Assembly (NCBI GenBank): GCA_031362565.1
Contig: JANLSU010000073.1
Coordinates: 86,555-150,554, forward strand
Source of the DNA: a bacterium
GTDB taxonomy: Bacteria > Krumholzibacteriota > Krumholzibacteriia > G020349025
DNA length: 64,000 nt
Direction: 5' to 3'
Below are positions 1 to 64,000 of this stretch, piece after piece. The translations under genes and the position numbers were made by a program. Numbering within the stretch: the first letter of the stretch is position 1; every line of letters starts with the position of its first letter. The notes under the pieces were generated by a model, which did no database searches, was not told the DNA's origin, and saw only the letters and a list, made by a program, of their open reading frames with translations.

Positions 1-1
1 C

Positions 2-241
2 TGGCTCAAGGATTCGCTCGCCTCGGGTCTTTCGCACCTCGAAGACATCGCCGTGCAGGCGGTGGAATCGGTGCCGGGCGAGGAAGCGCCGTCGCTGCTC
101 CGCTACCTGCGCGACAACCTGCATTTTGTGCTCGGCGATCGCGACGTGCAGGGGATCGAGACATTCCAAAAGCTTTGCCAGCGCTACAATCTGATTCCGG
201 CGAGCACGACGCCGCGGATTCTGGCGGCGGCTCACCCCTGA
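2..241 (+). CDS. mqnA: 3' end of menaquinone biosynthesis protein, MqnA-like chorismate dehydratase (partial, begins before the window)
   Basis: Frame is open from the window edge: WLKDSLASGLSHLEDIA...LLRYLRDNLHFVLGDRDVQGIETFQKLC, resembling the MqnA C-terminal pattern 'Y L..N i.y.LG..e..Gl..F'. Confidence 0.6.
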   Translation, partial: WLKDSLASGLSHLEDIAVQAVESVPGEEAPSLLRYLRDNLHFVLGDRDVQGIETFQKLCQRYNLIPASTTPRILAAAHP

Positions 242-313
242 CCGTAAAGACTCGCGGGCCGGCGTTGTCTCCAGGCCGGCGCCTTCGGGTCGGAGCGTGC
301 GTGCCTGGCGCTC

Positions 314-1684
314 TCAAGCGCCGCTCTGCCACGCCGGTCCCAGTGTTTCGCGCTCGTGCCGCAGCACGAAATCCGCTGCCGCCCACAAGATGAGCACTCC
401 CACGAGATGCACTGCGGTGACCGCCACGAGCGGTCCGTGCCGGAGCGCCGGCCAGAGAATCGGCACGTGCGCCGAAGAGAAGAAAAATCCAACGCATGCC
501 GCCAGCCCCACCCGCCGGGCCCAGGGTGCCCCGTTCTCGCCGGCGCGCAGAACCGCCAGCATCAGCACCGGCCACACGAACAGCATCGCTGCCAGGGTCT
601 GAACCCAAGTCAATTTCATCAGCGCCAGCAACGCCAAGACCACGAAGCCGAGTTCGAGCGGCACGAGTGCCGCGGCGCGCCGTCGGGCCGCTAAGCGTCG
701 CAGTGTCGCCCATCCAACCACCGCCGCTGCCATCACCGACAGGACGCGTTTCAATCCCGGCGCATCGAAGGGTGAATTCACCCAGGCACTCGGGACGAGA
801 AAGCGCGACAGCACGGCGTCGAGACTCTGGTTCATGGGCGGGGCGACTTCGTCACGCACCCCAGGCAGGATCGCATCGCGGACGTACGCCGTGATGATTC
901 CCGGCCCCCAATGGACGATCGCCGGCACCATGCTGAGGGCGAGCCCGAGAAGGGCGATTCCCGCCGCCCGGCGCCGCCCGCGCCAGGCAACGAACGGCAA
1001 GAGCACCACCGGCACGAGCTTCGCCCACGTCGCGAGGCAGATCGCGCCGGCGAGCAGCATGTCGCTCGCGAGATTCGATCGGCTCGCTTCCGGTGCAACC
1101 GGGGTTCCGGTCGCGGGCCGTGGCGCCGGCGGGGCCGGCAGCATCGCCAACGCCATTGCCGCCATACAGGCGAACAACAGCGCACCGACCGAACCGGCGC
1201 GAATATCGTTGTGGACGCTCGTCGAGTTGAGCGCCGCGGCAAAGAACGCCGCGAGCAACATCCAGACGGGTCCGGGGTTCACAATCCCGAGCCAGGCAGC
1301 GTTCCGGCGCACGAGCCGCACGGTGAACGCCATCGCCGCCAGCAGCCATGCCGTCGTGAGCAGCATCCACACTTGGCGCGCTTCCTCGTACGACAAGTGT
1401 GCGAGTGGTTGCATGGCGAGCGCGAACGGCGGCGGATACAAGAACGGAAATTGGTCGTACCCGAACCCCAGGGCGCGGCCGCGGGCGGCGATCGCGCCGC
1501 GATCGTACGGCGACCGGTGGTCGCGCGTTTGCGCCGCGGCCAAGTAATACGTCGCAAAGTCGGTGCTCGGCGGCAGGTTGTTGATTTGCACGCCGGTTGT
1601 CGCGATGACGAACTCCGCCGTCGTTACCAGCATGATGCCGATGCAAATGCGCCGCACGAGCCGATCGGAGTTGGCGGCCGTCAT
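314..1684 (-). CDS. Glycosyltransferase family 87 (DUF2029) integral membrane protein
   Basis: Motifs DFATYY, FLYPPPFAL, KLVP and NQSL; many TM segments; ATG at 1684 overlaps the upstream TGA (ATGA). Confidence 0.8.
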   Translation of the reverse strand: MTAANSDRLVRRICIGIMLVTTAEFVIATTGVQINNLPPSTDFATYYLAAAQTRDHRSPYDRGAIAARGRALGFGYDQFPFLYPPPFALAMQPLAHLSYEEARQVWMLLTTAWLLAAMAFTVRLVRRNAAWLGIVNPGPVWMLLAAFFAAALNSTSVHNDIRAGSVGALLFACMAAMALAMLPAPPAPRPATGTPVAPEASRSNLASDMLLAGAICLATWAKLVPVVLLPFVAWRGRRRAAGIALLGLALSMVPAIVHWGPGIITAYVRDAILPGVRDEVAPPMNQSLDAVLSRFLVPSAWVNSPFDAPGLKRVLSVMAAAVVGWATLRRLAARRRAAALVPLELGFVVLALLALMKLTWVQTLAAMLFVWPVLMLAVLRAGENGAPWARRVGLAACVGFFFSSAHVPILWPALRHGPLVAVTAVHLVGVLILWAAADFVLRHERETLGPAWQSGA

Positions 1685-2880
1685 GCGGGCTCCGAGGCGC
1701 GCCCCGTGAGCCGGTCGACGAGGGCGATTTCGGCCGCGACGCGCGCCTCCCATCCCATGAAGTGCGCCCGTGCGAACTCGCGCGCCTGCCGGCCGAGGCG
1801 TAGGCGGAGATCGCGATCACTGGCGACACGCACCATGCATTCGACGAGCGCCGCGGCGTTTTCCTCCGGCGCCAGCAGGCCGGTTTCGCCGTCGCGCACC
1901 ACTTCCGATGTGCCGCCGACGTCGAGGGCCACGACCGGGGTTCCGACGACCATCGCTTCGCAGGTTGGAATCGACATGTTGGTGAGCGTCGAGGTCGAGA
2001 CGAACACATCCGCGCCGGCCATCACGAACGGCACACGATCGTGGGTGACGGTGCCCAGAAATCGCGCCCGGATGCCCAACGCCTGGCAGCGCCGTTCGAG
2101 CCCCGGGCGCGACGGGCCGTCGCCCGCGATCCACAGTTCGACCGGCGCCGTGCTGCGGCGCATGGTTTCCGGCATCGCTTCGACGATGCGGTCGACGCGT
2201 TTCGATTCGACAAGCCGCGACAGCGAGAGAAAAACGACGGTGTCGCGCCCGGTGCCGAACTCGGCACGGGTCGCCTCGCGCCCGAAGTCGCGCTCGGCCC
2301 ATTCCATGTCGATGCCGTTGGGCAAGTACGTGATGCGGCCGGCCGGCACGCCCCAGCGCCGCGCTGCCGCCGCGCCGCGCGTGCCGTCATTCAAGATCAG
2401 AAAATGATCGAGCGGCACCTTGAAAGCGAGGATCCCTTCGGCGGCGTGATACAGGTAGCGCGGCAGCGGCCAATCGAGGCGTACCGCCTGCATGACTCCG
2501 AACAACTTGAGAACCGACGGCACCCGAGCGGCGCGTCCGGCGCGCCACGCCGGCCAGGCGCCATAGTGTGAGAAACCCATGACGAGCGCCGGCCGCAATT
2601 CGCGTCCGAGCCGCACGGCATGGCGTCCCGCGACGGCCCAAAACGCCGGCAACAGCCACAAGCGCTTGAGGGGCGCCGGAAGGAAACCCGGCACGGCCAA
2701 CACATTGGGGAAGGTGTGCACAGTGAGACCGGGTTCCGACACGATGCGATCACCGGTCCGCGGCACCAGCAGATGCAGGTCCCACCCGGCGCGGCGCAAT
2801 CCCGCGAACATGTGGCTCTCGTCCGAGACCCCGGCGCCTGGTGCCATCGACCAGAGGCTTGGCCATGGGCTCACGATCAA
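1681..2880 (-). CDS. Glycosyltransferase family 4 (GT-B); the true start may be ATC at 2904
   Basis: Motifs LPNGID, LSRLVESKRVD, IAGDGP, ADVFVSTS and EAMVVGTPVVALDVGG. Confidence 0.88.
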   Translation of the reverse strand: MIVSPWPSLWSMAPGAGVSDESHMFAGLRRAGWDLHLLVPRTGDRIVSEPGLTVHTFPNVLAVPGFLPAPLKRLWLLPAFWAVAGRHAVRLGRELRPALVMGFSHYGAWPAWRAGRAARVPSVLKLFGVMQAVRLDWPLPRYLYHAAEGILAFKVPLDHFLILNDGTRGAAAARRWGVPAGRITYLPNGIDMEWAERDFGREATRAEFGTGRDTVVFLSLSRLVESKRVDRIVEAMPETMRRSTAPVELWIAGDGPSRPGLERRCQALGIRARFLGTVTHDRVPFVMAGADVFVSTSTLTNMSIPTCEAMVVGTPVVALDVGGTSEVVRDGETGLLAPEENAAALVECMVRVASDRDLRLRLGRQAREFARAHFMGWEARVAAEIALVDRLTGRASEPA

Positions 2881-3047
2881 GATGGAACTTCGCGGCGCGA
2901 CGATGGTTCCTCCTCGTGCAGCGTGCGCGCCGGGCGCGCCTTCCCGTGGGTTGCGGGCTGACCGAAGACGACACTATACTGGCCGGGCTCTCGAACCGCT
3001 GGCCCGGGCTTCTCCAGACTAGAGGAACGCGCCTCGTGACCCATTCG

Positions 3048-4973
3048 ATGCGTGCCCGCCCTCTTGCGATCGCCCTCGTTGTGGCCTGCGCCGGCTTGGG
3101 CTCTGCAGGGGCCTTGCCCCAACGCACCCTCGTTGCCCGGCCGTTGCCGCCCAGCGTGCTGGCTGCAGCCGAGTCCAACGGCGGTCCGCGGCTCACGGCC
3201 GAGTCCGCCCGCGCGCTCGCCGATTCACTCCTGGGTGGCGTGAGCGGCGTGCGCGGATTGAAGAGTCTGCGCCCGGTCCCGGTCGAGGCGCTCGACCGTT
3301 CCCACATGCGGGCGCGCCTGGAAGAGATTGCCCGCCAGGACGGCATCGAGCCGGCGTTGCGTCAGGAAGAAACGCTGCTGCGCTGGCTCGGGCTCATGCC
3401 CGCGGATGCGGATCTCGTGCACCTCTACCATGACTTGCTCGAAGAGCAAGTCGCGGGGTTCTACGACATCGACCGGCGCGAACTCGTGCTCGCCGACTGG
3501 GTTCCCCGCCAGTTGCAAGCCGTCGTGCTCGAGCATGAACTCGTGCACGCGCTGCAGGACCAACATTTCAGTTTGCGGGTGCGCAAGCGCTTGGGGTTCG
3601 ACAATCCCGACGCCGAGGCGGCTTGGCATGCCCTCATCGAGGGTGACGCGACCGCGGTCATGGCCGAGATGGAACTCGCGCCGACCGGCGCACATTTCCC
3701 GGCGCTCTTGGACAGCGGCACGACGGTGACTCTCGCTTCACCGGCGGCGCGCGCGGCAGCCGGCGGTTACGACTCGGAGCGCTTTCGCGCCGCTCCGGCC
3801 TCGGTGCGCCAAAGTTTGGCCTTTCCGTACGTCAGCGGCATGCGTTACGTGGCGGCCCTTTTTCGGACCGGCGGCTGGCCGGCCGTCGATGCGGCCTTCG
3901 TGCATCCGCCGGTTTCGACCGAGCAGATCCTGCATCCCGATCGCGTCGACAACGCCAAGGATTTGCCGGTACGCATCGCGTTGCCCGACCTGACCGGCAT
4001 GCTGGGTGAAGGCTATCGATTGCTCGGCACTGGTTTTCTGGGTGAGCAGGATCTGCGTGTTTACTTGGCCCAGTACGTGGATCATGACCTTGCCTCGGTG
4101 GCGTGCGATGGATGGGCCGGCTGCGCTTGGGCATTGTATGGCGGTGATGCGTCGATCAAACCAGTCTTCGTGCTGTCGTCGACCTGGGATTCCGACGACG
4201 ACGCGGTCGAGTTCTTTGGCGGAGTCATTGGCACGCTGGAAGCGCGCTACCCGCAGCAAACCGGCTACACGGACGCCTCGACGCAAGATCAAATCCTCTG
4301 GAACGAGGACAAGGACGGCAAGTTCTTGAACGTCCTGCGGGTGCGCGAAAAACAAGTCCTGTGCGTCGAAATGCTGCCGAGCACCAAATTGCAGCGGGTA
4401 CTGGGCAAACTCGACACGGCGTCGCAGTTCGACGACCCGGCGCCCGAGGTGCGGGCGCGCGAGAAGGGGAACCTGCCCTGGAACCGTCTCGTTCGCGCTG
4501 TCGGCGCCAGCGCGATGACCCTGCAAATGGATTTGCCGGACGGCTGGACGCTGCTGCCGGCGGCGCCGGACTCGTCGATCATTCTCGCCGCAACGCGCGG
4601 CACCGCGCGCTTGCAATTGCAGATCGACCGCCATGCATCACGCGAAATCGGTCTCGACGGCCACGCCCATGCGGTCGCGAGCGCGCTGCAGAAACACGGC
4701 CGGGGAATCTACGTGCAGACGGACGTCACCTACCCGCGCAAGGACGCGCGGATGTATCAACACGTCTTCACGCAATACGAAGGCGAGGAACAATTCGCCT
4801 ACTACATCGCGGTCCTCGATCTCACCGAGGGCATGGGGACTTTGACGATTCGCGGCTCGGCGGAGAAGGATCCGGGCCTCGAACCCCTCTTCTACTCGCT
4901 GCTCGAAACGGTGCGCGTGGTACCGGCCGTGGCTTCGGACACGGTGCTGCCCATTCCGCCGCACGGCAACTGA
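3048..4973 (+). CDS. Exported HExxH putative zinc metallopeptidase with extra C-terminal domains
   Basis: Signal-peptide-like MRARPLAIALVVACAGLGSAGA; VAGFYD, LEHELVHALQDQHF, ALIEGDAT, FPY..G and PPVSTEQILHP. An alternative GTG start lies at 3036. Confidence 0.7.
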   Translation: MRARPLAIALVVACAGLGSAGALPQRTLVARPLPPSVLAAAESNGGPRLTAESARALADSLLGGVSGVRGLKSLRPVPVEALDRSHMRARLEEIARQDGIEPALRQEETLLRWLGLMPADADLVHLYHDLLEEQVAGFYDIDRRELVLADWVPRQLQAVVLEHELVHALQDQHFSLRVRKRLGFDNPDAEAAWHALIEGDATAVMAEMELAPTGAHFPALLDSGTTVTLASPAARAAAGGYDSERFRAAPASVRQSLAFPYVSGMRYVAALFRTGGWPAVDAAFVHPPVSTEQILHPDRVDNAKDLPVRIALPDLTGMLGEGYRLLGTGFLGEQDLRVYLAQYVDHDLASVACDGWAGCAWALYGGDASIKPVFVLSSTWDSDDDAVEFFGGVIGTLEARYPQQTGYTDASTQDQILWNEDKDGKFLNVLRVREKQVLCVEMLPSTKLQRVLGKLDTASQFDDPAPEVRAREKGNLPWNRLVRAVGASAMTLQMDLPDGWTLLPAAPDSSIILAATRGTARLQLQIDRHASREIGLDGHAHAVASALQKHGRGIYVQTDVTYPRKDARMYQHVFTQYEGEEQFAYYIAVLDLTEGMGTLTIRGSAEKDPGLEPLFYSLLETVRVVPAVASDTVLPIPPHGN

Positions 4974-6904
4974 GCCCCTGGCGCCGCGGTGGCTTCGTAG
5001 CCCGGCCAGGCGCGCAACCGTTTCAGGTTCGGTTCCGTCTTCTGCTGCAGTTTGTTCATCCGGTGCAGGATGCGATCCAGCAGCCGCATCGCGTCGATCA
5101 CATGCGGACCTTTGTTGAGCATGACGCATTCGGCGCGCACCGCGGAAGCCGCGTCGGTGATTTCGGCCCGCGACGGCAAGCCGGTCTTTGTGAGCGACTC
5201 GAGAACCTGGGTGGCCCACACCACCGGAACGTGAGCCGCGGCGCAGATCCACAGGATCTGTTCCTGGATTTCGGCCAGTGATTCCCAACCACACTGCACC
5301 GCCAGGTCGCCGCGCGCGATCATGACACCGACCGCACGATCCTGCATGGCCGCCAGGAGCAAGTCGGGCAGGCGCTCGAAGGCCAGGCGGGTTTCGATCT
5401 TGAGCAGGATACCGACGTGCTCGGCGTGCAAGGCTCCTAGGCGCGATTGCAACTCCAGAACGTCGGCCGGGCTCTGCACCCATGACAACCCGGCGATGTC
5501 GGCATGCCCGGCGACGAACGCCAAGTGCTCGACGTCCTGGGGGGTGAGTGCCGGCAGTTGCAGGTCGCTGTCGGGGAGATTGATGCCGCGATCCGCATGA
5601 ATTTTGCTTCCGTCCGGATGGGCGTGATGAATGTCGATTTCGACGTCACCGTCGGCGACCTGGCGCACGGTGCCACCGATCTTGCCGTCATCGATCCAAA
5701 CCGGCTGGCCGGCGCGGACGCGTTCGAGGGCTGCCGGGAGGGTGCACGACACGATCGCCGGCGCAATGACGCGCCCGCTCGCATCGACCTGTGCCGGTGC
5801 TGCAACGACGGGCTGCGATGTCAAGACGAGCCGGTCGCCCGGGCGCACGACGATGGCGCCCGGGCGCCGTTGAATCCCGTAAGCGTGCGCCCACTCACCG
5901 CCGCCGGAACGCCGGCGCCGCGAACTCGTGCGCTGGAATCGCGTTTCCGGTGTGACGTACGCCGTCCGCGAACAGGAGCCCCAGCAACTGCGTCCATGAG
6001 ATTCCGTGATGTCGATCGACCGCCGGTCGCCGCGCGCATCCTCGAATTCCACGCTGTCACCCGGCCGTAAGGATTCGAGCCAATAGGCCGGCAATCGCAG
6101 TGTCGCGTCGGGTTGACGCGGTGCGGGTTCGGGGTGCGGCCAGGGTGTCAGCCACAAACGTGCCGGCGAGAGCACCCGGCCCAGTTCATCGCGCCGCGGC
6201 TTCCAACGCAGGACGGGCGCCGTTTCGCTCACCGGACCGGTGCGTATTTTGGGACCGGCAAGATCCATGAGGATTCGGCAGGCGCGTTGCGTGTCGCGCT
6301 GCGCGCTGCGTAGGTTGGCAATCATGCCTGTCCACGCCGCCGGGCCGTCGTGCGCACAATTGATGCGCATGCAGTCCATGCCGCTGGCGAGCAATGCCTG
6401 AACGAAGCCGGCATCCTCCGCCGCCTGTGACGGCATGGTCACCATGATGCGGCCCTTGCGTCCGCGCGGCGCCGGCCCCAGGAGAGCCTCGGTGCGCGCC
6501 GCCAACAGCGCCGGTCCAGCTCCGAACGGCACGACGCGCGACGCGGTAGGAAAGGGCGGCGGACTGCGGTCCGCGAGGCAGCACAAGACGCGGAGCACTG
6601 CCTGCAGGTTGCCCATCACGTGGGACTCTGCACGGCCGAGCGACGAAACGCCGAGTGACTGCAGGCTCGCCTGCAGCGGGCGAATATCGCCGCTGCGAAG
6701 TGCAAGGTAGTGGATAAGATTGCGCGCGCTCGGCACGTGCGCCGTGGAAACCCGCGCCAGCGAGGGCGCGTGCTCGTCCTCGACTCGCACCAAGCGTTCG
6801 GACAATGCGGCAAGCTCCTCGATGAGAACATCGAGGCTGCGGGGCGGGAACGGGCCGGGCGACACATGGTCGTCCTGCATGCCGGGCGCGGAAATCATGT
6901 CCAT
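4892..6904 (-). CDS. pyk: Pyruvate kinase, long variant (N-terminal extension, enlarged B domain, no C-terminal allosteric domain); start uncertain (6904/6898/6880)
   Basis: Motifs RINCAH, DLAGPKIRTG, IDDGKI, GINLPD, KIET, MIARGDL, ATQVLES, PSRAEITD and ECVMLNKG. Confidence 0.9.
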   Translation of the reverse strand: MDMISAPGMQDDHVSPGPFPPRSLDVLIEELAALSERLVRVEDEHAPSLARVSTAHVPSARNLIHYLALRSGDIRPLQASLQSLGVSSLGRAESHVMGNLQAVLRVLCCLADRSPPPFPTASRVVPFGAGPALLAARTEALLGPAPRGRKGRIMVTMPSQAAEDAGFVQALLASGMDCMRINCAHDGPAAWTGMIANLRSAQRDTQRACRILMDLAGPKIRTGPVSETAPVLRWKPRRDELGRVLSPARLWLTPWPHPEPAPRQPDATLRLPAYWLESLRPGDSVEFEDARGDRRSIDITESHGRSCWGSCSRTAYVTPETRFQRTSSRRRRSGGGEWAHAYGIQRRPGAIVVRPGDRLVLTSQPVVAAPAQVDASGRVIAPAIVSCTLPAALERVRAGQPVWIDDGKIGGTVRQVADGDVEIDIHHAHPDGSKIHADRGINLPDSDLQLPALTPQDVEHLAFVAGHADIAGLSWVQSPADVLELQSRLGALHAEHVGILLKIETRLAFERLPDLLLAAMQDRAVGVMIARGDLAVQCGWESLAEIQEQILWICAAAHVPVVWATQVLESLTKTGLPSRAEITDAASAVRAECVMLNKGPHVIDAMRLLDRILHRMNKLQQKTEPNLKRLRAWPGYEATAAPGAQLPCGGMGSTVSEATAGTTRTVSSSE

Positions 6905-7032
6905 CACTTCATGCGGGGAACCGTCGCGAACGCAAGAAGCGAACGAATGTTCTTGAAGCGCAGCGCCACATTTGCACCGCCACCGCGCCCGGCGCAACGG
7001 TTTCTTGGCGAGGGAACGCAATCTCAGCGGGA

Positions 7033-7059
7033 TTCACATGTTCTTCACATTGCTCACAT
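7033..7059. promoter_or_regulatory. Candidate Pho-box-like direct repeats between ppx and pyk
   Basis: TTCACAT at 7033 and 7044 (11-bp period) plus CTCACAT at 7053, in an AT-rich spacer next to the phoBR locus. Confidence 0.45.
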
Positions 7060-7113
7060 GGGATGGCCATGCAATCGGGATGTATGCTTCATCCTCGAAG
7101 ATGGTGGGCAGAA

Positions 7114-8694
7114 CTAGTGTGTGAGGATGTGAAGTTGGCGGTGAAACGCGCGCTGGAATCGCTCGGCCAAAACCCGTGGCCGCCAGCCCCCGAGAACTTC
7201 AGAGTCGAGGCTGAGCGCCGCATCGGAGAGGCGGAAGCGGACCGCCAAGGGCAATGCCGGGACGCATCGCCGTTCGATCTCATCGGCCAAACGCAGCAAG
7301 ATCGCCAGCTTGCGGACCAGTTGGCCGTCCTGTTCGAGAAGCGCGGCGCGGATCGTTTTCAGGTGGTTGGCCTCGTTGTCGGCTTGCATCAAGGTGGCGA
7401 ACACCAGCGCGACGGTGCGCGGTGTGAAGCCTTGCAAGTCGGCCGCCGCCAGAATCATGGCGGCATTCCGGAAGCGGTCGAAGTAGTCGACGCTCCGTCC
7501 GATGTCGACCGACGTGCATACGAAGCGCAGCGTTTCGCGGACCTCTGGGTCGGATTCGGGTGCGAGGATATCCAGCAACCGTTCGGCGATCCGGGTCCGG
7601 CGGCGGGCCACCTCGTGGTTGTAAGTCGTGAAGCGCCGCATGAGCGCGGCAATGGACGCGGCGCGGACTTCGCGAGCTGGCGGCGGACCCTTCCCGAGGG
7701 TCGCAAGAGCGATTCCCTCGCGCAAACCCTGGCCGGAGGCCTGCAAGTGCTTGGCGCCGACGAAATCCATCGCGGCTTGAATCGTCACGAAGCCGCCGAC
7801 GATCGAATCGGCGCGGTCGCGGCTCAATCCGGGCAGTGCACCGCGCGCCGCCTGGCCGAGCGCCGCGGTGCGCCGCGCGAGCGCCCGCACTTCGGCGCGC
7901 GTCAGGACAAAGCCGTGAATATGCGGCAGCGGATCGCGGCGCAGGCGCGCTTGCATCTTGGCCAGATTGCGAACGGTGCCGCCGGTGCCGATAAGCGTCT
8001 CGTCGTCCAGAAGCTTGGGGATGCCCGCCTTGCGCATGGTCTTCTCGACGTGGGCCCGCAAATGGCGCAATTCACCAGCGCTAGGTGGGTTCGAACGCAG
8101 GAAGCGGTCCGAGACGCGCAAGGCGCCGAGCGGCAGGCTCCACGTCTCGTGCAGTTTGCGGGCCCGAAACCGCGTCACTTCGAGGCTGCCGCCGCCCAAG
8201 TCGAAGAGCAGTCCGTTGTCCGCCGGCAGGCCATGAACGGCACCCAGGAAGGCGAACGTTGCTTCTCGCATGCCGTCGATGACCACGACCCGCAGCCCCA
8301 ATTCGAGGCGGGCGCGTTCCACCAGTTCGTCGCCGTTCTTTGCTTCGCGCGCCGCCGAGGTGGCGACCGTCAGGATACTTGTCGCACCGGCGCCGAGGGC
8401 CACGGCGCGAAAATCGCGCAACGCCAACAAGGTGCGCTCCATGGCCATCGGGCTGATGCGCCCCGAATGCGCGATCTCCCGCGCCAACCGCAACGGGGCG
8501 CGCGAATCCTCCAAAACGTCGAGGTGTCCGCTCGGGTGAATCTGCATGACCGTGACGCGGCCGGAGTTCGACCCGATATCGATGACGGCGAGCGGCGGCG
8601 GCAGGCGTGGCGCTGCTCGCCGCGCGGTCGGGCGCCGTGGCGCCGCGCGCCGCGCGGGCTTGGAGGTGCGAGGACGCCGGGATCGGGACGACAC
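7114..8694 (-). CDS. ppx: Ppx/GppA exopolyphosphatase
   Basis: Motifs IDIGSNS, ATSAAREA, FDLGGGSLE, GTGGT, RAD.I and GLREG; GTG at 8694 has an AAGGAG SD upstream. Confidence 0.9.
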   Translation of the reverse strand: MSSRSRRPRTSKPARRAAPRRPTARRAAPRLPPPLAVIDIGSNSGRVTVMQIHPSGHLDVLEDSRAPLRLAREIAHSGRISPMAMERTLLALRDFRAVALGAGATSILTVATSAAREAKNGDELVERARLELGLRVVVIDGMREATFAFLGAVHGLPADNGLLFDLGGGSLEVTRFRARKLHETWSLPLGALRVSDRFLRSNPPSAGELRHLRAHVEKTMRKAGIPKLLDDETLIGTGGTVRNLAKMQARLRRDPLPHIHGFVLTRAEVRALARRTAALGQAARGALPGLSRDRADSIVGGFVTIQAAMDFVGAKHLQASGQGLREGIALATLGKGPPPAREVRAASIAALMRRFTTYNHEVARRRTRIAERLLDILAPESDPEVRETLRFVCTSVDIGRSVDYFDRFRNAAMILAAADLQGFTPRTVALVFATLMQADNEANHLKTIRAALLEQDGQLVRKLAILLRLADEIERRCVPALPLAVRFRLSDAALSLDSEVLGGWRPRVLAERFQRAFHRQLHILTH

Positions 8695-8879
8695 GCTGCG
8701 CGAACTCCTTGCACGATGAACGGCGGCGCTCTGGTCGCACGCCGCGCGCAGACTAGCACGCCGCGGCACGGAGGGCGAGCGGAGTTCGCATACGCTTGTC
8801 ACATTGGCGGTCGCTGGCTATCCTGCAACCCTGTCACATCGAGCCGCGAGTCTCGGTGCGCCACATCCGGAGGCCCCTT

Positions 8880-9566
8880 CTGAAGCGCAAGGTACTCATT
8901 GTCGACGACGAATCCGACATCGTGGAATTCGTCCAGTACAATCTCCGCAAGGAGATGTACGAAACGCTGTCCGCCGCGGACGGCCCCAAAGCACTGCAGA
9001 TGGCGCGGCAGCACCATCCGGACTTGGTGCTGCTCGACCTCATGATTCCCGGGATCGACGGCCTCGAGGTGTGCCGGGCCCTGAAGGCCGGCCGTGACAC
9101 GGCCCACATCCCGATCATCATGCTGACCGCCAAAGGCGACGAAACGGATGTCGTCACCGGGCTCGAGATCGGCGCCGACGACTATGTGGCGAAGCCGTTC
9201 AGCATGCGGCTCCTGCTGGCACGCATGAAGGCGGTCCTGCGCCGGAGCGGGCGCTCCGAAGAGCCGGTGTCGGGAACGATGGTCAAGATGCATGGCCTGG
9301 CCATCGACAATGACCGTCACGAGGTCACCTTTGGGCCGCACCGGGTCCCGCTTACCTTGACCGAGTACAAGCTGCTACGTTTTTTGGCCCAGCACCCGGG
9401 ACGGGTCTTTACACGGACGCAGATCTTGAACAACATCCAGGACGAGCACGTGATCGTGATCGACCGGGCCATCGACGTGCACGTCGCGGCGCTGCGCAAG
9501 AAGCTGGGCGACGCGGGGAAGTTCGTGGAAACGGTGCGCGGCGTCGGATACCGATTCAAAGACTGA
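8880..9566 (+). CDS. phoB: OmpR/PhoB-family response regulator (start probably CTG 8880; alternative GTG 8856)
   Basis: Receiver motifs IVDDE, LLDLMIPG and GADDYVAKPF; winged-helix motifs RAIDVHV and ETVRGVGYRF; directly upstream of phoR and pst. Confidence 0.92.
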   Translation: MKRKVLIVDDESDIVEFVQYNLRKEMYETLSAADGPKALQMARQHHPDLVLLDLMIPGIDGLEVCRALKAGRDTAHIPIIMLTAKGDETDVVTGLEIGADDYVAKPFSMRLLLARMKAVLRRSGRSEEPVSGTMVKMHGLAIDNDRHEVTFGPHRVPLTLTEYKLLRFLAQHPGRVFTRTQILNNIQDEHVIVIDRAIDVHVAALRKKLGDAGKFVETVRGVGYRFKD

Positions 9567-9620
9567 ACGGTCGAGGGCGCGCTCGGGCGCGCCGGCAGCG
9601 CCACGCGGAGGGTTCTCCAC

Positions 9621-11426
9621 ATGCTCCGACGGCGGCTGCTCTGGAAGCTGTTCTTCAACTACAGCGTGGTGATTCTGTTCTGCTTGGCGCTGGTGGGCGG
9701 TGTTCTTCTGCACCGCGAGCGTGCCACGAACAGCGCCCAGCTCGAAGGCGATCTAGCCCAGCTCGCGCGCGCGCTGGACGAGCGCCTGGCGCCATCGATG
9801 GATCTCGCCCGCGGCGCCGCCGCCGACAGCCTGGCCAAGATCATCGGTGCACGCACCGGGACGCGCATCACCATCATCGCCCCCGGCGGCCAAGTCCTCG
9901 CGGACACCAACGTCGATCCGCGCGGCATGGAAAACCACCGCTTCCGCCCCGAAGTGCAGGCGGCGCTCGCCGGCGGCATCGGACACGACACGCGGCTCAG
10001 CAAGAGTGATTTCGCGCCGCACCTCTACGTCGCCATCCCGTCCGTGGAGCGGCCCGGCTGGGTCGTACGGGTCGCGATTCCGATGGACTCGTATCTGCGC
10101 CGCCTCCGTGAGTCGACATCGATTCTCGTCGTCGGCGGTATTGTCACGGCGGCGCTGGCACTCCTTCTGGGATTCGTGTTCACGCGCCGCATTACCCGCC
10201 CCCTGGAGTCGATGGCGCGCGGACTCGAACGGCTCGAACGCGGTGAATTCGGCGTGCGGCTCGACCCGGGTTCGGACGACGAGGTGGGCCAGCTGGCGCG
10301 TACCCTCAATCGTGTCGAAGAGCGCCTTGAAGCCACGATTGCGTCGCTGACGTCGCAGCGCAACGAACGCGAGGCCATCCTGGCGAGCATGGTCGAAGGT
10401 CTCATCGCCTTGGACGGCGACGACCGCGTCCTGGTGATGAACGCCGCCGCCCGCCAAGTGTTGGGTATCGCCGAAGGCGACGAAGAAGGCCGCATGCTGC
10501 TCGAAGTGGCGCGTTACCCACAGCTCGTCGCCTTCGTGCAACAAGTGCGGGAATCGGGCCGGCCGCTGGCGGTGGAACTCGTGGTGCGCGACCCGCGCCC
10601 GCGCTACCTGGATTTGCACGGTGCGCCGCTGCGCATGGGAGAGTCATCGACCGGGGCCGTCGTCGTCTTCAACGACGTGACGCGGTTGCGCAAACTGGAG
10701 GAAGTCCGCAAGGAATTCGTCGCCAACGTGTCGCACGAACTCAAGACGCCGATCACATCCATCAAAGGCTTCGTCGAGACTCTGCTGGATGGTGGCGCAC
10801 TCGATGAACCGGAGAGCGCGCGGCGCTTCTTGACGATCATCGCGCGGCAGAGCGATCGTCTTGCATCGATCATCGACGATCTTCTGTACCTTTCCCGGCT
10901 CGAATACGAGGAGCGGAAGATCGCGCTCCAGCCGGTGGATCTGGCGCGTGTCATCGAGCATAGCGTCGCCAACTTCGAGCACGCGGCCGAAACCCGGCGG
11001 ATCGACCTGCGCTTCGAGATCACGGCCGCGCACCCGTGGACGCTCGGCGACGGCAGCCTCCTGCTGCGCGCCGTCGACAACCTGGTGGACAACGCGCTCA
11101 AGTACAGTCCGCCGGGTGGGCGTGTCGACGTACAGCTCGCCGAGCGCGACGGCGAACTGCAAGTCGCCGTGCGCGACCAGGGCATCGGCATTCCCGACGA
11201 ACACTTGCCGCGTATTTCGGAACGTTTCTACCGCGTCGACACGGCGCGCTCCCGCGAGCAGGGCGGCACCGGCCTCGGGCTCGCGATCGTCAAGCACATT
11301 GCCCGTGTCCACGCCGGCAACTTGCAGATTGAATCGCACCTTGGTACCGGCAGTTGCTTCACCATCCGCCTTCCACACCGCGCTGACCCCGTCTGGCGCG
11401 ACGAGCTCGACACGCCTGTTTCATGA
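9621..11426 (+). CDS. phoR: Sensor histidine kinase (sensor-HAMP-PAS-HisKA-HATPase), PhoR
   Basis: Motifs MENHRFRPEV, FVANVSHELKTP, NLVDNALKY, DQGIGIP, ERFYRVD and GGTGLGLAIVKH. Confidence 0.92.
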   Translation: MLRRRLLWKLFFNYSVVILFCLALVGGVLLHRERATNSAQLEGDLAQLARALDERLAPSMDLARGAAADSLAKIIGARTGTRITIIAPGGQVLADTNVDPRGMENHRFRPEVQAALAGGIGHDTRLSKSDFAPHLYVAIPSVERPGWVVRVAIPMDSYLRRLRESTSILVVGGIVTAALALLLGFVFTRRITRPLESMARGLERLERGEFGVRLDPGSDDEVGQLARTLNRVEERLEATIASLTSQRNEREAILASMVEGLIALDGDDRVLVMNAAARQVLGIAEGDEEGRMLLEVARYPQLVAFVQQVRESGRPLAVELVVRDPRPRYLDLHGAPLRMGESSTGAVVVFNDVTRLRKLEEVRKEFVANVSHELKTPITSIKGFVETLLDGGALDEPESARRFLTIIARQSDRLASIIDDLLYLSRLEYEERKIALQPVDLARVIEHSVANFEHAAETRRIDLRFEITAAHPWTLGDGSLLLRAVDNLVDNALKYSPPGGRVDVQLAERDGELQVAVRDQGIGIPDEHLPRISERFYRVDTARSREQGGTGLGLAIVKHIARVHAGNLQIESHLGTGSCFTIRLPHRADPVWRDELDTPVS

Positions 11427-11450
11427 AGATTGTTCAAAGAATCAGTCACC

Positions 11451-11467
11451 CTTAACGTGATCTTAAT
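11451..11467 (+). promoter_or_regulatory. Candidate Pho box upstream of pstS
   Basis: CTTAAC at 11451 and CTTAAT at 11462 (11-bp period) in an AT-rich patch about 100 bp before pstS. Confidence 0.45.
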
Positions 11468-11568
11468 CGTTTCCGACGATCCTAGAGAACGAGGCAAGCG
11501 GGGTCGAAGGTGGTCACGGAACCACCGACGGTTGGCCCCGCCGCCGGTTCTCTCCAAGGAGGATGTCC

Positions 11569-12570
11569 GTGAAACGACTCACGTCCAGCGCCGCGCTTCT
11601 CGCCCTGGCGATCGGATTCGGCCAGACCGCAGCGCGTGCGGACGAAGCCGTCCAGGTCGACCCCACGATTCCGGCCTACAAGAAGGTTCAGGGAATCTCG
11701 GGAAATCTCTCCGCCATTGGTTCCGACACCATGAACAACCTGATGACGTTGTGGGCGGAAGGCTTCAAGAAGTTCTATCCCAGTGTCAGCATCCAGGTCG
11801 AAGGCAAAGGCTCGAGTACGGCGCCGCCGGCCCTCATCGAGGGAACGGCGCAATTCGGCCCGATGTCGCGCGACATGAAGGCCGAGGAATCCGACGCCTT
11901 CGAGAAAAAATACGGCTTCAAGCCGACGCGGTTGCGCACCTGCCTGGATGCGCTCGCAGTGTATGTTCACAAGGACAATCCGCTCAAGTCGATGACGCTC
12001 GCCCAGGCCGACGCGATTTTCTCGAAGACGCGCAAGTTGGGTGCCGCCGAAGACATCACGACTTGGGGACAGTTGGGCCTGACGGGTGAATGGGCCCGCA
12101 AGCCAGTGAGCCTGTACGGACGCAACTCGGCATCCGGTACATACGGTTACTTCAAGGACCACGTTCTGCTGAAGGGCGACTTCAAAGACACGGTCAAGGA
12201 GCAGCCCGGGTCGGCATCCGTCGTGCAAGGCGTCACCGAGGATCAGTTCGGAATCGGCTATAGCGGTTGCGGCTACAAGACTTCGGGCGTCAAAGCACTG
12301 GCGCTGGCCAAGGACGCTAAGTCGCAGCCGGTCGACGGCCACTACGAAAACTTGCTCGCCAACACCTATCCGCTGAGCCGTTACCTGAACCTGTACGTGG
12401 CAAAGGAACCCGGCAAGCCGCTGGACCCAGTGCGCCGTGAATTCGTGCGCTTCGTGTTCAGCAAGGAAGGCCAGGAAATCGTCGTCAAGGACGGTTACTT
12501 CCCGCTGCCGCCGGCAACTGCGGCTCTGGAACTGAAGCAGATCGAAGACGGAGCCGCGGCCGGGAACTGA
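11569..12570 (+). CDS. pstS: Phosphate ABC transporter substrate-binding protein
   Basis: Signal peptide; motifs GSDTM, GKGSSTA, GRNSASGTY and YPLSRYL; AAGGAGG SD spacing favours GTG 11569 over ATG 11563. Confidence 0.95.
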   Translation: MKRLTSSAALLALAIGFGQTAARADEAVQVDPTIPAYKKVQGISGNLSAIGSDTMNNLMTLWAEGFKKFYPSVSIQVEGKGSSTAPPALIEGTAQFGPMSRDMKAEESDAFEKKYGFKPTRLRTCLDALAVYVHKDNPLKSMTLAQADAIFSKTRKLGAAEDITTWGQLGLTGEWARKPVSLYGRNSASGTYGYFKDHVLLKGDFKDTVKEQPGSASVVQGVTEDQFGIGYSGCGYKTSGVKALALAKDAKSQPVDGHYENLLANTYPLSRYLNLYVAKEPGKPLDPVRREFVRFVFSKEGQEIVVKDGYFPLPPATAALELKQIEDGAAAGN

Positions 12571-12600
12571 CCCGAAGGCTTCGATTGTTACGAATCGCAC

Positions 12601-12631
12601 CGGGGCGGGGCGGCCAAGCCGCTTCGCCCCG
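12601..12631 (+). terminator. Stem-loop between pstS and pstC (attenuator or mRNA-stabilising hairpin)
   Basis: CGGGGCGGGGCGGC-CAA-GCCGCTTCGCCCCG pairs with G-U allowed; no clear U-tract. Confidence 0.5.
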
Positions 12632-12650
12632 TGTGTTACACGGGAGCCGC

Positions 12651-14966
12651 ATGCGCCGGAGACTCGAAGCGTCCCCGCAGACTTGGAATCGCCTCGCCCG
12701 GTGGGTGATCACTTCGGGCGGCGTCCTGCTCATTCTCGCCGTGCTGGCCATTGTCGCCTTCATTGCCCGCGAAGCCTTCCCATTGTTCGGCAAGTCGCAC
12801 GTCACCGCCGAGGATTCCCGTTCGCCGGCGGTTCGCTCTTCGGCGCTCGCGGCCGGCATCGACGACGACCGTGACCTTGCGTTCGAAGTGCATCCCCATG
12901 CCACGGTGTTCTTCCGCATTGCCGACGGCGAGACGATCACCACGCGGCCGCACCCGTTCGGCAACGGCGTGGCTGCGACTTGTGCGCGCTTCGACGCGCG
13001 CCGCGGAGCGCTCGTGCTGGGCAGCGCCGATGGCCGGGTTGCGTACGGCAACGCCGAATTCGACGTGCGCTGGGACGGCGAGAAGCGTGTCGTGGTGCCG
13101 GCGTTGCGTTGGCGCGGAACGGCGGTACTGGATTCGACGGGCGCGGGGCTCGAGGATGCGACGGGCGACCGTGACGAAGACGGGCGGCTGGCGTTTGTCG
13201 GGCGCACCACACCGGGCCATGTGCGTTACGTGGCGACCGACGAATCAGGTACTCCCACGGGCCGGTTGGATCTCACCCCACAGGTTGGTTCGGTACCCGC
13301 AACGAGCTTGCTCTTGTCGTTGCACGCGGCGTTGCTCGCGGTGGGATCGGCGGACGGCACGGTGTATGTGTGGCAGCTCGGTGATCCCGCGGCGCCGCAT
13401 CTCGAGGACCATATCCGCGTGACGCCGGATACCATTACAGCATTGGGGCTGCTCCTTGGTGATCAGACTCTTGTTGCCGGGACATCGCGAGGCGACATCT
13501 CGAGCTGGCTGCGGGTGCGCTATGTCATCGCCAAGAATGAAAGCGAGGTCCCGGTCCGCGTCGACCAACAGATGCTGGCGCCGGGCCAAGAGGCAACCAT
13601 GCTCGATCGCGACTACGGCCGGCGCCTTGGGCACATCCCCGGGCTCCGATTCCGCACTGCCGGCCAGCCGTGGACCCACGTGCACGACTTCGGACGCCAT
13701 CCCGGCCCGATTGTCGCAATCGCCGCCGGGCCGCGCGGTCGGACGTTCGTAACCGCGGACGCATTGGGCCACTTGCGCCTCCAACATGCAACGACCTGCC
13801 GCACCCTCGTCGAAGTCGTGGTCGATGGCACCGAGCCGCGCGCTCCGGCCTTCGCGCCCAAGGGCAATGGACTCGCGGCGCTCTCGGACGGCCAGCGACT
13901 GCATGTCTGGGGTGTCGAGAATCCACATCCCGAAACAACCGTCGCTTCGCTCTTCCGTCCGACGTGGTACGAAGGCTACGCGGAACCCAAACATGTTTGG
14001 CAGTCGACCGGCGGCAGCGACGAGTTCGAACCCAAGCTCGGACTCGTGCCGTTGCTCGTGGGAACGCTCAAGGGCACGTTCTATGCGCTGCTCTTCTCGG
14101 TGCCGATCGCGGTGTTCGCGGCGCTCTATCTCTCGCAACTCGCTTCGCCGGGACTTCGCACCGCGGTCAAGCCCATCATCGAGCTGATGGCCGCAATGCC
14201 GAGCGTGGTGGTGGGGTTCTTGGCAGCGCTGTGGCTGGCGCCGTTGATCGAGAGCCACCTGGGTGCGACGGCGGGGGCGCTGGGTGGATTGCCGCTCGGC
14301 CTCGTGCTCGCGGTCGCGGCGTGGTACGCGCTGCCGCGACGGATGCGGCTCGCCGCGCGCCCCGGCGTTGAACTCGCGTTCCTGGTGCCCTTTCTCCTCG
14401 GCGCCGTGTGGGCCGGTGCGAGCGCTGGTGGCCCGCTCGAAGCGGCGTGGTTCGGCGGCGATTTGAAGCAGTGGCTCTTCGACCGTCACGGCATTACGTA
14501 CGACCAACGCAATTGCATCGTGGTTGGCATCGCGCTCGGTTTCGCGATCATTCCGATCATCTTCACGATCTCCGAGGATGCGATGGCGGCCGTGCCGCCG
14601 TCGCTGCGCACCGCGGCGTTGGCGCTGGGGGCAAGCCGCTGGCAGTCGGCGCTGCACATCGTGTTGCCGGCCGCGAGCCCCGGAATTTTTGCCGCGGTGA
14701 TGCTGGGGCTGGGGCGCGCCATCGGCGAGACGATGATCGTGCTCATGGCGACCGGCAATACACCCATCTTGGATTTCTCGCCGTTCAATGGCATGCGCAC
14801 CATGTCGGCCGGCATCGCCGTCGAAATTCCCGAGGCGCCGCATGGTGGCACTCTGTATCGCGTTTTGTTCTTGACCGGATTCCTCCTCTTCACATTCACA
14901 TTCTTGCTCAACACCGTCGCGGACGTCGTAAGCCGCAGGCTGAGGAAACGCTATGGCCAGTTCTAG
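12651..14966 (+). CDS. pstC: Phosphate ABC transporter permease PstC with a large beta-propeller-like periplasmic domain
   Basis: WD40-like repeats, WYEGY..P..WQS, IELMAAMPSVVVGF, ALALGASRWQ and GRAIGETMIV. Confidence 0.9.
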   Translation: MRRRLEASPQTWNRLARWVITSGGVLLILAVLAIVAFIAREAFPLFGKSHVTAEDSRSPAVRSSALAAGIDDDRDLAFEVHPHATVFFRIADGETITTRPHPFGNGVAATCARFDARRGALVLGSADGRVAYGNAEFDVRWDGEKRVVVPALRWRGTAVLDSTGAGLEDATGDRDEDGRLAFVGRTTPGHVRYVATDESGTPTGRLDLTPQVGSVPATSLLLSLHAALLAVGSADGTVYVWQLGDPAAPHLEDHIRVTPDTITALGLLLGDQTLVAGTSRGDISSWLRVRYVIAKNESEVPVRVDQQMLAPGQEATMLDRDYGRRLGHIPGLRFRTAGQPWTHVHDFGRHPGPIVAIAAGPRGRTFVTADALGHLRLQHATTCRTLVEVVVDGTEPRAPAFAPKGNGLAALSDGQRLHVWGVENPHPETTVASLFRPTWYEGYAEPKHVWQSTGGSDEFEPKLGLVPLLVGTLKGTFYALLFSVPIAVFAALYLSQLASPGLRTAVKPIIELMAAMPSVVVGFLAALWLAPLIESHLGATAGALGGLPLGLVLAVAAWYALPRRMRLAARPGVELAFLVPFLLGAVWAGASAGGPLEAAWFGGDLKQWLFDRHGITYDQRNCIVVGIALGFAIIPIIFTISEDAMAAVPPSLRTAALALGASRWQSALHIVLPAASPGIFAAVMLGLGRAIGETMIVLMATGNTPILDFSPFNGMRTMSAGIAVEIPEAPHGGTLYRVLFLTGFLLFTFTFLLNTVADVVSRRLRKRYGQF

Positions 14967-16692
14967 TGTTCAGCCCGCCAGACCGGCCGGCAGTGCGGCG
15001 GCACCGCACGCCATGACGGCGCCTGAGCCGGCGCCGCCGGGCGGCAACCAGGCGCGGCGCCGATTGCATGTGACGCGCGACGGCTGGCTCGACTTTCGCC
15101 GCCAAGGCATCCCGGCGGTCTGGTCCACGGGTGCCATGGTGCTGCTCATCTTGATGTTGGTCGTGGGGATGATCGCCCTCGTGCTGTCGCAAGGCCTGCG
15201 ACATTTTTGGCCGTCGGCCATGGTGCAAGTGACCGCGTCCGACGGCACCGTACTCGGTCCCATCATGGAACACGAGGTCCTGGCGGCACGCCGCGGCGAC
15301 CCGGCTCGCGATCGCATCCTGCTCAAGATCGGCAATCGCGACATCAACGGGCTCGACTTCAAGTGGTTCGACACGAGCGCGATTCAAGCGCGCAGCGCGC
15401 CCGCTGCTGCCGTGGTGGTCGAGCGGCGCGAGCATGGCGACTTCCATGGTTACTTACGCCGGATCCTGCGGGACCAATCGGTCGTGGCGGATAGCACGGC
15501 TGCCTGGGGCGCGCTCGCACAACAGATGTCGCAAGTACGGGACGAAACGCGGGCGCTGGAGAAAATCGATGCGGCGCTCGAGAAACTCCAGGCGCCGGCG
15601 GTGCGATTGGAAGCACAACGCGACCTGGCGCGCCGGCGCCATGCGCCCGACATCGGTGCGATCGAGACACGTCTCGAAGCCGAACGGCACAGAACCGCGG
15701 CGCGCACTGCGCAACTGGAGGCGGAGCGCGACGCGCAGGCCGCCCGCCTCGCGGGACGCGTCGCCATCTTCGCCACTGCCGACGGAGCGGAAAAGACGCT
15801 GCGTCTCGACACCATCGTACGCGCCTACCGGCCGAACGCCATGAGCCTGCCGCGCAAAGTCCAACACTACGCCGCCAAGTTGGTGGAATTCGTGTTCACC
15901 GGGCCGCGGGAATCGAACACCGAAGGTGGCATCCTGCCGGCGCTCTTCGGCACCTTCCTCATGGTGGTCCTGATGACGATCGTGGTGGTGCCCTTGGGCG
16001 TCATCGCCGCGCTGTATCTGCACGAGTATGCCAAGCAAGGTCCGGTGTTGCGGGCGGTGCGGCTTGCCGTCAGCAACCTGGCGGGCGTACCGTCCATCGT
16101 CTTCGGGATGTTCGGTCTCGCCTTCTTCGTGTATGGCGTCGGCGGATTCCTCGATCGGACATTCTTCGCGGCGTCGCTTCCCAACCCGACGTTCGGGACC
16201 GGCGGTGTGCTGTGGGCGTCACTGACGCTGTCGCTGCTGACTCTGCCAGTGGTGATTGTCGCGACGGAGGAAGGCTTGAGTTCGGTGCCGCGCGCCAACC
16301 GCGAGGGCTCGCTCGCCCGCGGCGCCACCCAGTGGCAGACGTTGCGCCATGTCGTGCTGCCGAATGCGCTGCCCGGGATCTTGACGGGCTTGATCCTTGC
16401 AGTCAGCCGCGGCGCCGGCGAAGTCGCCCCGCTCATGCTGACGGGAGTCGTCAAACTGGCACCGGATTTGGCGGTCGATGCCACCGCGCCGTTCATCCAC
16501 CTGGAACGCAAGTTCATGCACCTGGGATTCCATATCTACGACGTGTCGATGCAATCGCCGAATGTCGAGGCCGCGAAGCCGATGGTTTATACGACGACGT
16601 TGTTGCTGCTCGTGCTGGTGGTGGCGTTGAACGCCTCCGCCATCGTCATGCGCAACCGGATGCGCCGTCGCTACCGTGGAGCTGCATTGTGA
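14953..16692 (+). CDS. pstA: Phosphate ABC transporter permease PstA (long form with a coiled-coil insert)
   Basis: Motifs [35 protein letters not shown] and [10 protein letters not shown]. Confidence 0.92.
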
Positions 16693-17540
16693 ACGCCGAA
16701 GAGACACCGGCCGGCGCCGCGAATGGCGCTTTGTCCGCTGCACCCGAAGCCGGAACCGCCGCCGCCGTGCCGGGCGTGAACGCCGAGTCGTGGGCCGTGG
16801 AAGCACGGGCGCTGCGCTTTTACTACGGCCCGTCGCTGGCGCTCAAGGGCATCGACATTCAGATTCCGCGCAATCAGGTCACGGCGTTCATCGGGCCGTC
16901 CGGCTGCGGCAAATCGACCCTGCTGCGCTGCTTCAACCGCATGAACGACCTGATCGAACACTCGCGAGTCGAGGGCCAGGTGCTGGTGGATGGCGAGGAT
17001 ATCTACCACCGCGACATGCAGATGGAAGCGCTGCGCAAGCGTGTCGGCATGGTGTTCCAGAAGTCGAACCCGTTTCCGATGAGTATCTACGAGAACCTCA
17101 CCTTCGGACCGCGGATGCGCGGCATTCGCAACCGGACGGCGCTCGACGGCATCGTGGAGCACGCGCTCAAACGCGCCGACCTATGGCGCGAGGTGAAGGA
17201 CCGGCTCAAGGACTCGGCGCTCGCGCTCTCCGGCGGCCAGCAGCAGCGGCTGTGTATCGCACGCACGCTCGCCAACGAACCGGAGATCGTTCTCATGGAC
17301 GAGCCGGCCTCGGCACTCGACCCCATCTCGACCGGCAAGATCGAAGAAACCATTCACGAGCTGAAGCAGGAGTACACGATCATCATCGTGACGCACAACA
17401 TGCAGCAGGCGGCGCGTTGTTCGGACTTGACCGCGTTCTTCTACTTGGGCGAACTTATCGAGATGGATCGCACCGAGCGTATCTTCAGCGGGCCGTCCAA
17501 GAAGGAAACCGAAGACTATGTGACCGGGAAGTTCGGATGA
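16689..17540 (+). CDS. pstB: Phosphate ABC transporter ATP-binding protein
   Basis: Walker [43 protein letters not shown] and the terminus [12 protein letters not shown] overlap with pstA. Confidence 0.97.
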
Positions 17541-17568
17541 GCGTGTCGACCAAGGGGCGGTGCAGGCG

Positions 17569-18225
17569 ATGAAGCGGCATTTTGAACGCGAAATGGACCA
17601 TCTGAAGGCGCGGCTGCTGCACATGGGGGCTACGGTGGAGGATCTGGTCGCGCGGTCCATTCAAGCGCTGACGGAGCGCAACCGGGAACTCGCCCTGGAA
17701 GCCATCGCGCTGGAGCGCGAAATCGACCAGCAGGAAATTCAGATCGAGGAAGAGTGCCTGAAGCTGCTGGCGCTGTATCAGCCGGTGGCCGGCGATCTGC
17801 GCTTCGTGACCGCCGTCCTGAAGATCAACAATGACTTGGAGCGCATGGGCGATCTCGGATTTCACATCGCCGAGCGCGCCCTCGTTCTGTGTGACCACAA
17901 GGATGTGCGCCTGCCGGTCGATCTGCGAAACATGGCGGCGGCCGTGCAGCGCATGCTGCGCATGTCACTCGACGCCCTCGTGAACCAGGACGCGGAGATC
18001 GCCGCACTCGTCATCGCGGCCGACGCCGAGGTGGACGCCTATCATCATGAGATGTACCCAATGATCGCGCGCCAGGTGAAGATCGCGCCGGATTCGACCG
18101 AGGTGCTGCTGCACGTGCTCTCGGCGTCGCGCCACTTGGAACGGATCGCCGACTACGCGACCAATGTCGCGGAGGATGTCGTGTATCTGGTGCGCGGCGA
18201 AATCATCCGCCACCGGCAGGACTGA
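17569..18225 (+). CDS. phoU: Phosphate signalling complex protein PhoU
   Basis: Motifs QPVAGDLR, NDLERMGD and LERIADYATNVAEDV. Confidence 0.95.
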   Translation: MKRHFEREMDHLKARLLHMGATVEDLVARSIQALTERNRELALEAIALEREIDQQEIQIEEECLKLLALYQPVAGDLRFVTAVLKINNDLERMGDLGFHIAERALVLCDHKDVRLPVDLRNMAAAVQRMLRMSLDALVNQDAEIAALVIAADAEVDAYHHEMYPMIARQVKIAPDSTEVLLHVLSASRHLERIADYATNVAEDVVYLVRGEIIRHRQD

Positions 18226-18245
18226 CGCCGCGCATTCCAACGCAG

Positions 18246-20669
18246 TTAGATCTTCAGCTTGCCGCGCAAGCGCGCCCAGAAACCGGAGCGCTCTTGCTGC
18301 TGTTGCTGCTGGATGCCGGGATCCGGTTTCGCCTCGTCGGGTCCGAAGATGCGGTCGAAACGGTCGCCGAAGGATGGCGAGTGCAGGCTGCAATAATCTT
18401 GCGGACCGGTGTCGGCGAGATACGCTGCCGGCTCGACGTCGGGGCAGGTGCTGTTGGCGATTTGCCCGGTGAGCGGATCGATGGACCGGAAGGTGATGCC
18501 CTCCGGCTCCTTGAACGTCGCATCCCAGCCCTGGCCGAGCCAGGCCGCCATTTCGCCGCACCAAACGGGCAGCGCCGCCGAGGCACCGGAGAGCTTGGTG
18601 GGCGCGTCGTCGTCGTGCCCCATCCACACCGCGCTCACGAGTTCAGGCGTATACCCCACGAACCACGTGTCGCGCGCTTTGTCCGAAGTGCCGGTCTTGC
18701 CCGCCGCCAAGTGATTGAAGCCCAAGCGCGACGCCGAGGCACCGGTGCCGAAACGCAAGACGCCTACCAACATGTCGGTGACGAGGTACGTGCCCTCGGC
18801 ACTCGCGACGCGGGTTGCCGCGGGGCGTTCGGCGCGGACGCTGCGGTCGCCGATCCAGACTTCGGAGAGGGCGTGCGGGGTGACCGTGAAGCCACTGTTC
18901 GCAAAGCACGCGTAGGCGCCCGCGAGCCGTAACGGCGATGTCTCGACGGCGCCCAAACAGATGGACGGGTTGCGCGGGACCTTGTCGGCGACGCCGAGGC
19001 GTTCCGCGAGCGCGGCCACGCGGCCAATGCCGACCTCCATACCGAGCGCCACGGTCGCGGTGTTGATCGAGTGCTCGAGCGCTTGGCGCACCGTGACCGT
19101 GCCGCGGAACTCGCCGTCGAAGTTGGCCGGTGCCCACGTCTGATCGCCGACCTGGTAGGTGCGCAAGGTGTCGGGCAAGAGCGTCGATTGAGTGACCAAG
19201 GGTCCATCGTCGAGGCCGCCCATGGCGGCCAAGTACACGAACGGCTTGAAGGTGCTGCCGACCTGGCGTGAAATGCTCGTCGCCCGGTTGAACGGCGCCA
19301 ATGCGTAGTCGCTGCCGCCGACGACGGCCCGCAATGCGCCGTTACGCGGGTCGAGCGAGACGACCGCGCCCTGCAAGGCAGTCTTCGACTTGGAGCGCGA
19401 ATCGCGCTTGGCCGCCGCCACGAGGCCGCGTTCGAGCGCCTGGGCGGCGCGCAATTGCAGAATGGGATCGACGCACGCCACGATCGTCGCCGGCGGCTCG
19501 ATGCGATGCTGCTCCCGCAGATCCTTCCATTCCTTGTCCAAGACATCGAAGAAGTACGCCATCTGTGCTTCGTCGAAGTCGATGCGATCGGCGGTCGAGG
19601 CTGCGGTCTCGAGCGCCACCGGCGCCGCTTCATCATCCGGACCGTCCCAGGCGGCGTCCGCCTTGCGGTGTTTCGCATCCTGTTGTTTGACGTCGGGCGC
19701 CGCCTTGGCGATGGCCTTCGTGTAGTCCGCCAGGCGCTCTCGATGCCGCTTCGGCGACGCCGCATTGGGAGCCCGAATCGCCGCCGCTAATTCGTAGCAC
19801 TGTTTGTCGGTGAGTTCGACGAGCGACGTGCCGAAGAAGTAGCGGGCGCCTTCGGCGGCGCCGTGAATGTCGAAGGGTCCCTCGTGACCGAGGTAGACGT
19901 TGTTCAGGTACACCGTGAGGATGTCCTGTTTGGTGAACCGGCGTTCGACGAGCAACGCCAACAGCGCCTCGTCGATCTTGGCCGGTAGTTCGCGGCGGGT
20001 GCGATTCAAGATGATCTTGATGGTTTGCTGGGTGATCGTGCTGCCGCCCTCGACGACACGTCCGTGCGAGGCATTGCGGGCCAGGGCGCGGACGATACCT
20101 CGCCAGTCGACGCCCGGGTGTTCGAAGAAGCGGCGGTCTTCGGCGGCAAGCACCGCGGTGACGAGCTGCGGTGGAATGTCGGCGTACGTGACCGGTGCGC
20201 GCCGCTCGTGCAGCGACGTGAGAAAAGAGGTGAGGTGCTCGGGCGGCAATGCCACCTGGTCGGCGTATTCGCCGTGAATCGTCACCGACGAGACGACGCC
20301 GGCAGCCAAGTCGAGGCGGACGGGGTTGTCGGCATCGTCGGCACGCCGGTATTCGATGGCATCGGCGAGAGCCCGAAACTGTCCGGCAGCAGGTTCGTCG
20401 CGCACCCGGCGCAGGCCGGCGCGTGCGAGGCGGCCGGCGATACCAGTGGCGCGCGCATCGGTTCCGGCGCGCACGTGCAACGGTTCGGCGACGACGTGAA
20501 AGTAGGCGCCACGCGATAGCGATTCGAATTCGTTCAGCACACGGTGACTGCTGGTGCCGAAATGCAGCCCATACAGACCTGTCAGGCCCAAGGCAAGAGT
20601 GCCGGCAGCTAGGCCCATGATGCGCACCATGCGACGCAGCCTCGAAGTTTGAGATCCTTGGACCGCCAC
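18246..20669 (-). CDS. Class A penicillin-binding protein (transglycosylase-transpeptidase, PBP1B-like)
   Basis: TG motifs AEDRRFFEHPGVD, GGSTITQQ and YLNNVYLG; TP motifs STFK, SIN and KTGT; N-terminal TM; GTG at 20669 has a SD. Confidence 0.9.
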   Translation of the reverse strand: MAVQGSQTSRLRRMVRIMGLAAGTLALGLTGLYGLHFGTSSHRVLNEFESLSRGAYFHVVAEPLHVRAGTDARATGIAGRLARAGLRRVRDEPAAGQFRALADAIEYRRADDADNPVRLDLAAGVVSSVTIHGEYADQVALPPEHLTSFLTSLHERRAPVTYADIPPQLVTAVLAAEDRRFFEHPGVDWRGIVRALARNASHGRVVEGGSTITQQTIKIILNRTRRELPAKIDEALLALLVERRFTKQDILTVYLNNVYLGHEGPFDIHGAAEGARYFFGTSLVELTDKQCYELAAAIRAPNAASPKRHRERLADYTKAIAKAAPDVKQQDAKHRKADAAWDGPDDEAAPVALETAASTADRIDFDEAQMAYFFDVLDKEWKDLREQHRIEPPATIVACVDPILQLRAAQALERGLVAAAKRDSRSKSKTALQGAVVSLDPRNGALRAVVGGSDYALAPFNRATSISRQVGSTFKPFVYLAAMGGLDDGPLVTQSTLLPDTLRTYQVGDQTWAPANFDGEFRGTVTVRQALEHSINTATVALGMEVGIGRVAALAERLGVADKVPRNPSICLGAVETSPLRLAGAYACFANSGFTVTPHALSEVWIGDRSVRAERPAATRVASAEGTYLVTDMLVGVLRFGTGASASRLGFNHLAAGKTGTSDKARDTWFVGYTPELVSAVWMGHDDDAPTKLSGASAALPVWCGEMAAWLGQGWDATFKEPEGITFRSIDPLTGQIANSTCPDVEPAAYLADTGPQDYCSLHSPSFGDRFDRIFGPDEAKPDPGIQQQQQQERSGFWARLRGKLKI

Positions 20670-21028
20670 CGCCCGTCCTTCCTCGGACGTCGGCGGGTCG
20701 TCGTTCCCTCCCCGCGTCCGCGATTCGCTGCAGAGCTTAGCGGCCCGCCGGGAGGGCGCAAGCGCGGACTCGACTATTCGCTGTCGAGGCCCTCCCCGTG
20801 TCCGAGCGGACACGGTCGGACGGCGTACTGCATGGAGCGTTCCGGGCCCTGTCCTTACGGAGGCCCCACCCCCGGGCGCCGCTTTTCGGCGCAATCCATG
20901 CGTCCCGAGTCGGTTGGGGGTCCCTCCCGGCTACGGGTTGGGAAGGATTCAGAGCCCAGCGCGGGCCCGGCCAAGCCCCGGCGGTCGATGTCGCACGTTC
21001 GTGGTCTGTCAACTCGAGGGAGAGCGCG

Positions 21029-21250
21029 ATGGATCCGGTTTCCGAAGTGGACGCACTGTTGCGCGGCCACACGCTCGATGCACGTGAACGTCTCGACGAT
21101 GCGGTGCAAGGGACGCGCGAGAGGATCGAGGCCCACATCGAAGCCCATCCGATGCGCACGATTTTGCTGGCGGTTGGCGCCGGCCTGTTGCTGGGATTGC
21201 TGTGGGGAGCGGCGCGTCATCGCCGTTCGGACGGTGATTCAAAGCCCTGA
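21029..21250 (+). CDS. Small tail-anchored membrane protein, ElaB/YqjD/DUF883-like
   Basis: C-terminal 'IEAHPMRTILLAVGAGLLLGLLW' pattern; GAGGGAG SD. Confidence 0.7.
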   Translation: MDPVSEVDALLRGHTLDARERLDDAVQGTRERIEAHIEAHPMRTILLAVGAGLLLGLLWGAARHRRSDGDSKP

Positions 21251-21298
21251 CGCCTTTGGGGGTTCGCTGACACCGATGCAGCCACTTTGCGCGGATCC

Positions 21299-21730
21299 TC
21301 AGCGCGGCGGATGATGCGGCTCGGAAGGAGCCGGCTCAGGCGGCATGGGGGGCAAAGGCGGCGCGGCGTCTTCCGGCGGCGTTGGCACGGCGAGGCGATA
21401 GAGCAGCACGCCTTGCCGGCCGAGATCGAACCCATACACGAACAGCCGTGTTGCGTCGGCGTCGGGCGTGAATCGGTACACCGCGGTCTCGCGCCACGCC
21501 GAATCGCTTCGCGCCGGGGGATCAAAACGCACCGCAAGCGTGTCGCCGTGAATTTCGTAGTCGGCGCCTCGTCCATCGATCCGCACTCGGCCGTCCTCAC
21601 CCATCGACCAGGTCACCGCGAGGCCGTTGCGCGTTCCCACCCACTCGCCATCGAGCTTGGCCCGCGTGCCGGTGCCCCAAGCCGCCGTCGCGGTGAGCGC
21701 CGAGCACAAAAGCAGCATCCAGGAACGCAT
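21299..21730 (-). CDS. Hypothetical exported protein with a Pro-rich tail
   Basis: Signal peptide MRSWMLLLCSALTATAAWG; LDGEW beta-rich body; GGAAGGA SD. Confidence 0.6.
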   Translation of the reverse strand: MRSWMLLLCSALTATAAWGTGTRAKLDGEWVGTRNGLAVTWSMGEDGRVRIDGRGADYEIHGDTLAVRFDPPARSDSAWRETAVYRFTPDADATRLFVYGFDLGRQGVLLYRLAVPTPPEDAAPPLPPMPPEPAPSEPHHPPR

Positions 21731-21841
21731 CGCGTCCTTCCTTCCAACGGGCGTCTTGGTACGATCCTCGGCATTGGGGGATGGGCGAGGAATCTGGGAA
21801 CCGAAGGGAATGATGCGAGACGGCCGGGGAGCCGTCAAGTG

Positions 21842-23989
21842 TCAGACCTCGGACGCCCCACGGTCTGGGGTTGCATAAGCCGTGCTTTGCGCCACCAGTG
21901 GCGCGCTACGGGTGCGCCGCCACGCATAGAGCGCGACCGCGGTCGCGGTGGCGGCATTCAGCGACTCATTGCCGGGCAGCATCGGAATCCTCAGGGCCGT
22001 GGGGCGCCAAGTGTCCGGCAATCCCGGCCCCTCGAGTCCGACCAAGAGCCCGAATTGGTCCGGGAATGCGACGCTCCCTACATCCTGTCCGCCCGGCGAA
22101 AGCGCCAGGACCGGCGCATTTTGCGGCGCGAAATCCGCCAGCGCCGGACCGCGTTGCAATTCGACACGCAAGAGCGCGCTGCCCGCAGCACGGGCGCTGC
22201 GCGGGTGAAATGGATTGGCGGCTTCCTGCAACAACACGACGCGCGTGACGCCAAAGGCGGCGGCCGAGCGGATCACGGCGCCGACGTTTTCGGGATCCTG
22301 AAAGGGCACGAAGAGCGTGCAGCCGTCCACCCAGTCGGTGTCCTGCCACGGCGCGAGGGCCGGCGCGTCGATGAGCAAGAGCGGTGCACCGGTGCCGATC
22401 GTATCGAGCTCTTGAAAGAGCGGCGGCGCCAGGCGATACCACGCGAGCCCGAGCGGCGCACCGGCGGGCGGCGGCGGATTCGACCCCGGTGTGATCCAGG
22501 CCTGAGCCCGCTCCGGGTACGCAGCGACGATTTCGAGAATGGCGCGGGCTCCCGAGACGAGCGCGCAGCCATGCTTGCGAATGCCGCGGCCTTCGAGAGC
22601 CGCACGTAGCGTTTTGTAGGTCGGATTCGTGGCGCTCAGAATGTCGCGTGTCTCGCGCCCATCCGTTGACGGAACGAGTTCCGCGCCTTCGTCGACGGGT
22701 ACGGCGCCGGTGCCGGTATCGACGTGCACCGGGGCTGCAGTCCGCTCGAAGACAACGAGGCGGCGGGCATGCGGTGTCTCGGCAATGGTGTACGGTACGT
22801 CGCGCACGACGCGAAAGGCGTGGGCCCATTCCTTGCGGGCGGTGTCGAGTTCCGGTTCGACGCCGGGCCCTTTCATGAACAGAATCCGGCTCCCGGGTTC
22901 GAGCCACCCTTCGACGCGCGCCAATGTCGCCGCAATCGTTTCGACGGCGCGCGTGATGACCCCACGCACCGGATATTCGAAACGTGCCCCGACGCTTTGC
23001 GCCACGACTTCGATGTCCTGAAGTCCCAGTTCGCGGATGGCCTCGCGCAGGAACTCGACGCGCTTCGCACGCGGCTCGCCCAACACGATCTGCACATCCG
23101 GCCGCACGATCTTGAGCGGAATCCCCGGGAATCCGGCGCCGCTTCCCAAGTCCAAAAGCGGCGACGGCAAATCGACGAGGGTCGCGACCAGCGCGCAGTC
23201 GACGTAGTGCTTGAGGACGATGGTGTCGAACGAATGCAGCCGCGTCAGATCGAGTTCATCATTGCGCAGCCGCAAGAGCTGGTGGAACGCCCAGAATTGC
23301 TGGACTTGGAGCGGTGACAATCGGAGCCCGCTGCGCGCGAACAGGACGCGCAAACGTTCCGGTCCGGGCGGGCCCTCACTGGGGGCCGCCGCTGGCGCTG
23401 GGCGCGCCGGCCGCGCGGGTCGCACTGGCCGCGCCGGCCGCACCGGCCGCTGTACTGCAACATTCGATTCGCTTGGGAACGCGGCGCGCGCCGGCCGAAA
23501 GGCCGGCCGCTCCGATGATGGGAGATGCGCGTCCCTGCCACGCAGCGGCCGCGAATCGCCGCGTTGTGATCGCGGTGCCGCCGGGTCGTTGCCGCGCCTC
23601 GGCCGCGCCCCGGGAGGCTGTGATCGCGGTGCCGGCCCGTTTCTATCGCGCCCAGGCCGCGAATCAGGCCGCTGGGAACGGGATGACGGCGCGCCCTTGC
23701 CGCGCGTGGGCCGCGAATCGGGCCGCCGGGAACGGGATGGCGGCGCGTCTTTGTCGCGCATGGGTCGCGAATCGGGCCGCTGGGAACGGGATGGCGGTGC
23801 ATCTTTGTCGCGCGTCGGCCGCGAATCAGGCCGCCGCGATCGCGGTGCGGGCCCGCGCTTCCCATCCGTGGGGCGGCTGTCGGGATGACGGGAGCGCGCT
23901 GGTGCACCGGTCGGAGCGCCTCGCCGGTCACGCGGCGCGGAATGTCGCGCTGGTGTGGACGGACGATTCGCTGGTGGACGGCGTGCCAT
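21842..23989 (-). CDS. rsmG: Fusion of 16S rRNA m7G527 methyltransferase RsmG with a SpoU/TrmH-family RNA methyltransferase, plus an N-terminal Arg/Pro repeat region
   Basis: RsmG motifs HYVDC, LDLGSGAGFPGIPL and ITRAV; SpoU motifs QDPENVGAVIRSAAAFG, GLEGPGL and ESLNAATATAVALY. Confidence 0.85.
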   Translation of the reverse strand: MARRPPANRPSTPARHSAPRDRRGAPTGAPARSRHPDSRPTDGKRGPAPRSRRPDSRPTRDKDAPPSRSQRPDSRPMRDKDAPPSRSRRPDSRPTRGKGAPSSRSQRPDSRPGRDRNGPAPRSQPPGARPRRGNDPAAPRSQRGDSRPLRGRDAHLPSSERPAFRPARAAFPSESNVAVQRPVRPARPVRPARPARPAPAAAPSEGPPGPERLRVLFARSGLRLSPLQVQQFWAFHQLLRLRNDELDLTRLHSFDTIVLKHYVDCALVATLVDLPSPLLDLGSGAGFPGIPLKIVRPDVQIVLGEPRAKRVEFLREAIRELGLQDIEVVAQSVGARFEYPVRGVITRAVETIAATLARVEGWLEPGSRILFMKGPGVEPELDTARKEWAHAFRVVRDVPYTIAETPHARRLVVFERTAAPVHVDTGTGAVPVDEGAELVPSTDGRETRDILSATNPTYKTLRAALEGRGIRKHGCALVSGARAILEIVAAYPERAQAWITPGSNPPPPAGAPLGLAWYRLAPPLFQELDTIGTGAPLLLIDAPALAPWQDTDWVDGCTLFVPFQDPENVGAVIRSAAAFGVTRVVLLQEAANPFHPRSARAAGSALLRVELQRGPALADFAPQNAPVLALSPGGQDVGSVAFPDQFGLLVGLEGPGLPDTWRPTALRIPMLPGNESLNAATATAVALYAWRRTRSAPLVAQSTAYATPDRGASEV
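23507..23884 (-). repeat. About 7 in-frame 54-bp (18-aa) tandem repeats, consensus PDSRPxRxKxAPxSRSQR
   Basis: GCGAATC recurs at about 23551, 23659, 23713, 23767 and 23821 (multiples of 54 bp). Confidence 0.9.
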
Positions 23990-24100
23990 GGGACTCCCTT
24001 CCCAGGCACTGTACCAGGCATCGTACCGGCGCGTCCGGTGGTCGTCCGGGCCAAAGATTCACGCGGCCCTGTGCGGAGATGGGAGCTGCTTCGGCCAAGG

Positions 24101-27043
24101 TCACTTGAGCAATTGCATCTTGCGCACGATCGATCCGGCGCCTTCGACCGCGAAGCGGTAGAAATAGGTGCCGCTGGGCTGCAGATGGCCGGCGTCGTCG
24201 CGGCCGTCCCAGGTCGTACGATGCGCACCCACGGCGCGTGTTTCGTGCAACAGGGTGCGCACGAGATGGCCGTCGACGGCGTAGATCTTCAAGTCGATCG
24301 CTGCCGATCGCGGCAAGTCGAAGGCGATCGCGGTCGTAGGATTGAATGGATTGGGCGCATTTTGGGCCAGCCGCACGAGTTTCGGTGCTGCCGCCACGGG
24401 GTCGTCTCCCGGGCCGGTATCGGTTGGCATGCCGTTGTACATCACTTGGGCGGCGCCGGCGTGGGTTTGCAGATCCGCCAAACTGGTGCCGCCCAGGAAA
24501 GCAAAAGCCACGATCGCCGACGCCCCGGGTGCAAGATTGAGCGGCCCGGTCCCGAGGCCGACCGAGATATCCCCGGGGCCAATGACGACATGCGATTGGC
24601 CCGCGGTCGCGATCGTCTGAAACTTCTCGGCGTCGGTGTAGCCGTCGTACACACCCCAGTCCGACGCCTGGATGGGGTCGTTCCAAATGCCGCGCGCCGC
24701 CGTCGTGCCGAGCGCCGATAGGGTCATGATTCCGACGTAGTCCTTCGGCCCGTTGGCGCTCGTGTCGAACGCGTACATCATCCCGTGGGCGGCGTCATAT
24801 CCGGTCTTGTTCGACCCGGAGCTGCCGCTGTCGATGTCCCAGTCACAGTACCAGCCCGCGTACAAGCCGTTGAGCGGCGTGCCGCTGTCGTTGCGGATCT
24901 TGTACCGCAGCACCAAGAAGTCCTGGTTGGCCGGGGCGGTCGACTCGATGCTCATCTGCTGAATGGTGAGTCCGAGCGGCACGTCGGAAATGGCGTCGTT
25001 GAAGGACGCGAACCCGACCTCCGCGTACGGTGGCGCCGGCTCGGTGACCATGGGAACGCCGTTCGGCAACGTCAAGAAATCGTCGTCTTGCGCCGTGCCG
25101 CCCACCCGGCAGGCATTCGAAATCGCCGCCGGGCTGTTGCCGATCATCAGGCCGCCCTCGAACAAGTAGCTGGCGGAACCCTTGTAACTGAATCCGATGC
25201 CGTCCTTGCCGGTGCCGCCTGCTGCCAGCGCATAGCCTAGTTTGCCGACGCTCGTCACACTGCAGTCGACGTGGTTGGCGTCGTGGGTCGCGAACACCGG
25301 CAACACGGTGAGTTCGAAGCGGCTCACGTCGGAGTAGGCCGGCGCGCCGGCGCTGATGGCCACCGTGAACAGCACGGTGTGTTGAATCGGGCTCGACGGC
25401 GACACCGTGAAGGTGAGTGGTGCCAGCGTCGCGGTCTGCATCGAATCGATGCCTGCAACCGCCACCGAGCTGTCCACCTCGGTGATGTTGACGGAATTGT
25501 CGCGCAGCTTGAAATTAACGTTGGAGCACGCGGCCAGCCAGTTGGTGACCTGCAGGTTGAGCGTCACCGTCTCGCCCGGCTCGATGATGGCGTCACCGTC
25601 GCTGGTCGTGAAGGACTTGCCGACGACCGAGATCGCTGGGGTCGCCTTGGTGAGGGCACGCGCCGCATTGATGCGCCCGTAGCCGAGCTTGCCGCGCACC
25701 GCGACCGCGTTGAGCGCGTCGATGTTGTCGGCCGTGACCCGCACGCGCTGCATGACTTGCTCGGGCGAATAGCCCGGGAACCGCGTCTTGACCAGGGCGC
25801 AAAGGCCGGCGGCCTGCGGACTCGCCATCGAAGTGCCGGTCAGCACGCCGTAGCCGTTGGCCGGCGAATTGAAGGTGCTCAGGATGTTGGTGCCGAGTGC
25901 AGCGACGTCCACCCAGATGCCATACGTCGAGCTCGAGTTGCGAACATCGTTGTTTTGGACGTTACAAACCGCCAGCACGTGATCGTAGCCCGAAGGCAAA
26001 TGCAGGACTTCGGTGCTGGTATTGCCGGCGGCGCAGACGACGGCCGTCCCATGCTGGTATGCATAGGTGATGACATCTTGTTCGAAAGCCGAAGGGCTGC
26101 CGGCGCCGCCCCAACTGCAGTTGACCACGTCCGCATGATTGTCGGCGGCGTAGATGATGCCGTCGTAGCCGAACGCGATCGCCAGGTCGGTGGTGGGCGA
26201 CGAGGTACAGATCGGCATGAACTTGGCGTTGTATGAGGCGCCGGCCACGCCAACGACATTGTTGGTGGCGGCACAAGCGATGCCGGCGACGTGCGTCCCG
26301 TGATTGGCGCTCGACGGTGTCGCCGGCAGCCCGGTTGGATCGTTGGTGCCGTTGGCGAAGTTCCAGCCGTGCACGTCGTCGACGAACCCGTTGTGATCGT
26401 CGTCGATGCCGTTGGCGGCGATTTCGCCGGGATTCGTCCATACGTTGGCGTGCAAATCAGCGTGGTCCCAGTCGGTGCCGCCGTCGCAGATCGCCACCAC
26501 GACGTTGCCGGTACCGCCGGTTGTCACGCCCCAGCCGTTCGGGAAGTTCATCTTGGCCATGTACTGCGCTTGGCTCACCGCATAGTTCGGATCGTTGGGT
26601 ACGAGATCGAGCCCGTAGACGAAGAGCGGCTCGGCATACTCGACCTCGGGGTGGGCGGCGAATTCGCGCGCCACATCGAGCGCATCGGCACCATCGGCGT
26701 AGCGCACTTCGTACACCCGGCCGAGGTCGACGAGCCCCGGCTTCGATGGCCGTGGTGTTTGCTTCGAGACCGGATCGATTGCAACCACGGCATGCTGGTG
26801 CAAAATGGCGTCGATCGCCGGGGTGCCGCTCGATTTGGCGGCGCCTTGCGCCGGTAGGGCAGCGCGAAACTTCACGACAACACGGCCGGCGGAATAGGCC
26901 GCATGGTCGCCGGCCTGCAACACGGGATTGTCGAGCCCAGGAGCGCGTCCGTACTTGGATGCGGCGCCCAGGGCCGATCCGGCGGTGAGTGCCAGCGTAG
27001 TGCCTGCCAGCATGGTGACGGCATAGCTTCGAGCGGACAACAT
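24101..27043 (-). CDS. Secreted S8 (subtilase) serine peptidase with a C-terminal FlgD-Ig/T9SS-like domain, paralog 1
   Basis: Triad ICDGG, HGTHVAG and GTSMASP; NGIDDDHNGFVDD Ca loop; QNAPNPFNP...WDGRD...SGTYF tail. Confidence 0.92.
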   Translation of the reverse strand: MLSARSYAVTMLAGTTLALTAGSALGAASKYGRAPGLDNPVLQAGDHAAYSAGRVVVKFRAALPAQGAAKSSGTPAIDAILHQHAVVAIDPVSKQTPRPSKPGLVDLGRVYEVRYADGADALDVAREFAAHPEVEYAEPLFVYGLDLVPNDPNYAVSQAQYMAKMNFPNGWGVTTGGTGNVVVAICDGGTDWDHADLHANVWTNPGEIAANGIDDDHNGFVDDVHGWNFANGTNDPTGLPATPSSANHGTHVAGIACAATNNVVGVAGASYNAKFMPICTSSPTTDLAIAFGYDGIIYAADNHADVVNCSWGGAGSPSAFEQDVITYAYQHGTAVVCAAGNTSTEVLHLPSGYDHVLAVCNVQNNDVRNSSSTYGIWVDVAALGTNILSTFNSPANGYGVLTGTSMASPQAAGLCALVKTRFPGYSPEQVMQRVRVTADNIDALNAVAVRGKLGYGRINAARALTKATPAISVVGKSFTTSDGDAIIEPGETVTLNLQVTNWLAACSNVNFKLRDNSVNITEVDSSVAVAGIDSMQTATLAPLTFTVSPSSPIQHTVLFTVAISAGAPAYSDVSRFELTVLPVFATHDANHVDCSVTSVGKLGYALAAGGTGKDGIGFSYKGSASYLFEGGLMIGNSPAAISNACRVGGTAQDDDFLTLPNGVPMVTEPAPPYAEVGFASFNDAISDVPLGLTIQQMSIESTAPANQDFLVLRYKIRNDSGTPLNGLYAGWYCDWDIDSGSSGSNKTGYDAAHGMMYAFDTSANGPKDYVGIMTLSALGTTAARGIWNDPIQASDWGVYDGYTDAEKFQTIATAGQSHVVIGPGDISVGLGTGPLNLAPGASAIVAFAFLGGTSLADLQTHAGAAQVMYNGMPTDTGPGDDPVAAAPKLVRLAQNAPNPFNPTTAIAFDLPRSAAIDLKIYAVDGHLVRTLLHETRAVGAHRTTWDGRDDAGHLQPSGTYFYRFAVEGAGSIVRKMQLLK

Positions 27044-27321
27044 CGGCGTCTCCCTGAGCAGATCGAGTCGCGGCGAGGTGCGAAAATGCGGCTGAACGGG
27101 GTGGGCGCGAACCCGGGCGGCCTCCGGAAGGAGAGATGTGGGCCGCGGGTGTCGCTCTACGAACGACGCTCCATGATTGTACCGTTGTTTGGAGGCATGC
27201 AGCAAGTCGAGATGCACGTTCGCGGGCATCGCTGGTTTTGAAATCGATCGCGTCGGTTGCGAGTGTGGGCGCAGACGATCTGCATGTCGCGGGTGTTGGC
27301 ATCGGCGGGCGCGAAATGGGA

Positions 27322-27363
27322 CGCGCGGCCGCGGGGTGGCTGCCGGTGCCCCGCGGTCGCGCG
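27322..27363 (-). terminator. GC-rich hairpin downstream of S8 paralog 2
   Basis: CGCGCGGCCGCGGGG ... CCCCGCGGTCGCGCG inverted repeat immediately after the stop at 27380. Confidence 0.45.
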
Positions 27364-27379
27364 CCGTTCCCTGCGCCGG

Positions 27380-30300
27380 TTACTTGAGGAGCGTCAGGCG
27401 GCGCGTCAGGCTCGTTCCACCGGCGCGCAAACGCGCCATGTATGCGCCGCTCGCCACCCGGCGGCCGCCGTCGTCACGCCCATCCCAGGTCACGTGCTGG
27501 ATGCCCGGCTCGACATGCGGTTTGTTCCAAAGCACGCGCACCCGCTGGCCGCGAGCATCGTAGATCTCGAGATTCGCCGCTCCCGCTGTCGCCAGCCCGA
27601 AGGTGAGCGTCGTCGTCGGGTTGAACGGATTCGGCGCCGCGGGCGCCAAGAACGTCCGCGCCGGTGCATTGTTGTTCTGCACCTCGATGCGCACCCCGGC
27701 GTGCAACACCAGCCCGCCGTTCGCGAGAACTTCGGCGACGCGATAGACACTCGTGCCGGGCTCGGGCGTCGCATCGCGGAACTCGTACGTGTGATCGGAC
27801 CTGCGCTCGACATCCGGGCCAAGAGATTCGAACCCGCCGCCGTTCGCGCTGCGCTGAATGCGGAACACCACGACATCCGTTTCGGGCCCGGTTCGCCAGT
27901 GCAGCACCACGGCGCCGTTGTCGTTGCTGGCGCTCAGTTCTTGGATCTCCACCGGCACGCCGCTCTCCAAGTGCGTCCACTTGATTGCCGCGGCATCGGC
28001 ATGGCTCTGCAGGGCGGCGAGATTGTCGCCGCCCAGAAACGCGAAGCCGACCTCGATGGAGTCGCCGGGCGCGATGTTGAACGGCCCGGTGGCGATGGCG
28101 ATGGAGATGTCGGTCGGGCCGGCGACCGGATGCACCACACCGGCCGCGAGGCACGCCCACTTTTCGTCGTCTGCGAAACCGTCGTACACGCCCCAGTCCG
28201 GAGACAGGCCCGCATCGTTCCAAATGCCGCGATACGAAGTCGCGCCCAGCGCGCTGACAACCTGGACACCGACGTACTCCGTGGGGCCGCTGGCGCTGGT
28301 GTCGTAGACGTAGCCCAGGTTGCGGGCGGCATCGAAGCCGGTCTTGTTCGAGTCGAACGTCGAACCGTCGAGATCCCAGTCGCAGAACCAACCGACCCGC
28401 ACACCGGTCAGGGTCGTACCGCCGGCGTTGCGAATGGCGAGGTGGAGCAATACATAGTCACCGTGAATCGGCCCCGGAAACGCGTACGACGTTTGATGCA
28501 CGACCACCGGCAGCTTCGACTCCGCGATGCTGTCGTTGAACACGGCGACAATCGCTTGGCTGCCCGCCGGACCCGAGAGCAGCGCCTTGGGCACGCCGCC
28601 GGGGCGGGTCGCGAAATCGTCGTCGGTGTCCGGTGGGTTATTGCCGCGTGCCGCATCCGAGATCTTCGAGGGTCCGATGCCGATCATGAGCGAGCCTTCG
28701 TAGATGAGGTTCTCGCTGCCCTTATACCTGAACCCGACGCCGTCGCTGCCGGTGCCGCCCGACGCTGCACTGAAGCCGATCTTGCCGACGCTCGTTACAC
28801 TTGCCTTGACGTTGTTCAGATCGTGCGTCGCGAACGTCGGCAGGACCGTGAAATTGAACCGGTCTTTGTCGACATACGCCGGCCCGGCGGTCGAAATTGC
28901 CAGGATGCAACTCACCAGTTGCTGGATCGGCGCATTGGCGGCGATGGTCAAGTGCAACGGCGGCAGCTGCACGGACTGCAGCGAGTCGAGCGATCCCAGC
29001 GTCACGATGCTGTCGACAGGTGACGCGTACGCGGAAGTTTCCCGCAACTTGAACGTCAACCCGGTGCACGCCGCCAGGTAATTGGTGACCTGGATATCGA
29101 CACGTACGTCTTCACCCGGCTCGACGGCTCCGTCGCCGTCCTGGTCGGTGAGTTGCAGCGCCGAAATCCGTATGGCCGGAGTGTTCTTGGTGAGCGCAAT
29201 CAAGGCGTTCACCCGTCCGTAGCCCAGGAGACCGGCACGGGCCGGATTCGCCGCGTCGATGTTGTCGCAGGTGACTCGGACCCGTTCCATGACCTGGTCC
29301 GGTGTGTAGCCCGGCCACCGCGTCTTGATGAGCGCGCAGATGCCGGCGACTTGCGGGCTCGACATCGACGTACCGGTCAAATACCCCGTCAATGAGCCAC
29401 TCGAGGCGGGAGTCGTGCTGAAAATCGTCTGACCCTGTGCCGACACGTCGACGCTCGGGCCGTAATTCGACAGTGAATTCTTGACGTCGTTGTTGGCGAC
29501 GTTCGCGACCGACAGGACATGGTTGTATGCCGACGGATAGTGCGCCAGCGGCGAATTGTTGTTGCCGGAGGCCGCGATCACCGCGGTGCCGTGCTCCCAG
29601 GCATAGGTGACGACATCCTGCTCGAACGCGCTGGGGGTCGACAGGGCGCCCCAACTGCAGTTCACGATGTCGGCACCGTTGTCTGCCGCATAGAGGATTC
29701 CCGCGTATCCGTAGGCGACCGTGCCGTCGGTGGTCGCCGAACTCGTACAGATCGGCATCAACTTGGCGTTCCAGCTCGTGCCGCACACGAGCGTGGCATT
29801 ATTGGTGACCGCGCAGCAAATACCGGCCGTGTGCGTGCCGTGGATCCCATTGTCATGCAAGACACCGGTCGGATCGTTGGTTTCGTTGGAGAAGTTCCAG
29901 CCATGCACGTCGTCGATGAAGCCGTTGCCGTCGTCGTCAATGCCGTTGGCGGCGATCTCGCCGGGATTGGTCCAGATGTTGGCCAACAGGTCCGGATGGC
30001 GCCAGTCGGTGCCGCCGTCCGAAAGCCCGATGACGACGCTGCCTTGTTCGCCCTTGGTGAGGTTCCAGGCCGCCGGTAAGTTCATCCGCAGCAAGTACCC
30101 GGTCTGCGAAATGAAGTTGGGGTCGTTGGGATTGACGCAGGTCGGGTACATCCACTGCGGTTCGGCGTATTCGACCTCCGGCTGGCGCGCGAGTGCCGCA
30201 GCCACCGCCTCGGGCGGGGCGCCGTCGGCGTAGCGCGCGATGACCACATTCGACAGGTCGGTGTGGCCCACCTTGCGCGGCTTCTGCCGCACGGGCAGCA

Positions 30301-30541
30301 CCGGAGCCACCTCGAGGACCCCGTGACGGGCGAGAATCGCGTCGATCGTCGCCACCCCGGTGGCTTTGCCGGCACCGTCGGCGCTCGCCGTGCGAAGCTT
30401 GACGATGACCCGCCCGGGAAACGCCGTGCGCTCGCGGAGTGGGTTGGCGGTCGAAGGGTTCGGAATTTGGGCGGCTACGGCAGGCAGGACGCCCGCTGCG
30501 AGTGCGAGCAGTGCGATGAGCGTGCGGGTCGTTGGGTTCAC
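27380..30541 (-). CDS. Secreted S8 serine peptidase with a C-terminal FlgD-Ig/T9SS-like domain, paralog 2
   Basis: Signal peptide; LSDGG, HGTHTAG and GTSMSSP; VPVEI...L.W.T Ig linker; APNPFNP...WDGRD...SGAY tail. Confidence 0.92.
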   Translation of the reverse strand: MNPTTRTLIALLALAAGVLPAVAAQIPNPSTANPLRERTAFPGRVIVKLRTASADGAGKATGVATIDAILARHGVLEVAPVLPVRQKPRKVGHTDLSNVVIARYADGAPPEAVAAALARQPEVEYAEPQWMYPTCVNPNDPNFISQTGYLLRMNLPAAWNLTKGEQGSVVIGLSDGGTDWRHPDLLANIWTNPGEIAANGIDDDGNGFIDDVHGWNFSNETNDPTGVLHDNGIHGTHTAGICCAVTNNATLVCGTSWNAKLMPICTSSATTDGTVAYGYAGILYAADNGADIVNCSWGALSTPSAFEQDVVTYAWEHGTAVIAASGNNNSPLAHYPSAYNHVLSVANVANNDVKNSLSNYGPSVDVSAQGQTIFSTTPASSGSLTGYLTGTSMSSPQVAGICALIKTRWPGYTPDQVMERVRVTCDNIDAANPARAGLLGYGRVNALIALTKNTPAIRISALQLTDQDGDGAVEPGEDVRVDIQVTNYLAACTGLTFKLRETSAYASPVDSIVTLGSLDSLQSVQLPPLHLTIAANAPIQQLVSCILAISTAGPAYVDKDRFNFTVLPTFATHDLNNVKASVTSVGKIGFSAASGGTGSDGVGFRYKGSENLIYEGSLMIGIGPSKISDAARGNNPPDTDDDFATRPGGVPKALLSGPAGSQAIVAVFNDSIAESKLPVVVHQTSYAFPGPIHGDYVLLHLAIRNAGGTTLTGVRVGWFCDWDLDGSTFDSNKTGFDAARNLGYVYDTSASGPTEYVGVQVVSALGATSYRGIWNDAGLSPDWGVYDGFADDEKWACLAAGVVHPVAGPTDISIAIATGPFNIAPGDSIEVGFAFLGGDNLAALQSHADAAAIKWTHLESGVPVEIQELSASNDNGAVVLHWRTGPETDVVVFRIQRSANGGGFESLGPDVERRSDHTYEFRDATPEPGTSVYRVAEVLANGGLVLHAGVRIEVQNNNAPARTFLAPAAPNPFNPTTTLTFGLATAGAANLEIYDARGQRVRVLWNKPHVEPGIQHVTWDGRDDGGRRVASGAYMARLRAGGTSLTRRLTLLK

Positions 30542-30811
30542 GGAGCGTCTCCGGGGAAAGGGACCGACAGATCAATATGGTATGCGTTGGGTCGGTGGCT
30601 CGCAAGTCGGGTCATTTCGCGCACACGGAATGGGATTTGGGTGCAGGCGACCGAATTCGGCCCTAGGCTGGCGCATTCTTTACGAAACAGCCACGGAGAT
30701 CCTTGATCCCGGCACCAAGTTGGACGCATACTGGGCGAGCTTCCCCAGCGTGCCATAGTTCAGGGCCTCGTCGTTCGCCCCCGCGCGATGCCCAATCCGT
30801 TGGAGTCCCCG

Positions 30812-31564
30812 ATGCGCTCGCGAACCTTGTTTCGCGACGTCCGCCTCAGCCGGCCGGACGCCGTAGTTTTCTCGATCTCTCTACTCACATCTCTTGCGGT
30901 GCTTGCCGGTACCGCAGGTGCGACGATTCTTGATTTTTCTGCTGCACTCCAAAACATACCGGCGGGTGCGCCGGTCGGAACGGTGACGTTGCCGAACGGC
31001 GCGACGATGCACGTGACCGCAGACAACACGGGCGACGGGCCTGATCTCGCCATCGTCTTCGACTCGGCGCATCCGACCGGTGACAACCGTGATCTCGGAA
31101 CTCCCAACGAGGATTTCGGCGGACCCGGGATCGGCGCCGGTGGGCACCGCGGCAAGCCGGGCGAGAATGCCATCCCGCTTGGCAATGTTCTCATCATTGC
31201 CGACAACGACGCGGATGAAAATGGCGACGGGCTCGTCGACGATCCGGAGAATTCGCATGCCGGAGTCCTGACGCTGAAGTTCTCGCACGCCGGACGTGTC
31301 GCTCTCACATTCATCGATTTCGGCGATGACGATCCGGGACCGCGCTTGGTGCTGTTCGATGACGGCAACGAGGTGGGCGAGGCCCGCGGCCACAACATGG
31401 GCAACAACGGCGCGCAACACCTGGACCTGGCATCGTATGGCGACATCGACCAGGTGGAAATTCATATGCGCGGCAGCCACTGCATCGGCGCCATCACGGT
31501 CGACGTGCCCGTCGTCGGCGTCGACACCGGCACGTGGTCGAAGGTGAAGTCGCTGTTCCGGTAG
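30812..31564 (+). CDS. Exported Gly/Asp-rich protein with a C-terminal TWSKVKSLFR tail
   Basis: Hydrophobic signal ending in TAGA; Ca-binding-like DNDADENGDGLVDDP; GGAG SD before ATG 30812. Confidence 0.75.
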   Translation: MRSRTLFRDVRLSRPDAVVFSISLLTSLAVLAGTAGATILDFSAALQNIPAGAPVGTVTLPNGATMHVTADNTGDGPDLAIVFDSAHPTGDNRDLGTPNEDFGGPGIGAGGHRGKPGENAIPLGNVLIIADNDADENGDGLVDDPENSHAGVLTLKFSHAGRVALTFIDFGDDDPGPRLVLFDDGNEVGEARGHNMGNNGAQHLDLASYGDIDQVEIHMRGSHCIGAITVDVPVVGVDTGTWSKVKSLFR

Positions 31565-31582
31565 GGGCACGCAGCGAGCCTG

Positions 31583-31625
31583 AGCGCCGTCCTCCGAACG
31601 AACCGGAGGGCGGCGCTGTTTCTTT
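31583..31625 (+). terminator. Rho-independent terminator
   Basis: AGCGCCGTCCTCCG-loop-CGGAGGGCGGCGCT followed by GTTTCTTT. Confidence 0.75.
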
Positions 31626-31714
31626 GGGGGCCACGGTCGAGGCGGTGCCTCGATTTCCGGACGCCGCGCGCGTACGATGGTGCCCAGGGGTACTTTGGCC
31701 GTGGAGGGCGCACG

Positions 31715-33112
31715 TTGTTGAAACAGTACTATCTTGGGTGTCTCGCACATGCTTCCTACTTGATCGCCGATGAAACGACCGGGGTGGCTGCCGTTGTCGA
31801 TCCGCAGCGCGACGTGGATCAGTACCTGTCTGACGCGGCCGCGGGCGGCCTGCGGATCGAACACGTTTTCTTGACGCATTTTCACGCCGACTTCGTCGCC
31901 GGGCATCTCGAACTGCGGGCCCGCACCGGGGCCACCATTCACCTGGGGGCGCGGGCCGAGGCCGACTACGCATTCGTTCCGGGCCGCGATGGTGACCGCC
32001 TCGAACTCGGTCCCAACGTCCGTCTCGAAATTTTGGAGACGCCGGGGCACACCCCCGAGAGCATCTCGCTCGTCGTGCACGATCGCCAGCAGGATGCCGT
32101 CAATCCATATGCAGTTTTGACTGGCGACACGTTGTTCATCGGCGATGTCGGGCGCCCGGATCTCATGGCTTCGGTGGGCATGACCGCCGAGGAATTGGCC
32201 GGCCTGCTTTACGATTCGCTGCGCAACAAACTGTTGGTGCTGCCGGATGCGACGCTCGTCTATCCGGCCCACGGCGCCGGTTCGATGTGCGGCAAGAATC
32301 TCTCGAAGGAAACCGTCTCGACACTCGGTGAGCAGCGCAAGTTCAACTACGCATTGCAACCCATGGCGCGGGACGAGTTCGTGCGCTTGGTGACCGCCGA
32401 TCAGCCGGAAGCGCCCGGTTATTTCGCCTATGACGCCGATCTCAATCGTCGCGAACGGCCAACGCTCGACATGACACTAGCGCGCATGCTCCAACCGCTC
32501 GCGTTGGAGGAAGTGCTCCGCATGGCGGCTGCGGGCGCCTACGTTCTCGATGTCCGCGACCCGGCGGATTGGGCCGGCGCACACCTGGCGGGCAGCATCA
32601 ACATTGGTTTGTCGGGGCAGTTCGCGACTTGGGCTGGATCGCTGCTCGATCGGACTCGCGCCATCGTCGTCGTGGCTGATCCCGGCCGCGAGAGCGAAGC
32701 CGCGACGCGGCTCGGCCGGATTGGGTTCGATCACTTGGCGGGCTATCTCGACACCGGGATGGCGGCGCTCGCGGGCCGCCCCGAATTGCTGCGGGCTCAC
32801 GAACGGGTCACGGCACCGGTGCTGGCGGAATGGCTCGCCCAGGCGGCGCCACCCGTCGTCCTCGACATTCGCAATCCAGGCGAACGCGACGCGAAGCACA
32901 TCGCTGGCAGTCTGCACATTCCGCTCGCCCAGCTCGAACGCCGTCGCGGCGAAATACCGCGTGGCCGGCGGCTCGTCGTGCATTGCGCCGGTGGCTATCG
33001 CTCGATGATCGCTCTCAGCTTGCTCGAACACCACGCTGTTCCCGACGCCACCGACCTGGTGGGCGGCATCGCCGCCTGGGAGAAATCGGCGCTGCCGGTG
33101 CAACTCGCGTAG
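31715..33112 (+). CDS. MBL-fold persulfide-dioxygenase-like protein with two rhodanese domains
   Basis: Motifs THFHADF, TPGHTPE, TGDTLFIGDVGRPDL, PAHGAGSMCG, LDVR and HCAGGYRS. Confidence 0.9.
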   Translation: MLKQYYLGCLAHASYLIADETTGVAAVVDPQRDVDQYLSDAAAGGLRIEHVFLTHFHADFVAGHLELRARTGATIHLGARAEADYAFVPGRDGDRLELGPNVRLEILETPGHTPESISLVVHDRQQDAVNPYAVLTGDTLFIGDVGRPDLMASVGMTAEELAGLLYDSLRNKLLVLPDATLVYPAHGAGSMCGKNLSKETVSTLGEQRKFNYALQPMARDEFVRLVTADQPEAPGYFAYDADLNRRERPTLDMTLARMLQPLALEEVLRMAAAGAYVLDVRDPADWAGAHLAGSINIGLSGQFATWAGSLLDRTRAIVVVADPGRESEAATRLGRIGFDHLAGYLDTGMAALAGRPELLRAHERVTAPVLAEWLAQAAPPVVLDIRNPGERDAKHIAGSLHIPLAQLERRRGEIPRGRRLVVHCAGGYRSMIALSLLEHHAVPDATDLVGGIAAWEKSALPVQLA

Positions 33113-33225
33113 AGCAGTTGGTTGTTTCTACCGAAGGACATCCCGACAACCCCCGGCGGCTCGAAACGGAGCGCCGCTTGCTAAACGGCGGAGAGATCCC
33201 CGTTGTCGTGTTTGGAGGGGGCTGC

Positions 33226-34509
33226 GTGGAACGCCCGATCAACCGCGTCGTCGTGCTCGGTGCGAACGGCACGATGGGGGCCCAATCGGCCGCGCTGTTT
33301 GCACGTGCCGGTGCCGAGGTCGTGTGCGTCAGCCGGACGGTGGAGAAATCCGCTGCCGCGATCACCCGCCTCTTGGCCAAGGAACCTGAACTCGCGCCGC
33401 GCTTGCAGGCGATCGCGTACGACGGCCTGCCGGCCGCGCTCGTGGGCTGCGACTGGGTGTTCGAGGCCCTGGGCGAGGACGCAACGCTCAAAAGCACCAT
33501 TTTTGCGATCATCGACCGGCACCGGGCACCCGATTGCGTCGTCAGCACCGTGACGAGCGGCCTTTCCATCACCGCCCTCGCCGCGAGCTGCAGCCCGTCC
33601 TTTCAGCAACATTTTATCGGCACGCACTTCTTCAACCCACCGGCGAAGCTCCTTGCCTGCGAGCGGATCGCGCATCCCGCGGCGCGGCCGGAGTTCGTCG
33701 AGTTCATCGACACCTACTTGCGCGAGCGCTTGCAACGCGTCGTCATTCCGGCGCGCGATGTGCCGGGGTTCGCGGGCAATCGCATCGGCTTCCAGTTCCT
33801 GAATCAGGCGGCCCAGGCGGCCGAGACGCACGGTGTGTTGGCGGTGGACACCTTGCTCGGCGGCTACACGGGGCGGGCGTTGCCGCCGCTCGCGACCATC
33901 GATCTCGTCGGTCTCGACGTGCACCGGGCGATCGTCGACAACGTCTTCGCCAATGCCGCGCACGATTGCCGGGAATGCTTCCAGGTGCCGGAGTTCGTCG
34001 CCGCGATGATCGGCCGCGGGCAGCTCGGCAAGAAGGCGCCGCAAGCCGGCGGATTCTATGGCCCGCGCACCAACGGCGCTCGGCCGGTGTGGAACGTGCA
34101 GCTCGCGGTGCACGAAACCCCCGAAGCACCGCGCTATGATTTCGTAGACGCCGCAATCGCGGCGCTGCAGACGGGCGATGCGGCGGCCGCGATCCGCGGC
34201 GTGTTCGCGGCGACTGAAGGGCCGGCGCGCTTCGTTCAAAAAATACTGGCAAACTACCTGCACTACTCGTTCTCGCGAGTCGGCGATGTTACGGACACTG
34301 CGGACGGCATTCATGGCATCGACGCCGTGATGGCGCACGGGTTCTGCTGGGCGCCACCTGGCGCGTTCGTGGATCTGCTCGGTGGGCCGGCGGCGACGGC
34401 GCGCGTGCTCGTGGCGAACGGGTTCCGGGTGCCGGTGGCGCTTGCGGAGCTGCCGGAGGGTGCCAGCGTTTGTCGGATTGCCAACCCCGCGAAGTTCTTC
34501 CTCGTCTGA
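33226..34509 (+). CDS. 3-hydroxyacyl-CoA dehydrogenase family protein
   Basis: Rossmann VLGANGTMG; FEALGE, GTHFFNPP, PGFAGNRIG and DLVGLD; GGAGG SD before GTG 33226. Confidence 0.82.
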   Translation: MERPINRVVVLGANGTMGAQSAALFARAGAEVVCVSRTVEKSAAAITRLLAKEPELAPRLQAIAYDGLPAALVGCDWVFEALGEDATLKSTIFAIIDRHRAPDCVVSTVTSGLSITALAASCSPSFQQHFIGTHFFNPPAKLLACERIAHPAARPEFVEFIDTYLRERLQRVVIPARDVPGFAGNRIGFQFLNQAAQAAETHGVLAVDTLLGGYTGRALPPLATIDLVGLDVHRAIVDNVFANAAHDCRECFQVPEFVAAMIGRGQLGKKAPQAGGFYGPRTNGARPVWNVQLAVHETPEAPRYDFVDAAIAALQTGDAAAAIRGVFAATEGPARFVQKILANYLHYSFSRVGDVTDTADGIHGIDAVMAHGFCWAPPGAFVDLLGGPAATARVLVANGFRVPVALAELPEGASVCRIANPAKFFLV

Positions 34510-34515
34510 CCGGAG

Positions 34516-34578
34516 GTCCAGGCGCTTCGCGCCTGGACGACTGCCCCTTGGACACCTAGCCTCCACGCGCGGTAGAAT
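34516..34578 (+). promoter_or_regulatory. Hairpin plus sigma70-like promoter upstream of the aro-cmoA operon
   Basis: Perfect stem GTCCAGGCGC/GCGCCTGGAC (34516-34538), then TGGACA-N18-TAGAAT (34549-34578). Confidence 0.5.
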
Positions 34579-34660
34579 CCCTGCCGAACGCGGCGCACGG
34601 CGCCCCGATCCGAGCCCGGATTCTTCACTGATTCACCCACCGTGCATTGGAGAACGTCGC

Positions 34661-35728
34661 ATGTCCGACGTCACCATCACTGCCTTGCGCCAGAGGATCG
34701 ACGCGCTCAACACCCAGCTTCTGGGGCTTCTCCAGGAGCGCGCCGCGGTTGTGCTCGACATCGCCAACCTCAAACAGTCGCACGGCATCGACGGCTACGA
34801 CCCGAAACGCGAAGAAGAAATGCTGCACCGGCTCGTGGCCGAGGCCAACGGGCCTTTCGGGCCCGCCGAGGTCAGCGAAATCTTCAAGACCATCTTCCGG
34901 GTTTCACTCGATATTCAGGATCGCGACCGGCAGCAGAAGCTGCGGGTGCGGCGCCGCGACTTGGTACCCGAGGGTGGGCTGCGGGTCGGCAAAGCGGTGT
35001 TCGGCGGCGGCAAACCGGTGCTGATCGCCGGACCTTGTTCGGTGGAGTCGGCCGAGCAAATGGAGCGCATCGCGGCGGGACTGGCGAAGATTCCGGCGGT
35101 CAAGCTCTTGCGCGGCGGCGCCTTCAAGCCGCGCACCAATCCCTATTCGTTCCAGGGCCTGCGCGAAGAAGGGCTCAAGCTGTTGCAGGATGCCGGCCGC
35201 CGGCATGGCCTGACGACCGTCACCGAAGTCTTGGACACTTCGACGCTCGATTTGGTGAGCGAGTACACGGACATGTTGCAGGTCGGTTCGCGCAACATGT
35301 ACAACACCGAACTTTTGAAGGCGATTGGCAAGACTCGCAAGCCGGTGCTGCTCAAGCGTGGCTTCATGGCGACGCTCGAAGAATTCATGCTGGCGGCGGA
35401 GTACATCCTGGCCGAAGGCAACGACAAGGTCGTGTTGTGCGAACGCGGCATTCGCACCTTCGAGCGCTGGACGCGCAACACCCTCGACATTTCCGCCGTG
35501 CCGCTCCTCAAGCAGGAGACATCCTTGCCGGTGATCGTCGACCTGAGCCACGCGCTCGGGCGGAGCGACATCTTGACGCCGTGTGCGCGTGCGGCTCTCG
35601 CCGCCGGCGCCGACGGGCTCATGATCGAAGTGCACGACCGGCCGGATCAAGCTTTGTCCGACGGATTCCAGCAGGTCGATCTCGCGGTATTCGAGAAGTT
35701 CGTGCGCGACGTGGGGGTCCAAGCGTGA
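34661..35728 (+). CDS. Bifunctional chorismate mutase (AroQ) / DAHP synthase (type I-beta)
   Basis: N-terminal LRQRID...ERA...K...DPKREEEM...SLDIQ; IAGPCSVE, RGGAFKPRT, LLKRG, LCERGIR, DLSH and IEVH. Confidence 0.93.
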   Translation: MSDVTITALRQRIDALNTQLLGLLQERAAVVLDIANLKQSHGIDGYDPKREEEMLHRLVAEANGPFGPAEVSEIFKTIFRVSLDIQDRDRQQKLRVRRRDLVPEGGLRVGKAVFGGGKPVLIAGPCSVESAEQMERIAAGLAKIPAVKLLRGGAFKPRTNPYSFQGLREEGLKLLQDAGRRHGLTTVTEVLDTSTLDLVSEYTDMLQVGSRNMYNTELLKAIGKTRKPVLLKRGFMATLEEFMLAAEYILAEGNDKVVLCERGIRTFERWTRNTLDISAVPLLKQETSLPVIVDLSHALGRSDILTPCARAALAAGADGLMIEVHDRPDQALSDGFQQVDLAVFEKFVRDVGVQA

Positions 35729-36516
35729 AACCGGTCGACCCGCAGCCCGCCGCGGACTCTTTAGTGCGGCCTCGTGGCGCCAGCGTCCCTAAAGATCAGG
35801 TCTTCGCCCAGCCGCGCGCCAAGATCGAAGACTTCAACTTCGGCCACGACACGGCAGTCGTCTTCGACGACATGCTGGAACGCTCGGTACCGTTCTACGG
35901 TGAAATTCAGCGCATGGTGGCCGAGTTGGCCGCCGATTTCGCCGCCGACGGGACTGCAGTCGTCGATCTCGGCTGTTCGACCTGCACGAGCTTCCTGCAA
36001 ATCGGCGCGGCACTGCCGCCGGATGTCGGGGTGCGCTTCGTGGGCATCGACAGCTCGGAGGAAATGCTCGATCAAGCCCGCGAGAAACTGACCGCGGCGC
36101 GCTTCGCACGTCCCTACGAATTGCGCTGCCAGAACATGGACCAGGGCGTCGACGTGAGTGGCGCTTCGGTGGTGCTCCTGGTGTTGACCCTGCAGTTCGT
36201 GCGGCCGTTGCATCGCGAGCGCATCATGCGCAGCATCTACGACGGCATGGAACCCAACGGCTGCTTGATCCTGGTGGAAAAGGTGTTGGGTGAGAGCTCC
36301 ACCTTCAACCGGCTCTTCATCAAGCACTACTACGACATGAAGCGCAAGAACGGTTACAGCGATCTCGAAATTGCCCAAAAGCGCGAAGCGCTCGAGAACG
36401 TCCTCGTTCCGTACCAACTGGAAGAGAATAAACTGCTTCTCCAGCAGTGCGGATTCCGCAGCGTCGATGTGTTCTTCAAGTGGTACAACTTTTGCGGCAT
36501 GTTGGCGATGAAGTGA
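35725..36516 (+). CDS. cmoA: Carboxy-S-adenosyl-L-methionine synthase CmoA
   Basis: Motifs FDDMLERSVPFY, DLGCS, TLQF, LVEK, GYSDLEIAQKREALENVL (Arg equivalent to the carboxylate-binding Arg of CmoA) and WYNF; GTGA overlap. Confidence 0.88.
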   Translation: MKPVDPQPAADSLVRPRGASVPKDQVFAQPRAKIEDFNFGHDTAVVFDDMLERSVPFYGEIQRMVAELAADFAADGTAVVDLGCSTCTSFLQIGAALPPDVGVRFVGIDSSEEMLDQAREKLTAARFARPYELRCQNMDQGVDVSGASVVLLVLTLQFVRPLHRERIMRSIYDGMEPNGCLILVEKVLGESSTFNRLFIKHYYDMKRKNGYSDLEIAQKREALENVLVPYQLEENKLLLQQCGFRSVDVFFKWYNFCGMLAMK

Positions 36517-37277
36517 ACACGCCGGCCGCTATCCCGGCGCCAGCACCGGCGCGCACCCCGCTCGTGGCTCTGGGTAAGGTCTTTTTCCGGAGCCGCGACG
36601 TGACGCTGCCGGCTGTCCTGGTGCTGCTCACAGCCCTCGGTACCGCCCGCGATCCACTCGCTGGACCGGCCGCGGACCGGGTGATGACCGTGCTGGGCAT
36701 CGCGCTCGCCCTCGCCGGCCAAGCCTTGCGCGCCGTCGTCATCGGCCTCGTCTACATCCAACGCGGCGGCAAGAACCGCCGGATTCATGCCGATACGCTC
36801 GTCACGGACGGCTTCTTCGCCCACTGCCGGAACCCGCTCTACGTCGGCAACATCGCGATCCAGGTTGGACTGTTGTGCGTGCTGCACTCGTTCTGGGGCT
36901 ACGTCATTGGAGTGCCCTTCGTGCTGCTCGTGTACGTAGCGATCGTTGCCGCCGAAGAAGAGTTCCTGCGCCGCCAATTCGGTGCCGCATATCACGCCTA
37001 CTGCCGCCGGGTGCGCCGCTTCGTGCCGCGTTTGACCGGCCTGGGTGAAACGCTGCGCAGTACGTCGTTCGAGTGGCGCCGTCTGGTCCGCAAGGAGTAC
37101 GGCGCGACCGCCGCCTGGATGTCGATGTGCGGCGCCATTCTCTTGTGGAAGACCTACCGCCAGGGTGGGTTCGCGGCGCGGCCTGACTTCGTGCGTGGCG
37201 TCGTGATCGCCTGGGGCCTCGTTCTGGTGGGCTACGGCGTGGCGCGCGCCCTCAAGAAGGCCGGCCGGCTCGGCTGA
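36513..37277 (+). CDS. ICMT/PEMT-family integral membrane methyltransferase (LmtA-like)
   Basis: LVTDGFFAHCRNPLYVGN, EEEFLRRQFGAAYHAYCRRVRRFVP and FEWRRLVRKEY; several TM helices; GTGA overlap with cmoA. Confidence 0.85.
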   Translation: MNTPAAIPAPAPARTPLVALGKVFFRSRDVTLPAVLVLLTALGTARDPLAGPAADRVMTVLGIALALAGQALRAVVIGLVYIQRGGKNRRIHADTLVTDGFFAHCRNPLYVGNIAIQVGLLCVLHSFWGYVIGVPFVLLVYVAIVAAEEEFLRRQFGAAYHAYCRRVRRFVPRLTGLGETLRSTSFEWRRLVRKEYGATAAWMSMCGAILLWKTYRQGGFAARPDFVRGVVIAWGLVLVGYGVARALKKAGRLG

Positions 37278-37313
37278 TCGGGAAGTCTGCTGCCGGCGCA
37301 TTCGCGCCGGCGA

Positions 37314-39719
37314 CTAGCGGCCGGCCGCCTTCAGGATCGCCGCCACAATGTCGTCGTAGTTCGAGCCGAAACGGTGCCCGCTCGCGATTGCGTGCTTCTC
37401 GACGAGCGTCGAATCGAGTTGCGGGCCGATCGTGTCCGCGTCTTCCGTGCCATAGAAGGCCAGCATGCGGGTGCCGCGCAGTTGCTCGAGCTCGGGCAAT
37501 GTCGGGCGCGCCGTCGGACGCTTGGCGTCACGAATCAGATCCATCATATGGAATTCGAAGTCGGCACGCGCCGCGATGCCGAGGAGCGCGACCACATCGG
37601 TGCGCTGCCGGAGATCGCGTGGCAGGCGATTGAGCAGGAACGGCAGGACGTCGGCGCCGTGCGAGTATCCCACATAGACGACGCGCTCCTTGTGCCAGGC
37701 AGCGAGATAGTGCCGCAGGAGGCGTTCGAGGTCGTGCGCCGCGCCCTCCGGTGTCCGCGGCGTCCAGAAATAGTGCTGTGAATTCACCACCACGACGGCG
37801 ATGCCGTGCGCCGAGAGTTCATTGGCGATGCCTTTGTCGGTGACGCCGTAGCCGCCGTCGCCAGTCCACAGAACCGCAAGCTGGTCGGTCGCGGCCGCGA
37901 GCGGTTCGACTTCGGCGAGCGGCAAGTCGGCAAGCGAGTCGACCGCCGCCGCCGGCGGCTCGCTGTGATCGGCGCTCGCCGCGACGCGCGCGAAGGCGTC
38001 CTTGAACTGCGGCAGCCAATTCTTCGGCACGGAATAACCATGGCCGACCTTCGGCAGCATTATGAGTTCCGCACCGCGCACCCTGTTCACGTAGGCCTGC
38101 GTCGCAGCGGGGTCGCACACTTGATCGACGGTGCCTTGGAGCGCGACCCACGGCACTTCGAGTCCGCGTGCCGGCCGGAAGAGCACACCTTTCCCCTTGG
38201 GACCAGGGTCGAATTCGAGGCCGCTGCCCTTGCAGAACGGCTTCGTGAGCGGCAAATCAGGGCAGAAGCCCAGACTGACGGCGCCCTTGAACGTGGTCGC
38301 CGGCGCCTGCACCACGATCGCATAGACGAGCGTCGCACCCGACGAATACCCGACGAGGACGGGCTTGGAGTAGCGCGGGTAGTCGAACTTCTTCTGGATG
38401 AACTGGCTCAACGCCTCGAAGTCGGCCGCCGGGTACGAGCACTTCTCCGGCGCCGCTTCGAGTTTCTCGAGGTAGTGCGTGATGTCGATGCCGACGACCA
38501 GCGCGTCGAGGGCGGCAAGATCGTGCGCCATGTCGACGACGCCTTCGTTCCAACCGCCGTCGCCCGACACGAAGAGCACGACGTTCTTCGGCTGTGGCGA
38601 TTCGAAGTACAGATGCACGGTCCCGAAGCGTCCGAAGGTAGCGACGTCCTCGGTCGCATGAGCCGCTGGTGCCGCGGCCATGAGCATGCAAGCCGCGATC
38701 GCGATGGCGCCGGCGCCCGGCGCCGCACGCCGCACGACGCGCGCGTACAGGAACAGGCTCAGCACGAACGGCACGAGGTAGTACACGGCGCGGAAGACGA
38801 TCGCAGCAAGCACGGCCTGTTCGAAGTCGACCCCCAGCAACACATAGACGCCGGTCATCGAACCCTCCTGAATTCCCATGCCGCCAGGCAGCATGGAGAC
38901 GACTCCTAGGGTCACGCCGATAGCGAACCCGGTGATGAGTACACCGACGTGCAATGGCGCACCGAGGGCGCGAAAGCAGAAACCGAGCGCCACGACACAG
39001 GTCACCCAGTCGGCGAGCACGAATGCGAGCGGCACTCCAAGCAAGCGGGGCCGGCTGCGAATCGTCATGATGCCGCGCCCGAGGGTGGTGTCGAGGTTGT
39101 GCAGCGCGGGAGCGAAATCCCGGCGCAGGAACCGCTGCCCTGCACGCGCCAGCAGGCGGGCCACGGCTTGCCGGGCCCGCGCCGTGACGAGCAGTGCCGT
39201 CGTGGCAACGAGCAGCAATACGACGAGCGCCGTCGCCGCGCATAGTGCTGCCGTGCGGCTTTGCCCCAGCGGATGATTCATGAGCAAGTACACGAGTCCG
39301 GCGGGCAAGAGCGACATCATGACCAGATGGTTGAAGTATGAGTGGACGAGCGACGCCGCCAGAATGTCCTCGAGCCGATAGCCGCGCCGCCGCAATAAGA
39401 TCGTCCGCAGCGAATACCCGGCGGCCCCACCCACCGCCACCAAGTTGTTGAGCGCGAAAGATACGAAACCGATTTCCAGCTGGTCGCGGCTGTCGAGCCG
39501 AATCCCGAAGATGCGGTTGATTGCCGTGAAGCCCTTGGTGAGGCAGGCATACGAGACGGCCGTGAAGAGCAACGCCGGCACCAGCGCCCGCCAATCGGCG
39601 CGCGATACGACGCGGAGCGCCTTCTCGCCGTCCATCGCCACCGCGAGAGCGCCGACGAAAGCCAACCCGATGATCAGACTGGCGACGAGGGCGCGGTGTC
39701 CAACGGCCGGTTTCGCCAT
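37314..39719 (-). CDS. Fusion of a lysylphosphatidylglycerol-synthase-TM (flippase-like) domain with a two-domain AcvB/VirJ lysyl-PG hydrolase
   Basis: N-half has about 8 TMs with SMLPGGMGIQEG and FRAVYYLVP; C-half has FVSGDGGW, GYSSGA, WTGDGGY and GYSHGAD. Confidence 0.82.
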   Translation of the reverse strand: MAKPAVGHRALVASLIIGLAFVGALAVAMDGEKALRVVSRADWRALVPALLFTAVSYACLTKGFTAINRIFGIRLDSRDQLEIGFVSFALNNLVAVGGAAGYSLRTILLRRRGYRLEDILAASLVHSYFNHLVMMSLLPAGLVYLLMNHPLGQSRTAALCAATALVVLLLVATTALLVTARARQAVARLLARAGQRFLRRDFAPALHNLDTTLGRGIMTIRSRPRLLGVPLAFVLADWVTCVVALGFCFRALGAPLHVGVLITGFAIGVTLGVVSMLPGGMGIQEGSMTGVYVLLGVDFEQAVLAAIVFRAVYYLVPFVLSLFLYARVVRRAAPGAGAIAIAACMLMAAAPAAHATEDVATFGRFGTVHLYFESPQPKNVVLFVSGDGGWNEGVVDMAHDLAALDALVVGIDITHYLEKLEAAPEKCSYPAADFEALSQFIQKKFDYPRYSKPVLVGYSSGATLVYAIVVQAPATTFKGAVSLGFCPDLPLTKPFCKGSGLEFDPGPKGKGVLFRPARGLEVPWVALQGTVDQVCDPAATQAYVNRVRGAELIMLPKVGHGYSVPKNWLPQFKDAFARVAASADHSEPPAAAVDSLADLPLAEVEPLAAATDQLAVLWTGDGGYGVTDKGIANELSAHGIAVVVVNSQHYFWTPRTPEGAAHDLERLLRHYLAAWHKERVVYVGYSHGADVLPFLLNRLPRDLRQRTDVVALLGIAARADFEFHMMDLIRDAKRPTARPTLPELEQLRGTRMLAFYGTEDADTIGPQLDSTLVEKHAIASGHRFGSNYDDIVAAILKAAGR

Positions 39720-39724
39720 GCGCT

Positions 39725-41359
39725 TCAATCCTCGGTCATGCGGGTCAGTGCGACGCCGGCGTTGACGAGCCCCGCAGGTCCGCCCTGATAGGCCAGGAAA
39801 CGGTCCTCCCAGGCGGGTTCGAACTTGGCCTTGTAGTTCCGCAGTCCCTTGTACGAGAAGAACCGGTTCAGCCGTTCGTACAACTGGTGCACGGCGCGTT
39901 CCTCGAGCGGCGCGCCCGGGCGGTCGCCAACGCCGGCGAGCGGCGCGAGCCCGAGGCTGAATCGGCGCGCGCCGCCGGCGCCGAGCCGTGTCAGCGTCTC
40001 CATGAAGAGCAGGTCCATCGTGCCGTTCGGAATCTCCACCCGGTGTCGCATGAGATCCACGGTGGCATCGCCGTGGGGCCAGCAAGGAATGATGTTGACG
40101 AACGCCAGCGCCCGCCCTTGCGCGTTGCGACAGACGTAGAGCGGCGTCGTACCGATGTAGTCGCGCGTGAACGTGCCGAGCGTGAAGCCGCGCTCGCGGC
40201 GGCCCGGCACCGTGAGCCACTCGTTCGAAATCGCCTGCACGGCGTCGATCACCGCGGTCTCGTGCGGCGGCTCATGATACGTCACGATGAGTTCGAGCGT
40301 CTTGGCGCGGTTGGCGATACGGCGAAAGGTGTTCGAGCGGCACGTCGTCGCGGCGAAAGTCGGCAAGTCGACGAGTGCTTCTTCACCGATCTTGAGCACT
40401 CCCAAACCCAATTTCTGGTACAGCGGCAAGAGCGTCGGCAGCGTTTGGTGAAACGCTACGCGCCAGCCATTGTCGGCCGAGAAACGCAGGAAGGACTGGA
40501 CGGTGGGCTCGATCTCGCCGGCGGGGCCGACCGGGTCCCCGAGCGCGATCGCAAAACCCCACGCGGCGCGATAGGCGATGACGCCCGAATCACCGGGGCC
40601 GAAGAAGAAGGACTTGTCAGGCCAGGTCTTGAAGTAGTCGAGCGACGACCGGCCATGCGCCTCGATGATGTGCCGGGCCCGTTCGCGCTCGTTGGGCAGC
40701 GTGCGCAGCCGGAAGGCCAAGGGGCGATAGAGCGAAAACACCGCGAAGCCGAGCGAAGCGACGCCCATCACCTGCAACGAATCGAGAAACCAGCGCGCAT
40801 GGCGCGTGTGCGCCACGAGGTCGGCGTTGCCCGAGAGCCCGTACCCGAGCAGCGAGCGGCGGATGGCGTCGCGCCACGCGAACTCGAGGCCGAAGTCACG
40901 CCGGTCGAGCAGCCAGAATCCGGCGGCGCCATAGGCGATGGCGGCGATCAGGCTCGCGGCCACCAGCAGGATGCCTTGCGCGATGCTACGTGGTTCACTA
41001 CGCACCGTAAAACGCCGCCGGAGCGCCAGGAGCAACACCAACGTCGCAGCGGGTGCGATCGCCAGCGTCGGGTGATGGCCACGGCCGAGGTGCGCGCCCG
41101 CTGCCACGGCGAGTGTGGCGCAGGCCAGCCACCAGGCGGCCCGCCGGCGCCGATACAAATGGTAAGACAGGTCCGCAAGCAAGAAGCCGCTGGCCAGCGT
41201 GACGTGCTTGCTCCAGTGATGTGTGCCGAACGGCAGCACGAATGAGAAGAGCGCCGGGGCGTCGTGGGCGCGGACGAAGAGCGTATGCAGGATCCCGAGC
41301 GCACCGCTAGCAAGAGTCAACAGCGCAACAAGAACGATGGCGGGATCGCGACGCTGCAT
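39725..41359 (-). CDS. Aminoacyl-phosphatidylglycerol synthase (MprF C-terminal DUF2156 domain with a short TM region)
   Basis: Motifs DKSFFF, ALGDPVG, LKIGEEA, ERGFTLG, VDLMR, GLAPL and GLRNYKAKFEPAWE. Confidence 0.88.
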   Translation of the reverse strand: MQRRDPAIVLVALLTLASGALGILHTLFVRAHDAPALFSFVLPFGTHHWSKHVTLASGFLLADLSYHLYRRRRAAWWLACATLAVAAGAHLGRGHHPTLAIAPAATLVLLLALRRRFTVRSEPRSIAQGILLVAASLIAAIAYGAAGFWLLDRRDFGLEFAWRDAIRRSLLGYGLSGNADLVAHTRHARWFLDSLQVMGVASLGFAVFSLYRPLAFRLRTLPNERERARHIIEAHGRSSLDYFKTWPDKSFFFGPGDSGVIAYRAAWGFAIALGDPVGPAGEIEPTVQSFLRFSADNGWRVAFHQTLPTLLPLYQKLGLGVLKIGEEALVDLPTFAATTCRSNTFRRIANRAKTLELIVTYHEPPHETAVIDAVQAISNEWLTVPGRRERGFTLGTFTRDYIGTTPLYVCRNAQGRALAFVNIIPCWPHGDATVDLMRHRVEIPNGTMDLLFMETLTRLGAGGARRFSLGLAPLAGVGDRPGAPLEERAVHQLYERLNRFFSYKGLRNYKAKFEPAWEDRFLAYQGGPAGLVNAGVALTRMTED

Positions 41360-41516
41360 GTTCTCACTTTCGAGGTCGCGGCACGAAGCAGCGATCGACC
41401 TCCACGCAGCTTAGTGCAGGGAGGGGGGGGCCGCCCACTGCCGCGTTTCTCACCTTCACTTCCGGTAACGATCCAGGCTAGTCTCCGGTCGAGTTTGATC
41501 CACGTAGGAGGCTGGT

Positions 41517-44057
41517 ATGCCGCGATCCGCTTCGGGTTCTGCGCTCGCGCTCGGAGTCGTGTTCGGTGTCGCAACAACGCTGCAAGCGCAACGGTTGCCC
41601 GATTATCCGCACGAATCCAACCTGCTGGTCGACACACCCGGTACGACGAGCAGCATCGCGGGCGGGCTCTTCAACCCGGCAGCGTGGGCAGCGCAGACCA
41701 CCGGCGGCCTGTTTTTCTCGTGGGAGGATGCGGCCACCTCTCTCGATCGCAACACGTGGACCGCCATCGTATCGGCGCGGCGCTTCTCTTTTGGGGTGCG
41801 GCAGTTTGGTTTTGAACCAGTCGCGAAGGACCGGTTCCGGGTCCGCGACTACACGATCGGCGTCGGTGGCGGCAGGCGGGCGCACGCTTGGGGCCTCTCG
41901 TACTCCTGGGCCGCGGGCGACATCGACCGCATGCCGCGCCATGAGCGACTGGCGCTCGGTGACGTGTACCGCTGGCGTTGGGCCTCCCTGGGAACCGTGA
42001 CCACCTGGGATTTGGAGCGCCGCGACAACCTCGGGGAAATGGATTTGGGGTTGCGGCCGTTCGGCCCGCGCCTGACGCTTTTCGCCGATGCGGTGCTCGA
42101 ACACGGCGACAGCTTCGAAGATATCCGTACCGGTTACGGGCTCGAAGTGCACCCGACGCCGGGTCTCGCAATCGCCGCCAAGATGCGCAGCACGGGCGAG
42201 GTCAGCTTGCGATTGGGACTGGCGTTCGATCGCAATTCATGGATCGGAATGCACGCCCAACTCTCCGATGGCGGTGACCGCTTGTCGTCGACATACACTG
42301 TCGAGGCGGGAGCGCCGCACGCGTTCTTGAGCGGTCTCACCCGGCAACGGCGCTATCCCGAACTCGATCTGCGCGGCCCACTCGTCTATCAGCGGTACAA
42401 GTTGTTCGACCGGCGCGCGACGCTGCTGGCGCTCTTGCGGCGCCTGGATGCGATCGGTGATGATCCGGCGGCCGGCGGCGTGTTGTTGAACCTTTCCGAT
42501 GCCGGCATTGGTGCGGAGATGGCCTGGGAGCTGCGCCAGCAGTTGGCCGGCCTGCGGGCCCGCGGCAAGAAGGTGATCGTCTACGTCGATACGCCGTCTC
42601 TGTTCCAACTCATGCTGGCCTCGGTCGCCGATCAAGTGTGGCTCGACCCCGAGGGAACGGTGGACATCCGCGGCTTGGCGGCCGGCCGCACCTACATGCG
42701 CCATGCGCTTGAAAAGGCCGGGATCGGTGTCGACGAGTGGCGGTTCTTCACCTACAAATCGGCGTTCGAGAGCTACTCGCGCGACTCCGCTTCGGAGCCG
42801 GATCGTGAACAACGCCAGGCCCTCATCGATGATTTCTATCAGGTGGTCGCGGCCTCGATCGCCTCGGCGCGCGGCATGCCGCAGTCGCAGTTCGACGCGC
42901 TCACCAACAGCAAGGGCATTCTCATGGCGGAGGAAGCGCGCGCTGCCGGGCTCGTGGATTCGCTCGGCGGGTTCGAGGCGGCGCGCAAGGCGGCGGCACG
43001 CGCTGCCCGGCGTGTGACACCGGATGCCTCGGCGGAGGTGCTTGGAGATCTGCAGGGCGATCCCATGTGGCGCGACCAAGAGTGGGGTGAGTTTCCGCAG
43101 ATCGCGGTGCTCTACGCCATCGGTCCGTGCGCCATGGACGAAGGCATTCGCGGCCGGGAGCTTTCGAAGGCGATACATGCCGCGGCTGCCGACCGCCACG
43201 TCAAGGCGATCGTGTTGCGTGCCGATTCACCCGGCGGTGCGATTCTCCCGAGTGACCTGGTGGCGCGCGAGATGCAAGCCGCCAAACGCAAGAAGCCCGT
43301 ATTGGTGTCGCAAGGCCGCGTCGCGGCTTCCGGCGGCTACTGGATTTCGATGAACGCCGATACCATCGTTGCATCGCCGCTCACCATCACCGGTTCGATC
43401 GGTGTCATCGGCGGTTGGCTCTGGAACAAGACTTTCGGCGACAAGATCGGCTTCGACTACGACGGTGTGAAGCGGGGCGAACACGCCGACTTGGAACTGG
43501 GGATCACGCTGCCGCTCGTCGGCGAGATGATTCCGGATCGGGCGCTCACCGCCGAAGAGCGCGATCGCATCGAGCAATCGATCCGCATCGAATACCGGGA
43601 TTTCGTCGCCAAAGTTGCGGCGGCCCGCCGCCTTCCCGAAAGCACCGTCGATGGCATTGGGCAGGGGCGCGTGTGGAGCGGGACGCGCGGGCACGAGAAT
43701 GGACTCGTCGACGAGATCGGTGGGCTGTGGACGACGCTCCGCCTCGCCAAACAAGCTGCCAAGATTCCCGCCGGCCGGCCGGTGCAATTCATGACCGGCC
43801 CCAGCCCGGGTTTGGTTGATCTGAGCGGCTGGCGGCCGCGCCTCATCGGCGCGCTCGCGGGCGACACCGCCGGTGCGCCGCACGCAATCCGTTCCGAAGA
43901 GAGTGACGCCGTGCGTGGCGGCTCGACCCCGACGCTGGGCGGCGTGCCTCTCAGCGTCGCGGAATGCGACTTCCTGCGCCAAATTCTGCACGCCAACGGC
44001 CAACCGCTGGTACTCGTGGATCCGATCGAAGTGCAGGACGGCGCGCACGATCGTTGA
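41517..44057 (+). CDS. sppA: Signal peptide peptidase SppA (S49, tandem domains) with an N-terminal beta-rich extension
   Basis: Motifs YKSAFE, LRADSPGG, AASGGYW, TITGSIGV, GQGRVWSG and GLVDEIGG. Confidence 0.85.
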   Translation: MPRSASGSALALGVVFGVATTLQAQRLPDYPHESNLLVDTPGTTSSIAGGLFNPAAWAAQTTGGLFFSWEDAATSLDRNTWTAIVSARRFSFGVRQFGFEPVAKDRFRVRDYTIGVGGGRRAHAWGLSYSWAAGDIDRMPRHERLALGDVYRWRWASLGTVTTWDLERRDNLGEMDLGLRPFGPRLTLFADAVLEHGDSFEDIRTGYGLEVHPTPGLAIAAKMRSTGEVSLRLGLAFDRNSWIGMHAQLSDGGDRLSSTYTVEAGAPHAFLSGLTRQRRYPELDLRGPLVYQRYKLFDRRATLLALLRRLDAIGDDPAAGGVLLNLSDAGIGAEMAWELRQQLAGLRARGKKVIVYVDTPSLFQLMLASVADQVWLDPEGTVDIRGLAAGRTYMRHALEKAGIGVDEWRFFTYKSAFESYSRDSASEPDREQRQALIDDFYQVVAASIASARGMPQSQFDALTNSKGILMAEEARAAGLVDSLGGFEAARKAAARAARRVTPDASAEVLGDLQGDPMWRDQEWGEFPQIAVLYAIGPCAMDEGIRGRELSKAIHAAAADRHVKAIVLRADSPGGAILPSDLVAREMQAAKRKKPVLVSQGRVAASGGYWISMNADTIVASPLTITGSIGVIGGWLWNKTFGDKIGFDYDGVKRGEHADLELGITLPLVGEMIPDRALTAEERDRIEQSIRIEYRDFVAKVAAARRLPESTVDGIGQGRVWSGTRGHENGLVDEIGGLWTTLRLAKQAAKIPAGRPVQFMTGPSPGLVDLSGWRPRLIGALAGDTAGAPHAIRSEESDAVRGGSTPTLGGVPLSVAECDFLRQILHANGQPLVLVDPIEVQDGAHDR

Positions 44058-44066
44058 CGAACGCGT

Positions 44067-44951
44067 TCAGGGTTTCGGTGGCGGTGCGGAGTCGGCCGGC
44101 GCGGTGCTGGGTGGTGCCGCGGGCGGGGTCGCGCTGGATTCCGCCGGCGCCGGCGCTGGCGGCACCGGAGTTGGTGTTGGAGCAGGCGGCGTTGGTGCCG
44201 GAGCCGGCTTGGGCGCGGGTTTTTTCGGCGCCGGGGTTGCGGCCGGTGCCTTCGCTGTCGAGTCGTGTACCGCCGCCGTCGCGGCGGGTGGCTCCCCACC
44301 GGGAGAATTCGCGGCCGCCGCCGATGCAGCGGCGGCATCCGCGGTGCCGCGCACCGCGAGACTCTCAGCGGCTGCATCCTTGGGCATTTCGCGCATCCCG
44401 ATTTCGATCTGCGCGTGCGTGATTTCGGAGAACGGGGACTTCTCAATGATGAATTTCGTGCCGTTTTGCTGCATGGAGGGCAGGAGCACGGCGCGGCCGC
44501 GCAGTGGCCCATCGTTCATGACGTCGACGTAGAATTGCCGGAACCACTCGCTCGCCTGCGACGCCGAAACCTGCGGGTCTGCAACGCGCGCATATTCCGT
44601 CCACAAGCGTTCGACAAGCGCCGGGACGCTGGCTCCGGGCGGCAGTGGGACGGCAAGCAGGTGCACGCCGGCAATCGGGGTGGCACCGTGCAAACGGCTG
44701 AATTCCGCGTAGCGATTCGCGGCGGCCGACGAGTCCGCCACGAAAGCGTCGCGTTCGCGCTGCTTCGCCGCCGCACGCTCGGCGTCTGCCCGGCGGGTCG
44801 CGGCGACTTTGGACTCGGCGATGGCCTTGGCGCGCATGAAGCCCGCCGTGCCCGCGAACGCACCGACGATGACCACGCCGACGATCAGCATGCGGAGCAC
44901 GCGGCGGCGGTACCGTTCCTCGCGTTCCAGCCAGTCCAATTCGAGGCCCAT
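44067..44951 (-). CDS. Hypothetical membrane-anchored protein with a Pro/Ala-rich C-terminal tail
   Basis: Single N-terminal TM (MLIVGVVIVGAFAG), coiled segment and low-complexity tail. Confidence 0.65.
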   Translation of the reverse strand: MGLELDWLEREERYRRRVLRMLIVGVVIVGAFAGTAGFMRAKAIAESKVAATRRADAERAAAKQRERDAFVADSSAAANRYAEFSRLHGATPIAGVHLLAVPLPPGASVPALVERLWTEYARVADPQVSASQASEWFRQFYVDVMNDGPLRGRAVLLPSMQQNGTKFIIEKSPFSEITHAQIEIGMREMPKDAAAESLAVRGTADAAAASAAAANSPGGEPPAATAAVHDSTAKAPAATPAPKKPAPKPAPAPTPPAPTPTPVPPAPAPAESSATPPAAPPSTAPADSAPPPKP

Positions 44952-45120
44952 GCCACGCTCCGCAAGGGTTCGTGAGAGTCTGCCACGTGGGTCGAGACGA
45001 CCAGTGAAGTCAGGGCAGGATAACGTCGGGGCCCAGGGCCGTCAAGGAGCCGAACCCGCAGACCCGCGTCCGGACAGGGGTTGCGGCTCCGGAGGCGCCC
45101 GGCCTAGAGTCGCGTCCACC

Positions 45121-46299
45121 ATGGTTGATTCAACCGGCGCGAGCCCGGCCGCCGAGAGCTTGGCGTTGCGTGACGCGCTGGGGCGATTTCCAACCCGGCG
45201 CGCCTGGCTCGAGTCCGCAGCGGGGCCGGAGTTGGCAGCGCGGCTCGCGGCGCATTTGGCGCCGGTGCGATGTTTCTCTCCGGCGCTGGATCCGTTGCTG
45301 CAGCGGGACCGCAACGCGTCCGCGGCGGCCCTGCACGTCGTGCACTGGAACGTGCTGCACGGAGTGCGATTTACTGCCATCTCGGATGCGCTGCAACAGG
45401 CGCCGGAGTTGGCGCGCGCCGATCTTGTTTCGCTCAATGAAGTCGACGTCGGACTGGCGCGCTCGGGATCGCGTCCGGTCGCCTTCGATCTCGCGGCGCG
45501 TTTGGGATTGCACGCGGCGTGGGCGGCGCAGTTCCTGGAACTCGAAGGCGGCGCGCGCCCCGGCACCATGGCGGCGCCCGAACCCGGTGAGTGCTGGTTC
45601 GGGCTCGCCCTTCTGTCGCGATTTCCGATTGTGGCGGCGCGGCGCATCGAATTGCCTTCGCCCGCCGGCTTACTCTTCGATCGCGAACGCAAAGCGGGCG
45701 CCTTCGTGGCGCTCGTGGCGCGCATCGAGCATCCGGTCCGGCCGTTCACTGCCGTCGTAACCCACTTGGATGTGCACGGGGCGCCGGCAACGCGCGCGGC
45801 GCAAATGCGTGCCTTGCTCGAAAACGTGCCGCCGGGTGCCGCCCTTCTCGCCGGCGACTTCAACACGACGACGTTCGCCCGTGGTGCGCCGTTGCGGTCG
45901 ATGGCGACGCTCGCAACCCTGGCCGCGAGCCCGCGTGCGCACTTACGAGACAGGCTGTTGCGTCCGTACGAGCCGCGCGCCCGGCCCCGCGAACCTCTCT
46001 TCGAGGTTCTTCGGCAGCAGCAGTTCGAGTTCGAAGCCTTCAATGACGCGGCCGTGACGCTCGACCTGCACTTCGCCGACGTGCACGAACTCGCAGCGTT
46101 GCCGGCATCTCTGCAGCGCGCCGCCTTGCGGGCGCTCGGCTGGGTCGAGCGCCGCAACGGCATGCGCCTCGATTGGATTACCGCGCGCGGCTTCGTGCCG
46201 GACGCCGCACGGCCGCCTTGCGCCGTCCCGTCCCTGATGCGCGGCGCGGGCGCGGCTTCGGATCACGCGCCGATCGCGTGCGGCTTGCGTTTTGTTTGA
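45121..46299 (+). CDS. Endonuclease/exonuclease/phosphatase family protein
   Basis: Motifs HWNV, LNEVD, THLD, AGDFNT, LDWI and SDHAP. Confidence 0.85.
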   Translation: MVDSTGASPAAESLALRDALGRFPTRRAWLESAAGPELAARLAAHLAPVRCFSPALDPLLQRDRNASAAALHVVHWNVLHGVRFTAISDALQQAPELARADLVSLNEVDVGLARSGSRPVAFDLAARLGLHAAWAAQFLELEGGARPGTMAAPEPGECWFGLALLSRFPIVAARRIELPSPAGLLFDRERKAGAFVALVARIEHPVRPFTAVVTHLDVHGAPATRAAQMRALLENVPPGAALLAGDFNTTTFARGAPLRSMATLATLAASPRAHLRDRLLRPYEPRARPREPLFEVLRQQQFEFEAFNDAAVTLDLHFADVHELAALPASLQRAALRALGWVERRNGMRLDWITARGFVPDAARPPCAVPSLMRGAGAASDHAPIACGLRFV

Positions 46300-46621
46300 C
46301 GCGCGGCGCGGGCGCTCGCGGCACCCATCCGGACTGTACGAGATCGACATGGCGGCCACGAAACGCGACGCCCTCCGATTTCAACAGGGTTCGCTGCGCG
46401 GTGGCCGCGCCGTCGATATCCGGCAACGCGATGCGCCCGCCGGCAGCGACGACGCGATGCCAGGGCACGTCACTCGCATGCGGCAGTGCGTGCAACGCAT
46501 AACCCGCCAAGCGGGGCTGGATCGGAAAGCCGGCGATCGCCGCGACCTGCCCGTAGGTCGCGACCCGGCCGCGCGGAATACGGCGCACGACACGCCAAAT
46601 GCGTTCGTAGGTCTCGGACAT
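46178..46621 (-). CDS. Alkyltransferase-like (ATL, MGMT-family) DNA-binding protein
   Basis: IPRGRVATYGQVA and VPWHRVV (Trp in place of the catalytic Cys). Confidence 0.88.
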   Translation of the reverse strand: MSETYERIWRVVRRIPRGRVATYGQVAAIAGFPIQPRLAGYALHALPHASDVPWHRVVAAGGRIALPDIDGAATAQRTLLKSEGVAFRGRHVDLVQSGWVPRAPAPRVKQNASRTRSARDPKPRPRRASGTGRRKAAVRRPARSRAR

Positions 46622-46685
46622 GCGGCAATGCTAGCATGGCGGCGCCACGATCGATGCGTAGATCGAGACTGAGAAGGGGACCTCG

Positions 46686-47474
46686 ATGGCCGTGTTCTGG
46701 GTCGCACTTGCCGCGGGTGCGACGGCGATTCTGACCCTCTTCTCGGGTTTCGGACTCGGGACATTGCTCTTACCCGTGTTCGCGATCTTCTTTCCGCTGG
46801 AAATCGCCGTGGCCGCGACCGCGGTCGTGCATCTCGCCAACAACATCTTCAAACTGTTCCTCTTGGGCCGCTACGCGCGCCGCGACATCGTGCTGCGTTT
46901 CGGATTGCCGGCGGCGGGCGCCGCGTTCGTGGGTGCCTACACCCTCGATCGCCTGGCGCATCTGGTGCCGGTCACGACCTATGTTCTCGGCGGCCGGCCC
47001 CACGCCATTACCCCCGTCGGGCTCGCGCTGGGCGTGCTCATCGCGGTGTTCGCGATACTCGATCTCGTACCCGAACGCCAAACGTCCGCCATCGCACCAC
47101 GGCGTTTGTGGATCGGCGGGTTGTTGTCGGGTTTCTTCGGGGGCCTTTCCGGACACCAGGGAGCGTTGCGCGCCGCGTTTCTGTCGCGGTCCGGATTGAG
47201 TCGCGATGCATTCTTGGGTTCGAGTGTAACGTGCGCCGTTCTGGTCGACGTGGCACGGCTCTCGGTCTATGGCGTGGGCTTTTTCGGCCATCGCTTTGAC
47301 GCGCTCGTGAGTGGCGACGGACGCCGTCTGGTGATCGTCGCGGCACTGGCCGCTTTCGCCGGATCATTCGTGGGAGCGCGTTTGGTGCGCAAGGTGACGC
47401 TGCGTGTCCTGCAGCGCTGCGTGGCGGTGGGCCTGCTGGTGCTCGCCGTGGCGATCGGGTCGGGGCTCGTCTGA
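46686..47474 (+). CDS. TSUP/TauE-SafE family membrane transporter
   Basis: Motifs SGFGLG, VHLANN and GFFGGLSGHQGALR; about 8 TMs. Confidence 0.85.
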   Translation: MAVFWVALAAGATAILTLFSGFGLGTLLLPVFAIFFPLEIAVAATAVVHLANNIFKLFLLGRYARRDIVLRFGLPAAGAAFVGAYTLDRLAHLVPVTTYVLGGRPHAITPVGLALGVLIAVFAILDLVPERQTSAIAPRRLWIGGLLSGFFGGLSGHQGALRAAFLSRSGLSRDAFLGSSVTCAVLVDVARLSVYGVGFFGHRFDALVSGDGRRLVIVAALAAFAGSFVGARLVRKVTLRVLQRCVAVGLLVLAVAIGSGLV

Positions 47475-47542
47475 AGCGCCCTTGGCGCCGTGGTATGCTG
47501 AGCGTGGTTGGTTGGCGCCCGGTCGCAAAAAGGAGCTTGCCG

Positions 47543-48643
47543 GTGACGAAGCGCTCGATCTGCATCAGTTCATTTGTGCTGTTGGTGGCCACCGCCGGTG
47601 CGGGCACAAGCGCCGGTGGTCCGCAGCCCGTATCACTCGCTCTGCAGGCGTTCGACGCGATGGCACACGGCCGCGCCTTGACGCGCCAATTCATGGCCGG
47701 CGACCTCGATTCGTTGCAGGGCAGTTTCAACCCTCAGATGAGCGGCCTGATGCGGCCGCGGCAAATGCAGACGTTCTATGACCAAGTGACGCAGCAGCTC
47801 GGCGCGCTCACCAACTTGCTCGACGAGCGGGTCGTCCAGCGCGACAGCATGCAGACGTATACGCGCCTCGGGTTGTACGTGAATGCGCCTTTGACCACCG
47901 AAACGACATGGACTTTCGACCCGCGCGGCAAGGTCGCCGGCTTCTCCATCCGGCCCGCCACGTCCGCAGCGCCGACCCGTTTTCTCGAATATCAGACGCG
48001 AACCGCGCTGCGCTTGCCTTTCGAGGGCGCCTGGTGGGTCTTCTGGGGCGGCCGCATCTTGATCGAAAACCTGCACATCACGGCTCCCGATCAGCGCTTC
48101 GCGACCGATCTCGTCATGCGCCAGGGCGAGGCGTCGCATGCCGGCGAGGGCAATGTGAACACGGACTATTACTGCTTTGGCCGGCCGGTGCTGGCGCCCG
48201 GCGACGGCACCGTTGTCGCGGTGCTCGACACCGTGACGGACAACACTCCGGGTGTCATGAATCGTCAGCAGCCGCTCGGCAACTACGTGATCCTCGACCA
48301 CGGCCACCGCGAGTTCTCGTTCCTGTGCCATTTCCAGAAGAACAGCGTGCAAGTGCAGCCGGGCCAGACCGTGCACGCCGGTCAGGTCCTGGCCTCGTGC
48401 GGCAATTCGGGGAACTCGAGCGAACCACACGTGCACTACCACATGCAGAACACGGCTGTGCCGTTCAAGGGCGAAGGCTTGCCGGCGCAGTTCCTGCACT
48501 ACAGCGCCAACGGCGAAACGGTCGAACGCGGTGAACCGAAACAGGGTCAGACCGTCGCTCCGCTCGCTCCGCCGCCGGCAGCACCCATGAAAAAAGCCGT
48601 CAAGAAGGGCGCCGCCGCCAAGACGGGGAAGGCCGCAAAGTGA
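47543..48643 (+). CDS. Exported M23 family metallopeptidase with an N-terminal DUF3887-like domain
   Basis: QRFATD, GNYVILDH, HFQ and CGNSGNSSEPHVH; AAGGAG SD before GTG 47543. Confidence 0.82.
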   Translation: MTKRSICISSFVLLVATAGAGTSAGGPQPVSLALQAFDAMAHGRALTRQFMAGDLDSLQGSFNPQMSGLMRPRQMQTFYDQVTQQLGALTNLLDERVVQRDSMQTYTRLGLYVNAPLTTETTWTFDPRGKVAGFSIRPATSAAPTRFLEYQTRTALRLPFEGAWWVFWGGRILIENLHITAPDQRFATDLVMRQGEASHAGEGNVNTDYYCFGRPVLAPGDGTVVAVLDTVTDNTPGVMNRQQPLGNYVILDHGHREFSFLCHFQKNSVQVQPGQTVHAGQVLASCGNSGNSSEPHVHYHMQNTAVPFKGEGLPAQFLHYSANGETVERGEPKQGQTVAPLAPPPAAPMKKAVKKGAAAKTGKAAK

Positions 48644-49713
48644 GTTTCGACCCAAACGCCGCCGCCGCCGGGGACGGAGCCTTTGGCTTGCCGCACACGC
48701 CCGACGAGGCGCGCGTCGTCCTCGTCCCGGTGCCGTTCGAGGCGACAACGTCGTACGGCAGCGGTACGGCGCACGGCCCGCGCGCCATCCTCGCGGCCAG
48801 CCGCCAAGTCGATCTTTACGACCACGAGACGGGTACGCCGTACGAAGCGGGCATCGCGATGCTCCCCGAGTCCGCCTCGATCAGGACGTGGAGCGAGGAG
48901 GGCGGGTCGCTGGCGCGCGAGTTCCGCGTCCTGCGCGACGCCAATGACGCTGCGGCGCGGCATCCGGGCCGCGACATGATGGAAGCGCAGTCGCTACAAG
49001 CGCGCGTCAACGGACTCTGCGGACAATTGAATGCGGCTCTGCAGGCTCAGGTGGGAGCGTTGCTCGGACGCGGCAAGATCGTCGGCACGGTGGGCGGCGA
49101 CCACGGCGCCGTGTTCGGGGCGATCGCCGCGCATGCAGAACAATTCCCGGGTCTTGGCATTCTGCATTTCGATGCCCACGCCGACCTGCGGCACGAGTAT
49201 GAAGGGTTCACGTGGTCGCATGCGTCGATCATGAACAACGTCGTCCGCCGCTTGCCGGGCGTGGCGCGTCTGGTCCAAGTTGGGATTCGCGATTTCTGTG
49301 CCGAAGAGCGGGACTTGGTGCGCGACTCGGGCGGCCGCATCCGGTCGTTCTATGACGCCGACATGGCGCGCGCCCGGTTCGCGGGTGCGACGTTCAAGAG
49401 CCAGGTCGAGGCGATCGTCGCCGAATTGCCCGCCCAGGTGTATGTATCGTTCGACGTCGACGGTCTCGACCCGGCGCTGTGTCCCAATACCGGCACGCCC
49501 GTGCCCGGCGGGCTGTCGTTCCAGGAAGCTTCCTACGTGCTGGGCGCGGTCGCGACTTCCGGCCGGCGCATCATCGGTTTCGATCTCGTCGAAGTCGCAC
49601 CTGACGCCGCGGGCGGCGAGTGGGATGCGAACGTCGGCGCCCGCCTCCTCTACAAACTCATCGGCTGGACGCTCGTCTCACAGGCTCCTGGCAACACCGC
49701 GACCGCGGGCTGA
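48640..49713 (+). CDS. speB: Agmatinase / ureohydrolase family protein
   Basis: Motifs GGDHG, FDAHADL, SHAS, SFDVDGLDP and TGTPVPGG; GTGA overlap. Confidence 0.85.
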   Translation: MSFDPNAAAAGDGAFGLPHTPDEARVVLVPVPFEATTSYGSGTAHGPRAILAASRQVDLYDHETGTPYEAGIAMLPESASIRTWSEEGGSLAREFRVLRDANDAAARHPGRDMMEAQSLQARVNGLCGQLNAALQAQVGALLGRGKIVGTVGGDHGAVFGAIAAHAEQFPGLGILHFDAHADLRHEYEGFTWSHASIMNNVVRRLPGVARLVQVGIRDFCAEERDLVRDSGGRIRSFYDADMARARFAGATFKSQVEAIVAELPAQVYVSFDVDGLDPALCPNTGTPVPGGLSFQEASYVLGAVATSGRRIIGFDLVEVAPDAAGGEWDANVGARLLYKLIGWTLVSQAPGNTATAG

Positions 49714-49865
49714 TTCTTGCCTGCCGCCCTGGCGCGGCAGCGCAATCACTCCGAGCTTTGAAGTAAAGCATCCCCTGGAGGAGCGTCACCGGTCCCGGTG
49801 CCCCGGCGAGCCATGCGACGGTCGCGCTGCTGGGCGCAATTGTCCTCGTCGGTACCTCGCGTCTG

Positions 49866-50432
49866 GTGCGACCGGCAGCGCAGGGTACGCAACGCCTGCT
49901 GGCGGAAGCCGTGCCGGCTGCGGATCTCGACGCGCGCGTCCGTCAGCTTCGCGACCGTGAATGTGCCGCACTCGATGCGTTGCTGCGCCGGGCGCGCACC
50001 GTGCGCGACCCGAACGCCACGTACGATCAGCAACTGACGCGCGGCCAGCGTGTCGCCGACAAGGTCGCGTCCTTCGGCGGTAGTTGGAACTTCATCGGCT
50101 TGTTCATGCTGTTCATGCTCGGATGGCTGGTGCTCAACACCGAGGTCGTACGTTTCGACCCGTTTCCATTCATCCTTTTGAATCTGATTCTGTCGTGCTT
50201 GGCGGCGTTGCAAGCGCCGGTCATCATGATGAGCCAAAATCGCCACGCCGCCAAGGACCGCATCGATGCACAGCACGACTACGAGGTGAACCTGCGTGCC
50301 GAGCTCGAAATCCAAAATCTGCACACGAAGATCGACGCGCACCAGGATACGGCCTGGGTGGAGTTGCTCGAACTGCAACGGCGGCAAATCGCGCTCTTGG
50401 AGGCGATCGCCGCACGGCCCAGCGCCGGCTGA
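49866..50432 (+). CDS. DUF1003 domain membrane protein
   Basis: Motifs ADKVASFGGSW, FDPFPFILLNL, QAPVIMMSQNR and DYEVNLRAE. Confidence 0.85.
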   Translation: MRPAAQGTQRLLAEAVPAADLDARVRQLRDRECAALDALLRRARTVRDPNATYDQQLTRGQRVADKVASFGGSWNFIGLFMLFMLGWLVLNTEVVRFDPFPFILLNLILSCLAALQAPVIMMSQNRHAAKDRIDAQHDYEVNLRAELEIQNLHTKIDAHQDTAWVELLELQRRQIALLEAIAARPSAG

Positions 50433-50462
50433 GCAGCGGCCGTGCGCCCAAGCCCGCCGCGC

Positions 50463-51452
50463 CTACTTCGCCTTGCGGATGTAGACGCTGCCATTGAAGG
50501 TCTGGAAGCGCAGCGTCGCGCCGCCGCCATTCAGCGTGCCGTACATCCCCGTTTCGTAGCCGAACGCCTTCTTACCGCGGCCTGCCGATGGCTCGTCGCT
50601 CGCTTCGGTGCGGGCCTCGGTCTTGAGTTCGAAATCGGTGTAGATCTCGCCATTGTCGGAGCGAATCTTCACCGTCGCCTTGGCATCGGCCGGCAGCGTG
50701 ACATCGATGTCACCGTTCATCGAGCTGAAGGAACTCGGGCGGTCGGTGGCGAGGCTGACGAAGGTCGCCACGACGTCGCCATTCAGTGCATGCGCCACCA
50801 CGGGACCGGTGACGCGGGTCAGGGTGACGCGGCCATTGGTGTTTTGAGCCTCGATCTCGCCGTGCAAGTTGCGGATCACGATGTCGCCGTCGTTGACGGT
50901 CTGCAGATGCACGCTGCTGTTCACCGGAACTTTGATATCGAGATCGACGGTGCGGTTGTGCCATGGCCCGTTGACCTTGACGACGTTGTCGTCTTCCTCC
51001 ACCGAGAGTCCGCTGCTCAAATTGGGGACCCGGCGCAGGCCGCGGGCGCGATTCTCCGGGTCCGAGTTCAGGTCCGGATCGCTCGTGGCGTCGGTGTTGG
51101 TCTTGCCCTTGGACTTGTATTTGCGTTCGCGATCCCGTTCACGGCGCTCCTGCTCGCGTTCCCGGTCGCGCTCGAGCCGTGCCTGCTCGCGCTCCTGCTC
51201 TTGGATGGTCTGGTCTTCCTCGTCGTCATCGCGCATCCGCGGGTCGATGAGGACTTCCTTGCCGTCATAACCCGTGACGATAATGCTGCCGGCAAGGATT
51301 CCAACCTGCAGGTTTGCCGGCCGGGCCGGATTGCTGAGCGGCACCGTGATCCGGTTGCTGTTCGTCGACTGCTGCGGCTGGGCTGCAGCAACTGCGGCAA
51401 CGAAACAGAGGATCACCCAGGTCCAAACGCCGGAAAACCGCCACGATCGCAT
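50463..51452 (-). CDS. DUF4097-family beta-strand repeat (adhesin-like) exported protein
   Basis: Repeated T.NG.I/V motifs (TVNDGDI, NTNGRV, ALNGDV, SMNGDI, TFNGSV); signal peptide. Confidence 0.82.
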   Translation of the reverse strand: MRSWRFSGVWTWVILCFVAAVAAAQPQQSTNSNRITVPLSNPARPANLQVGILAGSIIVTGYDGKEVLIDPRMRDDDEEDQTIQEQEREQARLERDREREQERRERDRERKYKSKGKTNTDATSDPDLNSDPENRARGLRRVPNLSSGLSVEEDDNVVKVNGPWHNRTVDLDIKVPVNSSVHLQTVNDGDIVIRNLHGEIEAQNTNGRVTLTRVTGPVVAHALNGDVVATFVSLATDRPSSFSSMNGDIDVTLPADAKATVKIRSDNGEIYTDFELKTEARTEASDEPSAGRGKKAFGYETGMYGTLNGGGATLRFQTFNGSVYIRKAK

Positions 51453-51462
51453 TGCCTCTCCT

Positions 51463-52281
51463 TCACATGGTGAGTTGCTGTAGAGCCCACCGCGCCCGCT
51501 CGCGCACGGTGCGATTGCGGCGACTGTCGGCCAAGATCTCTTGCAGAAGCGGCTGCGCACGCGAGTCGTGCCGCCGGACGAGCGCATCGATGAGCGCCAC
51601 TTGGACGAGTGGCGAAGGCTGCTTGCCGAGCGCCTCGACCAAACGTGGTCCGAGGGCCGCATCGTCCCGCACGGTGCTCAGAGCATCGACCGCCGCCAAA
51701 CGGACGTCGACACTCGGGTCGGACGCGAGCGTTTCGAACAAGGCATCGAGCACGGCGGCATCGGGTGTATCGGTGCGGGCGCTGAAGCCGATGCCTTGCA
51801 AACGGTCGGCAGGCGAACGCTGTTGCAGAAGCGACAGGGCCATCATCGAGCGCGTGGATTGCAATTCGTGGCGCAGCGCCTGCATGTCGCTGCCGCGCAT
51901 CGTCACCCACGTGCCGGCACCGAACCCCAAGACGAGGAGGGCGAGTGCGCCGCCCCATTGGGCGGGCCGCGGTGTGGCGAGGAGACCGGCGAGCCAGCCA
52001 CGCATCCGGCCGATGTTGCTCGCGCGGCGCGCGGTGCCGGCCGCGGCGTCGGTCCAGCCGGCCATGAGCGCCTCGAAACGGGCCCGCAGCATGGGGCTTG
52101 GTTGGGCGTCGGGTAGCGCGCCCAGCTCCGACCACAAGGACGTCAATGACTCGGTCGCGTCGCGGCAGGCGGCGCAGGCGGCGAGATGTGCCGCGAGCGC
52201 CGCGTCGGTGCCGGCAACCTCCTCGCCGGCCAATTGCGCCACGAAGCGCTCGGTGGCTTGTTCGCAGTTCACGCTTCGCAT
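51463..52281 (-). CDS. Zinc-finger (ZAS) anti-sigma factor with a TM and HEAT-repeat domain
   Basis: HLAACAAC, a TM helix, DPSVDVRLAAVDAL and SPLVQVALID. Confidence 0.85.
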   Translation of the reverse strand: MRSVNCEQATERFVAQLAGEEVAGTDAALAAHLAACAACRDATESLTSLWSELGALPDAQPSPMLRARFEALMAGWTDAAAGTARRASNIGRMRGWLAGLLATPRPAQWGGALALLVLGFGAGTWVTMRGSDMQALRHELQSTRSMMALSLLQQRSPADRLQGIGFSARTDTPDAAVLDALFETLASDPSVDVRLAAVDALSTVRDDAALGPRLVEALGKQPSPLVQVALIDALVRRHDSRAQPLLQEILADSRRNRTVRERARWALQQLTM

Positions 52282-52297
52282 CCTTCCACTGTTTCGT

Positions 52298-52858
52298 TCA
52301 GACTCGGCGCTCGCGCACCATCTGCCGGTAGATGTCGCGCAATTCCTTGATGGCGCGGTGCACGCGCACTTTCACGGTGCCTTCCGTGCATCCCAGCACC
52401 CGGCCGATTTCCTCGTACCGCATCTCGTGATAGCGCGACAGCACGAGCACCTCACGCTTGTCGCCCGGCAGCCGGTCGAGCGCCGCACGCAAAAGGGCCG
52501 CATCCTGCGCGGTCTCCAAGAGATCGCTCGCCATCGGACCCAGGCTCGGAAGTGCGGCCGCCTTGTCGTCGGCAAGCTCCGTCTCGCGCCACCGCTTGCG
52601 ATAGTGGTCGGCGCGCGCGGTGCGCGCGATCTGGTAAAGCCACGTGCGGAATTGTCCTTGGCCGCGATACGTGTGGCGGTATTTCAGAACGCGCAAGAAG
52701 ACTTCTTGGACGAGATCCTCGCTGATGGCCGCGCGGCCGGTGAGCCGCAGGAAGAAGTTGTACAGCGGCACCTGGTGGCGTTCGAAAAGCGCCCCCAGCG
52801 GCGCGACGTCGCCGTCACGCACCTGCACCATCAACTCGTCGTCCGTCGCTTCGGTCAC
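52298..52858 (-). CDS. ECF RNA polymerase sigma factor
   Basis: Motifs EDLVQEVF, FRTWLYQIAR, YEEIG and GTVKVRVHRA. Confidence 0.92.
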   Translation of the reverse strand: MTEATDDELMVQVRDGDVAPLGALFERHQVPLYNFFLRLTGRAAISEDLVQEVFLRVLKYRHTYRGQGQFRTWLYQIARTARADHYRKRWRETELADDKAAALPSLGPMASDLLETAQDAALLRAALDRLPGDKREVLVLSRYHEMRYEEIGRVLGCTEGTVKVRVHRAIKELRDIYRQMVRERRV

Positions 52859-52906
52859 GCGCTCAGGGCCTCGCGAGGGTCGTCTGTTCGGTCTCTCCAA
52901 CCATGT

Positions 52907-52933
52907 CAACCGCTGTGGAACCGAAAGGTTACA
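52907..52933 (-). promoter_or_regulatory. Candidate autoregulatory ECF promoter
   Basis: Minus strand TGTAACC-N16-GTTG about 50 bp upstream of the sigma start. Confidence 0.45.
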
Positions 52934-52994
52934 GACTGGCGCCGGGAGCGGAAGGCCCGCGGCGCGCCGGGGAGCCCAAGGGCCTCCCGCGCCT

Positions 52995-53630
52995 TCAGAG
53001 ACGGGCCAGACGGAGCGTGAGCCGGACCGCGAAGGCCAGCATGAGGAGTCCGGTCGCCCCCTGGGTCACCAGTTGCCAGACGGGCGTCGCGAAGCGCGCT
53101 CCCCAGCGCACCGTGCTGCAGAGCACGAATCCCCACAGGCAGGCGCCGCTCACGACCCCGGTGGCAATACAGATCGAACCGCCCACGCCATGAGTCGAGC
53201 CGGCCTGGGCCCCGATCACCGCGAACCAAAACGCGATGTTCCAAGGGCTCGAGAGTGCGAGTCCCAAGCCCAGGAGATAGCCGCCGCGCACACTCTGCAA
53301 ACGGCGTGGTTCCGGGAGTGGCGCACCGCGTCGCAAGGCCTGGACGCATTGCCACGCGGCGCGGAGAAAGGTCGCTGCGAGTACTAGGAGCAGGCACAAG
53401 CTCACGGCGCCCAGCGCCCGCTGAATTCCGGGCACGCCAGCCAGCGCGCCCGCTCCGAGTGAGACTGCGAGCGCCCAAGAAAAATCACCGGTGCAGGCCC
53501 CGAGTCCGAGCGCATACGCCGGCCAAAACCCGCGCGTCAGCGCGCGGCGCACCATCTCGGCGTTGATGGGCCCGGGCGGCCAGGCGACCGACCAGCCGAG
53601 CAAGAGTCCCTGCAGAAAGAGCGGCAGCAT
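52995..53630 (-). CDS. LysE family translocator
   Basis: PPGPINA, GLGACTGD and LSSPWNIAFW; hydrophobic, about 211 aa. Confidence 0.85.
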   Translation of the reverse strand: MLPLFLQGLLLGWSVAWPPGPINAEMVRRALTRGFWPAYALGLGACTGDFSWALAVSLGAGALAGVPGIQRALGAVSLCLLLVLAATFLRAAWQCVQALRRGAPLPEPRRLQSVRGGYLLGLGLALSSPWNIAFWFAVIGAQAGSTHGVGGSICIATGVVSGACLWGFVLCSTVRWGARFATPVWQLVTQGATGLLMLAFAVRLTLRLARL

Positions 53631-53641
53631 GGCGTGGTGAT

Positions 53642-53770
53642 CTACGGGCGGCACGATTCGAACAACTCCGCCAGATACTGCTTCCACACCGCGGCCCACG
53701 TCTGCGTCCCGTGGCCGCGGGTTTGATCGCTCACCGGCAGCAAGACGAGATGGAATCGTTGCCCGCGCAT
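53642..53770 (-). pseudogene. 42-aa ORF resembling the extreme C-terminus of homoserine-acetyltransferase-like alpha/beta hydrolases
   Basis: LVLLPVSDQTRGHGTQTWAAVWKQYLAEL; GGGGAGG SD before ATG 53770. Confidence 0.5.
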
Positions 53771-53835
53771 GGCGTGAGCCTCCCCGGAGCCGAATCGCCG
53801 CGCGTTGGTGGTTGCGGCGCCCGAGGATACCGCAT

Positions 53836-55305
53836 TCAGCCGCGCACCGGTTCGGCCAGCGCGGCGCGCGCCATAGCGCGCAACATGCCGGCGAAAACGT
53901 ATTGATGAATCAGCCAGAGTGAATACCAGTAGATGAGGCCGCCGAGACCGTTGGGGTCGAAGAGCGCCGTTTGGCGCAGCGTGCTGCCGGCACCGCCATC
54001 CGAATCGATCTCGAACTGCAGCCACGCCCGCCCCGGCAGGCGCATTTCCGCCGCCAGTCGCAGCAGGCGGTTGTCTTCGACGGCTTCAACGCGCCACCAG
54101 TCCACCGTATCCCCGGTCCGCAAGTGTTGCGGGTCGCCTCTGCCGCGGCGCATTCCGGCGCCACCCGCCAAGAGGTCGAGGAATCCCCGCAGCCGCCACC
54201 AGGCATTGCCGTGATACCAGCCGCGATCGCCGCCGACGCGGCACACCACCGCAAAAACCGTTGCCGGCGATGCGGCGATCCGCAGCCGGCGTGAATCAAC
54301 GAGCCGTGAGCCCTGCTTGGTGCCGCCGTACGCGGTCGATCGCGCCACCGACGACAGCGCGTCGGACCAACGGGTGGCCGCGAACTCGCGATCCTCGTTG
54401 CGGAGCGCACGCGCGATGGCGTCCTGGACGCCGCGCGGGCGCACCGCGAAGACTTCGAGCGCCCGCGGATCGCGCACCACGGTCGGATTCCGCACGCCGT
54501 CGATCAGCGCCCGGCCGACGCGCGCGTAGAGCGGCGTGATCAAACCAAGCCACAGACTCGAGAGCCATGGCGTCAAGACCGGTACCGGCACGATGAGCCG
54601 GCGCAGGCCTTTCTGGCGGCCATATTCGCGCATGAGTTCGGCGTAGGTCACGACGTCGCGCCCGCCGATCTCGAAGACCTCGCTCGTGCCACCCGCGAAG
54701 TCCAGAGCCTCGATCAGATAGGTGATGAGATCCTCGATGGCGATGGGCTGAGTCGGGGTTCGGACCCAGCGCGGCGTCGTCATGACCGGCAGCTTCTCGA
54801 CCAGATTGCGCACCATCTCGAACGACGCGCTGCCCGAGCCGATAACGATGGAAGCGCGGAACTCGAGCGTCGGAACGCCGGATTCGCGCAGAATGCGTCC
54901 GACCTCTTGGCGGCTGGCGAGATGCGGCGAAAGATCGGCACCATGCCCGAGGCCGCCGAGATAAATGATGCGGCGCACCCCGGCGCGCCGCGCCGCGCTG
55001 CCAAAGGCGGTCGCTGCAGCGCGGTCCTCGGCCTCGAACGCACCACCGGCAGCCATGGAGTGCACGAGGTAGTACGCGGTTCCGACGCCGGCGAGCGCCC
55101 GGTCGAGAGATGGTCCGTCGAGCACGTCGCCCTGCACGACCTCGGTGCCGGCCGACAAGCGCGACAGCAACCACTCCGGCCGGCGGGCCATACAACGCAG
55201 GCGAACGCCCTGACGCTCGAGAGCGAGCGCCAGGCGTCCGCCAATGTACCCCGTGGCGCCAGTGAGCAGCACGAGATCCGGGGCGTTTGGACCCTGTTCA
55301 CTCAT
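53836..55305 (-). CDS. Atypical SDR/NAD(P)-binding oxidoreductase with DUF2867 (YbjT-like)
   Basis: Motifs TGATGYIG, YYLVHSM, GSGSASFE, LAAEMRLPGRAWL and F.P.GLGG..YW. Confidence 0.88.
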   Translation of the reverse strand: MSEQGPNAPDLVLLTGATGYIGGRLALALERQGVRLRCMARRPEWLLSRLSAGTEVVQGDVLDGPSLDRALAGVGTAYYLVHSMAAGGAFEAEDRAAATAFGSAARRAGVRRIIYLGGLGHGADLSPHLASRQEVGRILRESGVPTLEFRASIVIGSGSASFEMVRNLVEKLPVMTTPRWVRTPTQPIAIEDLITYLIEALDFAGGTSEVFEIGGRDVVTYAELMREYGRQKGLRRLIVPVPVLTPWLSSLWLGLITPLYARVGRALIDGVRNPTVVRDPRALEVFAVRPRGVQDAIARALRNEDREFAATRWSDALSSVARSTAYGGTKQGSRLVDSRRLRIAASPATVFAVVCRVGGDRGWYHGNAWWRLRGFLDLLAGGAGMRRGRGDPQHLRTGDTVDWWRVEAVEDNRLLRLAAEMRLPGRAWLQFEIDSDGGAGSTLRQTALFDPNGLGGLIYWYSLWLIHQYVFAGMLRAMARAALAEPVRG

Positions 55306-55334
55306 GGCAACCCACCAGTACACCCAAGGTGCAG

Positions 55335-55556
55335 TTACTTCGGAAGAATCACCGTGTCAATGACGTGGATGACGCCATTGCTGCAGGCGATGTCGGTCTT
55401 GACGACGGTCGCATTGTCGATCAGGACCGCGCCGTCCTTGGTCGTCACAGTGACCGACTGGCCGTTCACCGTCTTGGCGGACTTCTGGCCGGCAACGTCC
55501 TTCGCCATCACCAGACCCGGAACGACATGATACGTCAGCACCGCGGTGCTTCGCAC
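55335..55556 (-). pseudogene. 5'-truncated fasciclin (FAS1) domain gene
   Basis: Has VLTYHVVPG and [15 protein letters not shown] but lacks the signal peptide and the H1 TVFAPT motif; only about 25 bp separate it from the DUF378 stop. Confidence 0.75.
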
Positions 55557-55580
55557 GATCGCCGCGGCGCCGGATGGCGC

Positions 55581-55820
55581 TCAGCGCGAGGCCGCGACCG
55601 CGACACCGTGCCAGCGGCGCTGAATGCCCTTCCACGCCAGACCCTGATAGACGCCGGACAGGCCGACGAGGCCGTAGACCACCGCGGATAAGGCGGACGT
55701 TTCCCCGAACCGCATCCCAAAGAGCGTCGCCACCAGGTCGAACTTCGCGATCGCGATCAGTCCCCAGTTGAGGGCGCCGACGATGACGAGTACGGCAGCC
55801 GGGACATCGAGTCTTTTCAT
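55581..55820 (-). CDS. DUF378 family small membrane protein
   Basis: LVIVGALNWGL, FDLVATLFG and VYGLVGLSG; AAGGAG SD. Confidence 0.9.
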   Translation of the reverse strand: MKRLDVPAAVLVIVGALNWGLIAIAKFDLVATLFGMRFGETSALSAVVYGLVGLSGVYQGLAWKGIQRRWHGVAVAASR

Positions 55821-55931
55821 CGCCTTCTCCTTCGCGTTCGAGTCGCCGGTTTTCGGCCCGGGGTCCTTTGAGTCTTCTTCCCGTGCGCGGCGCGACCGGC
55901 GCCGCACCGGCTCCAGATTCGATGCAAAAGC

Positions 55932-55987
55932 GTTTGAGCACAATGCAAATATGCTCTAAATTCAAGTGGGTTTGAGTGTAATGCAAA
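55932..55987. promoter_or_regulatory. Tandem operator GTTTGAG-N3-AATGCAAA (two copies) between divergent DUF378 and XRE genes
   Basis: Copies at 55932-55949 and 55970-55987, each an imperfect palindrome TTTG...CAAA, in an AT-rich island. Confidence 0.7.
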
Positions 55988-56050
55988 GCGGGCCGGACGA
56001 ATTGCCCGCCAAGCAAAACGGCCCGCGACGACTCGAAAGGATCTCCGGCC

Positions 56051-56638
56051 ATGGCGACTGAGACTCTCAGTGAGGGACTGGCGGCCTACGCCGTCGGCGA
56101 CAAGATTCGCGCTCTGCGCCTCAAGAAAAAGATGGGACTCGTGCAGCTCGGCCAACACACCGGGATGTCACCGGCCATGTTGTCGCGCATCGAGCGTGGC
56201 CGGCTGTTTCCGACCTTGCCGACGCTGCTCCGCATCGCGCTCGTCTTTGGAGTTGGACTCGAAACCTTCTTCGCGAAGGATCGCGAACGCCGGCGCGTGG
56301 CGATCGTGCGGCGCGGCGAACGGCAGCGCTTCGCCGACGATCCCGCCGGCAAGAACGTCAGTTATCACTTCGAGTCGCTGGACTTCGCGGCGCTCGACCG
56401 CAAGCTCAATGCCTACTACGCCGACTTCGAGGCGATGCCGCCGGGATGGGCGCGCACGCACGTGCATCCGGGTGCCGAGTTCATTCACGTCTTGCAGGGA
56501 AGGCTGGGAATCTTCTTGGACGAGGAAGAACAGACTCTCGATGCAGGTGATTCGATCTACTTCGATTCGAGCCAGCCGCACGGCTACCGCCGCATCGGTG
56601 CGGCGCCGTGCAACGCCCTCGTCGTGACGGTGCTCTAG
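56051..56638 (+). CDS. XRE-family HTH regulator with a C-terminal cupin domain
   Basis: LSRIERG..FPTLPTL.RIA; HVHPGAEF, GDSIYFDS..PH. Confidence 0.9.
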   Translation: MATETLSEGLAAYAVGDKIRALRLKKKMGLVQLGQHTGMSPAMLSRIERGRLFPTLPTLLRIALVFGVGLETFFAKDRERRRVAIVRRGERQRFADDPAGKNVSYHFESLDFAALDRKLNAYYADFEAMPPGWARTHVHPGAEFIHVLQGRLGIFLDEEEQTLDAGDSIYFDSSQPHGYRRIGAAPCNALVVTVL

Positions 56639-56729
56639 GCTCCGCGTGGACAGCTTTGACGCTAGGATGCTAGGGTATCGGCACTCATTTGGTTTCCGTT
56701 CGTACCCCTCGAGTTCCCGGAGACCCCAC

Positions 56730-59069
56730 ATGCGCCCGATTTCGAAGTCCGCCGCGCTCGCGATCGCCCTTGCCGCCGCTCTGGCCACCCGCCCTTGGGA
56801 CCCGGCCGCCGCCGCGCCGCAGGCCCCGGCTTCGGAACCCGCGCCCGCGGCTGCAAGGACGGCGCCGGCAAAGCTGACCGGCTTCGTGGGCCCGGCCGCG
56901 GTTGCCGACGAGCGCGCCCTCGAGGCCCGTTTCGATGCGTCGCTGCGGCGCGAAAATCTGCGCGACTGGATGCAGCACATCGCCGCGCGCCCGCACCACA
57001 TTGGGTCGCCCTATGGCGAGCAAAATGCCCAGTTCATCGCTGGGCTGTTCCGGTCCTGGGGTTACGACACGCAGATCGAAACGTTCTCAGTGCTCTTTCC
57101 AACGCCGACCCTCCGCAAGCTCGAGATGATCGCGCCGCAGCACTTCACGGCGGCGTTGCGCGAGCCGGCGGTAGCCGAAGACGCAACGTCGAGCCAAAGC
57201 AAGGAACAATTGCCGCCGTTCAACGCCTACTCCATCGACGGCGACGTGACGGGCGATCTGGTGTACGTGAACTATGGCGTGCCGGCGGACTACGAGGAAC
57301 TCGACCGGCGCGGCATCGATGTGCGCGGTAAAATCGTGATCGCGCGCTACGGTGGTTCGTGGCGCGGCATCAAGCCCAAGGTCGCCGCCGAACATGGCGC
57401 GCTCGGCTGCATCATCTATTCGGATCCGCACGAGGACGGTTACTTCCAGGGCGACGTGTACCCGAAGGGCGGCTATCGCAACGAGAATAGCGCCCAGCGC
57501 GGTTCGGTTGCTGACATGCCGTCCTACGCCGGCGATCCACTCACTCCGGGCATCGGCGCGACGGCGGATGCAAAGCGTCTCGACCGCAAGGACGCTGCCA
57601 CACTCACCAAGATCCCGGTGCTGCCGATTTCCTATGCGGATGCGTTGCCGCTCTTGAAGGCCCTGGGCGGCGCGCTCGCGCCCGAGGCCTGGCGCGGCTC
57701 GTTGCCGGTGACGTATCACACCGGCCCCGGGCCGGCGCGGGTGCACTTGCAACTCGCATTCGACTGGCGCATGGTGCCGGCGCGCGACGTCATCGCGCGT
57801 TTGCCCGGCGCCGAGCTGCCCGACCAGTGGATCGTGCGCGGCAATCACTACGATGCTTGGGTGAATGGCGCGACCGACCCGGTGAGCGGACTCGTGGCGC
57901 TTCTCGAAGAAGCGCGCGCCACGGGCGAATTGGCGAAGTCCGGCTGGCGGCCGCGCCGCACGATCGTTTATGCCGCATGGGACGGCGAAGAACCCGGGCT
58001 GCTCGGATCTACCGAATGGTGCGAGACCCACGCCGCCGAGCTGCGTGACAAGGCGGCGGTGTACATCAATTCCGACAGCAATTCGCGCGGCTTTCTCGAG
58101 GTGGGCGGTTCGCACACCCTGGAAGCCTTCGTGAACGAAGTCGGGCGTGACGTCATCGATCCGGAGAAGAAGATCGACGTGATGGCGCGCGCCAAGGCGA
58201 GCATCATCATGGATGGACGCCCCGAGGACCGCCAAGACGCCCGGACCCGGCCCGACCTGCGCATCCGCGCCTTGGGCTCGGGATCGGACTACAGTCCGTT
58301 TCTGCAACATTTGGGAATTGCGGCGATCAACCTGGGTTACGGCGGCGAGGAAGAATACGGCCAGTATCACTCGATCTACGACAGCTTCGATCACTACCGG
58401 CGCTTTGGCGATCCCAACTTCGACTACGGCATTGCTTTAGCACAGACGGGCGGGCGGCTCGTGTTACGTTTGGCGAACGCCACTCTGCTGCCGCTGCAAT
58501 TCGCCGGCTCCACGGACGCCATCGAACGGTATGTGAAGGAAGTCGTCAAGCTGGCCGACGACATGCGTGCGGCGAGCGAAGAGAAGAACCGGCGCATCAG
58601 TGATGGCACGTTCACGGCGTACGACGATCCCAAGCTCACCTTCGTCGTGCCGAAGCCGGACGATGCGGTGCCGTATCTCGAGTTCTCGACGCTGCAGAAC
58701 GCGTCGGCGCATGTGGCCACGAGCGCCAAGAATTACGACCGGGTGCTGAAGCGCCAGGCGGACTCGGGGCAAGCGCCGGCACACGAGATCTGTGCTGCAC
58801 TGGATCGGTTGCTCATGCAAGCCGAGCGGGTGTTGACGCGGCCCGAGGGATTGCCGCGGCGTCCGTGGTACATTCACTACGTGTACGCCCCCGGGTTCTA
58901 CACCGGCTATGGCGTCAAGACCCTGCCCGCCGTGCGCGAAGCCATCGAGCAGCGCAAATGGCAAGAAGCCAATACCCAGATCGTCACGACCGCAGGCGTG
59001 CTCGAGGCCTTCGCGGCGCAGATCGACCGCGCCACGGCACAGCTCGAGCCGAACACCGCCAGCCGCTGA
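56730..59069 (+). CDS. M28 peptidase, glutamate carboxypeptidase II/NAALADase-like (PA and TfR-dimer domains)
   Basis: Motifs VYVNYG, GNHYDAW, GATDPVSG, WDGEEPGLLGSTEW, GSGSDY and YHSIYD. Confidence 0.92.
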   Translation: MRPISKSAALAIALAAALATRPWDPAAAAPQAPASEPAPAAARTAPAKLTGFVGPAAVADERALEARFDASLRRENLRDWMQHIAARPHHIGSPYGEQNAQFIAGLFRSWGYDTQIETFSVLFPTPTLRKLEMIAPQHFTAALREPAVAEDATSSQSKEQLPPFNAYSIDGDVTGDLVYVNYGVPADYEELDRRGIDVRGKIVIARYGGSWRGIKPKVAAEHGALGCIIYSDPHEDGYFQGDVYPKGGYRNENSAQRGSVADMPSYAGDPLTPGIGATADAKRLDRKDAATLTKIPVLPISYADALPLLKALGGALAPEAWRGSLPVTYHTGPGPARVHLQLAFDWRMVPARDVIARLPGAELPDQWIVRGNHYDAWVNGATDPVSGLVALLEEARATGELAKSGWRPRRTIVYAAWDGEEPGLLGSTEWCETHAAELRDKAAVYINSDSNSRGFLEVGGSHTLEAFVNEVGRDVIDPEKKIDVMARAKASIIMDGRPEDRQDARTRPDLRIRALGSGSDYSPFLQHLGIAAINLGYGGEEEYGQYHSIYDSFDHYRRFGDPNFDYGIALAQTGGRLVLRLANATLLPLQFAGSTDAIERYVKEVVKLADDMRAASEEKNRRISDGTFTAYDDPKLTFVVPKPDDAVPYLEFSTLQNASAHVATSAKNYDRVLKRQADSGQAPAHEICAALDRLLMQAERVLTRPEGLPRRPWYIHYVYAPGFYTGYGVKTLPAVREAIEQRKWQEANTQIVTTAGVLEAFAAQIDRATAQLEPNTASR

Positions 59070-59078
59070 GCGATCGAT

Positions 59079-60233
59079 TCAGGCCATGACCGGGCGTACC
59101 CTCTTGCGCAACATGGATTCGAAGGAGGCGCGTGGCACGGCGATGTGGCGCCGCACCTCCGAGGCGCGAAATTCGGTCCGCACCGACGCCGGCATTTTGG
59201 CGATCACGTATTCGAGGCGTCGGCCACTCACCGTGTTCAAAAGCCCGGCGATGGCGCGATAGTAGCCGCGTTGGCCTTTGAGTTTGCGCGACCCCACCAC
59301 GAGCGCCTCGAGGATTTCCGCTAGGTCCGCGTCACTGAGACGCGGGTCGGCGCCGATCCGCTCGCCCCAGGCGTCGAGAAACGGCGCCATTTCGAGCAGA
59401 AAATCGTACGACTGCCGCAGCGCACGCACGCTTCGCAGTGGGTAGTTGCGATGTCCTTCGGGCGCCAGCGTCACCTTGTACAACTGTGCGGCCTGCGCGA
59501 ATACGCCGCGATATGGCGTGGTGTTTTCGTGCGCGAGGCGTGCAAAACGCTGCGCCGGTTCTTGGTACGCGGCGGTCTTCGGCCAGAAGGAAAGGCCCTG
59601 GTCGAGATCGCCGACATTGTGAACGAGGATGGCGGCGAGTTTCAGAGCGTCGATCTCGAGGCCCTTCGCCGCGAGCACGGCGCGGAAGGCGCCCGCTTCA
59701 CGCTCGAGCTCGGCGTGAATCGCGCCCTCGGCCTGCGCGGCGATATCGCCCGCGTCGAGTGCCATGGCGCGGGCCCACGCTCCTGCCAGCACGGACAGTC
59801 GTTCGCCGTCGTGGCCCGAAAGAACGCCAACTCCTTGCACGACCACGGTCCGCCGGGACACCGCATCCACGTCCCAGGCGCAGAAGAGTTGCGTCACCGC
59901 CCACATGCGTTCCAGCAAGTCACGCGTTTGAACGCGCCGCCACAGCAGGCCGCGGATCTTGCTGTCGACATCGGTCGGAACGAAACTCGCAACCGTCGCA
60001 TGATGAGCGGCGAGGCAGAGCGTGAAGTAATCCAGCGTTGCCCCATCGTCCGTATCGCCGGCGGCCGCCGCGGGCGCGCGTTCGCCAACCGCGGTTAGGA
60101 CGGCGCGGAAACCCAGCGGCCCTTGCGCCAGAATCTCGAGCGGCCGGTCATCCGTCGCCGGAGTCTCGAGCCATGGCACGGTGTTGCGGACGAGCTCGAG
60201 CAGGCCACTTGGCGCGATGAATCCCTCGATCAT
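59079..60233 (-). CDS. Hypothetical protein (384 aa) with clustered His/Asp motifs
   Basis: Long ORF with globular-protein composition; AHHATVASFVPTDVD, SGHDGE, HNVGDLDQ and EGHRNYPLR. Confidence 0.7.
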   Translation of the reverse strand: MIEGFIAPSGLLELVRNTVPWLETPATDDRPLEILAQGPLGFRAVLTAVGERAPAAAAGDTDDGATLDYFTLCLAAHHATVASFVPTDVDSKIRGLLWRRVQTRDLLERMWAVTQLFCAWDVDAVSRRTVVVQGVGVLSGHDGERLSVLAGAWARAMALDAGDIAAQAEGAIHAELEREAGAFRAVLAAKGLEIDALKLAAILVHNVGDLDQGLSFWPKTAAYQEPAQRFARLAHENTTPYRGVFAQAAQLYKVTLAPEGHRNYPLRSVRALRQSYDFLLEMAPFLDAWGERIGADPRLSDADLAEILEALVVGSRKLKGQRGYYRAIAGLLNTVSGRRLEYVIAKMPASVRTEFRASEVRRHIAVPRASFESMLRKRVRPVMA

Positions 60234-60425
60234 GATCTCGACAAACGCAGGGGATTGTGGACCCGCGAACTCCGGGACAGTGTCATTCGACAGCTTGAAG
60301 AATAGGGTCCGCCCGCCGCCTCGATCAAGAGGGCTGCCGGCGGGGGCTCAACGCAACGGGGCCCGTGCGCAGTGCGCACGAGCCCCGAAGCAAAGGCATG
60401 TCTCGGCCGAAGCCGGGGTGCCGAA

Positions 60426-60695
60426 TTAGCGAGCGCCGCCACCCGTCTTGGGCTTGGCTTCGCTGACGGTGAGCGTGCGGCCTTCGACCTCGCGGCCGTT
60501 CAAAGCCTCGATCGCCGTGCGGGAATCGTCAGGAGACCCCATCTGCACGAAAGCAAAGCCGCGCGGCCGGCCGGTGTCGCGATCCATGACGATCGCCACA
60601 TCCTCGACCCGGCGCCCGTCCGCCTCGAACAGCGTGCGGAGGGTGCTTTCGGTGGTGTTGAAAGAGAGGTTTCCGACGTAAAGTTTCGTAGCCAT
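60426..60695 (-). CDS. RRM (RNP-1) RNA-binding protein
   Basis: RNP2 LYVGNL and RNP1 RGFAFVQM. Confidence 0.93.
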   Translation of the reverse strand: MATKLYVGNLSFNTTESTLRTLFEADGRRVEDVAIVMDRDTGRPRGFAFVQMGSPDDSRTAIEALNGREVEGRTLTVSEAKPKTGGGAR

Positions 60696-60917
60696 GTTCT
60701 AAAAGACCTTTCGTTTTCGCTTATCTCCTCTCGCGAATCGAAAGGCCTTAGGCGCTCATGCACTCTACTCGCAAGAGGGGCGCCAGCGCCACGGGTATCG
60801 TTCCGAACGCGCGACTCCTTCTGATGATGTGAGTTGCAGGGGAATGGCGGGGTCGAGTCGGGGCGCGGGGAACCCCGCTGTTGCCTCAACGCGCTTTCAA
60901 GGCGGAAGGAATCTCCG

Positions 60918-61430
60918 GTGTCCGAGTTCGTCGAATGTCAGAATTGCGGCCGCCAATTCTACGCCGAAAACGTCGACTGCCCCTACTGCGGGGGGGAAGA
61001 GACGGACTCCGCGACGTTGGTCACGGAACTCATGCGCACTGTTGCACCGAGCACGACGGCAGCGCCCCGGACCGCCGCATCGCACGGCGGCCTCTTCGCG
61101 ATCATGTTCTACCTCTTCGCCGTGTTCGTCGCGGTCATGGGCGCCGTCGCGCTTGCCGGCGCCATCCGCGTGCAGGCGGTGCCGGCGCGCGCCATGCTCG
61201 CCGGTGAAGCCGGCTTCGCGATCCTCACCATCGCTGGGGTGCTGAGCCGGCGGCGCTGGGGCCGGCGGGTCGCCATCGCTTTCATTTTGTGGAACGCGGT
61301 GATCGGCCTTGGCGCAATCGTCGACCGCGACCGCGGTGGCCTCTTTGCATGGGGACCGGAGTCGGGCACGTTCCTGCTTTTCCTCTGGCCGTTCTTGACT
61401 CGTAACGGGCGCGAACGGTTCAGCCGTTGA
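60918..61430 (+). CDS. Zinc-ribbon membrane protein
   Basis: CQNC...CPYC followed by about 4 TM helices; AAGGA SD before GTG 60918. Confidence 0.7.
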   Translation: MSEFVECQNCGRQFYAENVDCPYCGGEETDSATLVTELMRTVAPSTTAAPRTAASHGGLFAIMFYLFAVFVAVMGAVALAGAIRVQAVPARAMLAGEAGFAILTIAGVLSRRRWGRRVAIAFILWNAVIGLGAIVDRDRGGLFAWGPESGTFLLFLWPFLTRNGRERFSR

Positions 61431-61563
61431 ACTGGGCCGGCGCCCGGCGACGCGCCGGTCTCGGCACGCGAGTTGATAGTAGAAATCCTTGCAAGACTGT
61501 CGAGACGCGATGCACCGGTGCTGCCGCATGGCGCGCCGGCGTCGCACCTACGTTGGAGAACGT

Positions 61564-62487
61564 ATGGCCGCCAGCCCGCCACCGAACGACGCTCCGCAGT
61601 CCATGGTGTCCGCGCGCCCGGAAGTGAGTGAAGCCCTGTTGGCGCGCCATCTCAACGACGTCGAGACCCATATCAAGCGCCTGCCGCCGCTCTCGACCTC
61701 GATTCACGAGATTCTCGCCCAACTCCGCGACGTCGACACCGACATGCGCTGGCTGGAGCTGCACATTTCCAGCGACCCGAGCCTGGCGACTCGATTGTTG
61801 AAGATGGCAAATAGTGCCTTTTACTGCCCGCGCGCGGAAATTTACACCGTGCCGCGCGCCCTCATGACCCTCGGGTTCCGCACTTCGCTGAACGTGATTC
61901 TGGCGGCATCCATGCGCTCGGCCTTCACGACCTCGGTCGCGATCCCCGGCTTTCAGCCACGCGGTCTCATGCGGCATTGCGTTGCGGTGGGGACTTGTGC
62001 GGCGGCTTTGGGGCGCGCGATTCCGAGCCTGCAGCCGGTCGCGGACAAACTCTTCGTCGCCGGCCTCCTGCACGACATTGGCCGCGTCGCCTTGGCGCCG
62101 CTCTACGGTCAGTACCAAGAAGAGCTGCGGGCGCGCTGTGGCACCCAGCCGCCGACACCCGAGATCGAGTCGAATCTCTTCGGGATCGACCACGCCGAAG
62201 CCGGTGCCATGGTGGTGCAGCAATGGAAGCTGCCGGCGCCGCTCGCCGAACCGATCACGCATCACCACGATCCGATTGCGACGCTTGCCGGCCACCCGCT
62301 GGTTCTGGGCGTGCGTGCCGCGGACCTGTTCGTGCTCGGCAAGGGCTACGCGATGATCCAGCCCTGCGAGGTGCGCATCGAACTGGATGCAGTGCTCGAG
62401 GCGCTCGCGACCGACATGGAACAGGTGTGTGGGGCTCTCGGGACTTTCGAAGCGGTGTCCGCCTCGTTCTTGGAGTCCGTCGCATGA
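61564..62487 (+). CDS. HDOD domain protein
   Basis: Motifs LPPL, DPSLATRLLKMANSAFY, GLLHDIG, HAEAG and W.LP...I.HHH. Confidence 0.9.
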   Translation: MAASPPPNDAPQSMVSARPEVSEALLARHLNDVETHIKRLPPLSTSIHEILAQLRDVDTDMRWLELHISSDPSLATRLLKMANSAFYCPRAEIYTVPRALMTLGFRTSLNVILAASMRSAFTTSVAIPGFQPRGLMRHCVAVGTCAAALGRAIPSLQPVADKLFVAGLLHDIGRVALAPLYGQYQEELRARCGTQPPTPEIESNLFGIDHAEAGAMVVQQWKLPAPLAEPITHHHDPIATLAGHPLVLGVRAADLFVLGKGYAMIQPCEVRIELDAVLEALATDMEQVCGALGTFEAVSASFLESVA

Positions 62488-63782
62488 GCACAGTGCACGA
62501 GAAGAACCCCGACGTGCGAGTACAGCTCGAAGCGGCGCTGCACGATAATTCGCGTTATCAGGATCAAATCTATTTTCTGACCGAGATGGGCAGTCTGCTC
62601 GGGCAGCAAGAGATCTCGCTCCTCTTAGTGAAGATCCTGCAGTTGACCACCGAGTTCATCGGTGCGGACGTCGGTTCGATCGTCCTGCTCGACGCCGCCG
62701 GGACGCCGAGGACGGCGGTCGATTGGGGGCTGCCGCATGCGGTAGTGCTCGACTTGAAGCGCCGCGATGGTGCCAGCCTGCTCGATCTGGCGCTGGAGAG
62801 CGGCCTGCCGCAAGTGTTTCATCGGAGCGAGTTGCAGCCGGTTCTCGACGGCGCCTACGATGTCGAGAAAGTGCTCCTGCTGCCGCTCAACGCCGAGGGC
62901 CGCGTTCTCGGCAGCATCGTCATGGTGTTGCCCGACAGCGACGACGCCCATACCAACGCCCAACTCGAGATGGCGGCGCCGGCGGTCGGCTTGGCATCGA
63001 TCGCGTTGGAGAACACCCAGCTGACGCGCATCAAGCTCGACCGGGTTCGCGAGCAACACCAGCTCAAGCTGGCCCAAGAGATTCAGCGCCGCTTGTTGCC
63101 GGCGAGCGCGCCCGTGGTGCCGGGGCTCGAACTTGCGGCGGCGTACATTCCGGCCGCGGCGATCGGCGGCGACTACTACGACTACCTGCGTTTGAGCGAC
63201 GGGAGCTTGGGCCTCGTCATCGCCGACGTGTCCGGGAAGGACGTCCCGGCGGGATTGGTGATGACAGCGGTGCGCGCCATGTTCCGAACGGCTGCGCATG
63301 TCACCTTCCGGCCCGGGACCATCCTGCAACAGGTGAACGAGCAGTTGTGCCTCGAACATTTGAACGGCATGTTCGTGACAGCGGCCTGCATGCGCATCGA
63401 TGGCACCAGCGGACTTCTGACGCTGGCGGTCGCCGGCCACGATCCTGTCTTGCTCGTGAAAAGCGGCCGTGTCGAACTGGCAGGCAACCGAATCCACAAC
63501 TTGCCGCTTGGCGTGCTGGAGGGGAGAGAGTACGAAGAGGAAGCGCACGAGCTGCGGCCCGGCGACGCTTTCGTGCTCTACACCGACGGTGTCACCGAAG
63601 CGCGCAATGAGTTTGCCCGCCAGTTCGGTGCCCGGAATTTGCGCGGCATCGCGGCGCAGTGCGCGGGGCTTGGTGCTGCGGACGTCGTTCGCAAGATCCT
63701 GAGCGCTCTCGAGGAACACGTCGGGAAGACACCGCGGCACGATGACATCGCGGTGCTCGTCGGACGCCGCTCGCCGGTCTGA
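62484..63782 (+). CDS. GAF plus SpoIIE/PP2C phosphatase (RsbU-like)
   Basis: Motifs AQEIQRRLLP, IGGDYYD, IADVSGK, AGHDP, YTDGVTEA and DDIA; ATGA overlap with HDOD. Confidence 0.92.
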   Translation: MSTVHEKNPDVRVQLEAALHDNSRYQDQIYFLTEMGSLLGQQEISLLLVKILQLTTEFIGADVGSIVLLDAAGTPRTAVDWGLPHAVVLDLKRRDGASLLDLALESGLPQVFHRSELQPVLDGAYDVEKVLLLPLNAEGRVLGSIVMVLPDSDDAHTNAQLEMAAPAVGLASIALENTQLTRIKLDRVREQHQLKLAQEIQRRLLPASAPVVPGLELAAAYIPAAAIGGDYYDYLRLSDGSLGLVIADVSGKDVPAGLVMTAVRAMFRTAAHVTFRPGTILQQVNEQLCLEHLNGMFVTAACMRIDGTSGLLTLAVAGHDPVLLVKSGRVELAGNRIHNLPLGVLEGREYEEEAHELRPGDAFVLYTDGVTEARNEFARQFGARNLRGIAAQCAGLGAADVVRKILSALEEHVGKTPRHDDIAVLVGRRSPV

Positions 63783-63818
63783 ACCGGACGGCTGTGGGTC
63801 TTCGAGTTTTCCGCTCCG

Positions 63819-63866
63819 GCGTCCGCTTCCGCCTCTGCTTCGGCTTCGGCTTCCGCTTCCGCTTCC
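63819..63866. repeat. Eight degenerate GC(T/G/C)TCN hexamers
   Basis: gcgtcc gcttcc gcctct gcttcg gcttcg gcttcc gcttcc gcttcc. Confidence 0.75.
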
Positions 63867-64000
63867 ACGCTGGCTTTCGCTTCTGCGCTCTTTTTTGTTG
63901 CGCCTTCGGAGCTATTGCTGAGGTGTGGGGGTCTTCGGAGGTGTGCGACCCCCGCCCGCTCAGACAGAACGGGCCGCGCCGCGCGCTTCGCGCGCAATAT

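Follow-up and report, generated by a model that had tools for sequence, protein, structure and literature searches.

Gene order and flanking signals

Positions 34661-37277 of the window, by which we mean the whole 64,000-nucleotide stretch of DNA that was analysed, hold a three-gene operon on the + strand. Its genes encode a chorismate mutase (CM)-DAHP synthase fusion (gene 1, 34661-35728, +, 355 aa), CmoA (gene 2, cmoA, 35725-36516, +, 263 aa) and a membrane protein of the ICMT/PEMT fold (gene 3, 36513-37277, +, 254 aa). The gene 1/2 and gene 2/3 junctions both read GTGA, so that a 4-base overlap joins each start codon to the TGA before it, and the gene calls bear out the description of three genes joined by two GTGA overlaps that was given in the initial annotation. 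The GTG starts of genes 2 and 3 are inferred ones, the frame of gene 3 being open from position 36447.

The gene upstream of the operon encodes a 3-hydroxyacyl-CoA dehydrogenase. Located 3′ of its stop codon is a hairpin with a perfect 10-bp stem (34516-34538, +; folding of 34505-34560, z -2.3), whose predicted fold makes it a likely terminator-like boundary; it has no T run, and a terminator scan made no call at this site. This hairpin is followed by a candidate sigma-70-like promoter, TGGACA-18-TAGAAT (34549-34578, +), which is a consensus match only, with agreement at 10/12 positions. One promoter-like site was found, compared with a mean of 0.4 in shuffled sequence. The 5′ leader (34579-34660, +) has a stable predicted structure (-39.7 kcal/mol and z -2.4 for the fold of 34560-34665) and matched no Rfam family at E≤1. 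At the other end of the operon, a GC-rich hairpin with a 9-bp stem (37291-37313, no strand assigned) lies where two convergent genes end, between their stop codons (37277 and 37314), and it too is without a T run (fold of 37275-37325, z -1.7). Flanking hairpins and a sigma70-like promoter had been claimed previously, and predicted folds and a consensus match are found at those sites, making them candidate signals at the operon edges.

Predicted carboxy-SAM synthesis and prephenate supply

The sequence of gene 2 predicts a carboxy-SAM synthase. It scores 235.2 bits against the CmoA model TIGR00740 (profile positions 1-239), above the curated equivalog cut-off of 193.3, and an end-to-end alignment with the solved CmoA structures 1im8 and 4gek shows the K-R-x-x-L-E-N-V motif in all three. 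The Arg of this segment, which we take to have a catalytic role, was said to be retained when the locus was first described, and both the common segment and the score agree with that view. Moreover, K219, R220, E221, A222, L223, E224 and N225 are invariant in 14/14 CmoA proteins of the module. The formation of carboxy-SAM from SAM and prephenate is indirectly supported because chorismate mutase genes and fusions are linked to this system, as described below.

The genome has no cmoA other than gene 2. A search for cmoB in the whole, 100%-complete genome gave a best TIGR00452 match of 36.7 bits, compared with a cut-off of 275, and cmoB was found in 0/208 genomes of the phylum, host included (E≤1e-30). 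The check for cmoB absence that had been called for therefore gave the same answer for the genome and for the phylum. The proposal that the membrane enzyme acts instead of CmoB stands for this genome and for 208/208 of the phylum, but it does not extend to Crenothrix, which keeps cmoB. Many class I methyltransferases in the genome give weak CmoB-like matches of 20-37 bits. Public annotation names members of the membrane-enzyme family isoprenylcysteine methyltransferases and their cmoA a tRNA-modification gene; the latter label is probably wrong in genomes that lack cmoB.

Gene 1 scores 478.8 bits against the bifunctional DAHP synthase/chorismate mutase model NF009239, above the cut-off of 279. 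It carries in one chain an AroQ chorismate mutase domain (CM_2, a Pfam-type domain match; residues 9-86, about 34685-34918, +) and a type I-beta DAHP synthase domain (DAHP_synth_1, a domain match; residues 112-347, about 34994-35701, +), and is in this respect a member of the chorismate mutase-linked type I-beta DAH7P synthases (Geobacillus, Listeria, Prevotella and Porphyromonas types). Two solved structures of CM-DAH7PS enzymes, 3nvt (E 1e-108) and 5j6f, can be aligned with it from end to end. Elsewhere in the genome, contig C70 carries another DAHP synthase, which is unfused, and contig C50 another CM_2 domain, and within the genome's family the fused DAHP synthase occurs only in cmoA-bearing genomes. 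Gene 1 is thus an extra DAHP synthase copy dedicated to the module, tied to cmoA and distinct from the housekeeping enzyme.

The link to prephenate takes three forms. An N-terminal CM-DAHP synthase lies upstream in this window, in genomes G001, G004, G005 and G006 and in 6 metagenome loci; a DAHP synthase with a C-terminal CM, the other type of CM-linked DAH7P synthase, lies downstream in genome G123; and the membrane enzyme is itself fused to an AroQ chorismate mutase in 5 of 12 representatives, the long members of the family that were tested. The last of these forms came from an exhaustive search of family representatives, and a word-index search for longer fused forms of the membrane enzyme returned none at E≤1e-20. 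The suggestion in the initial annotation that the operon boosts prephenate supply is strengthened by these CM fusions and by a second-copy DAHP synthase that travels with cmoA. Both the N-terminal and the C-terminal CM-linked types of DAH7P synthase are inhibited by prephenate (PMC8408635).

The membrane enzyme and its association with cmoA

Gene 3 exceeds the Pfam gathering cut-offs of both PEMT (PF04191, 41.3 bits, cut-off 25) and ICMT (PF04140, 26.1 bits, cut-off 24). In an AlphaFold2 model of its product (pLDDT 85.9), residues ~18-173 match ICMT 5vg9 with Z 11.7 and rmsd 3.1 over 138 residues, and the model matches 4a2n with Z 10.2 over 144 residues; Foldseek E-values are weak, 0.018 at best. 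The cofactor-binding half is thus modelled as an ICMT-type helical fold. Residues R106, P108, Y110, E148 and E149 of the cofactor motifs R-x-P-x-Y (R-N-P-L-Y in gene 3) and E-E are invariant in alignments A1 and A2. Gene 3 also keeps the family Arg that aligns with Arg173 of beetle ICMT, a residue that presumably binds the substrate carboxylate. Although the core fold, the cofactor motifs and the Arg173 equivalent are common to gene 3 and the ICMT/Ste14 proteins (5vg9, 5v7p, 4a2n), identity is about 20%, the loop before the cofactor motif is different, there is no prenylcysteine context, and a C-terminal helical hairpin (195-254) is additional in gene 3. The choice of Asn versus His in R-x-P-L-Y was considered as a subfamily signature and rejected, as His occurs in 5/80 loci, 3 of which adjoin cmoA.

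Just before the cofactor motif is a subfamily-specific basic loop (residues 82-94; 36756-36794, +), in which R84, G85 and G86 are invariant in 22/22 sequences of alignment A1 and for which the model has pLDDT <50. This loop might accommodate the extra carboxylate of carboxy-SAM. An R-G-G loop is present in 79/80 metagenome loci, a count that we dropped as evidence since the R-G-G motif is itself one of the two sequence patterns used to scan for these loci. Other members of the family are fused to a C-terminal CM, a C-terminal PAS or an OmpA domain, the last with one extra hydrophobic segment first. Because the C-terminal CM and PAS domains need the cytoplasmic side, the C-terminus of gene 3 is expected to be cytoplasmic, and the cofactor site likewise.

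Among characterised families, the best-scoring match to gene 3 is LmtA of Leptospira interrogans, a lipid A 1-phosphate O-methyltransferase (TIGR04571), which is similar in length and has a mostly alignable helix layout. However, the score of 72.8 bits is below the cut-off of 325 and places gene 3 outside this family. Its nearest sister family consists of LmtA-like paralogs that score 166-273 bits on TIGR04571 and share about 26% identity with gene 3; they are present in 16/208 genomes of the phylum, and 0/16 have cmoA. Unlike these genes, which have T-S-G, gene 3 has the R-G-G basic loop and is linked to cmoA, with T-S replaced by R84-G85 and G86 conserved in both families. We did not accept the mutual exclusion of the LmtA-like genes (16 genomes) and the module (5 genomes) as a sign that they share a substrate, given that chance alone predicts only 0.4 overlaps.

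The membrane-enzyme family is not rare, with 407 clusters at 50% identity (E≤1e-30), and soil, sediment and rhizosphere bacteria have it. Within the phylum, cmoA is found in 6/208 genomes (one cut by a contig end) and the membrane gene in 5/208, the same genomes, and the two genes adjoin in 5/5 of these carriers; related genomes in these counts are not independent observations. Adjacency holds in 65 of the 80 metagenome loci, with cmoA upstream on the same strand in 64 and downstream in 1, while in 9/80 loci the 504 nt or more available upstream of the membrane gene contain no cmoA, which may lie elsewhere in those genomes. The pair is also adjacent in 5/5 examined plasmid records of 18 hits. 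Examined megaplasmid carriers are cultured Ensifer, Sinorhizobium, Rhizobium and Gemmatirosa, and in Rhizobium sp. T136 two IS6 transposase genes flank the cmoA/membrane pair and nothing else. In Crenothrix the pair is adjacent in 2/2 loci, with the order inverted. There, cmoB lies elsewhere, and the sole cmoA is the one adjoining the membrane gene, beside tadA (tRNA modification); because cmoB is present, this cmoA would also have the ordinary tRNA role. The adjacency of cmoA and an ICMT-type gene, which we had proposed to look for in other genomes, is thus conserved across many genomes, with the gene order varying and with a mobile cassette among the cases, and the comparative tests suggested at the outset all came out in favour of the proposal.

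A candidate membrane carboxymethyltransferase

Gene content, coupling, co-occurrence, fusions and fold are observed, and the best reading, in our view, is that gene 3 is probably a carboxy-SAM-dependent membrane carboxymethyltransferase; carboxy-SAM as the cofactor, the topology and the acceptor are what we infer. The operon would then be a self-contained carboxymethylation module. Its CM-DAHP synthase fusion would provide an extra entry valve to the shikimate pathway, feeding prephenate. By analogy with characterised fusions, gene 1 may be inhibited by prephenate, and therefore a prephenate drain would reopen the entry valve. CmoA would convert SAM and prephenate to carboxy-SAM, and the membrane enzyme would take carboxy-SAM, not SAM, and carboxymethylate (+58 Da) an acceptor embedded in the cytoplasmic membrane, at its inner leaflet.

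Alternatively, gene 3 might be an ordinary SAM methyltransferase whose link to cmoA is indirect, either LmtA-like or methyl-esterifying a carboxymethyl group as CmoM does on cmo5U. Such an enzyme would be expected to keep the general ICMT/PEMT cofactor motifs and the family Arg, as gene 3 does, and ICMT enzymes methylate carboxylates. Moreover, there are wild-type methyltransferases that can use both SAM and carboxy-SAM (PMC7496830). Nevertheless, this explanation strikes us as improbable. It offers no reason for a chorismate mutase fusion or for an IS6-flanked two-gene cassette with cmoA, and true LmtA-like paralogs are confined to genomes without cmoA. The methyl-ester variant also requires a third enzyme, a carboxymethyltransferase, and clustering of neighbours across the long loci revealed no recurrent gene of this kind.

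For a carboxymethyltransferase encoded by gene 3, an anionic lipid head group would most likely serve as acceptor. Within this reading we tentatively favour a lipid phosphate, be it the 1-phosphate of lipid A/Kdo2-lipid A or a different one, by analogy because the sister family is LmtA-like and because of a few gene neighbourhoods. For example, three loci have the pair inside an Arn-like operon (oxidoreductase, DegT aminotransferase, GT2, LAB_N and ArnT-like genes), and a PAP2 phosphatase is near the pair in Ensifer canadensis. The gene lpxC is present in the genome. It is possible, though doubtful, that a mobile two-gene cassette serves a previously unknown envelope chemistry in which a lipid phosphate, of lipid A or of a polyprenyl-phosphate-linked sugar, is carboxymethylated. 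Plasmids and flanking IS elements would carry this cassette from one phylum to another, and in some lineages it would include its own prephenate supply.

A carboxy-SAM-using membrane enzyme could instead act on a non-lipid acceptor such as a quinone, a pigment, a xenobiotic or a protein terminus, possibly in efflux or detoxification. At five loci the membrane gene indeed follows RND, MFP, TolC or MFS transporter genes, and no lipid-synthesis gene is universally linked to the pair. We judge this to be quite improbable, as by family model no characterised protein is closer than a lipid A methyltransferase, and as lipid phosphates or lipid-linked sugars are suggested by both the Arn-like operons and the PAP2 neighbour. 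The window's own MprF-like and VirJ-like neighbours (37314-41359) had been taken as a hint of a phospholipid substrate. This clue was abandoned as uninformative, since the module does not keep these genes as neighbours elsewhere: of four neighbouring genes of the window that were tested, none had a match near it in G001, G005, G006 or G123. Least probable of all is that CmoA feeds an unrecognised soluble carboxymethyltransferase (a CmoB replacement on tRNA, or one acting on a small molecule) and that the membrane gene is a conserved passenger, for although the single cmoA of Crenothrix must serve CmoB, beside tadA, and the genome has its many class I methyltransferases with weak resemblance to CmoB, a passenger would not stay at cmoA's side in lineages far apart and in three different gene orders, nor be fused to chorismate mutase, and in the phylum the membrane gene and cmoA have exactly the same patchy distribution.

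If gene 3 does encode a membrane-embedded user of carboxy-SAM, this would be an enzyme of a new class, and probably one that makes a new modification of lipid or lipid A, with a carboxylate added. Surface charge could change as a consequence, and hence cation binding or sensitivity to antimicrobial peptides. Should the mobile-cassette reading hold, carboxy-SAM would serve more generally as an alkyl donor when the envelope is remodelled, beyond its use in nucleic-acid and peptide modification. New here are the five CM fusions, the extra DAHP synthase copy bound to cmoA, and the LmtA-like sister family in cmoA-less genomes only. Direct testing is possible because the pair occurs in cultured bacteria, among them Ensifer adhaerens Casida A, Ensifer canadensis T173 and Gemmatirosa kalamazoonensis KBS708, and because some rhizobia are genetically tractable.

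Our literature search found no description of a cmoA-linked membrane carboxymethyltransferase system. In the literature searched, carboxy-SAM users are of four kinds, all soluble, acting on tRNA, peptide, a nucleotide antibiotic and phage DNA. The CmoA/CmoB pair of the E. coli tRNA cmo5U34 pathway has the same first enzyme as the operon studied here and follows the same logic, the gene for the synthase being coupled to that for the transferase that uses its product. However, CmoB is a soluble Rossmann-fold tRNA enzyme, whereas the partner here is a polytopic ICMT-fold membrane protein. Known users recognise the extra carboxylate of carboxy-SAM by Lys/Arg, such as Lys91/Arg315 of CmoB and a key Arg in CmoX, and an ordinary methyltransferase is moved towards carboxy-SAM when one Tyr is replaced by Arg (PMC10491745, PMC12783734, PMC7496830). 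A CmoA homologue is combined with a carboxymethyltransferase that replaces CmoB in TglE/TglF (3-thiaglutamate) and in MccS with MccB's C-terminal domain (microcin C-like), and phage CmoA/CmoX, which makes DNA 5-carboxymethylcytosine, follows the same pairing logic (PMC10491745, PMC12783734). The transferases of these systems have soluble folds of class I or C5-MTase type, and their substrates are peptide, nucleotide and DNA, none being a membrane enzyme and no lipid acceptor being described, unlike what we propose for gene 3. Nevertheless, these accounts agree with the present operon in one respect, in that TglE/TglF, MccS/MccB and CmoA/CmoX all pair a CmoA homologue with a dedicated transferase other than CmoB.

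The operon and the distribution of its genes

Three open frames on the forward strand were confirmed by translating the window: a chorismate mutase-DAHP synthase fusion (gene 1, 34661-35728, 355 residues), cmoA (gene 2, 35725-36516, 263 residues) and an ICMT/PEMT-type membrane protein (gene 3, 36513-37277, 254 residues), joined, as initially annotated, by two GTGA start/stop overlaps between genes 1-2 and 2-3. The sigma70-like promoter (34549-34578, a consensus match only) and the hairpins reported upstream (~34516-34538) and downstream (~37291-37313, both predicted folds only) were also recovered. The 5′ leader (34579-34660) has a stable predicted fold (z −2.4) and might conceivably act as a regulatory RNA; an Rfam search of it gave no family match.

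Each gene could be assigned to a family. Gene 1 scores 478.8 bits against NF009239 in a curated family search (cut-off 279), carries Pfam domains CM_2 (residues 9-86) and DAHP_synth_1 (112-347), and aligns along its entire length with 3nvt and 5j6f, solved structures of the Listeria and Geobacillus enzymes. Gene 2 is CmoA (TIGR00740, 235.2 bits, cut-off 193.3), aligning end to end with solved CmoA/YecO structures and retaining the K-R-x-x-L-E-N-V segment. Gene 3 matches Pfam PEMT (41.3 bits) and ICMT (26.1 bits), and its top curated match is the lipid A 1-phosphate methyltransferase LmtA, at 72.8 bits against a cut-off of 325.

The reverse strand carries an unusual split MprF-like system at 37314-41359, with an LPG_synthase_C-domain protein (39725-41359) and a second protein combining an LPG_synthase_TM flippase-like region with two VirJ/AcvB-like hydrolase domains (37314 to ~39800); related genomes do not conserve these genes beside the module. 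On the forward strand, 30788-31564 encodes a 258-aa predicted secreted protein ending in T-W-S-K-V-K-S-L-F-R.

The window's genome, which is 100% complete in 133 contigs, holds a single cmoA and no cmoB (top match 36.7 bits, cut-off 275), and no cmoB was found across the 208 phylum genomes searched, which bears out the absence originally noted from the window. Within this set, cmoA occurs in six genomes, five above the cut-off and a sixth interrupted by a contig end. Orthologues of the membrane gene occur in five, which are the same five genomes as the full cmoA carriers, and the two genes adjoin in every one.

This adjacency, on which the proposed pathway depends, recurs elsewhere. When metagenome contigs were scanned with the membrane-protein alignment, 80 loci were kept, and in 65 cmoA directly adjoins the membrane gene (64 upstream on the same strand, one downstream). 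The remaining 15 comprise six loci with less than 200 nt of upstream sequence and nine with at least 504 nt upstream and no cmoA. No cmoB match lies within any of the 80 loci. Plasmid records with a homologue of the membrane enzyme number 18, and in all five examined (Ensifer canadensis T173, Ensifer adhaerens Casida A, Sinorhizobium sp. B11, Rhizobium sp. T136 and Gemmatirosa kalamazoonensis KBS708) cmoA is immediately upstream. On the conjugative plasmid pT136b of Rhizobium sp. T136 (locus L141, 2033-5613), just these two genes lie between two IS6-family transposase genes, an indication that they function as a unit, with SAM, prephenate and acceptor coming from the host. The arrangement resembles a composite transposon. 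Of the window genes flanking the module, the two upstream and two downstream that were tested lack matches close to it in three relatives (G001, G005, G006) and in G123, a genome from another family of the phylum, again in keeping with an independent unit.

In two Crenothrix genomes the genes run tadA, membrane gene, cmoA, the inverse of the order in the window, within a conserved guaB-guaA-tadA-membrane gene-cmoA block (1000-6550 of loci L010 and L011). These genomes carry cmoB on another contig (495.5 and 480.7 bits), in contrast to the cmoA-cmoB operon usual in Gammaproteobacteria, and the only cmoA in each is the copy adjoining the membrane gene. The membrane enzyme is thus an additional partner of CmoA here, and replaces CmoB only in genomes that lack it. 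The suggestion that it acts instead of CmoB therefore fits the window's genome and phylum, but not Crenothrix.

Predicted prephenate supply

Gene 1 is an extra copy, since the window's genome encodes a further, unfused DAHP synthase on another contig; a second CM_2 domain also lies elsewhere. Within the family, the fused form occurs only in the five genomes with cmoA (G000, the window's own, and G001, G004, G005 and G006), directly upstream of cmoA in each. Two members without cmoA, G002 and G003, gave only an unfused match, at 71% and 86% completeness. In G123 the order is cmoA, membrane gene and a DAHP synthase with a C-terminal chorismate mutase, just 34% identical to gene 1, whose mutase is N-terminal; the association thus arose with two fusion architectures. 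A CM-DAHP synthase fusion also adjoins the pair in eight of the 80 metagenome loci.

A family-profile search of 1.84 billion representatives returned 407 proteins at E≤1e-30. Twelve of the listed proteins of at least 309 aa were scanned for domains, and in five of them the membrane enzyme is naturally fused to an AroQ chorismate mutase. Prephenate, the product of this mutase, is the co-substrate of CmoA (PMC12783734 and PMC10491745). A fusion to chorismate mutase would, as far as we can see, serve no purpose for a SAM-dependent methyltransferase. Prephenate is reported to inhibit both types of DAH7P synthase fusion (PMC8408635); if such inhibition holds here, gene 1 would be a valve that opens as CmoA consumes prephenate. 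Judged by gene content and order, the module in the window's lineage has a predicted prephenate supply of its own.

The membrane enzyme and its loop

An AlphaFold2 model computed from a 22-sequence alignment (mean pLDDT 85.9, pTM 0.84) superposes over residues ~18-173 on the ICMT structure 5vg9 (Z 11.7, rmsd 3.1, 138 residues) and on 4a2n (Z 10.2). Foldseek gave weak E-values, yet again ranked these two first. The model has an extra helical hairpin at residues 195-254. The C-terminal chorismate mutase fusions, together with a locus L075 protein (4001-5191) that ends in a PAS domain, require a cytoplasmic C-terminus, so that, as in ICMT, a cofactor site on the cytoplasmic side would be expected. 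In an OmpA-domain fusion, the periplasmic domain is preceded by one additional hydrophobic segment. Among three representatives with other architectures (P0262, P0134 and P0241), one has this extra transmembrane segment and OmpA domain and two have tandem ICMT-like halves. At locus L107 (2561-4720) the membrane enzyme shares a single frame with an MFS-transporter-like N-terminal part, either through fusion or because no stop codon separates two genes.

LmtA-like paralogues occur in 16 of the 208 phylum genomes, none of which has cmoA, and score 166-273 bits in full-length matches to the LmtA model; the cmoA-linked proteins reach just 72-85 bits. The two groups share ~26% identity and are alignable along most of their length; what sets them apart most clearly is the loop that precedes the cofactor motif. 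This is the basic loop singled out in the initial annotation. R84-G85-G86, after Y81, is invariant in all 22 cmoA-linked sequences and the loop is retained in all five chorismate mutase fusions, whereas the LmtA-like group has T-S at the positions of R84-G85. According to PMC10491745, PMC12783734 and PMC7496830, the extra carboxylate of carboxy-SAM is recognized by Lys91, Tyr200 and Arg315 in CmoB and by a key Arg in CmoX, and one Tyr-to-Arg change in a plant N-methyltransferase shifts carboxymethyl:methyl product from 1:1 to 4.5:1. By analogy, the gain of an invariant Arg in the loop, which is modeled at pLDDT <50, fits a cofactor switch.

Acceptor candidates and known users of carboxy-SAM

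Clustering of neighbours across long loci revealed no third gene that generally recurs beside the pair, and the acceptor is thus probably a common cell component. Four leads bear on its identity. The LmtA-like family is the sister of the membrane enzyme, and the 1-phosphate of Kdo2-lipid A is the group that LmtA methylates (PMC4402001). In three metagenome loci (L088, L091 and L105, ~1-6400), cmoA and the membrane gene share a co-directional operon with genes for a GFO/IDH/MocA oxidoreductase, a DegT aminotransferase, a GT2, a small LAB_N membrane protein and one or two ArnT-like transferases (PMT_2). In both E. canadensis (L137) and E. adhaerens (L139) a two-component system, with an OmpR-type response regulator and a histidine kinase, lies downstream of the pair, joined in the former by a PAP2 phosphatase. 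The window's genome has lpxC. A conserved Arg of the membrane enzyme also aligns with Arg173 of beetle ICMT, whose presumed role suggests, by analogy, an anionic group on the acceptor. On these grounds we tentatively favor O-carboxymethylation of a lipid phosphate, with a likelihood of about a third at most. At L061, too, a response regulator comes after the pair, and RND-pump genes adjoin the membrane gene at L079, L102 and L126.

As far as sequence comparison reaches, the initial reading of a carboxy-SAM module with a membrane carboxymethyltransferase is supported. The full texts searched, as far as available, describe CmoB, TglF, the MccB C-terminal domain, phage CmoX and engineered enzymes as users of carboxy-SAM, and among them we found no membrane or lipid user. 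The module would be a new variant of the known two-enzyme carboxy-SAM cascades, sharing their logic of synthase plus transferase, but with a transferase that differs from theirs in having another fold, a membrane location and an acceptor that is probably a lipid.
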